NCBI RefSeq assembly: GCF_026571515.1 | Contig: NW_026852306.1 | Span: 62,001-126,000 of the forward strand | Direction: 5' to 3' | From: Ruditapes philippinarum | Lineage: Eukaryota | DNA length: 64,000 nucleotides | In this document: positions 1-64,000 of the stretch, piece after piece | How the letters are laid out: each line of letters opens with the position of its first letter | How positions within the stretch are numbered: position 1 is the stretch's first letter | The notes under the pieces: model-generated | What the model saw: the letters and a program-made list of their open reading frames with translations, nothing else | Databases searched by the model: none | What the model was told of the DNA's origin: nothing | Position numbers and translations under genes: made by a program

Positions 1-744
1 GGTTGCATTATTTTATATACGGCGATACGTCACCACGTCTGTAAGGTCAGTATTATTAAATATTTAGTAGAATATCATACAATATCATAACATTTAACGT
101 AAAACAACAGCAAACAAAACGATGAATAACAAAGCTATAATTAATATGAATGTAACATAATAACAGGATTCCACGATTCTAAGAATGAACACACTTTTCA
201 GTATGTTCTGTTTTTAACTTATTGATTAGCAACGATTTAGCATGACTTTGTTAATGAATGTAGTTTTTAATACAATAATATTGTTATTTTACAAAATATT
301 GTTTTTGTTATTTAGGATAATATAGAAAGTGAAATAAACCGACATGTTGATAAGTACATGTAGGAACAATAATTTTATATCCATGTGTTGTTGTTGATTT
401 TATATCCTCAAATCAAGAATATATTTGCCGTTAAGATATGCCTTATGTCTAAATTGGTCCGTCAACAGAACTATCATGAACATTAAAATTTGTTTTGTTC
501 AAATACATTGGCGTAAACAAAATCTTGTTTATTGTAATTTAGTATAGTCAAGGAACAGAAGATTTTAGTAGGGTTTTCATGTTACTCTTACTCTTACGCT
601 TTTCTCGGGTAACTGTTACGTCGTATACTGAAAACCTTTCAAAATGGCGAAATAATTTCCTGTAATTATTTCTTACAACATAACTATAATAACAGTAGAT
701 TGGCCACAGTTATTATTTATATATACGTTACAACTTAACTACAA

Positions 745-1806
745 ACTAATATTTTTTAAATTGGTTTGAAACGATTATCAACTAACAATAGAAAGTTTCA
801 AGGTCAGTTTATTTATGGATTAATTTGAACGAGATGTCCCATTATTGTTTTATAACAATAAATTACTAATTTGCAATAAAAGTATATTTCTTAATTCATG
901 GTTTAAAGCCGGTGTAAATTATATCGGAGATATGTTTGATTCTTACGGTGCTTTTCTTTCATTAGAAGATTTTAATAAAATATTCAGGCTTAATGCAAAC
1001 TTTTTAAACTTTCCTGGCATTTAAAAATGATAAATGAAGTTATGACAAAATTTAATTTTAGTATGAATGTCGTAAAAAAAACCTTATGGACCAAAATTGC
1101 CTCCTTATTTAAAAACATAATTATTAACAATGAAGGATCAAAAGAAACCTACAATTTATTTAATACTAATAACACACAACCAACAAGTAAAGAAACCTGA
1201 ATGCAAACGCTTGATCTTCATTTTAAAGAAAGTAAATGGAAAAAAATACGAAATGCCATTTAAAATAACAAAATATTCTTAGATACAGTGGTTTCAAAAA
1301 AGGATTCTTCATAGAATAATTATCACCTGTCCCACTATTATTTGCATAAAATTAAATATAATGGTAATCCTTTTTGTATCTTTTGTAAAAACGAAAACGA
1401 AACTACCGAACTTTTGTTTTGGCAATGAAAATTTTGTTAACTTTGTTAACTTTTGTTAGTTATGTAAAGGACATCATTGATATCTATTTCAAAACAAAAA
1501 AGAATATTTTTCCATCATAAACTGCTGACGAAATTATTTTTGGCTTAACATATGAAAGTTCTCCATCAAAAACTAAAAATCTAATTTTAATTTACTTTAA
1601 GATGTATATTTATCTATGTAGAATTCAAAAGTTAAGAGTATTCCCACAATTGTCGGAGCTAAAGAAATCACAAATTGTTACAACGTTGAAATCACATATT
1701 GTTACAACGTTGAAAAAGAGACTGCATTGATAAATAACAATGTTGAAACTCTTATTTCCGCGTGGAAATCTTATCTATTTTTCCTTGATGCAGATTAACA
1801 CAATAT
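745..1806 (+). mobile_element. Degenerate 3' part of a non-LTR retrotransposon ORF2 (L1/Tx1-like, zf-RVT region); runs into an assembly gap
   Basis: Broken reading frames give LNSWFKAGVNYIGDMFDSYGAFLSLEDFNKIFRLNANFLNF (~890-1010) and IQWFQKRILHRII...LHKIKYNGNPFCIFCKNENETTELLFWQ* (~1280-1428). These match the W..GI..I.D...G.FLS and QWFQ.RILHR...C..C...ET..HLFW.C motifs of L1-clade ORF2 C-termini. Multiple stops and frameshifts; 5' boundary approximate. Confidence 0.8.
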
Positions 1807-1934
1807 NNNNNNNNNNNNNNNNNNNNNNNNNNNNNNNNNNNNNNNNNNNNNNNNNNNNNNNNNNNNNNNNNNNNNNNNNNNNNNNNNNNNNNNNNNNNNN
1901 NNNNNNNNNNNNNNNNNNNNNNNNNNNNNNNNNN
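1807..1934. other. Assembly gap (N run)
   Basis: Run of N. Confidence 1.
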
Positions 1935-3424
1935 ACTTAAACTTTAGGCTGTATTGACCTAGCCAAAAGCTACACATCAAACCATTATATTTGTACCCAG
2001 CTTAAAATGTCTTTAGAGATAAGTACATGACTCAAAAGATGAATAGATATGATCAATAACAATATTAAAAGCGCATACTACAGTGAGAGAGTGCAGATGA
2101 ATGAGTGTAGTATGTAAAAATGTATTATTTTTCTTTTGTGATATGTTCTGTTTTTTACTTTGAATCTATTTATAGTTGTGTGTTTATATACCAATGCTGT
2201 ACATAAAATGTTTATATATTTGATCAATTAAAATAAGGTAAGTTTCAGTTAGACGACAGCCTACTAGAGTTTCTAGAACTGGTACTGCTATACTATTTAT
2301 GCTTGTAAATGTCCATTTTGTTCTAAATTTGTTGAAAAGTGATTGTTATATATTCTTGGTTTATCCATATGTTTGTCATTTCTATTCCATTTAAAATACA
2401 ATATGTTCAGTTTGACATGCCAAGTTGTGTCAACCATAGGAAAGACCATTTTCTGCATCGAGTTTTAAGATATTATACATACGTTTACGCAGGCAGTCAT
2501 TTTGTAAACGAAGTGAATTTGTCTACTATTTTCACATAAATTCACGATGCTTTCGCATTGGCCAATATAAAGTTGTTGCCTTTTTAACAAATAAGATTTA
2601 TCTGTGGAACAATGTATCAGTTCTTCATTTTTACTCCATGACATTCCAATAGATTAGTCTTATTTATGAAACACTCTATAAAAAAGGAGAATGTTGAGCT
2701 AATTTCTATACTTTCTATACGTATGGCCATTTTTTTAATTAAGTAGTCCAATATATAAACAATTTTACATTTTCCAAACCTTTGTCATTATATGTAAAAT
2801 TTTGACTTATGTGTCTGCTATTTTCAAAATCATTCACCTAAAGTCCCCAGGTTTGGCAATAATACTCTAATATAGATTACTAGGTAAATATTGTGTGTTG
2901 TATTAATATTCGTGTTTTCGTTATGAATGCATTTAGCACACTGTCCATTTACGCCTGTCTATCCTTATGTCTAAGGTTTATATTTTAAACATAAAGTACA
3001 GATAATATACCCTACCCCATATCGCATATTGCAATGATTATAAGGCTTAAATTTATGTGTAGAATGTCAGTAGTAGACATAAATCAAGTGTTAAATGAAA
3101 AAAAAAAACTTCTTTTACTTCATTATTTAATGAATGCTTATTTGCAAATAATGAATTTTCACAAGATTACTGTAAAGTACTATTAGCATGTAAATTAAAA
3201 CATAATCTAACGATATAGTTTAAAGAGTTATATTGAACAAGTTAAGCATTGACCTTTATGTGACAAATAGAGTTATGTTAAATATACAAGTAACATGCAC
3301 AAATTTTTGGTGTCTTTGGATAAATAGCTTAAATTTTATGCGTTTTCTCTCTTTCTGGATTTGTTCGAAAGGGTGGAATGTTTATTTGCTGCCTGTTGTT
3401 ACTTTGTCTTTACTTTTTTCATAG

Positions 3425-6400
3425 GCTGCTGAGAAGAATTCAGAAGAATCTAAGGAGAAAACTATTTCTGGTGGTACAAGTCAGCCAGACCCAGGGCAGG
3501 TAAATGATAAGTATAACTTAATAATGATGAGTGTGCCTGTGGTCCTGTGTTGATGTGTCGTGTGGGGGTTGCGTTCATTGAACGCTGCCCTTCCTTATTG
3601 ATTTTGTTTAATATAATATATGAATTTAATTTTTACAAGTATTTCACATTGATAAAGAGTTACCTTAACAGCATTCGTTGATTTTTATCGATTGCTTGAA
3701 ATGAACTGATCACTTATGAAAAGTTTGATATACCATAAATAATTATGTTCATAGCGTTAAGTATCACACGTGTCAGCACGTGACGACAATCTTTGAAAGA
3801 GTTATGCATGGATGTTGTTTGTAAGTGTTGAGATACTAGATCGGATATAACATATTTGTGTTTAGTGTATAATAGTGAGTTATATAAACAATAGTATTAT
3901 TCATTAATTATATGGTCATACTAAATCACTTAGAAGTAGATCAAATTTTTATTCAAAGTATATATTTAATTTTGTATTTTGTAAGAATATTCAAATGATA
4001 CATTTCTATTGTTTTTATCAACATTTTAAATATTAATTTAAACTGTACCCATTGTAGACTTATCTACTTTATAAATGTGCATATTGAATTTGTTTCCAAT
4101 ATTAGCGGTAAATTATACTTGTTTTGATAGAATAATCGATTCTTCGAAACCACAATTTGTGGTTGTGGTCTGCACAAAATATTAGGCGAACCTTCAGTCT
4201 GCAGTGACTTTTATGCCTTTTATGAACAATGATGAAATGGACATTCAAAGTAAACTATCTCAGCAATCCAGTCACTCAACCGGCAGTTTCGTCGGCAAAG
4301 CTTGTACGTGTTAGTATGAAGAAATTCAAATATGTAAAAAAATCAAATTTGTATTTTCTGTACAAAGTCTGCTGTGGTCATAGTATTATTTTTACAATAG
4401 CTTTATCCATTAAATTTGGTTTGCAAATCATGGACATGCAGCTACATAATTAGATAAAGAAGCAGACGCTTGTTTTGGTTGAGTATATTATGTTTTGTTT
4501 AGGGGGTTAGTTGTCATAAACAAATTTACAATTTGTGTGCATTTATTACTTTGCTATAATTTTTATTATCTTAAAGATGTCCAATTATACCGTTATATCA
4601 GACCGTCGCTGTGGTTATTCTTGAGGATATAGATGATGTTTGAAGAGTACAAATTTTTTATCGAGTGAGCGCCATGTCCATATTATCATGATTGGCGCCG
4701 CCACGAGTCAAAATATCACAGAAATTGCCATTTTTTTCACCCAAGTTGCACCCAAGTGCATCATTTATAAATACCTTGTGAGGAGCCCCACTTTAATGAG
4801 ACCGTTACTCCGCACAGAAAATAGTACATTTCTTTCTTAAGTTTGTTTTTATTGGCATGATCGCTTTTGAAATGAGTTCAATACACTTTTCATATATACA
4901 ATTCATTTAATTTTGTCATTTGCAACAAAATCATATACACTTCAAACATATTTACGCATAACATAACGGTTCATCATTTACCAATAATATTTCTCAATAT
5001 ACTAGTTATGTTAATACAAACTGTCAAATTCAAACACTGTGTCCACCTTATAATTTGTTATAAATGCAGGACTTGTGCTGTATTTTGGTCAAGTAATCAA
5101 CCGGTGTCAAAACGTAACTTATTTGATTTTACAGATCCCTCAATTCTCTTGAATATTTTATTTATGCCAATGGTAAGGGGTAGTAAGCCGACACGATGAG
5201 AAGTCAAAACAGTCAATTTATATCCACGTGGTTTTGTTGGTTTTTCTTTACTTTATTCAAGAATACATTTACATTTAAGATATACACATTAGCATTGTGA
5301 ACAATAGAATATGTAATTCCATATGCATTAAAGTAAACATAAAAGTTTTTAGATAGTACAGACGAAAAACAGGTTGGTAAAGTATTCACTTTACTCTCAT
5401 ACTGTTTTAGTGTATGAGTCACTTCACCTATGGCTCCGATCCGTACACTTTGAGTACATTAAATATTGACAACCTTTGAGTTTGTCACACATTTCTTTTT
5501 TTAAAATGTGCAGTGTGTTAGTTATAATTGTGATATATTGTGACCCTCCTTCGTCCTTCGTCTGGCGTCAACAATTTTCTTAAACAACACGTTTTCTGAA
5601 ACAAATGACTGCAGAAATGATCCGTGGGTTTTCTCATTTATAAGTTTTTTCAAATAGTCCCGATCTGTTGCATATTTAGGTCATTGGGACAGAAAAAAGT
5701 GTTTTATAAATGCAAATATGAAAAATATCTTGTTTGAGTGTACGAGGCCCAGATCTTTGATATTTGGTGCATGGTATCACATATAGGTCCTCTACAAAAG
5801 TTGTTTACAATGTTGACTCTACTGTCAAAATTGGCCCAACCCATGGCGGTTGATAGGTTTTTATATGAATATACTAGAAGCTTTCAAAGTCTCTTTTTGT
5901 AAAATGACAAAGGCTAGAAATTAGATATTTGGCATGAAGCATTATGTAGTGGACCTCTACCAATATTGTTCAAAATATAACATTGAGCCAAAATTGACAC
6001 TGCCATGTTCATTATGTATACAACTTTCTTTTAAAAAGCGTCTTGTTGCACAGAGCTTTTTTATTTTCATTACTTTTGCTTTACTTTTAATTTGTATATA
6101 CGAGGGGTTATCCAAAAATTCGTGGACTTTTATTCTTGAGTAAAACATATTTGAGATATTGATTTGAAATACTTACACTGCTGAGAATATATATAACAAA
6201 TAATCACAGAAAAAAATCATGTCATTAGCTTCTTATATCACAACAATATTAAATTTTACATAAACACATGTCAGCGACAGCGGCGCACTCCAAAAGGTTA
6301 TTGACGTCATCTTCATAATATTAATGTACAACTTATGCTTCAATGTTACGCAGCCAATAACCATTACTGCTTCACAAAGTAATGTCCATCACTAAATTTT

Positions 6401-9400
6401 TTATGCCACTTAAACACTAATGATAGTGAAATTTTATTTTCTCTTATCGCCTGCTGTTGTTTTTTTTCCAAACGTTTTTGTTATTGTCATTTCCAAATTA
6501 CAACAAAAAATTTTATGATCACACTATTTTCTAATATCTGTGTGTCCGTCATTTTCCCGTTGTAAACAATATCGTCGCCTGGCGTTTCTGGCGATTTCAA
6601 CAAAATTTAACGGAAATGACGTCCATAATTTAAAAAAAATACATAAATGACATCATAGAAGAAATAGGCGATGTTTAGCTGGTTTTCTACGTCATGTACG
6701 TTAATGAGAAGCTTTTGTTAGCAACAAATATTCCATGACTAACTGCGCATTTCTACCGTGCGCCGGTAGCCGTGTATGTGCTTATTTAAAAGCAATATAA
6801 ATTCATTATTTATTGACGCAGTTAACTTTCGTTTCAAAACGCGTTGATAATATTCTACAATGTATGCTGATAAAATTCATTACAATACACGTTGATGTTC
6901 AAAAGATATATAAAATGTCCACGAATTTTTTGATAACCTCTCGTACATGAGCATTTCTGTGTTTTCATGTAATTTTGCTGTTTTCATGCTTCCGAAGGAT
7001 CACTTTTTTCCAGATATTTTACCTTTTCTAACCATGACACTTGTTAGAATTTTGCTTGGCGGGGATTTATTTTACGTACACTGTGTCGTTTAAAGGAACA
7101 TGTTGGGGCCAAGTATGGAATGATATTGAGGTAAAAATTACACAATGCCTGCTTGCACTTTCATCACGCTTGTTGATAATTACACACTGCCTGCTTACTC
7201 GTTGACACTGCTATTGTGCTGCTATTGGTACAGTCATTATGCATGCTTACACTTTCATCACGCTTGTTGACAATGATACCATGCTTGCTGGAAGTTACAA
7301 CTTGTTTGGTGTTTAGTCCCTGATGTCTATATGGCTGGATGACAGTGCAATGTAGCGTAATGAAACATTTCAACATGCCGGGACTGTATATAAGCTTTGA
7401 TATTTTAACATTGCACAGTTATAATACTCCTAGAACAAAACACACGATGTGAACACACAAAATGAAACATGCAATCAGCCACTATGCAAGTTGAAAGTAA
7501 GTATAATGTTAATTGCAAATTTGCACATCACATTTTGATACCAGGGGGCACACGCTCGTAGTTTTCGCGAAATATGCCGGACTTTAATTAGCTGTTTCCT
7601 TAACCGTTCCCCATTGTTTCAATTACGCCATTAATTAGCACATCGCCACTGCAACATGAACTGGTGAGTTTTATGTAGCTTTCAAGCTTTACTTACAGAC
7701 AAAAATTTTCTCGATGTCTCTTCTTTGTACTAGATCTTCTGACAAAATTTAATCGGCACCCTTTTTATAAGTGGGAAAAAAATTGACGTAGGGGGTTCAA
7801 GTCACGACACGTGACCTTTTAGCGTAATCGCCGGTAGAAGACGAGGACTAGAAAATCAAACTGACAAAGGGTTGGATTTGGTTGCTTCAGTTTTTTTTGT
7901 AAGATTGATACATAATAATATTCCTTTCAAAGGGAACGTAGAAGTTAATTTCAAATTAGTAACGATTCCTCCCGCTCACTATTCGCCCTATAACGAATCA
8001 CCCCACTTAAGTGAAGATTCGCCACACTGTCACACATTAATTAAATATCATTATATTAACCTTATAATTAAGTATGTTTAATCATTGTTAAATAGCTAAG
8101 ACACTTTTTGTTTCAATTTTATTTTTGGCTACAAATCAATGACTATGTACTTTATAACCATAAGTTTTGTAATTTCAGATAATGGGCAACCTGTTTCGAG
8201 CTTCCCAGCTGTTGAAAGATGCAGCTAAGCTCCTTGAATCAACAAGTGAAACAGTCTCACACAGGTTTTGGTCACACAGGTTTTGTGCCTTGGCCAGTTG
8301 TGACCAGGTATGTAATTATATACTTAGTTAATAAATTATTGACGAATAAGAATTATGACAGTGAACAAATTTTAGCTATTACCCAAAATGGCTGAAACTA
8401 TTGTCATTTGCTGCGTGTGTGGGGGGCATGGTTTAAGTTGAACGTTATCAAATGTCACCATTCCATAAGCCAATATTTTGTATTTAAAAGTTTAATCAGT
8501 ACACCAATTACTTTGACAAAAAGTCTTATAATGAAAAAGCTCTTGTTTCTATATACATGTACTGTAATTGCCTGATTGGTATTGTACAAAACTTGAACAA
8601 ACAGTGGGTTGAACTATTGAATGGATATAGGGGGTCAGTGGAGCTGTCATACTTATCATTATCCCATCATGTTCCTGAACATATCACTTGCTGTCTATCA
8701 TAAAACTTTGCCCGTTGCAATTTGCTATTCCAAGTACCAATAAGCTGCTGGCATTAGAAGTATTTTCATCATGTTAGTATATTGGTTTTGATATACAGTT
8801 GTTTTTATTTACAGAACCATGTTCCAACAAGGGAAGAAAAACAAAACCTGTTACAGTCCGGACTAGGGGAACAGACGATAACTTTTGTGAAGTCAGCAGA
8901 CCCCGTGTATTTCAAAATGAAAATCGAGGAAAAGTTCCCTAAACTTAAAGACATCGGAGGCTATGAACTTTTCAGGAGTCCCCCTAAAGATTTCAATTAG
9001 AACTGATTCCAATACCTCCAGATGGTTACACAACAGAACATTTAGCTGACTGTAGTATGTTGGGCCAAGCATTATGTTTTTTACGTCCTAAACAGGGGAA
9101 CTTAAGTCTGGAACACTCTCATATGGAGGTAAAAAGTTAGTCTTTTAAAGTTTGTGTATTTAGTAGGGATAAGGTGGTATCTCTCCTATCTATATGATAC
9201 ATTATGCCTTCTCTGCCAGATGATATGTTACACACACATTTCTTATCGAACAAAACAAGTCATTTCTTCACAATACTCCCAAGACTGAAAAAAGTGACAA
9301 TATCAGAAAACTTGTACATACACTCATGTATCTCAATTATATTTTTTTAATTAATGTTTCACACTAATGAAGTATTTATTTATTTTATTTTTCAATTTCC

Positions 9401-10776
9401 AAAATGTCTGAGTAGCCGTAGACAGTAGCTTTCTTCATACGAAATACAAACTTGTCTTGGAACGCTGTTGTTATTTAAAAAAAAAACAGTCTTTCACTGC
9501 CATATCCAGTATGACATTGAGGAAAACCCCAGAAGTGCCAGTGGGAATACCAGACCATGTATGCATACAGTAAACTTCACTTATAGCGTACACGGTTATA
9601 GCGAACTTCCGGTTATAGGGAACAATTTATTTTGGCCCGAATTTTGCCCTTCTTTATTTAATATAAAAATATACGGTTAAAGCGAACATGGTTATAAGAA
9701 ATTATCGCTTATAAGGAACTCATTTTTTAGTCCCAATTTAGTTAAAAGTACAGAAAATTACACTTTTATAACGAACTCCAAAATATCGGTTATCCGTAAA
9801 TAGATTCCACAGCAGAACGTTATAGTTTTCTATTTAGGATATTTTTAGCATGAGTTCTTGTCACCAAAATAAAACGGTTATTCCTTTTAATTGTATTATT
9901 TCTTTTCTTAAATAATTTTGCTAAATTTGCTACTTTTTAGTAAAATAATTATGATCATTTATAATCGGTTTTTAATATAATCACGCATGATTGAAAACTA
10001 CAAAGTATATTTGATTGAAATGAAAAGAAATCAATATCTTTCATCAGTGAAAGTCACCCTTAAAATGTAATAGAAGATATTCAATATAAAAGGATGGAAC
10101 AATCGAAAAACTTGTTTATTTTTAATCGTGGAAAGATAACGAAAAGCACTGTGTTTAGAAACAAAATATGATATTTTATGAGAAATTGAGAAATGAAGTA
10201 AAACTTAAACAGAAATAGCAAAGGATTTTCAATTTCCAAAATGTACGCTCTTGGTTATTGTGTCATAAAAAGAAATAAAGGACTAATCTTTCTTAATCAA
10301 TGCTCTTCAGAATGACGGAAGATAGTAAACAATCAGTTTGTTATATAAATGTAAATCTGTTCGCTCATAATACTCCTGATACAAGGAACTAATTCGCTAT
10401 ATCGTACAAGGAACTCCGGATATAAGGAATATATTTTGAATGTCCCGATGAGTTCATTATAAGCGGAGTTTACTGTATACATGTACTCATGGATCAATTG
10501 TTTCAGTTCATATGCTTTAAACAAAGAGTTTCTTTTCTATTTTTATAAATGTCTGAGTAACTTGTAATTTGTAACATTTTCAATTTTGCCGTTTTAAAGG
10601 TTCATAAGGGAGTATGTTTCGTTATATTTCAGGTTTCGGAAATCAAAGATGAGGCAAAACGTAAGAACTTTGTTGTTTTGGATGTTATCGTGTCAATCTT
10701 GATCCCGATCGTATACATTCTCTTTGCAGTTATTTATGTGTGGCAATGGCAACAAAAGGAGTACAGAAAGACGTGA
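3425..10776 (+). CDS. 3' end of a multi-exon gene (exons 3425-3499 and 10633-10776); probable Cys-loop ligand-gated ion channel subunit (M3-M4 loop fragment plus M4); 5' exons outside the window or not recognised
   Basis: Exon 3425-3499 (tttttcatAG / GTaaat, phase 0-0) reads AAEKNSEESKEKTISGGTSQPDPGQ. Exon 10633-10776 (atttcAG, phase 0) reads VSEIKDEAKRKNFVVLDVIVSILIPIVYILFAVIYVWQWQQKEYRKT*. The hydrophobic helix has the D-x7-P-x2-[FY]-x2-F-x3-Y spacing of anion-type Cys-loop M4. Joining the two exons is inferred from phase compatibility. Confidence 0.55.
5545..6050 (+). mobile_element. Pearl/HINE (Helentron-associated)-like bivalve interspersed repeat, degenerate
   Basis: cgtccttcgtctggcgtcaacaatttt head followed by two diverged internal units (gatatttggtgcatggtatcac...ggtcctctacaaaagttgtt and gatatttggcatgaagcattatgtagtggacctctaccaatattgtt). 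This layout is typical of the bivalve repeat class; boundaries approximate. Confidence 0.55.
6101..6943. mobile_element. Non-autonomous Tc1/mariner-type element (MITE)
   Basis: Terminal inverted repeats CGAGGGGTTATCCAAAAATTCGTGGAC and GTCCACGAATTTTTTGATAACCTCTCG, flanked by TA (6099-6100 and 6944-6945). No transposase ORF. Confidence 0.9.
8182..9128 (+). pseudogene. Two-exon N-terminal fragment (8182-8307, 8815-9128) of a G2E3-like HECT-associated protein, frameshifted, nested in an intron
   Basis: Spliced in phase 0: MGNLFRASQLLKDAAKLLES...WSHRFCALASCDQ|NHVPTREEKQNLLQSGLGEQTITF...FPKLKDIGGYELFRS, then a 1-nt frameshift near 8980-8995, then LELIPIPPDGYTTEHLADCSMLGQALCFLRPKQGNLSL. This matches my recollection of the W.H.F.CLA...VP...EK..L..AGLGEK...FPKL...GG[FY]ELLR...P..GY...GQA..YIRP.Q motif at the N-terminus of invertebrate/fish G2E3-like proteins. 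No downstream HECT exons seen. Confidence 0.65.
9568..10475. mobile_element. Non-autonomous pogo/Tigger-like DNA transposon (MITE)
   Basis: TIRs CAGTAAACTTCACTTATA and TATAAGCGGAGTTTACTG with TA on both sides (9566-9567, 10476-10477); subterminal (g)ttata(a/g)(c/g)gaac repeats. Confidence 0.85.
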
Positions 10777-11527
10777 GTGGTGCCAGCCTTCCCCTTTCTT
10801 TCCGTGATCTTCATCTTTTCTTTCCCTTAGAATATTAATGTGATTAAGCTAAACATTATTGTTCCCATGCTTTTATAGTCCAACCTGGAACTCAAAACTG
10901 TAAAACAATATCCTAAAGGTAATGAAGAAATATATTAAGAATTGCATTGTCAAAGTCTAATTAAAATCATTGTTATGGCTTTATGTTATGTTCAGAGTTA
11001 ATGATCTGAAACTTTGCATTCAGACTTTCATCAGATGGATCCTGATTATCGACTTATTATTTCAAATCACGTCATGAACATCAGTCTTTGATAATTTGTT
11101 TTTTCTTCAACTATGTTAATGATTTTTGTAAGTGTGTACATGAAAAGGAAAGGAATAAAATGACATGCATGATTTTTTTCAATAACTTAAACTGAGGCTT
11201 ACAAGTTTTATTATTAAAGATATGTTGTTTGATGTAAAATCGTGCAAAATGTTTTTCAATTACTTTCATAATTGAAGCAGAAAGTACAGCCAAATCTTAT
11301 TAAATAAAGAAAACACAATGTATTATGATTTTTAGAAAATATTTCTTAACTTAAATATCCTTGTATATTTTAAAAAGTGCACAATAAAGTTCCAAATAAT
11401 AATTTGTATCGCACAAATATTGAACAAAATAATACTATGCTCGCATATTTACATTTTGTTCAACTCTATCAATAAATTGAGCACTCAACATATGCTCATT
11501 CAATATCCTCTATAAACTTTATACATG

Positions 11528-12300
11528 GATTGATACCTACCTTTCATTTTAAATTACTTTTCTTTTTGCCATGCTTACTGTTTGTCCCATAGCAAATGTC
11601 GAGTGCATTTTAAATATTCACCGCATTTATATATTGATAATGAATGCAATTTATTTCAAATTCAATTTGTTTAATGATTGCTGTGGATTTTTTCATGTTT
11701 TAAAGATATCAGTTTCATTGGTAATACTTAAAGTTTATTATTTACATATTTATTTTATTTTTCTATTTTATTTATTCATTTATTTTCTTTATAAACATTT
11801 AATTTGTATTTAAGTAAAGGAAAAAGGCAGAGTATTGGTCCATTCTGGAGAAATAATTGAGACGAGGTCGTTGAAGAATTCAAATTTTCAATATTTCTCT
11901 GGAATGGACAAGTACAAATGACTCCCACTTTAAACACCAGTGTATTCTTTTTAGGAATTTTCGTTAAGTTTATGATGTCAAAGAGTACGATGCTTGTTCA
12001 CTTAAATGTTGAAACAATAAAATTTACTGAACACAGATTGATACCTACCTTTTATTTTAAATTACTTGTTTTCTTTTTGCCATGCTTACTGTTTGTCCCA
12101 TAGCAATTGTCGAGTGCATTTTAAATATTTACCGCATTTATAGATTGATAATGAATGCAATTTATTTCATATTGTTAAATGATTGCTGTGGATTTTTTAT
12201 GTTTTAAAGATATCAGTTTCATTGGTAATACATATAGTTTATTAGTTACATATTTATTGTATTTTTTCTTTAACTGTTGAAACAATAAAATTTACTGAAA
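11528..12300. repeat. Local direct duplication of ~230 bp (11528-11755 and 12036-12260), with a small inverted-repeat element between
   Basis: gattgatacctacc...gccatgcttactgtttgtcccatagc...gatatcagtttcattggtaatac occurs twice. tgttgaaacaataaaatttactgaa occurs at ~12007 and ~12275. Imperfect IR tccattctggagaaata / tatttctctggaatgga at ~11839-11908. Confidence 0.9.
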
Positions 12301-13557
12301 TAGACTCCAAACAAGGTATATTTATGTCATGTCTAAAGTTATAAGGGAGGGAGCATATTTATTGCGGAATGAACTTTGTCAATTAAAAATCTACAACTGA
12401 TGAACAGTGTATAAACATGAATATGAATATCATTGATCAATAATTGGCTCGTGTGTTTGCTTTGAAATATGTGTAACAGAACCATTCTGAAAACATTCTT
12501 AAAAATATATAAAAATGTTAGTATTCTAGCATAAAAGAAATATTTCAGTACCTTAAATGCTTTACTGAATATGTTTTTTAATTAATTTTAGACAAACGAA
12601 AGCACATCCTTTTGAGATGCACTTTTTCGAATACGAATGTTGTGAAATATATTATGTGATATTTGCATTGACTACTTCACATGTGCATGTTCTTGGATAA
12701 TTGTTCTGTAAATATATGTCTTGTTTTTTTTCTTCATATAAATGTGTTTTTATAAAGAGCATATTTGCTTTCTTCAGACTTGATTAAATGATGAAGAATT
12801 TTTAAATATTTTGTTTTATACTCATATCCTGATTAAAATGAACATTGTGATTAATATATCTTTATAACTTTGTAACTTATGAATGAACATTGTGTAGTGC
12901 TACGGAAACATGTTATAGGTCTTACAAGTATTGGTTACCTATAATTGTCATCAAAAGTGATACCTGAAAAATATATAAGAATCTATACAATTGTTATAAC
13001 TTATCTACATTATCAAAGATTACACACTTTTGTTGACATGGAAAACCACGTGGTATAACTACTTTCAGCTCATATTAGGTAGCACTTCGTTGCTGCCGTC
13101 AATGTCCTACAAGAAATATGTCTGATAAATCTGATCCAAAACTACACATCCTGGAAAAAGAAAACACATTTTGTTGAAGACATATATATCATAGTATTGC
13201 AAATTTATAGTAACATGAACCCATGTACAACAGTCAGGCAGTTTGAAAAGTTCCAATTAATTCCGTTAAAGCTCAAAAAACATTTTATTTCCTGGAAAAA
13301 AATACCTGAAAATATACAGGCTACAGAAACACTGTCACTACTTAAGCAACTCCTCCTTATGCATGAAAAATGTCACAAGGAAATAAGTGCTTGGCCTTGT
13401 AGATTTTTTGCTATTGCTTACAGTTTGTCCCCCCCCCCCCTTCCCCCACCCTGTAATAATTTTTTTATCGAGAATGCTTTTAAAAAAGCAATATTTACAA
13501 ACACAATGGTGGCCTTGACATCTATGATTAACAGCATGTGATTTCTAACCATGATTT

Positions 13558-13744
13558 CGAATTTGCCAATGATCATATTAGATCTCACAAAAACAAATTT
13601 TGCGCTAAAAATGCACTTTAAAGACAACCAGTCATTTATGTCACTATACACCGAATTTGCCAATGATCATATTAGATGTCACAAAAACAAATTTTGCGCT
13701 AAAAATGCACTTTAAAGACAACCAGTCATTTATGTCACTATACA
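13558..13744. repeat. Tandem duplication, 94-bp period, 2 near-identical copies
   Basis: cgaatttgccaatgatcatattagat...catttatgtcactataca starts at 13558 and again at 13652. Confidence 0.95.
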
Positions 13745-14844
13745 AGAAATCCTCCCTGGCTATTCTAAGCTGTGACTACAATTAGTGTGGTGTGGTACTC
13801 TAATTAAGTCCTAAGTAATTATTATGTTCCGATAAGTTCCGATTGTCATCAGATGACTCTATTTAAAAGCCAAATGTGACGCTTACACTATGACGTCATA
13901 TATATATTTTCAAGTAAGATTTACTGTATATGAAACGATTCATTGTGAAACGAGTTAGTTACGAGGATATAACACTGGCTTGGGCGACATAGAGGGATGT
14001 TTCTACTTAAAAAAAAGTCGGTGCCGTTTGGCCGAGACGATTTGTTTTTGCAGAGACATCCCGAAAAAATCCACATGTGCACCTCTCTCACATAAGGTTG
14101 TGTAGCTCGGGGTCAGATTTATCAGATTTATTGCTTGTAGAACTTCATTAGTTCTACACCCTGGAATATAATGCCACATAATTAATATCACTAAAAAGAT
14201 GGTGTGTATCTATAAAACTAAATACAATATAACAATATTTGCACTCATATTTGATTTTGTCTCACGATTTTAGACCGAGTACACAAAATGATCATTCTTT
14301 AGTTATATACTATTATTTCAATTTTAATGTATGGCGTACAAAAAGTCTCAAAAGACTTCAAAAGACAAGCTCGCAATGAAATTTATATCTTTATAATTCA
14401 TACTCATGGTTATTCAGGAAGTGCGTAAGACCAATGGTATCTGTAGTAAATTAAGTTTTGTTCATTCCATTTGCCAATTTAATGTTTGTGGTAACTTATG
14501 ACAGTTATTCAATAATAATTCTTTATATACTAGCAATGAAACGCTTTGATTACTTCAAGCCAAAGCACTACACAGACCATTTATCGGTTACTTTTTAAAT
14601 AGAGATCTGACAAGACGGGTATATTTCATTAATAAGGATTCGTTTGCTACCTCTACTTTAAATATAATATCATTGGGATTAAAAGATAACAACTTTCCAT
14701 TTCCTTTAGTAATTTACTATTTGATTTCATAAATTACAAAGCAATATGTACAAGCACAGTAATAATTTAACATATTCATCTCATTAGATTTATTAAAATT
14801 GTTAAACATAGCACATTTGATATATTTTTGTACGCAGCAAGAGC

Positions 14845-17440
14845 TTAAAATGGTCGCCATGGGACTTCTTTTATCACGTGACCGATTTCATTTTCCTTGC
14901 CGTTTCCAATAGTAACAATATCTATACGATTGTCTGCATTATTTTCGTCATTATCCGAACAAGAATCATCCACCTTACTGTAGCCGGAAGACGAACAGTA
15001 CGAGGAGGTGGTTTCAGATGAAGAAGTGCTTGAGAAGCCAGAAGAAGAGCTGGAATCAAGACTTGAATGCACAAATGATGACGTAAGTTCCGGTAGAGCT
15101 TGATTTCCGTTTAAAATGGGTGAATATCCTGAAAAATTAAATTCTGGCAATGGCGATGTGTTAACTGTGTCATTTGGTCTTAGAGGCGTAGAGAGACGAT
15201 GTGTTTGTCTATTTTGATTGAATACATTATTCACATGTTTATTGTGATTTGTCATTTCCTGTCGTCTGCTTCTCGTGAGGAAAGCCTGGTGTAGATGATT
15301 GCTTAGGGAACCAGTCACTGTATCACTTGTGATTTTATTCCTTGCCAAATACGCCACAGCTTCTTGTGCACATGCCTTGTACCCTGCATTATAGGCAGCA
15401 GCTTCTGTTGCCATGGTAACAGATTGTTGTTGTCGTTGTAGCTGCGACAGATGATACACAGTTAAGTCTAAAATGTCTGCCTTGTCAACCCTTGTCATTG
15501 GAGCAGTCTGGAGATGAAAACAAATCGTTAAATGTTACAAAAGTGTTTGCAAAAAAGATTTTAATGTAAGGTGTGTGATATTTATTGGAAACATATATAC
15601 GTGTTCTGCATTGTTTTGTTCGGTTAACCATCATAGTATACACTCACTTAATAAATATATTTTTGTACAGACGAAAATCTAAAGCTTATTCAGTTCATAT
15701 ATAAATACATATTTGTATATTGAAAAATAATGTTGTCATATATTTGACATCCATTTGCTCGACTTATTAGTGATCGGCGTGGTGATCCAAATGAATGACT
15801 TCCTGAATGACTTCCAAATATATATTGGCGAAACATGGCATGTTTAATCTATGCAATATGTTGACATAATTATAGAGAAAACGTAATGCTTCAAACGTTT
15901 TCCAGAAAAGCAGCTACTAATTAGGAACACTTGCGTGTAAAACTTGATGCTTTGGTTATATTATATTACATTGTGTTGAAAAGTCTGTTCGATTAGCTAC
16001 TTCAGAAATGATATTCGTCTTTTCATTTTTCCCCACTCTAAATATTATATATTTTGAATTTCAATTGTACATGATTGCATGCTGCGTAAAACCGAACACT
16101 TATAAAATTACTTACATTTTCTTGAATAGTCTGTGCGATTAGCGACTTCAGAAGTGATATACTTTTGTTCATTCTTTCTCTTCTCTTCTTCTCCACCATT
16201 GGCTTCCGGATCTGCAAGAAGCATAATTTAAAATACTGTGTATGCACGTTGAAATTCTATTGGGCAAAAACAAATAATTTCAAGCACTAAGAAGCGTTTA
16301 AATTGTCCTATACAATATCTATACGCCCAGCTAAACGTTAAACAACGATAACGACATTGCTGTAGTTCTCCGATATGACTGATAGTAAGCAATAAGTAAG
16401 TTGGGGGAGATATGAATTCTGGTAAAGGGAAATCATTTTGATACTATTTATAGATCTATAATATTATTATATATATGCACATTTGTATAAATGTACTATT
16501 ATGCAGTTTAAAAGTTTTGAAACTACGTTATTTGATAGTACTATTACCTAGTAAAGGTACAAAGTAAAAACTCTACATTAAAGATCACTTAACGAGAAAA
16601 AAAATGTGAAGTACAATTAAACATATAGAAGAGGAGGGACTATTTATGATTTTAAAGCCCTTAACATCTAAATAAATCTTATCCCTTGATTGTTTATTTA
16701 AACATTCATTCAATCGGGAGAAATATTTAGATACCGTAACGGTTGTAAAATATCGCATAGCATTAACTAAGTTCAGAGTATCAGCACATTCCCTAGCCAT
16801 AGAAACTGGGAGATATGATGGTACTCTGAGAGAAAATAGATTATGCAAATGCTGTTCAATGGGAGTTTTAGAATCTGAATATCACTTTCTTCTTGTATGT
16901 CCGTTATACAGAGATCTAAGAATGAAATACTTTAAAGGATATTTTTGCAGATGGCCAACACTGAAGAAATTTGAAATTTTAATGTCGACAAATGTTAAAA
17001 GTAATGTTACCAACTTAGCAAAATATATTTACTTTGCATCAAAGTTACGAAATGACAGGTTATCAAATTTATGATGTGTTAATTGTTGTTATATACTAAA
17101 TTTCAAATTAAGTCTCGTACATTATTTTTACATTTTTTTATCGATGAGTAATTAAAATGTCAGCCAAATACGTCATTATGATTGTATTATTTTTTTCTAT
17201 GAACAATTGAAAATGAAGTCTCGTACGTTATTGTAATTGTAAATTTCCAACAGTATTCATATACCCTGTGTAAACCATTTCTCATGTATTTATGTTGTTG
17301 TTATTGCTATAAACTTTGTAAGTTTAAAGCGGAATAAAGTGTATTGTATTGTATTGTATTGTATTGATTGTACATTAAAAGATAAATACCTTTCTTGCGT
17401 AGGACATATCCTGTGAGTCAGATTTCTTAGCTCCGCCCAT
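14845..17440 (-). CDS. HES-like: Hairy/Enhancer-of-split (HES)-family bHLH-Orange repressor, copy A; exons 17440-17390, 16211-16116, 15507-14845; 269 aa; C-terminal WRPF
   Basis: MGGAKKSDSQDMSYARK|IRKPMVEKKRRERMNKSISLLKSLIAQTIQEN|TAPMTRVDKADILDLTVYHLSQLQ...YNAGYKACAQEAVAYL (Orange)...VPWRPF*. Basic-region proline is diagnostic of HES; GT-AG introns in phase 0. Confidence 0.95.
16583..17370 (+). mobile_element. 5'-truncated LINE (RTE-X-like C-terminal CCHC region plus 3' UTR) in intron 1 of HES copy A, antisense to the gene
   Basis: Reads EKYLDTV...RIALTKFRVSAHSLAIETGRYDGTLRENRLCKCC...ESEYHFLLVCPLYRDLRMKYF...LAKYIYFASKLR*, then AATAAA and a (GTATT)n tail at ~17333-17366. Candidate TSD TACATTAAA at 16574-16582 and 17371-17379. 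Clade assignment from motif memory only. Confidence 0.85.
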
Positions 17441-17850
17441 ATCTATTTAAATTTCTGGTCGTAGTTCTACAATGAAGTAACGTTCCACACGATTTAGATT
17501 TGATTTAGAGAACTAGGTACTTTTCAAGCAGAATTTCAAAATGATTTTGATGTGAAGTTGGATGTGCTGTCTTATTTTATACTTGTGCACTTCAATTCGC
17601 AAAAGCGCGTGCCAAGACTTAAGTGTGCTCTAAATTACTCAAGGATGTCCGTAATTAAAGATAGAATAAATTACTCAATTTGTCAAAACGTTTTGTAAGT
17701 GGTTAATTGGTTCTGATATACGTGTCAAACGTCACAATTACTTCAACTTAATTAGCGGCAGTCTTTAATTTCTCACTTGTGTGGTAACAATAAAATATTT
17801 AAATGTGTGAAAGCACGTGCTGTTATTGAGTGGCCGTAATTAATTGTTTC
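17441..17850 (-). promoter_or_regulatory. 5' UTR and promoter of HES copy A: TATA box, two N-boxes (CACAAG), class C site TGGCACGCGC, distal CACGTG, multiple TAATT sites
   Basis: Inverted homologue of 19735-20137. On the minus strand: TATAAAA (17575-17581), CACAAG (17582-17587, 17776-17781), TGGCACGCGC (17605-17614), GCACGTGC (17813-17820). Confidence 0.75.
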
Positions 17851-19017
17851 GATTTAACACATTCAATAATCAAATTTTAAGTTGAATTTTACATACGTAA
17901 ATGCTTTAAAATTCAATTCAATATTTTATTCGGCAAAAAACATATAAATGTTCATCGCCAATAGAACATATATACAAAAGAGCATACAGAACTTTATTAT
18001 AGTTTAAGTTCAAATTTTTATTACTGTAAACGTTATGATATTGCTTTAAGCATCAAGATATAAAAAGGAGAAAAGTACAATTTCAGTTATATTTAAGAAA
18101 ATAACCTTTAATTATCATATTGTTTCATGATACATAAAAAAATTGCGTAAAATTATATGTTTACTGCTTGAAAACTGATGTTTTACATTCATTTCATTAG
18201 AAAATCCCCATAGTGTACACATGCGCTTGAGTGAATAAAGATGTCTGTCTTTCTGTCTGTCTGTCAAAATTGGTTATATTAACAGAGCATTTTCTGGAGA
18301 ACATACAATACTTCTTAATAAAACAAAAGCATTCATATATTAATATCTACTAATAAATAAGCTCTGTTGTACTTTTGATATTGCAACAGGAGTAAAGAAC
18401 TATTAAAATTTGCTTAAAACTGAATAAATAACTCAACTTTATGTTTTCGTATCCTGTATACACAGTTCGAAAGTAGAGAAGAACGTTTCTAATTAAAATT
18501 TAAACATCATGAAACGGTGAATTCTTTAACACAAATCCCAAAGGGAAGCAACTAAAATTCAGAGCTCATGTTAAAATGCATTGAAGTTACCTCCCTTACA
18601 ATTAAATACGAGTACGTATGTGCATGTTATACTTTGTACATTTTTACAATCACAAATAAGCAAACGCATAGACGTTGCGTCGTAAGGCCGTGCTCTTGGA
18701 ACGAATAAAAGGTCAGTTACTTATGTCATATCATATTACCCATTTAGAGCCATCTTGGTCATATTCTTCAAGTTTGTATACTACTACGTCGTAGAAGAAA
18801 TCGTCACACGGCCTTACCCCAGCTAACATTTGTGTCTGTGTCATTATATTTCTGTGTTGACTAACGAACGAACGCGCGCAAGCACGCACGAACGAACTAG
18901 CTAACTAAATAATAATAATCATCAATCAATGAAGCACAAAAAATGACCTGCTGATAGCTGAATACTTTATATCAAAGATAGATATTATAATGTACTGCAA
19001 TGATAGCAACTTGTAAA

Positions 19018-19379
19018 AGATCCTGCACGTTGTAATTGAGGTTGTATACCACGCGTTAGTAAAATTGTATAATTATTATTTATATAATTATGCTTATAAA
19101 ACAATTTTCAAACATCGAAGAATATGTAAAATATGTACTGCAAATATTTATACACACTTTATGCAATCATTAAAATATATGCATTCATTTCATATTGAAA
19201 AAAAAATGACTTAGACTTTTCAGAAAATAAAGTTTTTATTACGTCCCTTTATTTCCATGAAATGTTAAATTCGGTAATATCTTTATAAATAATGCATTTT
19301 GGAACTTACAAAATTGATAAATCCTAATTTAAGCATCATATTTATGATATAAAACCTTTAAAAATGTGTTACAGAATCT
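19018..19379. mobile_element. TTAA-targeting (Kolobok-like) non-autonomous element; same family as 52392-52722
   Basis: Ends AGATCCTGCA ... TACAGAATCT|TTAA. Internal sequence (ttacgtccctttatttccatgaaatg...ttcggtaata...agcatcatatttatgatataaaa) is shared with the 52.4-52.7 kb copy. Confidence 0.7.
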
Positions 19380-19734
19380 TTAAACTTGTTTCAGCTGCGA
19401 ATTCTGATTATATTTGCAATATTAATGAGTATTATAGAGTTCATACATACACAGCCTAACATTTACATCATTTCTTTGTGAAATATGAAACCAGGGGAAA
19501 ATAAAGTTCCTTCTTAACTATAATTTAGTTGATGGTTCTACTATAATTGTATAATCAAGTTTTACACGCTCTTTTTATAGCATTCCCGCATATACCCTTC
19601 AACTTTAAACTGTAAAGTTATATGTCATGGTTGCTATGCTTGTATTTGACCGGATACTGTATCTTTTTGTAGTATTGTAAAATGTGTAATAACCCCATGA
19701 TGTACGATATGATATCTTCATGTACCTTTGGTAA

Positions 19735-20137
19735 AACAATTAATTACGGTGACCTATGAAAAACACGCGTTTTCACACATTTAATTATTTTATTATTACC
19801 ACAAGTGAGAAATTAAAGACTGCCGTTTGTTAAGTTAGGTAATTGTGAAGTTTGACACGTATATCAAAACCAATTAACCACTTACAAAACGTTTTGACAA
19901 ATTGAGTAATTCAATCTTTCTTTAATTACGGACATCCTTGAGTAATTTATAGCACACTTAAGTCTTGGCACGTGCTTTTGCGAATTGAAGTGCACAAGTA
20001 TAAAATAAGAGAATTCCGAACCTGACCTCAGAATCAATTTGATTTACTGCTTTAAAAGTATCTTGTTATCTTAACCAAATATTAATCGTTTGGAAAGTTA
20101 TTTTACTGTAGAATTACGACTAGAAATTTAAATAAAT
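19735..20137 (+). promoter_or_regulatory. Promoter and 5' UTR of HES copy B
   Basis: CACGCG 19764-19769, CACAAG 19800-19805 and 19993-19998, TGGCACGTGC 19966-19975, TATAAAA 19999-20005. Aligns with the copy A promoter. Confidence 0.75.
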
Positions 20138-22062
20138 ATGGGCGGAGATAAGAAATCAGACACACAGGATATGTCCTACGCTAGAAAGGTATTTATATCT
20201 TTAACTCATGATTCAAGTGATACAGTTTTTTTTATAGATGTTAAAATTTTTAAATTTATTAATCTTCTTCTTTTCTAAAATATGATTTTCCTCTTTAAGT
20301 GAGCTTTAATGTTTGGTATTAATCACAGTATCTTTACTCTTTCCTCTTTCTTTAAAACATTAAAATTATTTTATATTTCTGTCTAATAATAACTAAATAT
20401 CTATTAATATTGCATTTTCTTTTCAGGACTTTACAACAGGAACATATATATTGTAAAATATTATTTTGTAAACCCCTTATGTATTTTATTATTACCTGGG
20501 TGAATAAAGATATTTGATTTGAATTGAATTGAACTAGGTAGTAATTATATCAAATGACGTATTTTCAAAACTTTAAAGCTACATTAATATATTATGTATA
20601 TTATACTACATTTGTATATAAAAATATATATATATGTAGATCTATATACAGTATTAAATGATTTTCCCCAACCAGAATTTCATATTCCCCCCCACCAAAT
20701 TCTTATTGCGAAATAGCTTACTATCAGCCATATCTAAGAACTACTGGCAATAGGGAATTCTCAGGTATTGGGTACACACGCTCTATGTTTTTGGGGTTTT
20801 TTTTGCAGATCCGGAAGCCAATGGTGGAGAAGAAGAGAAGAGAACGAATGAATAAAAGTATATCACTTTTGAAGTCGCTAATCGCACAGACTATTCAACA
20901 AAATGTAAGTTATAATGATATAATTGTTCGGTTGAACGTAGCTTGTAATCATGTACAATTGAAATTCAAAGTATGCCATGTTTCGCCGTTTACGTTTGAG
21001 CCTGATCCCCTCAGGATCAGTCATTCATTTGGAACACCACGCGGATCCTCAGGAAGTCATTCATTTGGAACACCACGCGCATCCTCAGAGAGTCATTCAT
21101 CTGGAACACCACGCGGATCCTCAGGAAGTCATTCATTTGGAACACCACGCGGATTACCAATGAGTTGCCAATGGATGTCAAATTTGTAAAAATATTATTT
21201 TTCGGTATATTTAGATATGAACTGAATAACCTTTATATATATTTATTATGTATATACTAAGATTTTTAATCAAAGAAATTAATACAGAATCAGTAAATAT
21301 GTTTCGAATAAATATTACAAACCTTATATTCAAATTTTCAAACATATATTAAGAATAACACTGTTGTAAAATTTATCGTTTTTTGTTTTTCAACTTCAGA
21401 CTGCTCCAATGACAAGGGTTGACAAGGCAGACATTTTAGACTTAACAGTCTATCATCTGTCGCAGCTACAACGGCAACAACAATCTGTTACCATGGCAAC
21501 AGAAGCTGCTGCCTATAACGCAGGATACAAGGCATGTGCTCGAGAAGCTGTGACTTATTTGGCAAGGACTAAAATCACGAGTGATACAGTGACTGGTTCC
21601 GTAAGCAATCATCTACACCAGGCTTTCCTCACGAGTAGCAGGCGACAGGAAATGACAAATCATAATAAACATGGGAATAATGTGTTCAATCAAAATAGAC
21701 AAACACATCGTCTTTCTACGCCTCTAAGACCAAATGACACAGTTAACATATCGCCATTGCCAGAATTGGATTTATCAGGGTATTCACCCATTTTAAACGG
21801 AAGTCAAGCTCTACCGGAACTTACGTCATCATTTGTGCACGGCAGTCTTGATTCCAGCTCTTCTTCTGGCTTTTCAAGCACTTCTTCAATTGAGACCACC
21901 TCTTCCTACTGTACGTCTTCCGGTTACAGTCAGGTGGATGAAACTTGTTCGGAAAATAACGAAGACGATATAGAAAATTATATAGACGTGGTTTCTATAG
22001 GAAAAGGTAAAGAAAATGAAATCGGTCATGTGATAAAAGAAGTCCCATGGCGGCCATTTTAG
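20138..22062 (+). CDS. HES-like: HES-family bHLH-Orange repressor, copy B; exons 20138-20188, 20809-20904, 21400-22062; 269 aa; C-terminal WRPF
   Basis: MGGDKKSDTQDMSYARK|IRKPMVEKKRRERMNKSISLLKSLIAQTIQQN|TAPMTRVDKADILDLTV...WRPF*. Same exon sizes (51/96/663 nt) as copy A. Confidence 0.95.
20205..20533 (+). mobile_element. LINE-like 3' UTR/tail insertion in intron 1 of HES copy B
   Basis: Segment has no counterpart in copy A. It ends AATAAA-gatatttgatt-(TGAAT)n immediately before homology with the copy A intron resumes (ctaggtagtaattatatcaaat). 5' boundary approximate. Confidence 0.55.
21004..21155 (+). repeat. 36-bp minisatellite, 4 copies, in intron 2 of HES copy B
   Basis: Unit ggatcctcaggaagtcattcatttggaacaccacgc. 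A single related copy lies in copy A intron 2 (~15772-15818, minus strand). Confidence 0.95.
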
Positions 22063-23280
22063 ACTTTCGTATCAGTTTTCTTGCTGAAAAGAATATACCA
22101 AATGTGCTATGTTTATTAATACTAATATTTTTATAACATTAATATGTTAAATTACTACTGTGTTTGTATATGTATGGAATCATTGAGTAAATTCTAAAAG
22201 AAATAGAAAGTTGTTATCTTTTTATCCAAATAATATAATGTTTAGAAGTAGTATAAGAATTATTGTTTAAATTAATGAAATATACCCGTCTTTTCAGAAA
22301 TAATAGATAAATGATCTACGCTGTGCATTGGCTTGAATTAAACAAAGCCTTTTATAATGCTAGAATATAAAGAATTCTTAAAATAGTGACATAAGTTACC
22401 TTTAAATTCAAATTGGCAAATGGAAAGTACAAAATCCCATTTACTAGAAATAACATTGGTCTTACGCACTGTCTTGAAAAATCATACTTTAAATATAAAA
22501 TTCTAGTATATGATTATGCTCATATTTCGTATTTGGTCGAAAATCGTCAGGCATATTTAACGATGAGTTCAGATATTATAATGTTGACGTATAATGTAGT
22601 TTTATACGCAAGAGCTGCTCATAAACACCTAAGTGTTTTAGTGATACTAATTATGTGATAATACACGTGTAATAAAATATGTGGAACTATGCAAGACAAA
22701 ATTTGATTGAAAACGTATAATTGTATATTCTTACACGCTTCACACTATTTCCCCTAAGCAACAGATTGTGCAATGAAGAGCATAATTACACGATATATGC
22801 ACAGCATAACAAGGGAATGCTTACACGTCATGTGGAGATTTTTTAAAAAAAACTTAAAGACCTAAGTCCTATAACATTCGGGTCCGCAAATTTCATATTT
22901 TTAAATTTTGCAATGAATTCCCACAAAGTGTTATTGTTGTATTCACGAACAAACCTATTCGGCAATTTCCGTCATAGTTCGAGAGCGGGTTTTTTTTAAT
23001 ACAGTTTGATTCAATTCAATTCAATTCTTTATTCAGCATATGAAAATTATATGTTCGTCGCCATTTATCATGGTGACGGCGGTTACCACGTTTTCCAACC
23101 AACCGCCATCTAACCGGTGCAACGTAAGAATACAGTTTAATGTTAACATAACACTTGTGGCATGTTGCAGGTTTTAGTTAATTTTATTTTTACATATTTG
23201 ATTTTTTTTAGATGATATTATAGTCATTATATTGAGGTATATATTAATTTTATTTTCCAGCTCTCAATAGAAGTAACATA

Positions 23281-23495
23281 TGAGCCGCGCCATGACAAAA
23301 CCAACATAATGGGTTTGCGACCAGCATCCGCGCAGTCTGATCAGGATCAATGCTGTTCGCTATCAGTTTCTCTACTTGCAATAGGGTTGGAAAGCGAACA
23401 GCATGGATCCTGATCAGATTGCGCGTATGCGCAGAATGGTCTGGATCCATGCTGGTCGCAAACGCACTATGCTGGTTTTGTCGTGACGCGGCTCA
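23281..23495. mobile_element. Palindromic MITE (TGAGCCGCG...CGCGGCTCA family)
   Basis: Whole-length imperfect inverted repeat (tgagccgcgccatgacaaaaccaacata ... tatgctggttttgtcgtgacgcggctca). Second copy at 31880-32099. Confidence 0.9.
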
Positions 23496-23583
23496 GTTGT
23501 TTTATGTGTATGTCAACTATAAAAATATTATATAGCACACCATAGCATCGCATGGCGCAGCAAAGCATAACATTAACGTAACG

Positions 23584-23816
23584 NNNNNNNNNNNNNNNNN
23601 NNNNNNNNNNNNNNNNNNNNNNNNNNNNNNNNNNNNNNNNNNNNNNNNNNNNNNNNNNNNNNNNNNNNNNNNNNNNNNNNNNNNNNNNNNNNNNNNNNNN
23701 NNNNNNNNNNNNNNNNNNNNNNNNNNNNNNNNNNNNNNNNNNNNNNNNNNNNNNNNNNNNNNNNNNNNNNNNNNNNNNNNNNNNNNNNNNNNNNNNNNNN
23801 NNNNNNNNNNNNNNNN
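23584..23816. other. Assembly gap (N run)
   Basis: Run of N. Confidence 1.
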
Positions 23817-26416
23817 AGTTTTACTGATTAAATTGATGTGATTTGCACGTCAGGGTGTGTGTGCAATATGCACAAATACAAACAAAATGAATTAAATTAA
23901 GTCAGTGCACAGAGCGGTGATTCTAATACAACATTCATTTGATTAACAAAGTTATCAGAATTTGGTAATTTATGGGTCAATTAGCAATTCATGGTTTAAT
24001 TTGAAGACAATCAATTGTAATTAAGAAGAAATTAAAATATCGGTGACCGCCATTGTCTCAGTGAGACACCAGCTCGCCTGACCTTGTTTGTTCATAAACT
24101 CTGTTCCATACATACAAACAAAACAAAGCAAAGCAAAAAAGGTCAATACAATATATTTATTTAAAGGCAAATTATACAATACATTACAAAATTTTATTCA
24201 GCATAAAACATAATTATGCGATTTAGAAAGGGCGCACATGACAACGTTAAAATAAGAGTTAAAGAGCATGTTTGATTTTTCGTACTTGAAGAAAAGCGTG
24301 TACTATAAAATAATAAGTGATAAAAGTTACGAAACGTAAACAAAGCAGTTTTTTTACTTCATACAATATACTAAATCATATAATTATACTAATTGCTTAA
24401 AGTAAATGGCTAAATATTATTTTTATCGAAACTGTTACAAGCCCCCAAAATAAAAAGCTTTTGAAATATGAAAATAAAAGTATCTATAGGGCAAAGTGGG
24501 CCTTCAATAATTAATAAAATACAAGCATGTTGTTCTATATAAATGCGGGACCTGAATTATCGCAACAAAACATATCTTTCCATTTAAGTGTACACCTAGA
24601 TAATGATTAAATAAAAAGTTGTCGAAAGAAATAAATAAATAAAATAGTATAAATAAATTGAAGTAAATAAACCGGCGTCATTTTGGGTTCAAGATGTCAT
24701 GTATATGACGTCATACGACGTGACGTGACAATGTTTCTTTTTTTACACTACGCATATACCGTATATTTGCACACTTGAGAGTAAGTACAATATTGTTTCA
24801 CGAGAAATGTAAGAATAAATAGTTAAAAATTATTGTATTGCTTTAAATAAATGTAAAAACCAATATTAAAATAAAAATATATCTATAGGCTTACATCAAA
24901 AGCAAAAAGGTTGGGTAACAAGTTAGTAAGCACTTTACAAGCTTATTTAAGATAAAAGTACAATGATATTATAACCTGCCAAATTATCTCGGATACATAC
25001 AAAATTATTTATGACAGCAACAGTTTAAGTTTGAACCTACCTATAGTTAACTAATTAGCTAAACTGGTACGGTCCGGACTCCTTTTACAGAAGAAATTAG
25101 AACAGCCCGCTGTTTACACCTCAACAACACGTTTGCCTCAGATTACTGCCGTCTTTGGAAGTATGTGAATTCAGGTTATTTTTTCTGTGCGTTAAAAGTC
25201 ATGACGGTATGTAGATTTATATGAATATTTTGGTAATTTTTTTTTGACAAATATACATATCATAATTATATCAATGTTAAAACAATACATGGTTATTTTT
25301 TCATAGATGTTTATCTGTTAGGATTGTACGCTGAAATTAATTTTACCTTTATTCAAACGTTGTTGACCGTTTAATCGTTGGTAAACGTTTAGATTACATT
25401 CATTTTGTATTTGCGGTGCGATTTGCAATGTATTAAGCATAAGAAACATAAAAAAGGGTTTCAAATCAGTTGACTTCTTGACAAAAAAGCACATTTTTTG
25501 CATATACAAAACGTATATTTTTATTACTTTTATTACCAAAGTAAGACAAATTTGGAAATCTAGACAAATCGGAAAAATGTGCGTCTTATCGCTTGTGATG
25601 TGTAATATGAATTAATTTAGAGTCGGTTATGGATACCCATATGGGCGATTCATAGAAATACTTTAAAGAGACGTTTGGGAAATCTTTGTTGGAAGATAGT
25701 GCTTATTTTACAGATATGTCTCCATTCCAGAAGAAAAGATCGGTTCTTTGACTCTTTCACATATAAAGAGAAAAGATCCGTTTCTAAGAAAGGAAAATTT
25801 CTATTTGATTAAACGCCTGTTGTTATGACAATATTCAATTGCTTTGTACATAGACGCGTTACAATTATTTCTAAAATATCAGTTATAGATACAGTTATAA
25901 ATACAGTTCTGAAATAAATGTGTCAATAATGCACATACATGTATGTTCATAAGAAAATAAAAGTGTTTATGTTACAAAAAAATCATAGAAAATGGATCAG
26001 GTGGAATACATGTATATGTAAACAAATGGCCATGTTTAACTTATTAGGAATAAAATCTGTAACTTAATCAATTGTTTAGAATAAACTTATATTTTACAAG
26101 TCGTATTAGTTTCATAATTATGTCTCTTTTGTACACTCAGGTATTCTAGAAAAGTTTAGAAAGTACCAAGTTTTCTGTTTTCTTTCGAAATTTAACATGC
26201 TCTAAAACATGATCAAACCCAAGTTTGCCCTTTTGCCCAAAGTAAAACAAAATTCGTTTCTGCGTTTAAATATTTCGTCTAAAAGACTGTTTCTATGGTT
26301 ATTTTGAGTTGTAAATAATCAATTTCACGGGCCTTAAATAAGAAGTCTGACAATTCTTCCACTGAGCAAAAGTGCCCGCTTTGTCAAGTTGTTTTATTGT
26401 TGTTGTTTATTTATAG

Positions 26417-26491
26417 ATTTACAACAAGAATGGAAGCTTAGCAGTAACACTAGTGCAACAATTGACAACAGCAACTACCAGAACAGCGCAG
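26417..26491 (+). other. Probable upstream exon (5' UTR or N-terminal extension) of the 7TM receptor gene
   Basis: ttatttatAG ... cgcag|GTaaat, 75 nt. Open in the receptor frame (IYNKNGSLAVTLVQQLTTATTRTAQ) but with no in-frame ATG; contains an out-of-frame mini-uORF ATG GAA GCT TAG. Confidence 0.45.
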
Positions 26492-26688
26492 GTAAATAAA
26501 CATTAATATCTTCAAGGGCGAGGACGTGAATTAGTTGAACGTTTGGTGCTAGAGAGCGAAATGGTGACAAAATTGACAAAATGGCTGAATTCTAAAATCG
26601 ACTGTATCAAATTAATTGCATTGTTGAATGCACATGCTAAAAAAAATTCAAAATAACATACAAAAACAATTTTGCGTCAGTTTGTTAA

Positions 26689-26767
26689 CGTAAAGTTCGC
26701 TTTTTAACACCCGCCGTTTAATTAATAACAAATGAAAACCGGCGGGTATTAAAAAACGAACTTTACG
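26689..26767. repeat. 28-bp inverted repeat (hairpin) with ~23-nt loop
   Basis: cgtaaagttcgctttttaacacccgccg and cggcgggtattaaaaaacgaactttacg, 2 mismatches. Confidence 0.9.
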
Positions 26768-27516
26768 GGGAAAAAACATGGTTACATTCGGATAGATTTG
26801 ACTGCTATTGATTGGTTAAGATCGTCTTCGCCCCGGAACCAAGTGCATATGGCTTGAGCCAAGTGGGCAACTGCTTTAATTGTCACCGTTTTCATGCATT
26901 ATAACACACCCCTACTAAACAGTGGCTCTTTCACATTTTGGTGATCTGTTTAAATGAGAGCCTTCAACGCTTCAGTCCGCTGAAAAAGCAGTTCTACACA
27001 TTTTCCAAAAATATCCTGTTTAAAGAATTTGCTTGTTTTTCAAATATCGAAGAATGCTATGACATGTAGAACAATTCGCAGCTCAAAGCCTTTGTTAAGT
27101 ATGTGTGTACTAGAATGGTTACTGAATAAAGGCATAATTTAACTTGTTTCTTATTTTCGCATCATTCAATGGTAACAATAATTATAGTTATCATTATCAT
27201 AATTTGGTAAAGATGATTTTGAATGACTTACCTTTGACTTATGTTTTTTTTTACATTTTGTTTTAATTCCTAAAATACTTGGTTTGATTCTTCAATGTCA
27301 TTTCAATGTAATCTATAGTATCAATATTTCTTTAGATTCGTATCAGGGACAGACCAAATTACTAAATTAAATGTAATTTGAACTTGTGGTCCAACCCTTT
27401 TTCTTTCAAAATGATTTTTTATACTTTTCCTATATACAATGTATTTGCATTGTACATCTTGTTTAAAAAAATGAAAGGAATGACATATGTTTAAACTAAA
27501 CATATGTTTTCAGGCA

Positions 27517-29223
27517 ATGAACAAAACCAATGTTACAGGCGGTGCAGCCCCCGGTCCCGGTGTTGGCATACAACTTGACGATGAGGATGACTTTGCCGAA
27601 CGGGATGTAGATAAATGGAACAATGTGCAGAAAATCGTCGTGGTAAGTGTATCTTTAGAGTAGTCATCTCTGCTTATTGACCAAGCCCCCTATTGCATTT
27701 ATATAACATATTAATCAGGCATTGGTAACCAAACTTTGACATTCAATTACTTTAGAATATATTTGAAGCTTTGCACCTCAGCATACAATCATAAAAATGC
27801 TATTTATTCAAGTTAAAGAAATGGAAATAATGAAGAGAATTCCTTTTTTTCCATATCAAAATATATAGTTAGGAGCACAGACGTCACATGATGATGAAAG
27901 TCATATGACGTAACGTCGAAATTCAAATGTAAATATCGGCCGTTACATAGAAAATCAATCGTCATTTTTTCCCTTTCTGTTTTATTTTTAAATTTTCGTA
28001 CCTACGTTCGTTATTGTTTGTCAAAAAATATCAAAATTATACAAAATAATGAACAATAAATTCAAAGCCTAAAAAATATAAAATATCAAAATATTGATAA
28101 AATTGTTTGTGATGGCAGGGATCTCTGTACTAATAAGGGAAGATAATTACGTAGGAGATAATATTCTACGCTTAATGCTGGATTCCAAATGACCAATCAA
28201 ACTAGGAATAACTTTAAATGGAGCACTTTAAATTTTAAAGAACTATTTTCTATGCTGATCCTATTTTATGTGTTCTATTTTTAGATTCTTTATGACGTGA
28301 ACATTGCATTTGCCATTATCCAATCAGTGATAGGCCTACTTCTATTCCTCACTATCCTTGACAAGAACCTGCGGGGAAAATCACAAATGTGGTACCTGTA
28401 TCACTTGACGTTACTCGTTATTTTCACCGGACTTTTTCTTCACCCATTTGCACACGGTGAGAATTATACAAAGGACAAACAGAGTTGTTACTTTTTGATG
28501 TACAGTGCGGAGTATATCTTTTTTGGTGTAGGGATGAACGTTATTCTAGTAAATTTGGAAATATTTTTCACAAAGATTCTTACGCTTCAGAAATGGGAGT
28601 CTAACCCGTTCTACAGATTTTTAATGTCGATGGCGCTCGGGTGGCTTATCGTCTGTATGATTATTTCCCACGTGATTATCAATAACAATTATGGAAGTCA
28701 GGACAAATACAAGTTCTGTTTTGTCCTCAAAGACCTATCAGTTCGACGGGCAAGAATTGTCTTTCGCGCTCTCATACCGGCAATCGTCTGCTTCCTGTTT
28801 TTAATTTGCACCGTAGTTACGTATTACCTGAAACGGTCACGGATCACTTTTACGACAATGACTGGTGAGTTGAAGGAAATCCGGACAGAGAGCCGCGACG
28901 ACGAATCACAATGGCTTATGTGTCAAGTCTTCATAAACATTGTGTATTTGACTCGAGCACTAACCATTGTGGCTTTACACTTCAACGGTATCATACGTAC
29001 TCCGGATGAATATTTAGTTGTTGTATTTGTTATATTTGTTCATGTACAAACACTGTACACTTTACCATTCTGCATGTTTTTCATTTACGACGTGCGCCAG
29101 TCACTGAAATGTCTCCTACTCAAGGTCATACAAAAATTGTCGTTTGGTAAACTAAGGGTAGGAGATGACTTGGAGAATCTGGCTGTAAGTTTTGGAAACC
29201 CATCCCATGTCGGGACCGATTAG
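27517..29223 (+). CDS. Divergent rhodopsin-like (class A) 7TM receptor; exons 27517-27642 and 28285-29223; 354 aa
   Basis: N-terminus MNKTNVT with two N-glycosylation sequons; seven hydrophobic segments; ICL1 KNLRGK..W.YL..L; TM3 Cys (QSCY) and ECL2 Cys (KFCF); TM4 Trp; TM5 Pro (LIPAI); helix-8-like DVRQSL. DRY and NPxxY are degenerate (EIF, LPFCMF). GT-AG phase 0 intron. Confidence 0.8.
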
Positions 29224-30764
29224 GAGATTAATTTTGAGTATTACATTAACTTAAACATATAATGATGAAGTTCAAGCTTCGTAATAGATTTATTATCAAT
29301 GATATACTAGTAGTTTCCAATATGCATATATTTGTATACAACAATTAAACAGATATATAGTCGTATGTGTTGTTGATTTTAAATATAAGAAAAACCATAT
29401 GACGTCTTAGTAAATGTGCCGCATTTTCATGATAAGTTTGTGAAAGCACTAAAGAGTATAGGCCTAGATTTGTTAGACATTGTCATGGAATTTCTTTTTT
29501 TCAAGTACGGAATTTAAGAAGACTGATCACCAAGCGTATCTGAATACATGAATTTGTTGCGTTACTTCAAATGAATATGCTCAAAAATTGCCGATCAAGT
29601 CCAGGCTGTTAAACGTGTATAAATAGAAATAGATACCAAGGTTTTGTTTTAAGAGAATTAAGTATACTTAAGCTATGCAACATTTTAGTTTATAGACGTC
29701 TGGATGCATTATACAGAAACAAAATATGAAGGTCAGCATCAGCAATGTATTACCTAATCCCTAGCCTTCGTAACTCGGAGAATAACGGAATTTTTATATC
29801 TAGATCGGAACTTTTTTTCCCACAACCTATGGAAACAAAAAGATATATAAATTAACCCTAAATGCTCCCGGCACGGCAAGATGGGTTTTAGCCCAAGTAT
29901 TTTTGCGCGAAAACCAAAGCATCCGGCTTGGGCAGCGCGTAAAAGGGGGGTAATCATTTTTTCTTTTGAAAATGACTCATAAAATAGATAACCGTTGCAT
30001 TATGAACGAACGAGAAAGAATGAGCGGATTATCTGCTGAACAGTAAATGCAACATGTGTCAATTTTTGTGTCCTATAGTCATTCTTTTGATGTTACGGTA
30101 ATGTACAATGATACAGGTGACATTCCTCACTAACAAGGTAAAGATCTTTCGGAATGTAAAGTGAATTTGGCTAGTGTCAACATCCATTTTTAAGTTGGTA
30201 AGCATACTTTCCTCTTCTTTTTTTACATATTTTGCAAGTTATATGCTACTTAATTGAGGCTCTGTGAAAGTTGCAGATAAGTTTTAAACATGGTTATCTA
30301 TACATGCAATATATGTTTTGAAGGCCATAGCTTTAAAGATGCAAATGCAACTCACCTGACTAAAGTTATTTAAACTTTTGCCTAATTAAAAATAAAGTCT
30401 ACGTACCAAAAGTAGTTAAATTACCAAGAAGCATACTAAATTTAACTTTGTGTAGAGGTTTATATAAAATCTACGTAAGAAAAATAGTCAAAACATGACC
30501 TTTTTGCAAGGAGCATAACTAACATTACTTTGCGTAACGGTATATTGAAAATAAAAACAAAAAATAATTTATACATGTAAAAAGCAAAAGCGGCGTGCCT
30601 AATTAAACGACATTTTTGATTGGCTGACTACACTGAATGTAGCAACATATAGATCTACATGTGTTATTTATGATTCATCCTTTCGTTAAACCCAACAGCT
30701 GATTATCGCCGAAAATTAGATATTCTGCCAGGTGAAAACTTTTGTTTAGAAAACGAAAGTAGCC

Positions 30765-33700
30765 ATGTACCCGGATATAGAACCGTTTTCGACTGGGATG
30801 TTAAAAGTGTCTGAACTTCACAGTATCTACTATGAGGAGTCCGGAAATAAAGATGGCAACCCAGTTGTTTTTCTGTAAGTACATTTTAAAACAGATTTAC
30901 AATCCATTAATCATATTACAAATTATGATAACATTTTCGCAATTTATCTTTTTTAATTAAGTTAAATATATTTAAAGTTTCTATTTATTTGAAGTTTCTA
31001 TCAGTAGAGCACCGATCAATATAAACCGTCATAATACCATTTGTTTTTAAATTGCAGTTTAATTGCAATTAATTCCTAGGAATAAGTTGCATTTACTACA
31101 ATGTACATGTACACAGTTTTAGAAAATAATGGGCAACAATCCCTTTTTACAGCTTAATTCTGTTCGGTCTGTTCCGTCATATTTCGGTAAAATACGTACA
31201 GACACAAAATGATATCAGACGAAATGATATTATATTTATCGTCTGGTAACTTATAATTTATTCAACAACTTGTCCCTATTTTATGACCAGGTCAAGATAC
31301 TGTACATGTTTGATTAGTACCTATTTATACAATCAATGTACATAATCTTAATGATACAAATTTCACAGCGTTTATGTGGGGGACTTTGAAGCACATATTC
31401 ATATTAAACCAGTATTTAGTTGGGTTTTTTATTAAGAAGAAAAATCCAAACAAATATGTTTGTTCAATATTTGATACCCTTTATATACAAAAATAAGGAT
31501 TTTTTTTTACAAAAACAAGAAGTTCAAATGTGTATAAAAACTTGTACGTTGTCAAATGCATATTATTTGAAATTGATTTTGTAAATGATAAAACATTTCT
31601 TTTTAATTATTGACTCTTCGAGCATGTAACCAAATCCTAAATATTAATGATCTTGACTTTTTAGAAAATTTCGCTGGTAATTAAAACTGTACATACTGCA
31701 TATACTAAAATATGCATAGGTAATTGATATTCATTTTAATTTTAATAAGAGTGCATATACAACATGCAGTAATATAGCAAATAATGAACAAGTGAAATAA
31801 TAATTACAATGTAATATCATCATTAAACAGACATAAACTAATATACTTGTAACATGTGAGTTAAGAAACAAAACACATTTGAGCCGCGTCACGACAAAAT
31901 CAACATAGTGGGTTTGCGACCAGCATGGATCCAGACCAGTCAGATCAGGATCCATGCTGTTCGCTATCAGATTCTCTACTTGTAATAGCGTTTGTAAGCG
32001 AACAGCATGGATCCTGATCAGACTGCGCGGATGCGCAGGCTGGTCTGGATCCATGCTGGTCGCAAACCCATTATGTTGGTTTTGTCATTACGCGGCTCAT
32101 TTTTTCTCGTATAGGCATGGAGGACCAGGATGGGGTACTACAACTAGAGACCGTACATTTTTCGACCCTAAAGTTTACAGAATTATTCTTATAGACCAAA
32201 GAGGAACTGGAAAATCAACCCCAGCAGCCGAAATAAGAGTGAGCATTATCCAGAAGTAGTTCAAATTTATCGTGTACCAAATCTGAAAAAAAATTATGTC
32301 GGATCTTTCACCTAGCATACAGATTTTTTACTCATAAAATTTGTTTTTACGTCGACCATACCGTCAAGGATAACTATTTACGAGAAAGATATCTTGATAT
32401 TCATAAATGCACAAAATGATAATCAAATGTAGAAAAGAGATAAGAAACCGGTGTCGCGTAAAAATCACGCACTTGTTGATAATTTAATTTCGCGCATGAA
32501 TTTGTTATCTTACTTTCATTATGCATTTTACCTGTCCTGTTTTGAATTTGGAACATTCCATTACAAGATTAAGGAATTTCAATATCAAAGAATAGCCACT
32601 AAGCAGCAGAAATTAAATGGCTAACCAGGGCTGCGTTTCGTGGTGAAACCCTAAGGATAAATCAGATAAAGGAACCTTGTAAGAAATATATCCATGGATA
32701 GGATAACAAATAAAACTATGATTTTTAGGAAAACACAACTTGGGATCTTGTAAATGATATGGAACAACTTAGACAAAAACTCAATATAGATAAATGGGTT
32801 GTATTTGGAGGAAGCTGGGGATCAACTATGGCCTTAATCTATGCTGAAGCACATCCAGATAGAGTGAAGGCCCTTATAATCCGTGGAATTTACACATTTA
32901 GAAGGTGAGTACGAAGGGTAAAACTTCAAATGAAAATTACTTAATGCCGTGTTGCATTGTCATGTTCCGTGCTGCAGAGTCCAATGTCGTGTTGCATTGT
33001 CATATATTGTATCGTATCGTCAAGTGTCGTGTCGTGTTGCTATTTGTTACGTAAAATGCAGAAATCTTATTAATAGACCTCCTTCAACCAAGACGATAAA
33101 TAAGTATTTTCGATACAATGTTTTTGTCGACCATCAATCACCTATTGTCTATGAATCCATGTACCGATGATGTAAATCATTGCGATAAATATGTCCATTT
33201 TGGTTTACTTTTGAACTGGGCTTTACTTATTTCAGGCGGGAACTGGCGTGGTTCTATCAAGACGGAGCAAGTTTTGTATTTCCAGATGCATATGAAGAAT
33301 TTGTGAAGCCGATTCCTGAGGTAATATATCACTAACAGTTCCAATGTTTACAGCAATAGTTGCGGTATGTTTGGTGGCTGATGTACGCCATGCTATTTTG
33401 CATTTTGCCAACTGTGCCGTATCGTTTTGTATTTACATTCTCGACGCGAACAAAAGCAGAAGGATGACAAAATCAGACAAAATACGACACATATAGCGTG
33501 TCTTTTATTCGTATTGCATCTTCCGTGTCTTTGTTTTTTCGCGGCAAAAATGCAACAATACAAAAACACGAAGAAACGACAATCAAACTTTGTCCTGTTT
33601 TCACTTTTAACGTTTTTTCCTTTATTGCATTTCCGCTTTTCGTTGCACATTTACATTTTTGTATTTTTGCTTTTATTAGTTTGATATACTAAAGTATTTT

Positions 33701-35888
33701 ATATCGATTGTGTTGGAAGCTTTAAGCTTATTAAAGCACTTTCGAATCCGCACTGAACCAACCAGAACTAAGCAATGGGTGTAAAGTTTGTTTTTTGTTT
33801 TGTTTGTTTTTTCTCTCGGAAACAACGGCTTGCCCCTAACGGGGTTTGAACCCACGCGGCCAGCTATCCTTGTCCGACGCGTTAAGCAATCGGCCACGCC
33901 GCCACTATTTTTGCTTTGTTACATTCTTCTTGTGTTTACTGTATGTTTGAGTTTTACTTCTCTCCACTGCTCTTTTTACTTGCATATTGCTAAACCTGAG
34001 CACAACAACAAGAAGCGACACTCCTCTACATCCGCCTTACATTTCTTTATTACAATGATCGAATATCACTGAGAGCTCAGTTTCCTTGTTACCATTACAG
34101 ACTGAGAGATACGACATTATTGGTGCATTTTATCGTAGGTTAACTGGCAATGACGAGAAGGCAAAATTAGACTGTGGAAGGGCCTGGGGGATATGGGCCA
34201 TCATGACAGCTCGGCTTTACATTGACCAACACGCTCTTGGTCAAATAGAGCAAAATTTAGAAAGTTGGGTACAGAAAGCAACTATAGAATGGTAAAATGT
34301 TATTTAAAACTTCAAAGTTCGTAAGATTAGGGAGTTTTACAATTGTTTGTATAACAGAATAGATCGAATGTATGTCTCGATGCATATATGACATTGACCT
34401 TTGATCTTTGTTTAGGCTTGTCATAGTCATTTTGTTTATCTACATTCAAACATGTGAACAAAGACCACCTAAAGGAGAGACCAAACAACATTGCCCATGA
34501 CTTTACTGGTGAAGGGTGACCCCAGGCGCGCCTCTGAACATTATTTCAGGCAAAAACGGGTACCTGAATAAAATCACCGTCATATCTTAAGATAGCTTGG
34601 TAGATTTCTCACATGACGAATCCGAAGACGCTAAAGCGGCTTTAACCAACAGCGGTGAGAGGCAAGTGGTTTAAGTCTAACGACCTTAACCACTCAGACA
34701 CGGACGACGTGCAAACATTATAAACAAAACGTGCGAAGATGATAAATGATATGCAAATAAAATAATATATTTTGTGTCCATTTTTTTCACTAGCCACTAT
34801 GTTGTAAACAGTGCATTCCTGAAGACCGATGACCAAATTTTATCGAATGTTGACAAGATACGTCACATTCCAACGAGTATTATCCATGGTAGATATGATA
34901 TTATCTGTCCCACAGAGACGGCATGGCAACTTCACAAGGTAAATGTCGTCAGAATAGACAGACATGGTATGTGACGTCATTTCTTAACAGTATAGCAAGC
35001 AGCAGTTGAGCACGCATACCCATTTCTTTCTTTATATTAAAGACCACAGTTTGGGTCCAACATTTTTCATTAACATTTTTTCTCAGAACTGAGGACGCAC
35101 TTTATAGCTGCTTGTAATATCTTTAAAATGACGTCACATACCTCATGGTTCTGTCACGATTGTCACAAACAAATAAATGCATCAGTCTATTATTGGAATA
35201 TCAACCCCACAATCGGACAAGTGCAAAGGGAAGAAACTATTTGTTTACATTTCCACAGTCCCGGCACTACCGGGCAAATACTGTACAGTAGTACTATAGT
35301 CTATAGTTTATTTTCGTGCCAACCAAAAAGCGTGCAATATGTGTCCTTACCCGAAGGACAAAGACAATGGTGGAAATTTAATCATCTGACTCAGTGGCTG
35401 TTCAAACAGGTTAAGATTTTGCAATGGATTTTTTAAACCAACATAATTATATGTCTTGTACTACTTAATAAATATTCAAATAAAGTTTCAACAGAGAATA
35501 TTTGCATAAGTATACTTGACAGTAGACACACTTTTATAATACGTATGCAAGATTGATATAAAATCCTGGAAAGACAGATATTTTTTTATTATTTCCCAGA
35601 AATAACAAATAGATCTTCATCAGAGTAGAATGTTAATTGATATGTTAGTGTCTTCGTGCTGTTTTTCTTAAATTACTGCTCTTTAAGCCCGTTACTAAAT
35701 TTAAAGCATATAAAGTATTTATAAATACGATTACATAACACATGTATGTTGCAATTTTTCAACCATGTCTATTTTAGCTCCTTCCTGACGCTGAATTTCA
35801 TTTAATACCTGATGGCGGACACAGTACCAAAGACAAAGGATTGGAAGAAAAATTGGTAGAAGTAACCGACAGATACAAATACTTGTAG
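30765..35888 (+). CDS. pip: Proline iminopeptidase / prolyl aminopeptidase (alpha/beta hydrolase, peptidase S33); exons 30765-30874, 32115-32238, 32729-32904, 33236-33320, 34101-34291, 34794-34938, 35778-35888; 313 aa
   Basis: MYPDIEPFSTGMLKVSELHSIYYEESGNKDGNPVVFLHGGPG, DQRGTGKSTP, NTTWDLV.DME.LR, GGSWGST (Ser), HGRYDIICP (Asp), DGGHS (His). All six introns are GT-AG with consistent phases; total 942 nt; AATAAA at ~35937. Confidence 0.95.
31880..32099. mobile_element. Palindromic MITE (same family as 23281-23495) at the 3' end of pip intron 1
   Basis: tgagccgcgtcacgacaaaatcaacatagtg ... ttggttttgtcattacgcggctca. Confidence 0.9.
33695..33905 (-). mobile_element. tRNA-derived SINE in pip intron 4
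   Basis: Minus strand: A-box TGGCCGATTGCTTAA, B-box GGTTCAAACCC, body ctttacacccattgcttagttctggttggttc, tail ggattcgaaagtgctttaataagc...acaatcgatataaaata. Confidence 0.75.
34495..34705 (-). mobile_element. tRNA-derived SINE with Meta-like central domain in pip intron 5
   Basis: Minus strand: ctgagtggttaaggtcgttagact...cacttgcctctcaccgctg head, then tgtgagaaatctaccaagct...caggtacccg...tgcctgaaataatgttcagaggcgcgcctggggtcacccttcacca, resembling the MetaSINE consensus as I recall it. Confidence 0.7.
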
Positions 35889-37699
35889 CTGAGCTGCTTA
35901 CATAATAAGAATATCAAATGTGAATATATTTGATTGAATAAAGTAACAAATTAAAAATTAATTTTTTGAAAGTTTACTAAACATACAGTTACACCTCTGA
36001 TAAAGCCAACGATCAAATAGAGACCGTAAAATATTAAACTGTCTCTTTTATTTTCCCATTTAAATAATTATACAATGAGCTACTTGACCAATCAACAAAA
36101 GCCGTTAATTTGATTTCCAAATGCAAATGTGTAAATTAAATGATTAAGTATAGAACTATTGATATAATACCTGGTGCACCTGTAACGCAGTAAATGTAAA
36201 ACTTGTGCAGTAATTATGCAAAAAGAAAAGTGCAATCCATGGAAGAACATACCATGGTATGTAAACGGGCCGATATATTATATTGTATATCAAACCGAAA
36301 TAATATGGCTAATAAGGCCTTTTCACATCCTGCTGTACGGATATACAGTGCACAGCTATATAATTACAGAACAGAACAGCAGAACATTCCCTGATAAATT
36401 AAAAGTCACTGCATAGATGCGCAATATATGAATAAATGAATATAAAACCTTAACATATCGCATTTATTTTTCTGTAAAATGCGTTTTATAATTATGTTAT
36501 CAAAATTTGCCAAGTGATACTCGGCATTTCCTGTCTTTCTCATTCAGTGCTTACAGCACTTTGATTTATTTAAAGTTAAAGTATTTACACCACAAACACC
36601 AGTGCAGCTGTCAATTCCTTTTGGAATGAGAATTGCAATTTGGAAATCGTTTAAAATTTGGGAATTTATAAACAAACAAAAAATAGATAAACATTCACTT
36701 TTCAAAATTTAAATAAAATCTACAAATTTCTAAGGGTGAATTTTATTGAAAGCTATTTATCGCTAACAGGTGCATATGGTAAAATAACGCAATTGGTTGG
36801 GTAACAATCATCATTTCCTGATTCTGGGTTGATTTTTTTGGTTAAATTTTAAATTTTCAACATTTTTTTTCAGTTAGGATAAAATATAATCATTTGGCCT
36901 CTAATTCATGGAGGAAACAACAAAGCAAAAAATGGCCTATATTTCATAAAAAAAAAAACATTGTAAATGCAAACTCGAATGTTATAACCACTTTATTGAA
37001 CTTAATACTCATTGGCATAACATTCATTATTTTGTTCTAAAAAAAGAAATAAGCTGGGTACACAAAATAACTGCGCAACATCAATATATAATAGAAAATG
37101 AAAATCAAATATGAAAATATAATGTTTAAATAAGTGAAATCATAGACACAACAAAATTATATCACATTTAATTTGGCACCACTAAACGTTATACACAGTC
37201 GCATAAATAAATGCATAAGTATAAATATTTAATCATAATTATGTGATATAATACAATAAATAGAGCATATTAAAGTTTCTTCTATAAATATAGGATTTAT
37301 TTTCATTGAGTGGTATGAAAATAAATATGATAATTTTCATACCACAAGATGAAAGTAAATCCTGTATTAACTTTTGTCTTTTTTAATCTTATGAATAGGA
37401 AGAATTCCTTTTAATTTTGTGTACTGGTTGACAGAAGTCTGGCAAGACAACATTCAAAATACAGAAAAAATGTTTCACAGTAGTGAAAAATTAACTTTTA
37501 CAATGAAAATACGGAAAATAAAAATACACATTTTATAAAATTTTCATTTCATCAATATTTCTCAATATTTCTTTTAAGTATAAAAAATAAAGATAAATAA
37601 CTTTAAAAGAAAATGATATGTTTCAGTAGTTAATTTTGATTAAAATTTTACAAGTGCAAAAATATGTTTGATAAGTACAAAATTATAGAAATTTTAAGG

Positions 37700-38012
37700 T
37701 TAATGTGACACCGTTTTACAAATTATAAGCTTAATTTGACATAATTATACAGATTATTATTCAGCTTAAGTTAACATGACTCACAAAATACAAGATTAAT
37801 TTCACACCATTTCACAAATTGTGAGCTTAATTTGACACAACTGTACAAAAAATAAGCTTAGTTCACACCATCGTACAAATTATTATTAAGCTTTATTTGA
37901 CACAACTCAATTGCAAAAAATGTAAGCTTAATTTCACACCATTTTACAAATCATGAGCTTAATTTGACACCATTGTACAAAATGAATGCTTAATTCAACA
38001 CAATTATACAAA
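37700..38012. repeat. Minisatellite, ~31-bp unit (gcttaatttgacacaattgtacaaa-like), about 9-10 diverged copies
   Basis: Recurrent (a)gcttaattt(g/c)acac(a/c)...tacaaa motif. Confidence 0.85.
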
Positions 38013-38657
38013 CTTTTAATTTTAAGATTACCTGTAACTTGTGTTTTGCACTCACTTAGCTATAAAACTCAAAAATCTATGTTGCTAATTTAAGATAAGT
38101 AATTTAATTAATTTCATGCAGCTTGCAAATAACATAATTAATCAAACTGTGCCAATTTGCAGATTGGCCATGCTTTAAAATATAGGTAATCCATTACCAC
38201 CAACTAGTTTTACCAAAGAATTATAATGATTTGTGAAATATGATAACTTATTTTCAATTTTGAGGTCTGAATAAACTTATTATGATGATATATGACGTTT
38301 TGAAACAGAGTTATGCACTTAACTGCAGTTAATGTAGTTATGTGTAAAACATTTTACTGTCATTGTAGTTATGCACAAAACTAAAATTATTGTATATGTT
38401 AACAAAACTACAGTTATTGTAGTTATTCACCAAACAACAGTTATTGATTTTGAGTTATTCGATTTAATCACAGACCTGGCTAGCTTAAAAACATAACTCC
38501 TATTTCCTTTAACCATTTGGCTTCCGCATTAACATGACTTATTGTTTGATGCAATACATGTACTTTAATTTTTTTCTGTGATCTTGACCATGTACTAATT
38601 ATTAAAATAAAAGAGACTTAGTCAATGGACGGATGAAAGAATTATGATATTATTCTC

Positions 38658-40561
38658 CTATTCTTTTGACAGACCTAGTGTTTTTTCATACTCTTTAAGC
38701 TGTTCAACAAAACCTGCATTAGGTCGAGCCGATGGTCGTTTACTTTTCACATACGAAAAGGCATCTTCGTATGTCATTTTTTCCGTTCTCATAAGATATC
38801 CGGTTGTGAACGTAGATGCCCTACTAACACCGGCATTACAGTGTAGGAACACGCAACCACTTTGTCTACCTTCGTCAATGAACTTGAAAGTGTCATCGAA
38901 ATAGCTAAGAACTTTTGTATCAGGTGTGTCATTGACCTTGACATTCAGGTATTTGAGTTTGTCTGGGAAATAGTTTTTCACATACGTTCCTATGTTGACG
39001 ATGTGCGTAACTCCATATCTAGCAAGAATATCCCACTCGGCAGCCACATCTTGTGAGCCTGTAAAAAAAGACAAATAAAGCTATCTTTATAAAGAATTTA
39101 AGAGTTGGAATTAAACATTTTAAAAAGTACATACATTGATTTGGCCCTTTCAAGTCCATAAATCTACAAGCCAGTTCAACAAAGGAAACCAAGATATATT
39201 GGTTGCTTATGATTTGCATAGCCTAGGCAAAAACAAATAAAACAGTAAAACTTACTGAATAAAGATACAGAAATATAATGTCAATGCAAGCTTTGCCATT
39301 TAAAAGGGACATAACTCTATAAAACGTGATGGAACAGATTGAAATTATCTGAAACTCTGAAATACATAATCAAGCACAAATATACTAGTGATACACCTAG
39401 GATTGATCTATTAACGAAAATCCCGAAAATGAATTAAGAAAAATAATGATTTTGCAGTAATATCACATAGACAACCAAATATTAATGACTATTTTCACAT
39501 AGGTCCCTTGCACATGCTCAGGTGAATGATAAATGCATATTCTTTTTTTTCAATGCAATGAAAACACATAAAAGTCATTGAAATTAATCTACTGCTGGAT
39601 TATTTTATTTAAGCACAAACTGACAAACTTGTAGCAACATTTACCAAAACTTAGATTGACCATTAAGATCAAATTAGTTTAATCCCTGAAAACTTGACAT
39701 TGATATCAAGACCTTAAAAGGTCTCAAAAATTTATAACATCTTATCTGTTAAATAAAAATTTTGCCTTATAATTTAATGAAGTAAAAAATAAAATCTTAA
39801 CTTACCAAATATGAGATTGTCTCTGATTTCCCCAACTTGAAAGTCCATTAGGACGTCCGCTACAAACCCATACTGGTCTCGGTTAGTGACCTCTGTTCTG
39901 ATGTTTCCAGAGTCATCCTTATACTCCCGTATAACTCTACCATCCTCTGTTCTTACAGCTGTGTCTGAAATAGAAGATGTACTCTGAAATGGAATATTTA
40001 CTCTTAATCATGTCTGAAATACATGCTTACTCTTAATCGTGTCTGAAATATAGTATTTACTTTTAATGATTAGATGACCTTATGTAATATATTTACTCTA
40101 AATGATATTACAAATGAAATATTTACTCTAAATATTGTCTGAAATAGAATATTTACTCTAAATAATATCTTAAATAGAATATTTATTCTCAATAATGTCT
40201 GAAATAGAGTCTTCCACTTATTTATCTTTTTAAAAATATGACTTTTTTACTCATTAAAAATAACAATTAATAATAATTATTATCATTCTCCATTTTAATT
40301 GTTGTAAATGCAAAGTTTCAGATAATATGAATTATTTGTATGCTTGTTCTTTATAGTAGGTAGTTATTTCAGACAATCACAAGTCATTTTATATGCAAGC
40401 TTTGAAGTTTGCAATTATATAAATACTGGTTATAACTACATGTACTTGCTTAGCAAAAAATATTACTAGCAATATACAATAATGATTTTCATACAGTAAG
40501 TACCTGTTTTGCGCAGCTGTTTCTTGTTAAAACTCTGCAACTGTGACAAGAGACTTGACAT
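38658..40561 (-). CDS. DUSP19: Dual-specificity protein phosphatase 19 orthologue; exons 40561-40504, 39964-39806, 39058-38658; 205 aa
   Basis: MSSLLSQLQSFNKKQLRKTDTAVRTEDGR...YGFVADVLMDFQVGEIRDNLIFGSQDVA...VTHIVN...DTPDT...VFLHCNAGVSRASTF...RPSARPNAGFVEQL. Collinear with vertebrate DUSP19 (GYVQDLSSDLQVG...LLLGSQDAA; HCNAGVSR). Phase-1 GT-AG introns. Confidence 0.93.
39964..40212 (-). repeat. ~30-bp tandem repeat abutting the DUSP19 exon acceptor; units contain TTTCAG|A
   Basis: tctgaaa at 39964, 39983, 40013, 40042, 40138 and 40198, within a gtctgaaatagaatatttactctaaataat-like unit. Confidence 0.9.
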
Positions 40562-40859
40562 ACCTGTTTCTTCTGAAATAATAAAAATACATTTCAAATG
40601 ATTTAATGAATACTTCATGTCACAAAATACATATTCTATCAATGAAATAAGGGATTTTTTTTTTCTTTTGTAGCAAAATTCTTGATTGTGATCATTATGA
40701 TATATTTTGTTTTCCATCAAGTGTATTGAACTTGTACAGCATTTTCATTCTTTCAAGTTAATAAAGTGTTCACTATTTCCCCACCCCCAAATAAAGGGTA
40801 GGGCCACATGTCCTAGTATTAAAATAACATATTTAGTGCAAAGTTGTCCCGATAGTTAA

Positions 40860-41047
40860 GGGGAGCGATGGCCTAGTGGTTAAGGTGTCTGCCTCTCAAC
40901 CCAGAGATCATGGGTTTCGAGCCTTACTCGGGTCACGACCATGTTTCTCCATATGACACCAGTACTGGTTGGTTCTAAGAAGTGGACTCGAAAGTGATTA
41001 ATATAAGTTGCAAGAACTTGTTTCGCATTTGAACTAATAAATAAATA
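40860..41047 (+). mobile_element. tRNA-derived SINE
   Basis: A-box TGGCCTAGTGG, B-box GGTTTCGAGCC, tail agtactggttggttc...ggactcgaaagtgatt...gaactaataaataaata. Confidence 0.8.
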
Positions 41048-41153
41048 TGTTTATACCAATTGTTCCGATTTCTTTTGGTCTGATGAAATTAATTTTGTTC
41101 TGGTAAACTTTCAAAGTTCGCCAGACCAACTGTCTAATAAATATTTCATGTCC

Positions 41154-42397
41154 CAGGGTTCTCGGGGACGCTTATTTCGGCGTCCCGGTACGCATGTTTA
41201 TTGCAGCTGGACGCAAATATTTCAGAGCAAGGATTCCACGTACGCTTAATTTTGCCCGGGGACGCATAAACATTACCGATTGTTTACAACCACAAATACA
41301 CAAATGCGTCAGCGCGTGTCAGTCTATAGGTAGGCGGTCCTATGCACATCGACCCGTGAAGCAATTAGCCAATCAGCGATAACGCTTCCGATCATTATCA
41401 CGCAATAGTGATCAGACTAATGTATACACGCGCTGTACAGTACATGTAATTACCAGATATATCACGAGGTGATAATTTTATATCTTTGATCAACAGTTGA
41501 TTGGAAATTAGCAAATTTTACCGACAAAAGGATAAAATTATCGACTATTTACGCAGCAAGTTTAAAGACTGTTTTCTCAAATTACAATTGAGTGTAATTT
41601 TGAATGATTGTCGAATATTTTCGGCATTATAATGATTGTCGAATATTTTCGGCATTTTCTAGGCACAATTTTGCTTTAGTTTCATTCTTGCAAAAACTTT
41701 CTATAAGAGTATTAAGAATTTAAGATATTGTGCCCAAATGCCAGGTACACATACCCTTTTCTCTATCCGAAAATTGATCCCGAACATCGGCGATTTCACG
41801 TTCGCCAGAAACCCTAAAATTTCGCAAAAATTCTCGGTTTCCAAGCCAAACATGCGAATGAATTGTTTCTTTATTATTGAATCAACATTAAATCTTTAAA
41901 TGTCGATCTTTAATTTGCCCCCTTTTGAAGATATTTGCTAAAATAATCATCGATCGGATGAATCTCTTACACACTGTGTGAATCTGTACACGATTTTCCT
42001 ATTCATTCCGCTAAACGCTGCCTATATACATTTACGTTTTTTTTTTTAACAAATACAAACTTTTTGTCTTAAGAGTGGACTTATTTAACCAGAGAAAAAT
42101 TTGATTTGGTATAAAAGTGAAAAAAAAGAAGATTTCCATGGGTTGATGCATTATAATGAAATAATTTCATAATAAATATTAACAACAAAACAATAATTAT
42201 ACTATGTAGTTCAGAGTTTCTTTTGAATAACTATTTACTTTGGAAGTCTCTTGAACATTCAAAATATCAGCAATGCTATTGTGAACATTGAATGACTAAT
42301 CTGTAAACATATTAATTGCGACGTGCTTTTGGACTCCAACTTTTTCAGGGTTGGGAGTCCATGGACTCCATGTTTTAAAGTCCTAGTGAGAACCCTG
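41154..42397. mobile_element. Non-autonomous DNA transposon, CAGGGTTCTC TIRs, 5-bp TSD (hAT5-like?)
   Basis: CAGGGTTCTC ... GAGAACCCTG flanked by TGTCC at 41149-41153 and 42398-42402. Subterminal ggacgc/ggactcc repeats; no transposase. Confidence 0.85.
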
Positions 42398-43964
42398 TGT
42401 CCTTCGCATTGACTGGAATATTGAAGGATTTTGACCTCCTGATTATAAGGTAATAGGTTGTCTCCAAAGCTGGGATAACCATCATTTGTATAGATTCTAA
42501 TCTCTATGATCGTATGAAGAAATGATAATAGATAAATTTGATTTAATCAGAGACAAAGATAACAGAGATGTGTGCTTGCTAAACTTAAAACTTTTAGCAA
42601 GTAAAACTTATTAACCAGATATCAAAATCAGTAAATTAATACATTTTCTAAAAGCTTATAAATTTGTCTATGGCTGCAGGTAAAAATATTTACAGTTCTC
42701 ATTTAAATAAATGATCCATCAATTTTTAAAGAGAACTACTTAATTATTTTTGTTACAAAACTATTCATATGACAGAAAAACTGACTCAGTGGGTATGTTC
42801 TGCTAAGTTTTTCTAAGTGAAAGGCATGGAAAGTTACAAGTACCAATATTTTAACATGCAGCCATAGATAAAAGATAAATTTAACTTTCAAATGGAGTAT
42901 AATATAAAAGTATCAAATGTACATCCATTAAGTTTAACTTGCTACAAAATGCCTATTTTTTCACTTTTTGACAGGCATGAGTGATATTTCAATGGTGTAT
43001 ATAGGTGCTGCTTATCTCTATTATCTACATCTCTGATTTAATAGTGAATATTATCGTGGACTAACCAGTTCTCAAACCTCTAAGCATTCCAGAGGTCTTT
43101 TAGTATAAATAAAAATATATCTTTATAAAAATTCTTTACATATGTACACTTTAATCTCCATGTAATATTTCTCTAAATTTTCACTGAAATTCAACTATTA
43201 AAAAAGCGCTTTATCCATCTTGGAAAAGCACAACCCTCTTTTTTAAAACTGACATGGCTTCTGAAAATAAAGAACCTATTCTCAAACCCCTTCAAGTATC
43301 TCTAAATTTTCACTGTTTAGTTTAGCCAATGAAGTGATTGTTATATGACTATCACATGACAATAAAGTGCCCTACAGGATGCAGGTGTCTGCTTTAAGAT
43401 ATTTTTGTTTCTAATATTCATTTTCACAAATAGTTAATGGTGTATAAACGGGACTTACAAAAGTAATAGCAATTTGTATGAAATTACGCTAAGTAATGAA
43501 ATATGTAATGTAAATATTTGTTCCTTTGCACTGTTTTCATTTGACATCAGCAGACATGTCTGTCAGAAACTAAGCTTTTATGCACTCAATTTCAGGACAT
43601 CATAGTCACTTCTAGTAAAAAAATAACAGCACATGAATGAAAGGTTTGAGAATAGGTTGGGTGTGAGATTAGGTACTTATACGATAATACATTAAAAATA
43701 CCTGCTCAAATTGGTCTTGTATAACCTCTTCTTCAATCTTTGTATGGACTGCTCAGATTATTAACAGAGAAACCGTATTAATAGCTATGAAACAGAAATG
43801 AAATATGTTAAAATTATGTGAGATAATTACTATTTTTAGAAATGAAAAGCATAGTCTTGTAGAAATTTTCTTCGTAAGACAACTATAAGAGTTGTCGAAT
43901 GAAAAATGTAGTTATCACAAAGTTGTGATTTATTTTATGATTAAAACAGATGAATACAAGGCCC

Positions 43965-44441
43965 TGTGATAAATATGATTCTTAATCTAACCTGCCGTTC
44001 TACCTTTTTGTTTGCATACTTGTATTTGTATTTGTTTAATTTCAACGATACAAATGGGGTAGATAATAAAAGGGAAGTAACTTTGCAAAATTATTGGTTA
44101 TATTCCGTACTGTACCGTATCAATCCGTGCATAGATTGATTTTGGATGTCCGAGGCGCAGATGGTCTCAACCCGGTACGGAATTAGACCCAACCCGTTGT
44201 AGTCTAGAAAGTAGTTCTTTAAAATTTTGAAGTGGCCCAATTTAAGTCATCTCTAGTTAGATTGGTCATAATTAAAGTGTATTTATTGCATGTGTGTAGT
44301 TTTTGTGTGTTATATGATGTGTTTAAAAGTTGTTTTTTGTGTATTCTCCAGGAACTCATTTGTTGGCGGAAGGATTAAAGATGTACCACCCACCAGCAGT
44401 CAGGAGTTTTCAAAGTGGTGAATTTAAACTGTGTTACAACA
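43965..44441 (+). mobile_element. Possible LTR or LTR-element remnant
   Basis: Begins TGTGAT, ends GTGTTACAACA, contains ATTAAA signals and is less AT-rich than the flanks. No TSD or second LTR found. Confidence 0.25.
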
Positions 44442-45624
44442 GAGTGAAGATTTCTGAAAAAAGTAGATGGCTAACCTATTATATTTTGGGCCTCATTTGA
44501 CTTAAGTAGTGTTGATGTTTAAAGTTGAAGACAGTATATAATTCATCAAGAACAGTGGAATCCAGAATTAAGCCTCAAATGTGACTGATTTACTATAGAA
44601 CAAAGAACACGAAAATTCACCAGGCCGTCACCAGATCAAGATGAATACAAATGTACGTATTATATATAGATGATACTTAGATAAGAAATACATGTTTTTC
44701 ACCGACTGCTTTCCATCACTTTGATTGATCTTGATGAGGGATGCTGGATATGGATGGGGAAAAAATTAATTTTCAAAACGAGAATTTTTAAATAATCTAT
44801 ACATAATATATGCAAAAATATTCAAATGAAGCTGATTTATATATACAAACTGATAAAGTATTATTTTAATGCGTTTACATCCGTGTTTATTAATCAATTT
44901 TATAAAAAAAAATACTCACAACATTAATGTTGTAGACATGTTGAAATATTTGATATAAAGACAAAATTATTTAAATATTTAATTTCATTGAGGAATTTAA
45001 TTCTGAAAATTATTTTCTTTTTGTTTAATTGTAGCCATTTTGTTCTTGCGTGACAATATCCAGTTTGTCATTAAATAAAACGTAATTAAACCAGTTCTGT
45101 AGTAAATTATAAAAAGCTTTTATTTTTGATTTCCCATCAAATACAATATATGTATATATGAACATTCACTCACATGGACAACAATTATAATCAACTATAA
45201 AACACGTATAAATATAACTGTACAGAAATTATAAAAGCAAAGTAAAGTTATTAAAATAAGTTCACTTCAAACACACACAACAGTCAAAAAAAACTGATAA
45301 AACTATGCAGCACTCGATATACTCCACACTTAGACTTTCTATAGTTTGCAAACAACCTTAAAAGAAACTTTGATCTCATAGACCCTTAAACCGTGTTGAA
45401 TTACTTAATCACGTAATGCAAGTGTATGTTTCTCTGTATTGGTAATAATGTTAATGTTCGCTTGGAACGATTAATAATTTTATCAAATTGGAAGACATTT
45501 TGACCAATGTTTAGGTTAGATTTATTTCATTTAAAGAAAAGATATAAAAAAAATCTGCTTCTATGCGATATTTGATGAAGACAGCGATGGATATACAGGA
45601 TGGCATGGAAAGACCGAGATCATT

Positions 45625-48330
45625 TTATTTCAGACAGTATACGTCTGCTTTGTCTGAACGACGCTCCGTCAAAACGAGGAATGACCCATCATCTCGGTTT
45701 GAAATATGGATGTGTTGCGGGCGTGTCAATCCGAGATCACGTGACAGAATCGTCATCACAGAAGCCCCGCCCTCTGATAACATGAGGACATTTGCAGAAC
45801 GGATGGCAGTGACATATACATTATCTTCCCGGTCGACAGCTGTACTATAAGGACGATCAAGCTCTTTATGCGTGAACACGTACAAAACATCACCTCGAGT
45901 TGACATCCGCACAAGAGACCCTTTAGTCCCAGACTGGCCCTCGCAGCAGATGTAGAGCACGTGATCTGTTCTTGAACGAGTAACTGATACAGGTCTCAAG
46001 ATATTAGGATTTTCCCTGGAAGCAAAGTTGACCACTTGAAGCTCTCTGCCATTGTCGTCAAGAAAGGCCACTTGGTTCCCATCATCTTTTGTTGTCACAA
46101 CAAATTTTCCGTCAACAATGGCGATTCCCCAACATTCACGTCGTGTAACTATGCATCTTTGTGTACTCATTGATGACCCAATAACACGAATGACATGAAT
46201 TGTCTTCTCGAGCGGAACCGTTACAGCAATTTCATTTGAAGATAAACATGCGACATTCCACGGTTCCTTTGCCATATCTAAATGGCTTACATATGAAAAC
46301 TCGTGATTGAAAAGTTTGACGCGACTGTTGTTACAATCGATTAGAATAAGTCTTTTATCAGGAAGTTCAACGGAGCCAGTAATTGTGCATTCTCTTATGT
46401 CTCCTTCAACCTTAATAACCACACTTTTCAGTTTAGTGCATTGTTTCGGCGTAGTGTTGCTACTTGTTATTGGTTCAAATGTTAATGTTTTTGAATTACA
46501 CTTGTTCTGAGCTGAACAGGCGGAGTAAATGGAAGAATTTTCGTAAAGTGGCGACGCAGGGTTATCGTCAGCTTGTGTTGGTCGGAATAAACGAGCGAGT
46601 TGATTGATGGCAGACGAAACGATAGGTTTTACTTCGGGGCTCATGCTTGATGCAGATGAAGATCTATGACGAAACAGAAATTTCGTATTTCCATTGGCAC
46701 TCTCATCATTTTCAGCACGTTCAGACATACGCTTACTACTAGAAATGTCACCAACTCCCGACATTACATTAACATAATGCCAGACACGGTTCTTTGGTTT
46801 TTCACTTGTTGGAGGTTTAGTCAAAGCTCCGGGTAATGTCTTTGCCTCAACGTCACCGGGTGTTTCGCAGCCGTTTATTCCAGCGGCATCTTGGTTGGAG
46901 TTTGCTTCACTTTGACCAGTTGAAAATACCGAATCTTCGTCATCACTCAAATCAACAACATTTTCCTTTGCTTCGTTTGTTGGCGCAATATTGATCTCCG
47001 TATTGTGACTATAGTCTTGGTTTCGTTTAGGACTCGAGCATGATCTAGGCAGAAAGTGACGTATTCCATGGATATCTGGCCGTTCAGGACGTGGTCGGAC
47101 TACCGGTGTTGGAGCAGTGGACTCAATAGGCACGGTTTTTGGTCTCTTTGGCTCTTTATGCGCGCGATGTGGTCTTTGTTCCGTATTTGTTCCAGACTGG
47201 CTCGAAGTTGCGTCATTTAATGTTGGACGCGCTATTATTATCGCTCGTGGCGAAACATGACGTATAGGCGATCGTGAAGGGAGGTCATCAGCAGAAACGT
47301 CTCGAGGTGAAGGGATGAATGACTCGTTCAGAGTATTGCCCCTTGACATTAATTCTGGGGGTACCTTCAAGTTTGATTCAAAGTGATTTACGTTGACACT
47401 TCCTAGTTTACTAAAGGAGTTTAGAAAGGCAAGTAGTTCATTTTCAATGGCAAATTCTACTTTGATAACTTTTATATTTGAGTGACACCCGTGTATGAAA
47501 GATGATTGACTTTTGATGTCATTCTCGATCGTTGAGATCATCTCGAACGATTGTGACGAGACAGGAAGCTCACTTAATGTTTTTCCTGACGTTTCTATCT
47601 CCGCCTTTATCCGCTCGTATTTTTCACATTGAGCTTTCAAAACAACAACTTCTCCGTCGTGCTGTACATTAACTTGATCTTTGATGTCAGTCTCAAAGGA
47701 ATTAAGCAACGCTTCTACTTTCCCGCGAAAATCTTTTACTTCCGTCATAATGGACGTCTTTTCAGTAGACAATTGCTCTATGTTCGACTTCAGATGCAAG
47801 ATGGCATCATTTAGATAAACTAGTAGGTTTTCTACGTCAGTCTTGACGATTGTGAATCTGGTTGTGAATTCAGCGTGCTCTTCAATGTCGAGAACTTCGC
47901 ACTGGCGATGTGCATTTTTGAAACACTTGCTGCACAATTTGACATTGTGTTCGACACAGAAGAATTCAATCAGTTTGCCTGCATGCTCTGCACAACGTTC
48001 AACAGCTGTCGGAGTTTCGCGTTTTTCGAGCATTTCATGGAAGCTTGAGTCAAGCAACGAGACAAGCAAATGGTTCAGCGGGAACAAAGTAGACCAGGTG
48101 TCAATGCGGGTAAAGGCGCGTGGTGCAGGTGTTTGCGCTCGACAAACTGGACATGGGAAGTCGGACACTAAGACCCTCTCACGTGACTTGTTGACGATGT
48201 ATGAATGAAGGCAGGATTCACAAAGTGTGTGTTGGCATGGTAACATGCGAGGTGTCTTGTATATGTCCATACATATTGGACAGCATAAAATGTTGTCCTG
48301 TGGAGAGTGACTTGACTTCGTGGTAGCCAT
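45625..48330 (-). CDS. Single-exon-CDS TRIM E3 ligase (RING, B-box2, coiled coil, ~300-aa S/P-rich linker, NHL-like beta-propeller), TRIM2/3/56-like; 901 aa
   Basis: RING CPIC...LPCQHTLCESC...CPVC; B-box CAEH...FCVEHNVKLCSKC...HRQC; heptad-rich region; C-terminal repeats (LILIDCNNSRVKLF, PWNVAC, CWGIAI, RPVSV, RPYSTAVDREDNVYV). Acceptor tttcAG about 35 nt upstream of the ATG. Confidence 0.92.
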   Translation of the reverse strand: MATTKSSHSPQDNILCCPICMDIYKTPRMLPCQHTLCESCLHSYIVNKSRERVLVSDFPCPVCRAQTPAPRAFTRIDTWSTLFPLNHLLVSLLDSSFHEMLEKRETPTAVERCAEHAGKLIEFFCVEHNVKLCSKCFKNAHRQCEVLDIEEHAEFTTRFTIVKTDVENLLVYLNDAILHLKSNIEQLSTEKTSIMTEVKDFRGKVEALLNSFETDIKDQVNVQHDGEVVVLKAQCEKYERIKAEIETSGKTLSELPVSSQSFEMISTIENDIKSQSSFIHGCHSNIKVIKVEFAIENELLAFLNSFSKLGSVNVNHFESNLKVPPELMSRGNTLNESFIPSPRDVSADDLPSRSPIRHVSPRAIIIARPTLNDATSSQSGTNTEQRPHRAHKEPKRPKTVPIESTAPTPVVRPRPERPDIHGIRHFLPRSCSSPKRNQDYSHNTEINIAPTNEAKENVVDLSDDEDSVFSTGQSEANSNQDAAGINGCETPGDVEAKTLPGALTKPPTSEKPKNRVWHYVNVMSGVGDISSSKRMSERAENDESANGNTKFLFRHRSSSASSMSPEVKPIVSSAINQLARLFRPTQADDNPASPLYENSSIYSACSAQNKCNSKTLTFEPITSSNTTPKQCTKLKSVVIKVEGDIRECTITGSVELPDKRLILIDCNNSRVKLFNHEFSYVSHLDMAKEPWNVACLSSNEIAVTVPLEKTIHVIRVIGSSMSTQRCIVTRRECWGIAIVDGKFVVTTKDDGNQVAFLDDNGRELQVVNFASRENPNILRPVSVTRSRTDHVLYICCEGQSGTKGSLVRMSTRGDVLYVFTHKELDRPYSTAVDREDNVYVTAIRSANVLMLSEGGASVMTILSRDLGLTRPQHIHISNRDDGSFLVLTERRSDKADVYCLK

Positions 48331-49359
48331 TCGAAGTGTATTGAGCTACGTCTAAGACATCTATCTGAAAGGAGATTGAAGATCGGGTGAGCGGAAAGAT
48401 ATCATTGATAAAGTGGAATAAAGATATGCTGTAGTGGCCACTTAATTTACATGTGACATACAAATATTTGCTTATATTAAACTATTATTCTGTGCCAAAT
48501 CATATCTTGCCTTGCAGATCAAAATTTAATATTATTTTTATATTTGTGCAGATAAATACATGTAGAAAATTATACAATGATTTAGTCGTACTCAGTAAAA
48601 AGTTAGAAGTGATAATAACGTCATAATCGACGCCATATTTGAACAGGAACGAAAGGGCATTGTAGTGTAATCGTATTATTTTTATTCTATCTCTTCTAGT
48701 TTTTAACCGAAATGATTCGGCATTAATTTTTAATTGTTGAAAGATATTTGGTTAGAGGTAAGATTTTGGTAAAAGCGATAAACGTCTTTGCTCATATAGC
48801 TTTTTGTAAGGCAAGACCAAAATTGCTAAATTGTAAATAACCTTAAGATAAGTCGTATTTACTCATTTGTTCCTTTTTCTACAAATTGCTTATACATATG
48901 CTTTATTATTTTGCTCCCCTCGCCGCCGGTTAAAACATCAATATAATTTTATTTCGTTTCCTTCACAGAGCATGTTCGTTACATAACGTATAATTCCCGC
49001 AAAACTTTTATTGATTATTTCTTTGAAGGTACTTCCATCGAGTGAATTCAATGTTAGGGGATATTTTCTGATGCCCTTAATTATGCGCGCGACATCATGC
49101 TAAGCACAAGTTGTATGATATTGATTTTCATGTCAAACAAAGCGGCAATGGGATTTTTTTTTGTATTTCATTAGTCAATACTGTTGATAATGAGACAGAC
49201 AGATGTTAACAGGCATTTCAGATATATTAAAATGTATTACCATTTTTTGCCATATGATTCACCAAAAAGATTTAGATGTGAATTATACGCTTTATTTGTG
49301 ATTGATAAGTAACTATTTCTAGATATGTCAACAATGTGTGCCTAATTATAATATATTAA

Positions 49360-49706
49360 AGCGGCCTTCAGCTTTTTCTTTTTAATTATTTTTTGTTTTG
49401 TTTTTTAAACGCATTTCAGTAATTTTTCAGTAATTTTATCATGGAAAAATGCGTCATATCACTGTTAAGCCTTCTTTAAAACAGCAACCCGAGAGCTTAT
49501 TATGGCGAGCCAGTGACGTTTGTTTCTAAAAATAGAAGATCGAGAAACGAAACGTAGAGAGCGGACCGGTAGATTAGGGGTATCGGAGTGGTTTATTTAT
49601 TGTTTATGTATTTTATTGACGGCAAATATCACATTCAATCTCAATCCTTATATGCAACGATTTATTTAAAGATGACATATTTACTTTAAAAAAGCTGAAG
49701 GCCACT
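49360..49706. mobile_element. TTAA-targeting (Kolobok-like) MITE
   Basis: TTAA|AGCGGCCTTCAGCTTTTT ... AAAAAGCTGAAGGCCACT|TTTA. Confidence 0.8.
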
Positions 49707-50940
49707 TTTATTATAATAACATATCATCATATCAATGTACATGTAAATTCATATTTTGGTTAATATGATTAAAGTGCTGCTCGGTGCATATCCTCAATTC
49801 TACATTCATTTGTATCTATAAATAGGAAAATAACATACAGAATCATAACCAATCTAAATTTACAAACAATATTGAAATTGTAAGACAAAAATACTCTATA
49901 TTGATTCATAGTAAAACAAACTTTGTTGGATACAGACACATTTCATAAAAGATTCATGAGTGACTTAATATTAGTTTGAACATCAAAGATCATTTTTTGC
50001 AGTGTTATGAGTAACGATTACCAATGAATGCGGTACGACAAAATACTGTTATAAAATATTAATAATGTATTTTTTTTGCATTCAAACAAGAACAGGCAGC
50101 AGTTTATTCACAATAGTGTATTATTCCGCGTGCTTTAAGCATTGTTTCATGACATCACGAACTTAATTACAGTGTTTAACCATTTCTCGATAAGCCCAAG
50201 TTTATTCAATTACTGCCCATTGATATCCATAATTACCATAACTAAACCATTAAACCATTAATGAATGCAATCTAGGCTGATTAAAACCATTAACGTAATT
50301 ATAAAAGATAAACACTAATCAGTTGTCTACTAAATCGTCTTGCGGTGCTTTGACGATAAACACTAAAGCAATAACGGTGGCGGCTAATTGAACAGCCTTG
50401 CAATCTCGAGGGAATAAATACTATATCATCACACGCGTATTTATCTATTGATGTTAGTTTTACATTGATTAACATTAAACAACAGTTCGTATTGTCCTCT
50501 TTTCCTCTCTTTGAAACATACGATATTTATGTATTGAAATTATTACTAAGCATGTTTGAGCGGTGGTTATATTTTGTTCAAAGCCAGAGTCAGTTTACTT
50601 GCGAATTCGTCAGTATTTTTTTAAACGAATGGTAACAAGGCAAACTTTATGAGTCATATTAAAAACTAGTTTTGTTGTTCTCTAGACTTGAAAAAAATGC
50701 AGTTCAACAAATACGTTGTAGTATTTATGTTCTATATTCAAATTATAGTACAATGAAAATGATATATTTATGTGCATTTCTTTTACTTAGATACGTAAGT
50801 AATAAGAGTTGCGCTCAAGGTACGCTTGACGAAAGTTAATGCTACTATTCAAAATTAAAGTAATCAAAAACTTACGCTTTATTCCTTACAGTAATGTATA
50901 ACTCAAATATAGAAATGACAGTATTATTACTCCATTCTAC

Positions 50941-51175
50941 GCACGTGACGTAATATCGTCTGCGAGTAAATATGGGATATTGTCCGAGAATGTCTCGTAG
51001 CAGTTCTCGTGAGACACGCGAAAATATTCCAATAATTTGCATAAAAATAAGGAGCAAATTGCGCAGACGAATGAGTCATGATTAGGGGATGCATTGCGTG
51101 ATGTTACATTGACTTCCAGCTTGTAAACAAGTACGAGTAAGCGCTATAAATAGACTAGAATCAGGGTCGATAATC
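50941..51175 (+). promoter_or_regulatory. Candidate inducible promoter/enhancer (dense transcription-factor motif cluster ending in a TATA box)
   Basis: GCACGTGACGTAAT 50941-50954, CCAAT 51029, TTGCATAA 51037, TGAGTCA 51072, GTAAACA 51123, TATAAATA 51145. CpG-richer than the flanks. No coding exon identified downstream. Confidence 0.4.
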
Positions 51176-52391
51176 TGAAGCAGTTGCCAGGCCAAATCAA
51201 ACAAAGAGATATTGAAAAGTAGTTCTAGAAATAAAGGCAAAAGATAGGACATTCATAATAGATCACTTGGTTCTTTATGATTGGTTTTGTTTTTAATTTC
51301 AGTGACAGGAATTTGAAATTTGTCATTAGTTACTTCAAATGAACATATTTGTTTTATATTAGAGATAAACTATTTTAGTAAAAAAGGACAACAAAACGCC
51401 TATCCATACGTTTGGTCACTGAACTTTAAGAGTGGGGAGATATTTATTTCTTAGATAAATGTATTGAATATTTGTGTAACAGAAAGAAGACAACTCGTAT
51501 TGCCATGAATGCTTTAACTTGTTTTTAGATGGGTTTTTTTTTGTTTGTTTACAAACATATAAAATTAGCGCATCGACCATTTATGATGTAAACGAGGAAA
51601 ATATCTTAATCGTTTGTATATACTAAACGATAAAATTAGACCTTTACGAATATAGATAAAAGTTTTTTATTCAGAGTTAAAAATATATCTTATTTCACTA
51701 TTCCTCCGCAACAAATTATAAAAGATGAACACTTCGGTTTTCTTTTTCTGTTCTATATCTTATAGGCCGAATGATATGATAAGCAGCCAAGCTGATAAAA
51801 ATCGTTTAAAGTTGTATTGTACTTTATTAGAACACGGGAATAGTTCAATATCTTAAAGGAACGTGTTTCAAATGTGAAATAATAATGAAGATTTCCATGG
51901 TTTTCAGTTTTCGTGACAACCTATTTTGTGAGCAGTCAATTTTCTATAAATTTGGTGCATATTTGCTCATTAAAGCAGGGATTTACATCACTTTCTATTT
52001 CCAGGCGTTTAAAGGATGCATGTTTTGTTATTAAAAGTGATCCAACTATACTAACTCAAGGTGTCCAACCTCTGCTTCATGGTGTCCAACAATTTATTAA
52101 AGCAGCCCAAATTCTTTACTAAACCAAAGTATTTACTTCTAATTTCTTATATAACAAACACTTGTTTACTACAATTTTTTATGGAGTTCAGCAAGATTTA
52201 AGGCAGTAATTTATGTTTTATGCATCCACTCGAACGCATCCAAGTAGGCTTTTTAGGGATATATTGACGCAGGATCCTACATTCATTAAATATAATCTTT
52301 ATATGGATGTTCGCATTTGTCGATGAGTTCAAGGAATAAAAAAAAACATTTTATACCGGACGCTATGTAATAATCTAACAAATAAACTTAA

Positions 52392-52722
52392 AGATCCTGT
52401 ATGTTATAATTAAGGACGTAACAACACTTAAGTGAAATTTTGTATATGCATATAATTCTTCTTAAACAATCCAAGAATATGTTAAATATGTATTGCAAAT
52501 CTTTATGCGCATTATAAGTAATCATTAAAATGTATGCACTTATTTCTGAAAAATTTGGCTGAGACTTTATCGAAAATAAATTTCTAATTACCTCCCTTTA
52601 TTTACATGAAATGTAGATTCGGTAATATTTTACAAAATATAATGCTTTTTCAAAGTTGCAATATTGATATATCTTCATTTGAGCATCATATTTATGATAT
52701 AAAAAATTGTGTTACGGGATCC
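52392..52722. mobile_element. TTAA-targeting (Kolobok-like) MITE; same family as 19018-19379
   Basis: TTAA|AGATCCTGTA ... TACGGGATCC|TTAA. Confidence 0.8.
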
Positions 52723-53655
52723 TTAAATACCTTTAAATAAGCCACCCGTGGTTAAACATTCATTCTTTAAGAACGCAACTTTAAAAAATACCAACATTTC
52801 GCTCAAAAAATGACATGAACCGAACAACATTAATAATGTTGTCCTAATTATGTATTTACCTTGTCACTTATTTTCAAAAATGATAAAATTCGTGCAGACT
52901 TAATAACTAAGACGCAGTTTCACCCAGTCATCCTGGTGCGTGTATCGAATTCTGTAAACAAAACTATTACGATATTGTTCCACTTTGAAACTGATAGCCC
53001 TCAACCCTATTAAATCGGTAAAATGATCTGAGCTGAATGAATTCATCAGCGCGTTCATTGATACATAAACAATCCCGGTGCTACATTTGTAATGTTGTTA
53101 TTATCATAGCGACAGCTATTATGTTTAAAATATACATTTGTAACGCACATTAATGGGAGACTGTAATGATTATGATTGCACTAACTTTCAGAGAACATGG
53201 TTGTTCTCGAAGATATCTATGTTTATATTCTAGCTTTGCAAATCTTCTAAAACTGTTTTTTTCTTTTTTTTTTCTTTTTTTTTTCATTATTATTTTTATT
53301 AATATTACATTTTATTTGTTTATGTCAGTGTTTTCTGTTGTTGTTTTTATTTTGTGAAAGTTATGTGTTTTTAAGGAACAACTTTTAATTTTCTGCTTTT
53401 TAAGATAAACGTCGTTTTCTTAACTGAATACTCGTACTGTATAGGTTAACGCCGCGCGTTTACTTTATGATATACAATTTGACGAAAATATATGATTTTT
53501 TCGCGCCTCAATTTTCGCGTTTGGTTTGAATTTACAACCTCTTGATGAATGACGGTATAATTCATATACTGTAGAAGGCGTACGGATTCTTATTATTCTG
53601 CCAATGTTTAAAGGCATATTATGCCTTAGAATTTTACTTCTTTAGAAAGGGCAAG

Positions 53656-53939
53656 CACCAAATTCTTTTGAGATATATATTTTTGTGTTGTCAACTCGCC
53701 GTAAAAGCATATGTTAAATCTATTTGATTCAGTTATTTTACTACCATGCATTGTTTACTTGAACTTCCATTCAATAAATAAATAATTTCTACGATTTGGA
53801 ATAATGAAAGCTGATATATTATGATAAGATCAATAATGTTTATTTGACTTTTATTTAAATATTTTACGTATTTAAAATATACTGTTTGCACCAAATACCT
53901 TTGAGATTTATAACTTGGTTTTGTCAACTCGCCGTAAAA
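53656..53939. repeat. ~50-bp direct repeat pair, ~232 bp apart
   Basis: gcaccaaat...tttgagat...ttgtcaactcgccgtaaaa at 53656-53706 and 53888-53939. Confidence 0.8.
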
Positions 53940-55648
53940 CGGAACTAGAAATACGTTCATTATTCACTAATTAACTAAATAAAGTTGCATCATAGCTCTA
54001 CTGTCGCGTGGCTTATTGATAAATGAAGACTCGCCAGAATATGCCGAGTCATTCTGTTGCAAAACGACTATTAATGAATTTGTCGTTGATAGTATTGAAA
54101 CGGTTGCCTCCCGTATTCTTTGGCAAAGTCTTTCGCTTTAAAATAATATAGATATGTCAATATTTTATTCATTACTGTATGCCACTACGTGTTATGTTTT
54201 GTATTTTGTTAAGAAGTTAATTATGTGGTATTATGTCTTTTTTATTCTATGTACAATTATAACATACGGTATTTTCTTTACGTGGGGTATTTTGTTTTAT
54301 CTTGGCCGATTGAAATACTTTGTATATCAATCTATTTTAGCTATAAATAATAGGTATAAAATCGACAAACATGTAAAGTTACGAATGTATTTAACATACA
54401 CTTGCTGTGTCTTAATGCATTTATCCTGTATTTATAAAATCATCGTTTTATTATCGTCGTGAAATTTGACATATTTGATATACCTATTTTAAAGTAAAAA
54501 ACCACGGAAGCATATATCGTTCTTAAAACATTAATATAATGCTTTCATTGCAATAATATATAATAGGAAGACTAAACTGTGCAATTGACTATAATTGCAA
54601 ATTATTCATTTATCTTAATTCTCTCTTTGTATTTCATTTTGCAATAATTTCAATGAAGTGCAACATCTTTAGCTGCATCAAGCTATCCTATACCTTTCTT
54701 TTATCGAAATGATAAAAAAGTTAAACAAGCCAAATGAAACAGCAAAGTGTTCAAACAATGGTTTATATCCTAAAATTAACAGAAACGAAATTTCTACGCT
54801 CAACCTTTAAAATGCATTTATTCAAAAATTTGAAAAATAATTTACCTTTTAAAAAATCCCTCTCAAAATTTTAACTCAACACCTATTATACACGTTTCGC
54901 CTTAAACAAACGTTTTGAAAAAATATATATCTACAACTTAAAAACCAAACAATTTAATATTGATTTGGGGACGGACCTATATCAGATAGCGTCCAGACGT
55001 AAAGAGATACGTGCTTATTTATTTGTTAAAGCGATAAAGTGGAAAAATAAGAAAAGCAGCAAAAATAATAAACAAAGACAATTGATATCTTAAAAACCCC
55101 ATAATTTGCTTACTATAGCATAATAGATTGATCTGTAGGGTAGTATTTGTAAAGTAGTATTTGTTAGTGTTCAAGTCGTAGATCTGCTTAGGGTATATCA
55201 CATAACGACATCGATACATGTATATCAAATGTCCGTCTTGGGTGCATATTATTGCCGCAGTATTGAATGTTTTCAAATATTGTTATAATTTCAACAACTA
55301 CAACGTTTAAAAGCATACCAGATAAACGCCCTTTAGTGATTTGGAGTGTTGATTTCTTTTCTTATAATTTTCTAAAGCTATACATATTAGTTTTATTTTC
55401 ACTATTTTGTAAGCGTTGAAAATATTATAATATTTAGTATTTGTACGATGAAGTTTAAGATACGCATGTTCTGACCATTTTTTATGCAAGTTTTATTTCA
55501 TTTTATTTTAGAATTTTAATTAATCGAGCGTATATTTTTACAATGTAAAAATGTGTGTAGAATATGTCTATTTACTAAAATCGCTGAAAGAATTAAAAGT
55601 TAAATTGCCATAGTAAATGGTGTATAAGTTATCACAATAACTATACAC

Positions 55649-55950
55649 CAGTGGCGTAGCTACTATAAGGCCATGTAGGCAAAAACTTACGTGGGTGGAA
55701 TTGGTAGCGTGTTTAAGCCGTATGGTTCAATAAAGTGTCTTTTAGGCTGATGCATGATTTACCGTCCTCAATAAAGTTGGCATCTAATCAAAGTCATAGT
55801 TTAGAGTTATTGTTTTGATAATTTTCCTTGAAAATACTTTAGAAAGCGCAATTTGCTCTTTTTAATCTGAACTTGTTTTTGGCTTCTTGGGCTTAGACCC
55901 CAGACCCCCTTCTATGGACCTACAAGTTGATAAAAGCTGGCTACGCCCCA
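55649..55950. mobile_element. hAT-like MITE, degenerate
   Basis: CAGTGGCGTAGC ... GGCTACGCCCC termini and an internal cccagacccc motif typical of hAT-derived MITEs. TSD only partial. Confidence 0.6.
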
Positions 55951-57188
55951 TACATTGAGTTGTATAGGCTCGTAATAAATCATAGTATACAACGGATGTT
56001 ATTTGTTACAAAAATTAAATGGAGTCCACTGTTTTTGTTTTTTGACATGGCGGGACTGAAAATAATTGTTCGAGGTTAATGCTCTGTTTCATGTTGGTGT
56101 AGACCAAAAATCTTTATGCAAAGTTTCAGACCATTCGCCCGTTGTTTTTTTTTTTCAGAATATGTATTCTTATTGTAAAAAAAGGATCTTAAATTGAAAA
56201 CGCGTTGCAAGGCTTTTCACCCAAATCCGGCTAAGAAAAGCACAATATTTCAATTAATTATGTTTGCATATCTTTCTGTTTCAAGTACCACGCCTCATTT
56301 ATGTAAGACATACAAATTTAAAAGACCCTTAAATAAAAACACATAAGTATGCGATAAAAGTATTTTATAAGATACATAATATGTATATACTTGCAGCATG
56401 GAAGCATATGTTATTTTGTATAATATATTTAAAATAATCATTGCAAAAACCCAAGTATTTTAACTTTTTATTGAATCATTACAGTCGTATTACAATGAAT
56501 GTAGGGGAGATAAGTAGAGTCAAGTAAAACGCTGCAGCAATCGCTATTTTTCGATAACAAAATGACTGAACGTTCTTTCAGGGGAGGTAACTAGAATCTC
56601 ATTTTGCTACTTACAAGAACGCACGAGTTATCCGTAAGTTCAAAATTGTTTGTTCGGATAACACTTGCAAACTTTTTTATTTAATAGTAGTAATACCTAA
56701 TGGCAAGACTTTTACAGTGACATTTTCCTAACATTGTAGTTTAATTTTCCTGGGATGATAAATACTGTATTTTTGGAATTTTGATCATCAGCAGCACAGC
56801 TTCTTAGAGCACTTTTAAAGTTTTACATGTATTGAGGATGAGTCTAATTTTTCTTGTTTGCGTCATTTTAATCAACTTATCTGATCTTTTGTCTGATTTA
56901 ATCAGGGTTAATGGAATAACAACAGTATTTAATTAAATTAAAGGTAGTGTGCGATCAAATCAACCTCTATGTCATTGTTTCTTTATTTTTGATTTTTTGT
57001 TAACAAAAGTGTGAATAGATTATTATAATTTATGAAGTACTTTTGTGTGGTCCATTGGTCCCACTTCATGATATACAAACCAAAGATTAGTTCATTCTAA
57101 AGTTATTCCAGTTAAGATGAAATTGACTATGCAGATAAGATGTTGAACCAATGTTCAAAGTATCGGCTCTTGAAACATTGCACGGTAA

Positions 57189-57451
57189 CATTTTGTTTGG
57201 TTTTGAGGCACACCAACACAATATAGGTCATATGGCACCGAAACAGGAAACATGGTTTTGACTAACCTTGGGTACTACGAACTTCAAAGCATCACCAGTC
57301 GTAAAAACCACCTCACCTGCTTGAGCTAAAAGATGCATAGAATTCATTTATTTGAACCCATTTAGTCGCATCTAACGATCACGGATGGTTAAAAGGTGAC
57401 TGCAATTCTTTTGCCTCAGTCATTAAAAGCAACCCCTCAGCTACAAGGGGA
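57189..57451 (-). mobile_element. Short retroposon with 9-bp TSD and (CAAA)-type tail
   Basis: Flanked by GCACGGTAA (57180-57188 and 57452-57460). Minus-strand 3' end gccatatgacctatattgtgttggtgtgcctcaaaaccaaacaaaa resembles bivalve SINE/LINE tails. Confidence 0.75.
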
Positions 57452-60400
57452 GCACGGTAAAAAAACAAGCAAAAATATCTAAAGTTAATGTGCAGTGCAG
57501 TATCCTCTAAAACAAACAAATACTAGCTCTCCTTTGGGAAGGAATTCATTCTTGTTTGGGTTTGGCACTAACTACAATGAAACTATGATGAATTTGTTTT
57601 GTGTTTAAATACAATTTCTTTTTTTGTTTGTGCCAGGGCAATGCTCTTGTTTGTGCCAATACGATGCTTTTGTTTAAGGATATTTTTATTTTTAACAGTC
57701 ATTTTACCTTTAGCAAACTGTTACATATTCTGTTTGATTCTACAATGAATTCGCTAAAGTCAATATCTAATCAATGCCGTGGACAATTACTACAGAACGT
57801 TGAAATAATAGCAATGTACAAGAGAAAATCTCAGACCACAAGAGAGAAGGTTTACCGCAAAATATATTCCAATGAGTGTCAATTTGATGTGTGATATAGT
57901 AGTAATATCACAGTGCCATTTAAACATATTTTTAAGGTTTCTTTGACGAAACATTAATATGAGTGTAAAGAATGGATGCCATTAAAGACATACATACAGG
58001 TTTTTAAAGGATAATATCCAAGTCGAAAAGGATCGGATTGGATGTCATTAGCAACGTATATACAGATTATTTTATGAACATATGCAAATGATTAAAATTC
58101 AGTTTAAAATTGTGTTCGGTCTATGCATCTGTTATAAGGAACATGTCGAGGACTAAGACTAGTCTTTAGGGAGCCTTGATAAAATAAACAGTTTCACAGA
58201 TGTTTTAGTTCGAATAAATAAGAGACTCGAGTGTTTTGATCAAACGTTTATGTAATGCCATGTAGAATGTGGATATAAAACTCTTATTGTTAAAATAACT
58301 TAACAGAAAACAAAGAATGTCGATCAATTCAATGAGGTGAGTAAATTTTCATATTAAATTTTATTATTTAACCGTATTAGGATGTATGTCTGAAATGGGA
58401 TTGTCTAGCTTCCATGTTTTTGGGGGTTTTTTTTTGGAAGTGAAGTAGCCATTATCAATAATAGAGAAATTAAGATGTGGCGTGGATTCTAGTCAGCCAG
58501 CAGTATAGGTCATGGACAGATTGCCCGAAGATGTCCATCATGAGAAAATGTTTGAAAAATAGTGGCAACTGATGTTTACTTTCGAAGAGATTCAACTGCG
58601 GTTTGTTGTTGTTTTTTCTCGTTTCTTCTTCTTTTTTTTGTTTTGTTGTTGTTGTCTTTGTTTTTTAATGTTTTTTTTCGGGGTGTCGGAGTGGACATCA
58701 TACTGAAAATACTGTTTTCGATATTTTTGTACTGTGATAAAATAAAAACTCGTAAAATTTCAGATCACAGCTATGTACAGGAATTATCATTTATATTGTG
58801 AAAAATTACTAATAAAACATGAAAAGAGGAGAGGTTAATGATGATTTACTTTTTTATAGTTTTTTACTGTCACTTGAGCTCATTCAAGTCTTTTAAAAAC
58901 TATTTGCAGATTTACGGTCAAATTTTTATTTCCAATAAAGAATTCCTTTTATTGAGTTCGAGTATGGGTATGGTGGGTATTGTTTTCATTCATTCATTTA
59001 TTATGTTTCAAAGTAAATTTTAATCAATTTATTTCTAAAACTATTGTTATGTACGTATACATCCCTTTTTTCATTATCATATTTTCGTTTTTTAATGTCA
59101 ACTTATCTTACCTTTTACAAAGTGATTCAAGTCACTGACTCTGTCCTGTTTCCTCTATTCAATTCGATATCTTATCAAAAGTAATGGTTTTGTTTGATGA
59201 GATAAACTGTCAGAAAATAAGAGGCAAAATTTTCCATCAATAAAACTTTTTTCTATCATTTTAAGAAGTGATACGTGCTCATCATTATTTTAAACTAGCT
59301 GATAAGAATCTAGTAAGCGTTGTCTACAACTGGCAAGGTAATTTGGATGATATGAAGACAGATATTAGAACAAAAAATATAATAATTGGAAATTCTTTTC
59401 CTCTGAACATCTTGTAGGAGGATCATGATATGGGGTGACATTGGTTGTAATCATGAATTGATTATTTCATTAGAAATCTTGAAAGATTATGCTGCAGCTG
59501 TATAGATCGCTAGAAACAGAGATATTAGATTGAATGGTGAAATCACATGATGCACATTTCATGTAACTGCTGAGTGATAAATGAGTACATCTTTTATCTT
59601 GAATATTTTATCAAGCTCATTTATATACGAGGTTGGTTCAGTTGGTATTGCAGCTTTGCCTGTAAAGTAGAAAATAACACAAGCACAAAAGAGTATTTTT
59701 ATTAATGCTTATGCATTCGCATTTTTCACCGCTTAATTTTGTGCAAATATTTTACCCTTTGGTTGAATTATGTAAAGCATCTGGATTGTCTTTGTTTTAG
59801 CGTAGTCTTGAAATACTGAAAACGGCTTACTCTAGAGCATGTCTGTAATGATCTGTGAAAATGTTCGATTTCCTGGTAAAAATTGCATTACTTATTGAAT
59901 AATCATAGTAATTTCAACACAAATCTCTTTTTCTCTAGAACGATAAAATGTAAAAGATGTGAGTGTGAGGTGTGCAGGTGTGAGTTTATATTTAATTTAT
60001 TCATTTGCTTAATATTGAATTGAATGGTAAAATAAAATATGACGTAGAGCTTATACAACTGCAGAATGATAATGGAGTTAAATTGGTTTTGTTGAGTATT
60101 TGGATTAGAACATCTATTATATCAACACAAATTCCGTTTCCTATCTCAGACTGAATACCAGTTGTTTTTATGCAAAGCAAAAAGGGAAGATTTCAGATAT
60201 TTCTGCTTGCTTCTTTTTTATGAATTCCATGCGCTGATAAAAATTGACATAACGAAAAAACATAAAGCAAAAAGTTTTATCAGTTCATAAATTATCCGAT
60301 AATTAATGTAAGACATATTGCTTAAAAGAAATAAATGATTTATAAACTATTATTCCTATCAGTGCATGATTGTGATTATTTGATAAATGATTTCATGGGA

Positions 60401-60789
60401 TTCTCAAAAATCTGTTGGGAGCATTTAATTGGATATCTTGTATTGGTATATGGAATGATACAACTTACCCAGGATAAAACAGAGGGATATTGAATATGAA
60501 ATTATTCACTTGCATTGTTGGTTAATTGCATTGGTTTCCTTATTTAGTTTCATTCTCATTTGAAATAAAATAAAGCGTGTACCTAAATGGCATTGATAAG
60601 TAAAGTAAAGGTATCAAAGAAAGAAATGATAGAAGACATGGTTCATGATCATGCACTCGATCTTAAAAACATTTTAAAACATATGCATGTTAAGATATGT
60701 TTTTATTTATATCGAAAATAAGTGTACACTATTTTTAACAGATAAGAGTAAAAGTTATAGTTATATACAACAATTTGAAAGATATTCTT

Positions 60790-60975
60790 TAATATTGTCC
60801 ATGCTTTTTAATTAAGATGGGCTTGTCCTTTATTCCATCTCTACAAAATTATTCACCATTGTAAGGAAAATGTCAAAATATGTATTACTGAATAGCGAAC
60901 AATGCAGACCTTGATCAGACGTCAGTCATTGATGTCCCGGCTGATCTTGGTCTGCAGTTTCCGTTAAATAGCTCT
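60790..60975. mobile_element. Degenerate bivalve MITE-like repeat
   Basis: actgaatagcgaacaatgcagaccttgatcagacg...ggctgatcttggtctgca hairpin core, related in style to the palindromic MITEs above. Boundaries approximate. Confidence 0.5.
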
Positions 60976-61534
60976 ATGCTCTGTCATTAGAAGACATAAA
61001 TGCGTACCAAAATCATAAACGTATATATAGTGATTTCTTACATATTAATATTATAAATGAATTGAAATATGATGACAGATACTTTCATGTAATATTAGAG
61101 TCATACGTACAACGCCGATATATTGCAAAAATTAGGGTTTTCAATTTTAATATCGAATTCAATTTTTCTATAAATCATGATTTATTCACATGTTATATTA
61201 CTGGTACCACTCAAATATTTATTTTATACCATCGATGAAAATAAACATTATATACAAAAATTGAATACTTATAAATGATTACGAAATAAAATCAGACATT
61301 GTTCTACATGTACGTGTATTTAATTAAAGATAGTGTGAGAGACGACGATAATTCAATAGTACTCATCTCCAAATTCATGCCTTTTTAATGGACATTAAAA
61401 TGTGTTCGAAATCGGAAATGTGTTTTCAAGTGTACAAATAAACTGATTTCAGATTATCTAAATAAATGTAATCACTAAAAGAGTAATAGATCTTACTGCA
61501 TAAGTTATGTACTGTTACTTTTGTTGTGTGTGTG

Positions 61535-61665
61535 NNNNNNNNNNNNNNNNNNNNNNNNNNNNNNNNNNNNNNNNNNNNNNNNNNNNNNNNNNNNNNNNNN
61601 NNNNNNNNNNNNNNNNNNNNNNNNNNNNNNNNNNNNNNNNNNNNNNNNNNNNNNNNNNNNNNNNN
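61535..61665. other. Assembly gap (N run) after (TG)n
   Basis: Run of N. Confidence 1.
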
Positions 61666-62074
61666 TTATATCTACATGACTGTACATAATTTATTAGATA
61701 TGTAAGATATTTTTTCATTAATCTTATATTTTGAAAAAACTAATATTTATCTTTAATGTTGTGGCTTTGATATTTAAAATATGAAAACAACACGTGATTT
61801 GTATGCCAATACAAACCACCATGTATTCAGTGTAGTAGTTATATTCATTTTCAAATGTAGTTATATTCATTTTCAAACATTGACATATACTGTGTCGCTG
61901 TGACGTAAAACACAATCAAGCAATCAAATTAACCGTTACCATCGAATTTTTCTTTTTGTCCTGAATTTTTCTTCTAGTATCAAAATAATATCCCTTTTAA
62001 ATGAAAATATTTCTATAATCAAGATAAAGATTATGCTGAACCTTTCATAATTTATATAATAAAGGTAATGAATG

Positions 62075-62615
62075 TTTTTACAAGACATTACTTCTATTTT
62101 CACAGTGCTTTACAAGACATTGTTCTTTTAACCAAGGGTATTATCATTTCTACATGACATTACTTTTTTGTCACGTGCATTACATGAAACTGTTCCATTT
62201 ATCAAGTTATTATCCATTTTACAAGACATTATTTCTGTTATCAAGGTAACTTTTCTTTTTTGCATGGCATTACTGTTTGGTATTTAATGATATATCATTT
62301 TTTACATGGCACTACTTCTGTTATCAAGGTTATATCCTTTCTCTTGTAGGGCATTATTTATCGAGGTGGTATTCTGTATTTTGCATGACGCTTTTTCTAT
62401 TTCAAAACTTATATTCGTTTTCAAAAATACATCATTTCTATTATCAAGGTAAATATCCTTCTTACTGGATTTTTTTCTATAGTCAAGACATTATTTTTTC
62501 TTTCATCAAGATAATATCTCGCATTTTACATGACATTATTGTCAAGGTAATATCCCGTATTTTACTTTACATAATCCCGTATTTTACTTTACATAATTAC
62601 CAAGATAATATCCTG
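62075..62615. repeat. Degenerate ~45-50-bp minisatellite
   Basis: Recurrent ttttaca(a/t)gacatta...ttatcaaggt(a/t)atatcc motif. Confidence 0.75.
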
Positions 62616-64000
62616 TTTAATCCTGTAGTGAAGCTGTTAAAGTCAATATCAAATCAGCGTGATGGCTTTGATAACTTCACGACAAATACGAAACGCTATA
62701 GACTTTGTTCTGGCAAATTGTTATGATAGCTATTCTCTGCTGTAAACACATGGATATCTGTTGCAATATCATTTACAAATGAATTCGTAGTGAGTTAATG
62801 TTATCTTATGAAGTGTTAATAATGAAACACTACAATATTAAATATTAATTAAATATATACATATCTTAGCACTTTAAAATTTTAATGTCTTGTTTGTTAA
62901 AGTTCTAAAGTTCTAATGAAATACTAATAAATGAGAATAATGTAGAAAAAAAATCAAAACCGTGCATTAGCAACTGCAGCGGAAGTGGTGATATTGGAAG
63001 GACTAGTGTAGTAAAATCAAGGGAAGTAATTGAATGAGAGATAAAATCTATAATGTAGGGACTTACTTACGGCTAAAAAACATTTACTCAAGGTACTCGT
63101 GTTGAAAGACTTGACTTGACAAAAACAAACGATTTTTGTCTGCACAATGTAAGTAATGCTAAGTTGCTAGAAGTCTTTGCTGACATTGATAATTACATTG
63201 TCTGGTGTTGTAACTGTGCTTAGTAAGTAATTTCGTCTTTGAAGGCTATTCCTTTCTCCTGATTGACATCGATCACATGTCCGTTTTTTGACAATACTAC
63301 ACATATATTGTGAATTGCGCAATTTTTTAAGAGGGCTAAAACTTCAAAACTATTTTCGGAATTCGATATGAATGATTTGATAAGACTGCTTTTATTGCAA
63401 AAAATATCGTTCTTTCTTAGGTAAGAGAGGAAAGCACTGTTTTTTTTACTGCATTCTACCATTTAAGAATTATTTTTGTTTTATAAGTCATATTATTTCA
63501 ATAATAATTTGATTATTTGTATTTGTTTTCTTGTTGATGTGTTTTTGTTGTTGTTGTTGTTGTTTTGTTGTACTTTTACTCCGTCTTTGACACATTTGTT
63601 GGTCATATTTCGACCGTCGATCAAACATACATTGTACTAGTATAACTCGCCTAAGGACAAAACAAAAGACTATCTGATTGCTCATCCGGTGCTATGCCTA
63701 TTGAGCGTCGGGATCAGCAAAGCTGATAAAATATTTTGAATTTCTGAGACTTATTTTAATGAATCAAACCATGAGAGACAATGTAAAGTGTTACATCTTT
63801 CACACCATTCAGCATCGGCATTACGTAATTCATTACATTTGTTTATCAATCTAATAAAGTTACTTTATTCTAATAGGTATAGAATCTGGATAAAGTGTGA
63901 TCCCTCGGAATCACAGCAAATTCACATGAAAATTAAAGACTTGGTTTGAACGTGTCTGTACATGAGGAATAATTAAAAAATGCAACATCCCTCACAACCC

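What the first reader, a model, noticed from the sequence alone, without database searches (positions are those of the whole stretch)
17575..20005. Conserved HES auto-repression architecture with reciprocally swapped class B/C sites
Seen: each promoter has an N-box (CACAAG) directly abutting the TATA box, a second distal N-box, a proximal TGGCACGYGC and a distal CACGYG. Copy A is proximal CACGCG / distal CACGTG; copy B is proximal CACGTG / distal CACGCG. Substitutions at both positions stay within HES-bindable space. Established: Hairy/E(spl) proteins bind N-boxes and class B/C sites (TGGCACGTG, GGCACGCG), and Hes1/Hes7 oscillate through such negative autoregulation. Inference: a self- and cross-repressing pair, potentially an oscillator, in an unsegmented animal.
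Basis: partly seen in the sequence, partly recalled or inferred. Interest (0 to 1): 0.7.

Follow-up and report, generated by a model that had tools for sequence, protein, structure and literature searches.

The report
Duplicated clam Hes genes, shared promoter
Two back-to-back copies of a clam Hes repressor gene share a promoter because one was duplicated from the other; that promoter is strongly conserved and likely lets Hes proteins damp their own genes, but the N-boxes and the "swapped" sites are recent and vary between clams, and nothing here shows an oscillator.

Summary
They lie in the promoters of two head-to-head HES genes of a venerid clam (gene B matches an NCBI Ruditapes philippinarum protein), made by an inverted duplication (dS 0.195). 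A 200-bp block before the TATA box is constrained: 5% A/B difference against 21-24% in introns. The named architecture is not what is conserved. Among 8 paralogous promoters the TATA N-box occurs in 2 of 8, and the distal N-box and distal CACGYG in 2 of 7. In other clams, A-type contigs carry proximal CACGTG, a broken distal box or a broken N-box, so the "reciprocal swap" is unfixed variation on copy A. What holds is a class-B CACGTG within 450 bp of the ATG in 13 of 13 HES promoters tested, including a distant bivalve relative (background 10%), beside invariant ETS-, NK- and CSL-like words. HES self- or cross-repression through these E-boxes is likely (about 0.55) and is a textbook Hes mechanism; other CACGTG binders are not excluded. 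An oscillator is unsupported. This clade ends in WRPF instead of WRPW.

The parts
14845..17440 (-). HES gene A: coding exons 17440-17390, 16211-16116, 15507-14845; bHLH + Orange; ends WRPF
   Evidence: GT-AG introns, open frame
20138..22062 (+). HES gene B: coding exons 20138-20188, 20809-20904, 21400-22062; ends WRPF; exon 3 is 100% identical to an NCBI 'enhancer of split m3 protein-like' protein of Ruditapes philippinarum
17574..17776 (-). Constrained proximal promoter block of A (CSL-like word to TATA box)
   Evidence: 5.4% difference to B, 15-25% to other paralogs, against 34-39% in the introns compared
19805..20006 (+). Constrained proximal promoter block of B
   Evidence: 125 of 202 columns invariant in 8 paralogs
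17582..17587 (-). N-box CACAAG abutting TATA of A; only in A and B among 8 paralogs; reads CACAGG in one A-type contig of another clam
19993..19998 (+). N-box CACAAG abutting TATA of B
17605..17614 (-). Proximal HES-type box of A, TGGCACGCGC here (class C); CACGTG in another A-type contig
19966..19975 (+). Proximal HES-type box of B, TGGCACGTGC (class B); likely the ancestral state of the clade
   Evidence: loose ends
17719..17724 (-). Middle E-box position in A: CACGTA here, CACGTG in all 6 other paralogs (lost before the A/B duplication)
19856..19861 (+). Middle E-box position in B (CACGTA)
17770..17776 (-). Candidate CSL/Su(H) site GTGAGAA of A, overlapping the 'distal N-box'; single site, not a paired SPS
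   Evidence: RTGRGAA in 6 of 7 alignable paralogs, broken in the pseudogene; label from recalled consensus
19805..19811 (+). Candidate CSL/Su(H) site of B
17776..17781 (-). Distal N-box of A; not conserved outside A/B
19800..19805 (+). Distal N-box of B; not conserved outside A/B
17814..17819 (.). Distal CACGTG of A; A-specific, reads CACGTA in a 124x A-type contig
19764..19769 (+). Distal CACGCG of B with poor flanks; CACGYG in 0 of 5 other alignable paralogs
19930..19939 (+). ETS-like word GGACATCCTT (A: 17641-17650); in 7 of 8 paralogs and, inverted, in both distant-bivalve promoters
   Evidence: label from recalled consensus
19878..19884 (+). NK-homeodomain-like word CCACTTA (A: 17696-17702), invariant in 8 of 8 paralogs
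   Evidence: label from recalled consensus
17850..19733 (.). Unique spacer between the arms, with a dispersed repeat at 19016-19384; two separate promoters, not one compact bidirectional promoter
22100..22109 (+). 3'UTR 10-mer shared by the WRPF-clade copies (A: 14809-14818)

Best explanation
The region holds the promoters of two head-to-head HES genes that arose by an inverted duplication and inherited one constrained 200-bp promoter module, in which class-B E-boxes likely let HES proteins repress their own and their paralogs' transcription, while the N-boxes and the B/C swap are recent, unfixed sequence variants. Shown: gene structure, duplication, constraint on the block, which words are and are not conserved, variation at the named sites. 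Inferred: the module is switched on through ETS-, homeodomain- and possibly CSL-type sites; HES dimers bind the proximal TGRCACGTGC box about 25 bp before the TATA box (and, in other paralogs, the middle CACGTG) and would recruit Groucho through the WRPF tail, giving negative feedback that limits or sharpens a pulse of expression. A and B lost the middle box before they split; the N-boxes and A's distal CACGTG are at most incidental replacements.
For: Duplication: inverted arms across both genes; dS 0.195, dN/dS 0.30; A+B sister, 99/96. Constraint: block difference 0.054 for A/B against 0.21-0.24 in introns and 0.22 in the 5'UTR; 0.14-0.25 to other paralogs against 0.34-0.39 in the introns compared. 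E-box: CACGTG within 450 bp of the ATG in 13 of 13 HES promoters, about 5 lineages by the tree; 10.4% of 490 background tiles; 0 of 300 shuffles reached the count in the 6 promoters with 2-3 copies. C15194 has the perfect TGGCACGTGCCA, named as the E(spl) optimum in PMC1950541 (passages). Purine next to the core in 13 of 14 clam half-sites (hand tally; P 0.004 against the 56% background). Basic region aligns with human HES1 and keeps the proline and E..R residues. WRPF on Runx1 still binds TLE3 and represses (PMC13043292, passages). N-boxes and swap.
Against: No binding or reporter data. The proximal core is intact CACGYG in only 4 of 8 assembly paralogs and needs 5 parsimony steps, in the fastest quarter of core 6-mers, so constraint on it is loose. 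The distant-bivalve boxes show no purine-flank bias (4 of 8 half-sites, hand tally). CACGTG is also bound by Myc/Max, USF, Clock/Bmal and Hey (recalled), and no set of non-HES promoters was available as a control. The distant promoters have no RTGRGAA within 450 bp (0 of 2), so Notch input is doubtful. The variant A-type contigs could come from an unassembled third copy rather than alleles, and their letters were assigned by summing depths. A and B jointly gained two N-boxes, which chance alone gives at only P 0.07-0.10.
Confidence: 0.6

Rival explanations
1. The E-boxes are inputs for other bHLH factors (Myc/Max, USF, Clock/Bmal, Hey), not for HES feedback; the module is an activation module for early-embryonic or rhythmic expression.
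For: The best-conserved box is TGACACGTGT (1 step in 8 paralogs), and the distant promoters carry C-flanked boxes. The invariant neighbours look like activator sites. Class C and N-box words, which are more HES-specific, are the least conserved.
Against: Purine flanks in 13 of 14 clam half-sites and a perfect HES-optimal palindrome in C15194; CACGCG stands at the proximal site in two intact genes; self-repression is established for Hes1 and Hes7 (PMC1950541 section 18).
Confidence: 0.25
2. One reading: a selected N-box plus reciprocally swapped class B/C design makes A and B a tuned cross-repressing pair that oscillates.
For: All motifs are present; both N-boxes arose on the A/B stem while the middle E-box was lost; only 2 of 490 tiles hold two N-boxes plus two B/C sites (these may be the two promoters themselves, not checked). 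Introns of 0.5-1.2 kb could give some delay.
Against: N-boxes in 0 of 6 and 0 of 5 paralogs at those places; both swap changes map to A; A-type contigs in 3 of the 4 runs laid differ at one of the named sites. No shared canonical instability motif in the 3'UTRs: a Pumilio-type word in 3 of 6, no K-box near the stop, no Brd, GY or miR-9-type word. No time-course data.
Confidence: 0.07
3. The A/B likeness at the named sites is passive inheritance plus gene conversion between inverted arms, and the HES-like words have no function; only the ETS-, NK- and TAATTA-type words matter.
For: 74% of core 6-mers are identical in A and B; about 11 differences where about 18 are expected from paralog scaling, P 0.055; B-type contigs of 3 runs differ from A at 6 places in 17570-17660 where the window's B differs at 2.
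Against: CACGTG in 13 of 13 HES promoters across lineages that do not align with one another.
Confidence: 0.08

Closest known systems
Vertebrate Hes1/Hes7 negative autoregulation (N-boxes, class C site, paired CSL site)
   Same: HES bHLH-Orange repressor (E 7e-12 to human HES1, PDB 2mh3) with HES-type boxes close to its own TATA box.
   Different: The conserved boxes here are class B CACGTG, not N-boxes; one CSL-like site, no paired site; tail WRPF; no data on half-lives or cycling. The paralog on C916, not this pair, has the Hes1-like layout.
Drosophila Enhancer of split bHLH genes (class-B binders in a paralog cluster)
   Same: Clustered paralogs; proximal box close to the optimum tggCACGTGcca given in PMC1950541 (passage).
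   Different: These genes have two introns; no shared K-, Brd- or GY-box near the stop in the 3'UTR stretches scanned; orthology was not tested and is poorly resolved for mollusc Hes genes (PMC5381572 passages).
Lineage-specific tandem Hes clusters of lophotrochozoans (oyster, limpet, Platynereis)
   Same: Recent paralogs in clusters; PMC5381572 and PMC8166818 (passages) report 5-11 Hes genes per mollusc, tandem duplication and early-embryonic expression of oyster clusters.
   Different: The passages seen do not analyse promoters and do not mention a WRPF tail; Platynereis Hes1-10 have a third intron that these genes lack (PMC4172395 passage).
Ancient repressor-site plus SPS architecture upstream of deuterostome Hes genes (Rebeiz et al. 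2012)
   Same: Recalled: stable bHLH-repressor sites in Hes promoters, also of unsegmented animals, against rapid turnover of other sites.
   Different: Only the title was seen, in a reference list; the paper is not held, so this comparison is a lead, not a test.

Membership tests
HES (hairy/E(spl)) bHLH-Orange repressors | bHLH domain with proline in the basic region | tested here: met
   Pfam HLH above cut-off on exon 2 of B; alignment to HES1 keeps the proline
HES (hairy/E(spl)) bHLH-Orange repressors | Orange domain | tested here: met
   PF07527 above cut-off in A and B
HES (hairy/E(spl)) bHLH-Orange repressors | C-terminal WRPW | tested here: not met
   Both end WRPF, as do venerid relatives; distant relatives end WRPW. 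A variant: WRPF binds TLE3 when put on Runx1 (PMC13043292)
HES (hairy/E(spl)) bHLH-Orange repressors | Groucho-dependent repression | not testable with these tools
   needs a binding or reporter assay
Hes1-type N-box autoregulatory promoter | Multiple N-boxes conserved in related promoters | tested here: not met
   2 of 8 and 2 of 7 paralogs; N-box in 6 of 13 HES promoters against 38% of background tiles
Hes1-type N-box autoregulatory promoter | Paired CSL site (inverted, 15-19 bp spacer, PMC3285341 passage) | tested here: not met
   single RTGRGAA in A and B; a paired site is present only at C916
HES self-repressed promoter (any site class) | Enriched, conserved class B/C sites near the TATA box | tested here: met
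   CACGTG in 13 of 13 promoters; position kept in the clade, core letters variable
HES self-repressed promoter (any site class) | HES occupancy and repression through those sites | not testable with these tools
   EMSA, CUT&RUN or reporter needed
Hes ultradian oscillator | Short mRNA and protein half-life, delay, cyclic transcription | tested here: inconclusive
   only 3'UTR motif scans were possible; the two RNA runs laid gave no usable expression signal

The most novel reading that the evidence does not exclude
A bivalve Hes clade with a WRPF tail runs a family-wide, cross-repressing feedback circuit whose binding sites are turning over right now in clam populations (class B to class C, N-box gain and loss), and this circuit produces Hes1-like ultradian pulses in an unsegmented spiralian embryo or in the mantle edge.
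Probability: 0.07. Interest if true: 0.65.

Novelty: new member of a known kind. Interest (0 to 1): 0.28.

Why it matters
Hes self-repression is textbook in vertebrates and flies; finding its likely sequence signature in every Hes promoter examined in a clam extends it to molluscs and gives a defined 200-bp module for reporter tests. The paralog series and population variation make a neat natural case of binding-site turnover. It does not show a new regulatory design, and Hes1 cycling is already reported outside segmentation (cultured cells, PMC1950541 section 18; neural progenitors, abstract of PMC4103481 in a search listing), so lack of segments would not by itself be the surprise.

Tried and rejected
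Exact promoter pattern scan of metagenome contigs: 0 matches; the protein-based scan gave 7 loci, of which 2 (L041, L042) were read for promoters and 5 short ones were not. No relatives of this genome are held, so true orthologous promoters in sister venerids could not be read. No RNA holder was listed. The first tree had wrong exon coordinates for L041 and L042 and was redone. A single bidirectional promoter was rejected: the TATA boxes are 2.4 kb apart with a unique spacer. A paired CSL site in A/B was rejected on orientation and spacing. The C7910 GTGGGAA variant was given little weight: no HES exon was found on that contig, so it may be a dead fragment. Promoters of C7299_47k (insertion in the 5'UTR) and C15518 (poor sequence downstream) were left out of the 13-promoter count; both hold the middle CACGTG. 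Earlier findings of the scan: none returned. Literature: searches listed no promoter study of a bivalve Hes gene and no HES with WRPF (6 papers hold the word, by title 1 of them biological, on Runx); the library lacks most subscription papers, and no supplements were read.

Full report
Observation. All eight motifs are present at the stated places, and TGGCACGYGC occurs only twice in the window, once per promoter. The region lies between two divergent genes. Inverted repeats run across both genes. Each has three coding exons with GT-AG introns, a bHLH and an Orange domain, similarity to human HES1 and the end WRPF. Exon 3 of copy B is identical to an NCBI protein named enhancer of split m3-like from Ruditapes philippinarum. 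The TATA boxes are 2.4 kb apart with a unique spacer.

Why the two promoters look alike. A and B are sister copies (99/96) with dS 0.195 and dN/dS 0.30; introns differ at 21-24% of aligned sites and the 5'UTR at 22%. The 202-bp block from GTGAGAA to the TATA box differs at 5.4%, so it is constrained or partly homogenised. Because 74% of its 6-mers are identical in A and B, sharing a hexamer between the two copies carries almost no information.

Footprinting with paralogs. The genome search gave 12 exon matches and 9 promoter matches; 8 promoters were aligned, and the ninth (C7910) is a partial orphan. Against paralogs at dS 0.56-0.66 the block still differs at only 14-25%, and 125 of 202 columns are invariant. 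Invariant words include TTTGAC, CCACTT, AAACGT and ACATCC (0 steps each). A middle CACGTG stands in 6 of 8 (lost in A and B). RTGRGAA, a CSL-like word by recalled consensus, stands in 6 of 7 alignable rows and is broken in the pseudogene. The proximal box keeps its place and flanks, but its core reads CACGTG (2), CACGCG (2), CATGTG (2) and CACTTG (2). At the proximal site B matches the nearest paralog, and at the distal site B shares the C of 4 of 5 others, so both swap changes map to A. Both are C/T transitions that make or remove a CpG; 4 of 6 transitions of CACGTG stay in a strict HES set.

Variation in other clams. Contigs of 4 runs from 4 studies were laid on the A promoter; 69 rows of the letter table and 44 pieces were not shown, so this is partial. 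Assigning letters by depth sums: a gap-free A-type contig in X5 (7.2x) has proximal CACGTG, beside another (14.1x) identical to the window; an A-type contig in X12 (124x) has the distal box broken to CACGTA; an A-type contig in X6 (11x) has the TATA N-box broken to CACAGG. Reference-like proximal A contigs also occur in X12 and X15. These may be alleles or an unassembled third copy; either way the reciprocal pattern is not a fixed property of the pair. Loose ends show C7299-type sequences with an intact proximal CACGTG in all 4 runs, and a C15518-type CACTTG in 1.

What is general. In 450 bp before the ATG, CACGTG occurs in 13 of 13 HES promoters tested: 6 of this clade, the hairy-like C916, C15194, three C7256 genes and two promoters of a distant relative that groups with a Dreissena protein. 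Background is 10.4% of 490 tiles; shuffles expect 0.03-0.16 per promoter; in the 7 promoters with a single copy the shuffle P is only 0.06-0.15 each. N-boxes occur in 6 of 13 against 38% of tiles, so they are not enriched. Flanks in the clam favour purines (13 of 14 half-sites, hand tally, P 0.004), as in the E(spl) optimum (PMC1950541, passages and section 18); the distant promoters do not (4 of 8). GGACATCCTT is shared, inverted, with the distant promoters; single 10-mer sharing is not significant by itself (P 0.11 for B with L041). No control set of non-HES promoters was available.

Mechanism. Shown: duplication, constraint, pattern of conserved and variable words. Inferred: activators bind the ETS-, homeodomain- and CSL-like words; HES dimers bind the class-B boxes near the TATA box and recruit Groucho. 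WRPF is compatible with that: on Runx1 it keeps TLE3 binding and represses, more mildly than WRPW (PMC13043292, passages). The bHLH-Orange parts of A and B differ at 2% of non-synonymous sites, so any self-repression would also be cross-repression. An oscillator needs short half-lives and delay; nothing here measures them, 3'UTR scans found no shared canonical instability motif, and the RNA runs were uninformative.

Relation to what is known. Tandem Hes expansions in molluscs are in print (PMC5381572, PMC8166818, passages), as is Hes expression in a chiton (PMC8429573, abstract start and passages) and in Platynereis (PMC4172395, passages). Self-repression and cycling outside somites are known for Hes1. 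The listed searches showed no bivalve Hes promoter study and no HES with WRPF. Factor labels for CSL, ETS, NK and T-box words are recalled consensus, not tool results.

Verdict. A real, constrained promoter of a duplicated, annotated Hes gene with a likely but ordinary feedback site; the special architecture and the swap do not survive comparison. Interest 0.28; new member of a known kind.

Noticed in passing
G000:C916, about 50,950-51,150 (minus strand; L025): The hairy/Hes1-like paralog has a paired CSL-like site (CGTGGGAA, 16 bp, TTCACATG) about 30 bp before its TATA box, plus GGCACGAG and GGCACGTG: the Hes1-type layout in a clam, and a better oscillator candidate than the pair in this window.
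   Followed up: partly
window 14848-14859 and 22048-22059; paralogs; G000:C15194: C-terminal WRPF in all 6 intact genes of this clade, in Mercenaria relatives, in Dreissena (WRPFEL) and also in C15194, which falls outside the clade in the tree; C916, C7256 and L041/L042 keep WRPW.
   Followed up: partly
window 14809-14818 and 22100-22109: 3'UTR 10-mer AAATGTGCTA about 30-60 bases after the stop in all 7 clade copies with fetched 3' ends and nowhere else in the fetched DNA; a likely microRNA or RNA-binding site (recalled resemblance to a miR-29-type site, unverified).
   Followed up: partly
L041 5200-5400; L042 1200-1430: Distant-bivalve promoters hold three CACGTG boxes, a T-box-like AGGTGTGA and the inverted GGACATCCTT word.
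   Followed up: partly
L037 (G000:C7910:218831-218960): Orphan partial copy of the promoter block with GTGGGAA and the middle CACGTG, cut off before the TATA box; no HES exon found on that contig.
   Followed up: no
G000:C7299:39400-41900: Pseudogene copy with stops in exon 3; its promoter has lost the CSL-like word.
   Followed up: partly
window 16676-17074: 132-codon open frame in intron 1 of A that looks like the end of a LINE element; high read depth shows it is a dispersed repeat; no Pfam hit.
   Followed up: partly
window 21019-21162: 36-base unit repeated four times in intron 2 of B; a single unit in A.
   Followed up: no
window 23275-23501, 31875-32105, 26689-26767; 19016-19384 with 52390-52727: Palindromic MITE-like repeats and another dispersed repeat.
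   Followed up: no
window 28285-29223, 31909-32259, 38658-39080, 45625-48345: Neighbouring frames: a hydrophobic GPCR-like frame, a proline-iminopeptidase-like exon and a RING/B-box (TRIM-like) frame by eye, and a dual-specificity phosphatase (Pfam DSPc).
   Followed up: no
window 17570-17660 against 19920-20010: The window's B differs from A at 2 places here, B-type contigs of 3 other runs at 6: possible gene conversion between the inverted arms in this haplotype.
   Followed up: partly

What the first reader, a model, noticed from the sequence alone, without database searches (positions are those of the whole stretch)
32116..34803. Proline iminopeptidase with intact triad but a rebuilt substrate pocket
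Seen: Ser (32813), Asp (34897) and His (35820) are intact. However, the oxyanion loop is HGGPGWG (Trp at 32131 where Gly/Ser/Ala is usual); the conserved AW..WE reads AWGIWA (GCC at 34197); RGIF reads RGIY (32891); and RIE.HYF reads TIECHYV (34801). Established, using Serratia marcescens numbering from memory: Glu204 and Glu232 anchor the substrate's free N-terminal amine, and Phe139 and Phe236 line the proline pocket. The equivalents of E204, F139 and F236 are all changed here. Inference: a neofunctionalised S33 hydrolase acting on a non-prolyl or N-blocked substrate (amidase/esterase), not a dead gene.
Basis: partly seen in the sequence, partly recalled or inferred. Interest (0 to 1): 0.7.

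Follow-up and report, generated by a model that had tools for sequence, protein, structure and literature searches.

The report
Clam proline peptidase duplicate, rebuilt pocket
A clam keeps an old, spliced and still-conserved second copy of its proline-trimming enzyme in which the cutting residues are intact but three conserved pocket residues are changed, so it likely cuts a different, still unknown substrate.

Summary
The motifs belong to a 7-exon gene (30765-35888, +) encoding 313 aa, identical to NCBI XP_060603013.1 (Ruditapes philippinarum). Triad, HGGP loop, Arg130 and Glu228 (Serratia E232) are intact. The E204, F139 and F236 equivalents are Ala, Tyr and Val, against 118, 117 and 116 of 119 closest homologues. 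The genome holds a canonical paralog with the same six introns. Synonymous sites between the two are saturated, and this copy evolved 3-4 times faster. It is not dead: a public run holds a contig spliced across all exons, Ala198 is unchanged in 9 of 9 assessable contig pieces from four studies, and listed variants are 27 synonymous to 12 non-synonymous (pN/pS about 0.13). Changed specificity is likely. Similar pocket changes arose separately in scallop and Lingula duplicates, and 24 of 104 distant homologues also lack this Glu, so it is a variant, not a new kind. The substrate is untested. No earlier scan note covers it.

The parts
30765..30874 (+). Exon 1 coding part, residues 1-37, start codon at 30765; no in-frame upstream ATG in 30500-30764
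   Evidence: covered by spliced contig in run X1
32115..32238 (+). Exon 2, residues 38-78, HGGP loop followed by Trp43 (32131)
32729..32904 (+). Exon 3, residues 79-137, nucleophile Ser107 (32813), Arg130, Tyr133 (32891, = Serratia F139)
33236..33320 (+). Exon 4, residues 138-165, single copy of the 4b type; Phe143/Tyr144 (= Y149/Y150) kept
34101..34291 (+). Exon 5, residues 166-229, cap helices; Ala198 (34197, = E204), Lys224, Thr226, Glu228 (34287, = E232, kept); most diverged exon, 48% identical to the paralog
34794..34938 (+). Exon 6, residues 230-277, Val232 (34801, = F236), catalytic Asp264 (34897), Cys267
35778..35888 (+). Exon 7, residues 278-313, catalytic His292 (35820), stop at 35886-35888; an AATAAA follows about 50 bases downstream

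Best explanation
This is an old, spliced duplicate of the clam's S33 proline iminopeptidase, under purifying selection, whose catalytic triad is intact and whose proline pocket is altered, so it likely still hydrolyses an amide bond but likely prefers a bulkier or substituted N-terminal residue over plain proline. Shown: gene, changes, paralog, splicing, constraint, fold. Inferred: Ser107-His292-Asp264 attack the amide as in Serratia PAP; the one remaining cap glutamate (Glu228) still holds a substrate amine; Glu-to-Ala at 198 and Phe-to-Val at 232 enlarge the S1 site and remove one negative charge; Tyr133 adds a hydroxyl; Phe-to-Lys 224 and Arg-to-Thr 226 reshape the same helix. The canonical paralog would keep the housekeeping proline-release job. 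The substrate is unknown.
For: Triad and 12 of 12 checked catalytic-core positions kept. AlphaFold model pLDDT 96, TM 0.96-0.98 and rmsd 0.9-1.2 A to solved proline iminopeptidases. Of 90 columns at least 95% conserved, 9 are changed, including 3 of the 4 such pocket columns named in PMC9147577 (hypergeometric p 0.003, post hoc). Relative-rate counts 59:14, 50:18 and 50:11 against the paralog; longest end branch of both trees. Canonical paralog with the same six intron positions, pS 0.75. Spliced contigs. 27 synonymous to 12 non-synonymous listed variants, pN/pS 0.13, p 5.5e-10; exon 5 alone 11:9, pN/pS 0.22, p 0.001. Roles of E204, E232, F139, Y149, F236: review PMC9147577, section 2.2 read; Glu pair binds the N-terminal charge: PMC2827410, one section read.
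Against: No activity data. dN/dS on the branch could not be computed because dS is saturated. Departures from consensus are only moderately enriched in the cap (10 of 44 against 12 of 118), and exon 7 is as diverged as exon 5, so general acceleration explains part of the pattern. No orthologue with Ala198 was found in another species. Two raw RNA runs (6% and 19% read) gave no depth in the bins over exons 3-7. Serratia E204Q keeps a few percent of activity (recalled, paper not held), so residual proline activity is possible.
Confidence: 0.55

Rival explanations
1. One reading: a hydrolase for N-blocked or uncharged amides or esters, for example of dietary or foreign compounds, that no longer needs a free amine.
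For: One of two amine-binding glutamates is gone by a two-base change, a Lys appears at 224, and no new acid appears near the pocket by sequence. The scallop duplicate has Lys at the same Glu position.
Against: Glu228 is kept and is invariant in the 118-row alignment. Arg130 and the full six-helix cap are kept. Esterases of this superfamily have a much smaller cap (PMC2827410). All fold and profile hits rank proline iminopeptidases far above esterases.
Confidence: 0.2
2. A weakened, tissue-restricted proline iminopeptidase: the duplicate still removes N-terminal proline, less efficiently, and the pocket changes are tolerated drift because the paralog covers the function.
For: Passes the prolyl aminopeptidase equivalog cut-off, 399.5 against 259.75 bits. 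Phe143, Tyr144, Cys267 and Glu228 kept. Phe-to-Tyr is conservative. Not seen in two raw RNA runs. E204Q residual activity (recalled).
Against: Three of four highly conserved pocket columns changed while the catalytic core is untouched. Ala198 is held across variant classes up to about 10% apart. Purifying selection continues, which is hard to explain for a redundant poor enzyme.
Confidence: 0.2
3. A decaying or non-catalytic copy.
For: Fast evolution, no orthologue found elsewhere, no signal in two raw RNA runs.
Against: Open frame despite saturated synonymous divergence, spliced contigs in four studies, no coding indel among the listed differences, pN/pS 0.13, intact triad.
Confidence: 0.05

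Closest known systems
Prolyl aminopeptidase S33.001 of Serratia marcescens (1QTR, 1WM1), Xanthomonas campestris (1AZW) and Glaciozyma antarctica (5YHP); TIGR01249
   Same: Fold (TM 0.96-0.98), 43-49% identity, triad, HGGP and GGSWG motifs, R136, Y150, E232 and C271 equivalents.
   Different: E204 to Ala, F139 to Tyr, F236 to Val, plus F224K, R226T and G43W in clam numbering.
Canonical paralog in the same genome (G000:C6551; NCBI XP_060598186-8, P0121/P0003/P0122)
   Same: 66% identity, same six intron positions, same exon lengths except exon 5 (+3 nt).
   Different: The paralog keeps WE, RGIF and RIECHYF, has an N-terminal extension and two alternative exon 4 copies; this gene has neither.
Other pocket-altered animal duplicates: scallop P0054/P0131, Lingula P0048, unnamed P0064, Mercenaria P0005
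   Same: Intact triad and Glu228 with changes at the same sites: scallop has Lys at 198 in two species; Lingula has Tyr133 and Leu232; P0064 shares Tyr133, Lys224 and Thr226.
   Different: Separate origins: AU tests reject a clade with P0064 (p 0.006) and with Lingula P0048 (p 0.003); the scallop copy groups with its own paralog (100/99). None was found characterised in my searches.
PepL (leucyl) and VinJ (alanyl-polyketide amidohydrolase)
   Same: Precedent that this fold is retuned to other aminoacyl amides (PMC2827410; PMC11284099 passages; VinJ 3WMR is a weak hit).
   Different: Distant subfamily, about 20% identity; no direct relationship.

Membership tests
Peptidase family S33, proline iminopeptidase type 1 (TIGR01249) by homology | Alpha/beta hydrolase core with helical cap | tested here: met
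Peptidase family S33, proline iminopeptidase type 1 (TIGR01249) by homology | Ser-Asp-His triad in GxSxG, RYD and GH motifs | tested here: met
Peptidase family S33, proline iminopeptidase type 1 (TIGR01249) by homology | Score above the curated cut-off | tested here: met
   399.5 against 259.75 bits
Functional prolyl aminopeptidase (S33.001 type) | Two cap glutamates (E204, E232) binding the N-terminal amine | tested here: not met
   E232 equivalent kept, E204 equivalent is Ala; role
Functional prolyl aminopeptidase (S33.001 type) | Hydrophobic proline pocket F139, Y149, F236 | tested here: not met
   Tyr133, Phe143 (usual in this set), Val232
Functional prolyl aminopeptidase (S33.001 type) | Release of N-terminal proline | not testable with these tools
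   needs an assay
EstA-type esterase | Small cap without amine-binding glutamates | tested here: not met
   full cap and Glu228 kept
Pseudogene | Broken frame, no spliced transcript, or neutral variation | tested here: not met

The most novel reading that the evidence does not exclude
Filter- and deposit-feeding invertebrates have repeatedly and independently duplicated proline iminopeptidase and rebuilt the same pocket positions (clam, scallops, Lingula, P0064) to handle one shared class of non-proline dietary or algal compounds, forming a convergent, uncharacterised detoxifying or digestive hydrolase type. A loose lead is that a 'probable proline iminopeptidase' transcript rose 14.85-fold in scallop digestive gland after domoic acid injection (PMC8150855, Table 3 passage; which paralog is unknown).
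Probability: 0.12. Interest if true: 0.7.

Novelty: new variant of a known kind. Interest (0 to 1): 0.4.

Why it matters
It is a clean natural experiment in how an exopeptidase pocket is retuned: a canonical and a rebuilt copy sit in one genome, and both are small soluble proteins that can be assayed side by side. Databases label it a probable proline iminopeptidase, which is likely wrong about specificity. If the repeated pocket changes in bivalves and brachiopods serve one substrate class, they would point to an unknown digestive or detoxifying activity. Otherwise it is a good but ordinary case of divergence after gene duplication.

Tried and rejected
Assembly error: rejected, the change needs two bases and recurs in four studies. 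Retrocopy or bacterial transfer: rejected, six introns shared with the paralog. Deep orthology with the Lingula or P0064 variants: rejected by AU tests. Dating the duplication: unresolved; a clade with the Ruditapes paralog is not rejected (p 0.43). Branch dN/dS: not computable, dS saturated. Orthologue search: none among the 120 listed of 7997 hits, the 150 listed representatives, longer proteins with exon 5 (1 hit among 7 candidates, the protein itself) or shorter proteins (1 hit among 8, 44% identity). One search listed no holder on record as RNA. ESM Atlas gave only proline iminopeptidase clusters. The primary Serratia, Xanthomonas and Thermoplasma structure papers were not held, so mutant kinetics, the oxyanion residues and the roles of R136, Y150, A270 and C271 are recalled. 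The supplement of PMC8150855 could not be read; it may say which scallop paralog responded. Paper searches listed no study of this gene or of pocket-altered mollusc copies; that covers only the open library. Earlier scan notes: nothing relevant. No complex prediction was run.

Full report
The gene. The window is AT-rich eukaryotic DNA. A search with exon 5 returned one protein, identical to this model and annotated by NCBI as probable proline iminopeptidase of Ruditapes philippinarum, XP_060603013.1.

Numbering and conservation. Alignment to the Serratia marcescens structure 1QTR gives S107=S113, R130=R136, Y133=F139, F143=Y149, Y144=Y150, A198=E204, E228=E232, V232=F236. A review (PMC9147577, section 2.2 read) names F139, Y149, F236, E204 and E232 as the substrate-recognition residues. 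A second paper (PMC2827410, one section read) says the cap glutamates bind the substrate's N-terminal charge. Among the 119 other proteins listed (the best 120 of 7997 hits), position 198 is Glu in 118, 133 is Phe in 117, 232 is Phe in 116, 228 is Glu in 118 with one gap, 224 is Phe in 110 and 226 is Arg in 111. Position 43 is Gly in 102, so it is tolerant, although Trp occurs in none. Of 90 columns at least 95% conserved the protein changes 9, the joint highest count with a Lingula duplicate. Three of the nine fall on the four pocket columns in that class (p 0.003, post hoc because the finding was chosen on them). All 12 catalytic-core positions I checked are kept. By sequence no new acidic residue appears near the pocket.

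Fold. The AlphaFold model from a 118-row alignment has mean pLDDT 96 and pTM 0.93. It matches 5YHP, 1AZW, 1WM1 and 1QTR with TM 0.96-0.98; the next folds score about 0.6. It passes the TIGR01249 cut-off.

Paralog and history. The genome holds a canonical copy on contig C6551 with HGGPGGG, RGIF, WE and RIECHYF, and a partial, frameshifted near-copy of that gene on C5444. The canonical copy has the same six intron positions and 66% identity. Synonymous sites are saturated (pS 0.75) while pN is 0.19, so the duplication is old and branch dN/dS cannot be had. Both trees place the protein among venerid, Mya and Dreissena sequences with the longest end branch (0.65 in the quick 55-row tree; 0.87 in the careful 22-row tree). 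Relative-rate counts against the paralog are 59:14, 50:18 and 50:11 with three outgroups. A sister relation to the Ruditapes paralog is not rejected. No orthologue was found in another species.

Is it alive? In run X1 one 1263-base contig covers the 5' region and the exons without introns: six exon pieces are listed, and exon 4 shows as an 85-base step with a variant at the same depth. Exon 4-5 junctions show in X1, X2, X3 and X13, and exon 5-6 junctions in X1 and X13. These runs are only guessed to be RNA, but joined exons imply a spliced transcript; no intronless copy appeared in the genome searches. Of 12 contig pieces on exon 5, 10 cover codon 198; 9 can be judged and all 9 are unchanged, and one ends too close. 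Val232 is seen in both contigs that run into exon 6. Trp43 and Tyr133 could not be judged, as the first table was cut (109 rows not shown). The 39 distinct listed coding variants are 27 synonymous and 12 non-synonymous, pN/pS 0.13, p 5.5e-10; exon 5, listed without a cut, gives 11:9 and 0.22. Against broad expression: two raw RNA runs, 6% and 19% read, gave no depth in the bins over exons 3-7; their tissues are unknown.

How unusual? Less than it first seems. Two scallop proteins have Lys at the E204 position, a Lingula duplicate has Tyr133 and Leu232, and the unnamed P0064 shares Tyr133, Lys224 and Thr226. Changed sites overlap more than a flat null expects (11 of 24, 9 of 22, 9 of 24), but sites differ in tolerance, so those p values overstate it. 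AU tests reject common origin with P0064 and with the Lingula copy. Among 150 distant representatives, 104 had a full triad and ungapped pocket segments (46 dropped); 24 of the 104 lack Glu at 198 (10 have Asp) and 27 lack it at 228 (cap alignment may slip in distant rows). Pocket remodelling is therefore a recurring theme in this family.

Mechanism. Shown: intact catalytic core, altered pocket, splicing, constraint. Inferred: the enzyme still forms an acyl-serine on an amide; Glu228 still holds an amine; Ala198 and Val232 open the S1 site and remove a charge. That fits a bulkier or substituted N-terminal residue best (0.55). An N-blocked or ester substrate (0.2) and a weak residual proline peptidase (0.2) remain open; decay is unlikely (0.05). 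Recalled and not checked: Serratia E204Q keeps a few percent of activity, F139A loses much more, R136 reads the P1' side, and the oxyanion hole comes from the HGGP glycine and the residue after the serine.

Verdict. A real, well-supported pocket variant of a known enzyme family, produced by gene duplication. It is an S33 member by homology but fails two sequence features of a true prolyl aminopeptidase. Interest 0.4.

Noticed in passing
L004:4639-4731 and L004:2844-2928 (minus strand; G000:C6551): The canonical paralog has two tandem versions of exon 4 used in different NCBI isoforms (P0003, P0121), and Mercenaria has the same pair (P0007, P0123). One version changes the Y149/Y150-equivalent pair (FY to YN or FN), so alternative splicing may also tune the pocket.
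   Followed up: partly
L011:3865 to L012:3336 (G000:C5444): Partial near-copy of the canonical gene (exons 4-7) with frameshifts in exon 6, mostly 84-94% identical to C6551; a haplotig with errors or a pseudogene.
   Followed up: partly
window 34101-34291: Public contigs fall into classes up to about 10% apart within single runs (0 against 8-17 differences); deep alleles or a further copy missing from this assembly. All assessable ones keep Ala198.
   Followed up: partly
P0054, P0131 (scallops): A scallop duplicate has Lys at the E204 position in two species; a proline iminopeptidase transcript is second in the list of genes raised by domoic acid in Pecten maximus (PMC8150855), paralog unknown.
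   Followed up: partly
window 14845-15534 (-) and 20662-22062 (+): Two near-identical Hairy/HES-type genes (Hairy_orange hits; HLH hit at 20662) in opposite orientation, both ending in WRPF rather than the usual WRPW (usual motif recalled).
   Followed up: no
window 28285-29223 (+): Intronless 312-codon frame with several hydrophobic stretches, GPCR-like by eye, no Pfam hit.
   Followed up: no
window 38658-39080 (-) and 45625-48345 (-): A dual-specificity phosphatase exon and a 906-codon RING/B-box (TRIM-like) frame.
   Followed up: no
window 31876-32108: High-copy short repeat with internal inverted structure just before exon 2, also at 23276-23510 and many times on C6551; it dominates RNA read depth here.
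   Followed up: no

What the first reader, a model, noticed from the sequence alone, without database searches (positions are those of the whole stretch)
39950..40561. DUSP19 N-terminus looks like a beta-thymosin/WH2 actin-binding motif
Seen: MSSLLSQLQSFNKKQLRKTDT, encoded almost wholly by its own 58-nt exon. Established: thymosin beta-4 reads MAEIEKFDKSKLKKTET, an amphipathic helix plus F-x-K-x-x-LKKT-E-T that binds G-actin. The match F-x-K-x-x-L-[KR]-K-T-[DE]-T is exact in spacing. Human DUSP19, from memory, has a weaker version (LNQEIKAFSRNNLRKQCT). Inference: DUSP19 may be an actin-binding or actin-regulated phosphatase; I do not know of this being described.
Basis: partly seen in the sequence, partly recalled or inferred. 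Interest (0 to 1): 0.7.

Follow-up and report, generated by a model that had tools for sequence, protein, structure and literature searches.

The report
Thymosin-like actin hook on DUSP19 phosphatase
The clam gene for the phosphatase DUSP19 begins with a short stretch that matches the actin-gripping motif of beta-thymosin and is kept from amoebae to birds, so this little-studied enzyme likely works attached to actin, a link that we found untested in the papers we could search.

Summary
Confirmed and extended. The window holds the single DUSP19 gene of a clam. Its N-terminus reads as an amphipathic helix, then F-x-K-x-x-L-R-K-T-D-T, then a conserved beta-hairpin. A profile of 62 DUSP19 N-termini searched against 177,635 PDB sequences ranks thymosin beta-4/beta-9, ciboulot and N-WASP chains in places 1-7 of 14 (best E 4.6e-6). 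A profile built only from clam thymosin repeats scores 28 of 119 DUSP19 N-termini at 10 bits or more, against 0 of 3570 shuffles. The module lies outside the solved phosphatase fold and occurs in Amoebozoa, a breviate, sponge, cnidarians, protostomes and vertebrates. It is not a beta-thymosin: the thymosin C-terminal half is replaced by a beta-meander, and Pfam cut-offs are not reached. Corrections: the exon is probably 69 nt with an internal Met, and the exact pattern fits only 8 of 119 homologues. Best reading (about 0.7): it binds G-actin in the thymosin/WH2 mode and tethers the phosphatase to actin. Binding is inferred; the complex prediction could not be run. One published RNAi image shows an altered actin texture after DUSP19 knock-down. 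No paper found names the motif.

The parts
40504..40572 (-). Exon A (probably 69 nt, phase 1-1; 58 nt counted from the ATG at 40561). Encodes the amphipathic helix (L4, L5, L8, F11), the linker K13 and L16-R17-K18-T19
   Evidence: Pfam Thymosin E 0.011; the 5' boundary is inferred from the acceptor and the orthologue alignment, not from reads
39806..39964 (-). Exon B: end of the motif (D20-T21), beta-meander and G-F-V-x-D linker
   Evidence: junction to exon C in RNA reads
39906..39962 (-). Conserved hairpin T21-x-V23-x-T25-x-D27-G28-x4-E33-x5-G39; predicted strands of a three-stranded meander
   Evidence: G at +12 in 117 of 119, E at +17 in 109 of 119; AlphaFold2 strands 32-36, 42-47, 53-57 in the orthologue P0003
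39837..39869 (-). G-F-V-x-D-x-x-x-D-[LF]-Q linker leading into the catalytic domain; the most conserved stretch outside it
   Evidence: mean top-residue frequency 0.70 over 119 sequences
38658..39058 (-). Exon C: dual-specificity phosphatase domain and stop codon
   Evidence: Pfam DSPc E 2.9e-30; best PDB match of orthologues is human DUSP19
38820..38843 (-). Intact catalytic loop H-C-N-A-G-V-S-R
   Evidence: sequence; H, C, G, S and R invariant in 119 homologues

Best explanation
DUSP19 carries a conserved beta-thymosin/WH2-type motif and a predicted beta-meander ahead of its phosphatase domain, and this module likely binds monomeric actin and so tethers the enzyme to actin. Shown: the motif, its spacing, its conservation and its position outside the catalytic fold. 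Inferred from WH2 structures: the helix (L4, L5, L8, F11) would sit in the cleft between actin subdomains 1 and 3, and L-R-K-T would run along subdomain 1 with its basic residues near actin D24/D25. Inferred more weakly: the meander takes the place of thymosin's C-terminal half, and the chain would carry the catalytic domain, some 35-40 residues further on, towards subdomain 2. Actin binding would thus place or gate the phosphatase (localisation, substrate presentation or G-actin sensing) rather than make it a bulk actin buffer.
For: PDB sequence search with the N-terminal profile: ranks 1-7 of 14 are thymosin beta-4/beta-9, ciboulot chimeras, N-WASP and ciboulot, E 4.6e-6 to 0.097; the next hit is 0.58. 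The most thymosin-like member, chiton P0022, was left out of that profile. hhalign against 7 clam thymosin repeats: probability 95%, 21 columns. Thymosin-only HMM: 28 of 119 N-termini reach 10 bits, against 0 of 3570 shuffles and 0 of 664 catalytic-domain windows; the window's own N-terminus scores 10.8. Pfam on 62 N-termini at E<=1: Thymosin 18, WH2 3, every other family 1. Over 119 homologues: L0 117, K/R at +1 88, T/V at +3 99, T at +5 106, both helix hydrophobic positions 110, K/R at -3 82. Named carriers include Physarum, Clastostelium, Heterostelium, Entamoeba, Pygsuia, a sponge, cnidarians, nematodes, a sea urchin and birds. WH2 binding mode: PMC5792643, passages. RNAi against human DUSP19 gave an unusual actin texture in HT29 cells: PMC1794559, legend of Fig. 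3c.
Against: No binding test of any kind exists here. No member reaches the Thymosin cut-off (best E 0.00019 among 62 N-termini; 16 bits against 24.8 for the window). A profile from the 69 members without F/Y at -5 finds thymosin repeats only at background level, and only 17 of those 69 pass the 99th shuffle percentile, against 42 of 50 with F/Y. The named amoebozoan and breviate members mostly score near zero on the thymosin HMM (Physarum 9.2; the others 0.8 or less), so their link runs through the family alignment. Vertebrates have Q at +3 where the consensus has T/V. AlphaFold2 models the module with pLDDT 81-91 and pTM rises from 0.69 to 0.76 with a deeper alignment, so it may be partly folded or docked on its own. 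The RNAi phenotype is one reagent whose specificity the authors call undetermined. The reviews read give DUSP19 only a MKK7/JNK scaffold role (PMC6941053, passages).
Confidence: 0.72

Rival explanations
1. The N-terminus is a small self-contained helix plus beta-meander domain that packs on itself or on the catalytic domain (regulation, dimer formation), or docks a non-actin partner such as MKK7; the thymosin likeness is convergent or left over.
For: High pLDDT for the module and pTM 0.76. The hairpin G (117 of 119) and E (109) are as conserved as the motif and have no counterpart in thymosin. A scaffold role with MKK7 is reported.
Against: It does not explain why the only significant PDB hits are actin-binding peptides, nor why the substitutions seen (K/H/P at +2, T/V at +3, two linker lengths) resemble those of the clam thymosin repeats and of published WH2 lists. 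Solved catalytic domains are complete without it. A pTM near 0.7 is roughly what a rigid 150-of-217-residue domain alone gives (my estimate).
Confidence: 0.15
2. The motif does bind an actin fold, but the working partner is a filament barbed end or an actin-related protein (Arp2/3, dynactin Arp1, nuclear Arps) rather than free G-actin.
For: The meander replaces the thymosin C-terminal half (alignment stops after 21 columns), so the bound geometry must differ. Some WH2 motifs also bind filaments (PMC4314737, text).
Against: WH2 helices clash with the neighbouring D-loop in filaments (PMC13364712, passages). DUSP19 does not occur in the text or 4 searchable supplements of that filament-motif screen.
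Confidence: 0.09
3. The match is chance or only a basic patch (localisation signal or kinase-docking site) in a variable N-terminal tail.
For: The motif is short and lysine-rich; the exact first-reader pattern fits only 8 of 119 homologues.
Against: Shuffle and window controls, reciprocal profile hits, L0 in 117 and T+5 in 106 of 119 sequences from clusters under 50% identity.
Confidence: 0.04

Closest known systems
Beta-thymosin repeat (thymosin beta-4, ciboulot; Pfam PF01290)
   Same: Helix, F at -5, basic residue at -3, L-[KR]-[KH]-T-[ED]-T, with identical spacing in the clam and in about 4 of 10 homologues (F at -5 in 46 of 119).
   Different: No E-K-N-x-L-P segment or C-terminal helix; a beta-meander follows instead. 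Single copy, fused to an enzyme. Under the Pfam cut-off.
WH2 motif (WASP, WAVE, shootin-1; Pfam PF02205)
   Same: Amphipathic helix plus L-[KR]-x-[TV]; members without the Phe have a linker one residue shorter, closer to WH2; L-R-P-V/T variants as in shootin-1. Embedded in a larger protein.
   Different: Only 3 of 62 N-termini hit PF02205 at E<=1 and the window's exon does not. Followed by a conserved meander and a catalytic domain; no proline-rich or acidic region is conserved.
DUSP19/SKRP1 atypical dual-specificity phosphatases
   Same: This gene is a member: best structural and sequence match, intact catalytic loop, single best locus in the genome.
   Different: All four solved structures lack the N-terminal module; the papers read describe a JNK-pathway scaffold and a VEGFR3 phosphatase, with no mention of actin in the latter.
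Actin-coupled phosphatases: Slingshot, PPP1R15-PP1-G-actin, Phactr-PP1
   Same: A phosphatase whose place or specificity depends on actin (PPP1R15 from the abstract listed; Slingshot; Phactr recalled).
   Different: Those bind filaments or use separate regulatory subunits or RPEL repeats. Here a thymosin/WH2-type motif would be on the catalytic chain itself.

Membership tests
Beta-thymosin (PF01290) | N-terminal amphipathic helix with hydrophobic residues at -11/-8 and F at -5 | tested here: met
   Window L5, L8, F11 relative to L16; aligned to thymosin chains
Beta-thymosin (PF01290) | Central L-K-K-T-E-T-type motif | tested here: met
   L-R-K-T-D-T in the window; T+5 in 106 of 119
Beta-thymosin (PF01290) | C-terminal E-K-N-x-L-P segment and second helix | tested here: not met
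   Pfam match covers profile positions 6-19 or 6-24 of 39; a predicted beta-meander follows
Beta-thymosin (PF01290) | Score over the curated cut-off of 24.8 bits | tested here: not met
   16 bits for exon A, 18.2 for the P0003 N-terminus
Beta-thymosin (PF01290) | Binds G-actin 1:1 | not testable with these tools
   Needs a binding assay
WH2 motif (PF02205) | Amphipathic helix followed by L-K-K-[TV]-like motif | tested here: met
   78 of 119 meet all of: two helix hydrophobics, L0, K/R/N at +1, T/V/A at +3
WH2 motif (PF02205) | Match to the Pfam WH2 profile | tested here: inconclusive
   3 of 62 N-termini at E<=1, best 0.0014; none for the window's exon; the profile is known to miss true WH2 motifs (PMC4314737)
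WH2 motif (PF02205) | Disordered when free, folds on actin | tested here: inconclusive
WH2 motif (PF02205) | Binds the cleft between actin subdomains 1 and 3 | not tested
DUSP19/SKRP1 | DSP domain with H-C-x-x-G-x-S-R and general-acid Asp | tested here: met
DUSP19/SKRP1 | Closest solved or named relative is DUSP19 | tested here: met
   84% identical to Mercenaria DUSP19-like; orthologues match human DUSP19 first
DUSP19/SKRP1 | Phosphatase activity | not testable with these tools
   Catalytic residues intact; no assay

The most novel reading that the evidence does not exclude
DUSP19 is an ancient actin-directed phosphatase, present before amoebae and animals parted: its thymosin-like hook loads it on G-actin, and the beta-meander aims the active site at actin itself (for instance phospho-Tyr53 in subdomain 2, a modification recalled from Dictyostelium and neuron work, not checked here) or at an actin-bound substrate, so that its activity reads the G-actin pool. 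The module may also preserve the enzyme-embedded ancestor of the thymosin-type helix spacing.
Probability: 0.2. Interest if true: 0.86.

Novelty: new variant of a known kind. Interest (0 to 1): 0.68.

Why it matters
DUSP19 is a human phosphatase with few known substrates whose first 60 residues are missing from every solved structure. A thymosin/WH2-type hook conserved from Amoebozoa to vertebrates gives a direct, cheap test of what it does and would add a new way of coupling dephosphorylation to the actin monomer pool. It would also explain an orphan observation (altered actin texture after DUSP19 RNAi) and add a WH2-plus-beta-meander architecture to the actin-binding motifs.

Tried and rejected
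RNA reads: depth on the gene was too low to show the A-B junction or an upstream exon; the run search listed no holder on record as RNA. Search for an upstream coding exon by pattern: four candidates, none convincing. Exon shuffling from a thymosin gene as origin: rejected as unsupported, since the 3' boundary falls inside the motif (at +4) whereas thymosin repeat exons run on to the L-P segment, and the module is older than animals. Search for the module in longer proteins (383-2000 aa) with one query: 0 of 22 candidates scored, weak evidence only. ESM Atlas feature search: all hits under 0.9, uninformative; structure search returned DUSP19 clusters first. Fold searches were filled by the catalytic domain and did not test residues 1-65. 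Tree of 131 catalytic domains: poorly resolved, used only to see that both linker classes are scattered. Fly Mkp, given as the DUSP19 orthologue in PMC6264519 Table 1, is a hit in a cell-mechanics screen, but 80 of 214 genes were hits, so it is not counted. Luapelamoeba P0154 scores only 3.1 bits on the module and is not counted as a carrier. Earlier findings of this scan: none returned. Four papers were not held, among them the human phosphatase interactome paper and Didry et al. 2012; their data, and interaction databases, could already hold a DUSP19-actin link.

Full report
Gene model. The finding lies in a three-exon minus-strand reading frame: 40561-40504, 39964-39806 and 39058-38658, with GT-AG ends, giving 205 residues. 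The last exon matches Pfam DSPc at E 2.9e-30 and has an intact H-C-N-A-G-V-S-R loop. Its closest named relative is Mercenaria DUSP19-like, 84% identical, and it is the only strong DUSP19 locus among 14 matches in the genome. The B-C junction appears in 4 reads of one of 4 RNA runs; the A-B junction is not listed at the low depth obtained. An acceptor ends at 40573, and the Mercenaria protein aligns through the codons before the Met, so exon A is probably 69 nt and the Met internal. This is inference; no upstream exon was found.

The observation. Exon A alone returns one Pfam family, Thymosin, at E 0.011. The pattern F.K..L[KR]KT occurred 9 times in 300 simulated windows; because the pattern was defined after the fact, the profile tests below carry more weight.

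Conservation. Homologues came from a word-based search with the catalytic exon (71 proteins) and a profile search of 1.84 billion representatives (best 150 of 52,389 listed). Of these 216 proteins, 160 have a DUSP19-type catalytic signature, 132 of them have 55 or more residues upstream, and 123 of those 132 score 10 bits or more on the N-terminal profile. That profile was built from 62 of the collected proteins and the second search favoured proteins with the module, so this is an upper estimate; the 28 short ones were dropped, and the 9 misses look like truncated gene calls, divergent members or one non-DUSP19 protein. In a hand-picked alignment of 119, counting from the motif Leu as 0: L0 117, K/R+1 88, K/R/H+2 55, P+2 26, T/V+3 99, T+5 106, F-5 46, K/R-3 82; G+12 117, E+17 109. 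Named carriers are molluscs, arthropods, nematodes, a sea urchin, Entamoeba, a sponge, Hydractinia, Physarum, Clastostelium, Heterostelium, Pygsuia and birds, a lizard and a bichir. Of 30 ids looked up, many were unnamed, so the range outside Amorphea is unknown. Vertebrates carry Q at +3.

Link to thymosin/WH2. The 38-position N-terminal profile, which omits the chiton member that shares 11 straight residues with thymosin beta-4, gave 14 PDB hits at E<=10; the first 7 are thymosin beta-4, beta-9, ciboulot chimeras, an N-WASP construct and ciboulot. Several of those chains share thymosin sequence, so they are not 7 independent hits. hhalign against 7 clam thymosin repeats gave 95% over 21 columns. 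An HMM made only from those repeats scored 28 of 119 DUSP19 N-termini at 10 bits or more, 0 of 3570 shuffles and 0 of 664 catalytic windows. In six-frame translations of the window and 100 loci, the DUSP19 motif profile ranked exon A first and three thymosin repeats next. Against this: the signal comes mainly from the 50 members with F/Y at -5; a profile from the other 69 finds thymosin only at background level, and most named amoebozoan members score near zero on the thymosin HMM. No member tested reaches Pfam's Thymosin cut-off.

Structure. All four DUSP19 entries cover only the catalytic domain, and structural alignment starts at model residue 68. AlphaFold2 on the Mercenaria orthologue gives a helix at 16-21, a short turn at 25-27 and strands at 32-36, 42-47 and 53-57, with pLDDT 81-91 and pTM 0.76 from 119 sequences (0.69 from 35). 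The module is therefore separate from the core fold; whether it packs against it could not be read from these outputs. A complex with actin could not be predicted.

Mechanism. By the WH2 binding mode (PMC5792643, passages), the helix would fill the subdomain 1/3 cleft and the basic residues of L-R-K-T would pair with actin D24/D25. The Lys at -3 matches thymosin beta-4 Lys14, recalled as the residue that strengthens binding (Didry et al. 2012, seen only as a reference entry). The meander replaces the thymosin C-terminal half, so pointed-face capping as in thymosin is not expected, and the catalytic domain would be led towards subdomain 2. I put G-actin binding at about 0.72. What it does for catalysis (localisation, gating, or actin as substrate) is open; tethering is the most economical reading.

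Literature. Ten searches were run. None of the listed titles or abstract openings ties a WH2 or thymosin motif to DUSP19/SKRP1; listings showed only the top 8-30 rows, and WH2 + dual specificity phosphatase + Dictyostelium returned 0. The divergent-WH2 survey PMC4314737 (first part of text, first of 5 parts of its table, motif searches of the whole table) shows no DUSP19-like peptide. PMC13364712 (passages, 4 of 5 supplements; one picture PDF unread) does not name DUSP19. PMC6503952 (one supplement of 10 kb searched) does not either, though its data tables may not be held. PMC1794559 (passages) reports an unusual actin texture after DUSP19 RNAi in HT29 cells, with cause and specificity undetermined. 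PMC6941053, PMC5618612, PMC9639322, PMC13577060, PMC6539644, PMC8664455, PMC6264519, PMC13507181 and PMC5424802 were read as passages, abstract or supplement hits only. Subscription papers, bioRxiv supplements and interaction databases were not visible.

Verdict. A real, ancient thymosin/WH2-like motif fused to a beta-meander at the start of DUSP19. It is not a beta-thymosin by membership, but likely works like its N-terminal half. New variant of a known kind; interest 0.68.

Noticed in passing
window 39983-40208: A 30-nt tandem repeat (7.4 copies) at the 3' end of intron A-B repeats the acceptor-like TTTCAG five times upstream of the acceptor that gives the open frame; alternative splicing here could drop or break the motif-hairpin join.
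   Followed up: partly
window 40850-42300 and 43970-44670: High RNA read depth on both strands with many partly fitting reads: transcribed interspersed repeats, the first starting with a tRNA-like stretch.
   Followed up: no
window 45628-48345 (-): Intronless 906-codon frame with RING and B-box domains, TRIM-like.
   Followed up: partly
window 14848-15534 (-) and 20662-22059 (+): Two near-identical HES/hairy-type genes (Orange domain in both, bHLH seen in the second) in divergent orientation.
   Followed up: partly
window 28285-29220 (+): 312-codon hydrophobic frame that looks like a seven-helix receptor by eye; no Pfam hit at E 0.001.
   Followed up: partly
G000:C15251 and G000:C2263 (L001-L006): Clusters of intronless divergent actin genes, 75-81% identical to the conventional clam actin.
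   Followed up: partly
G000:C2039:91257-111017 (L012-L015, L017, L019): A multi-repeat beta-thymosin gene with at least six repeat exons, besides a single-repeat thymosin on C1265.
   Followed up: partly
P0222, P0223, P0227, P0228, P0233, P0234, P0243: Short DUSP19 forms (148-169 aa) in a sponge and in birds keep the N-terminal module; the five bird forms have no precomputed DSPc hit, so they may be module-only isoforms.
   Followed up: no
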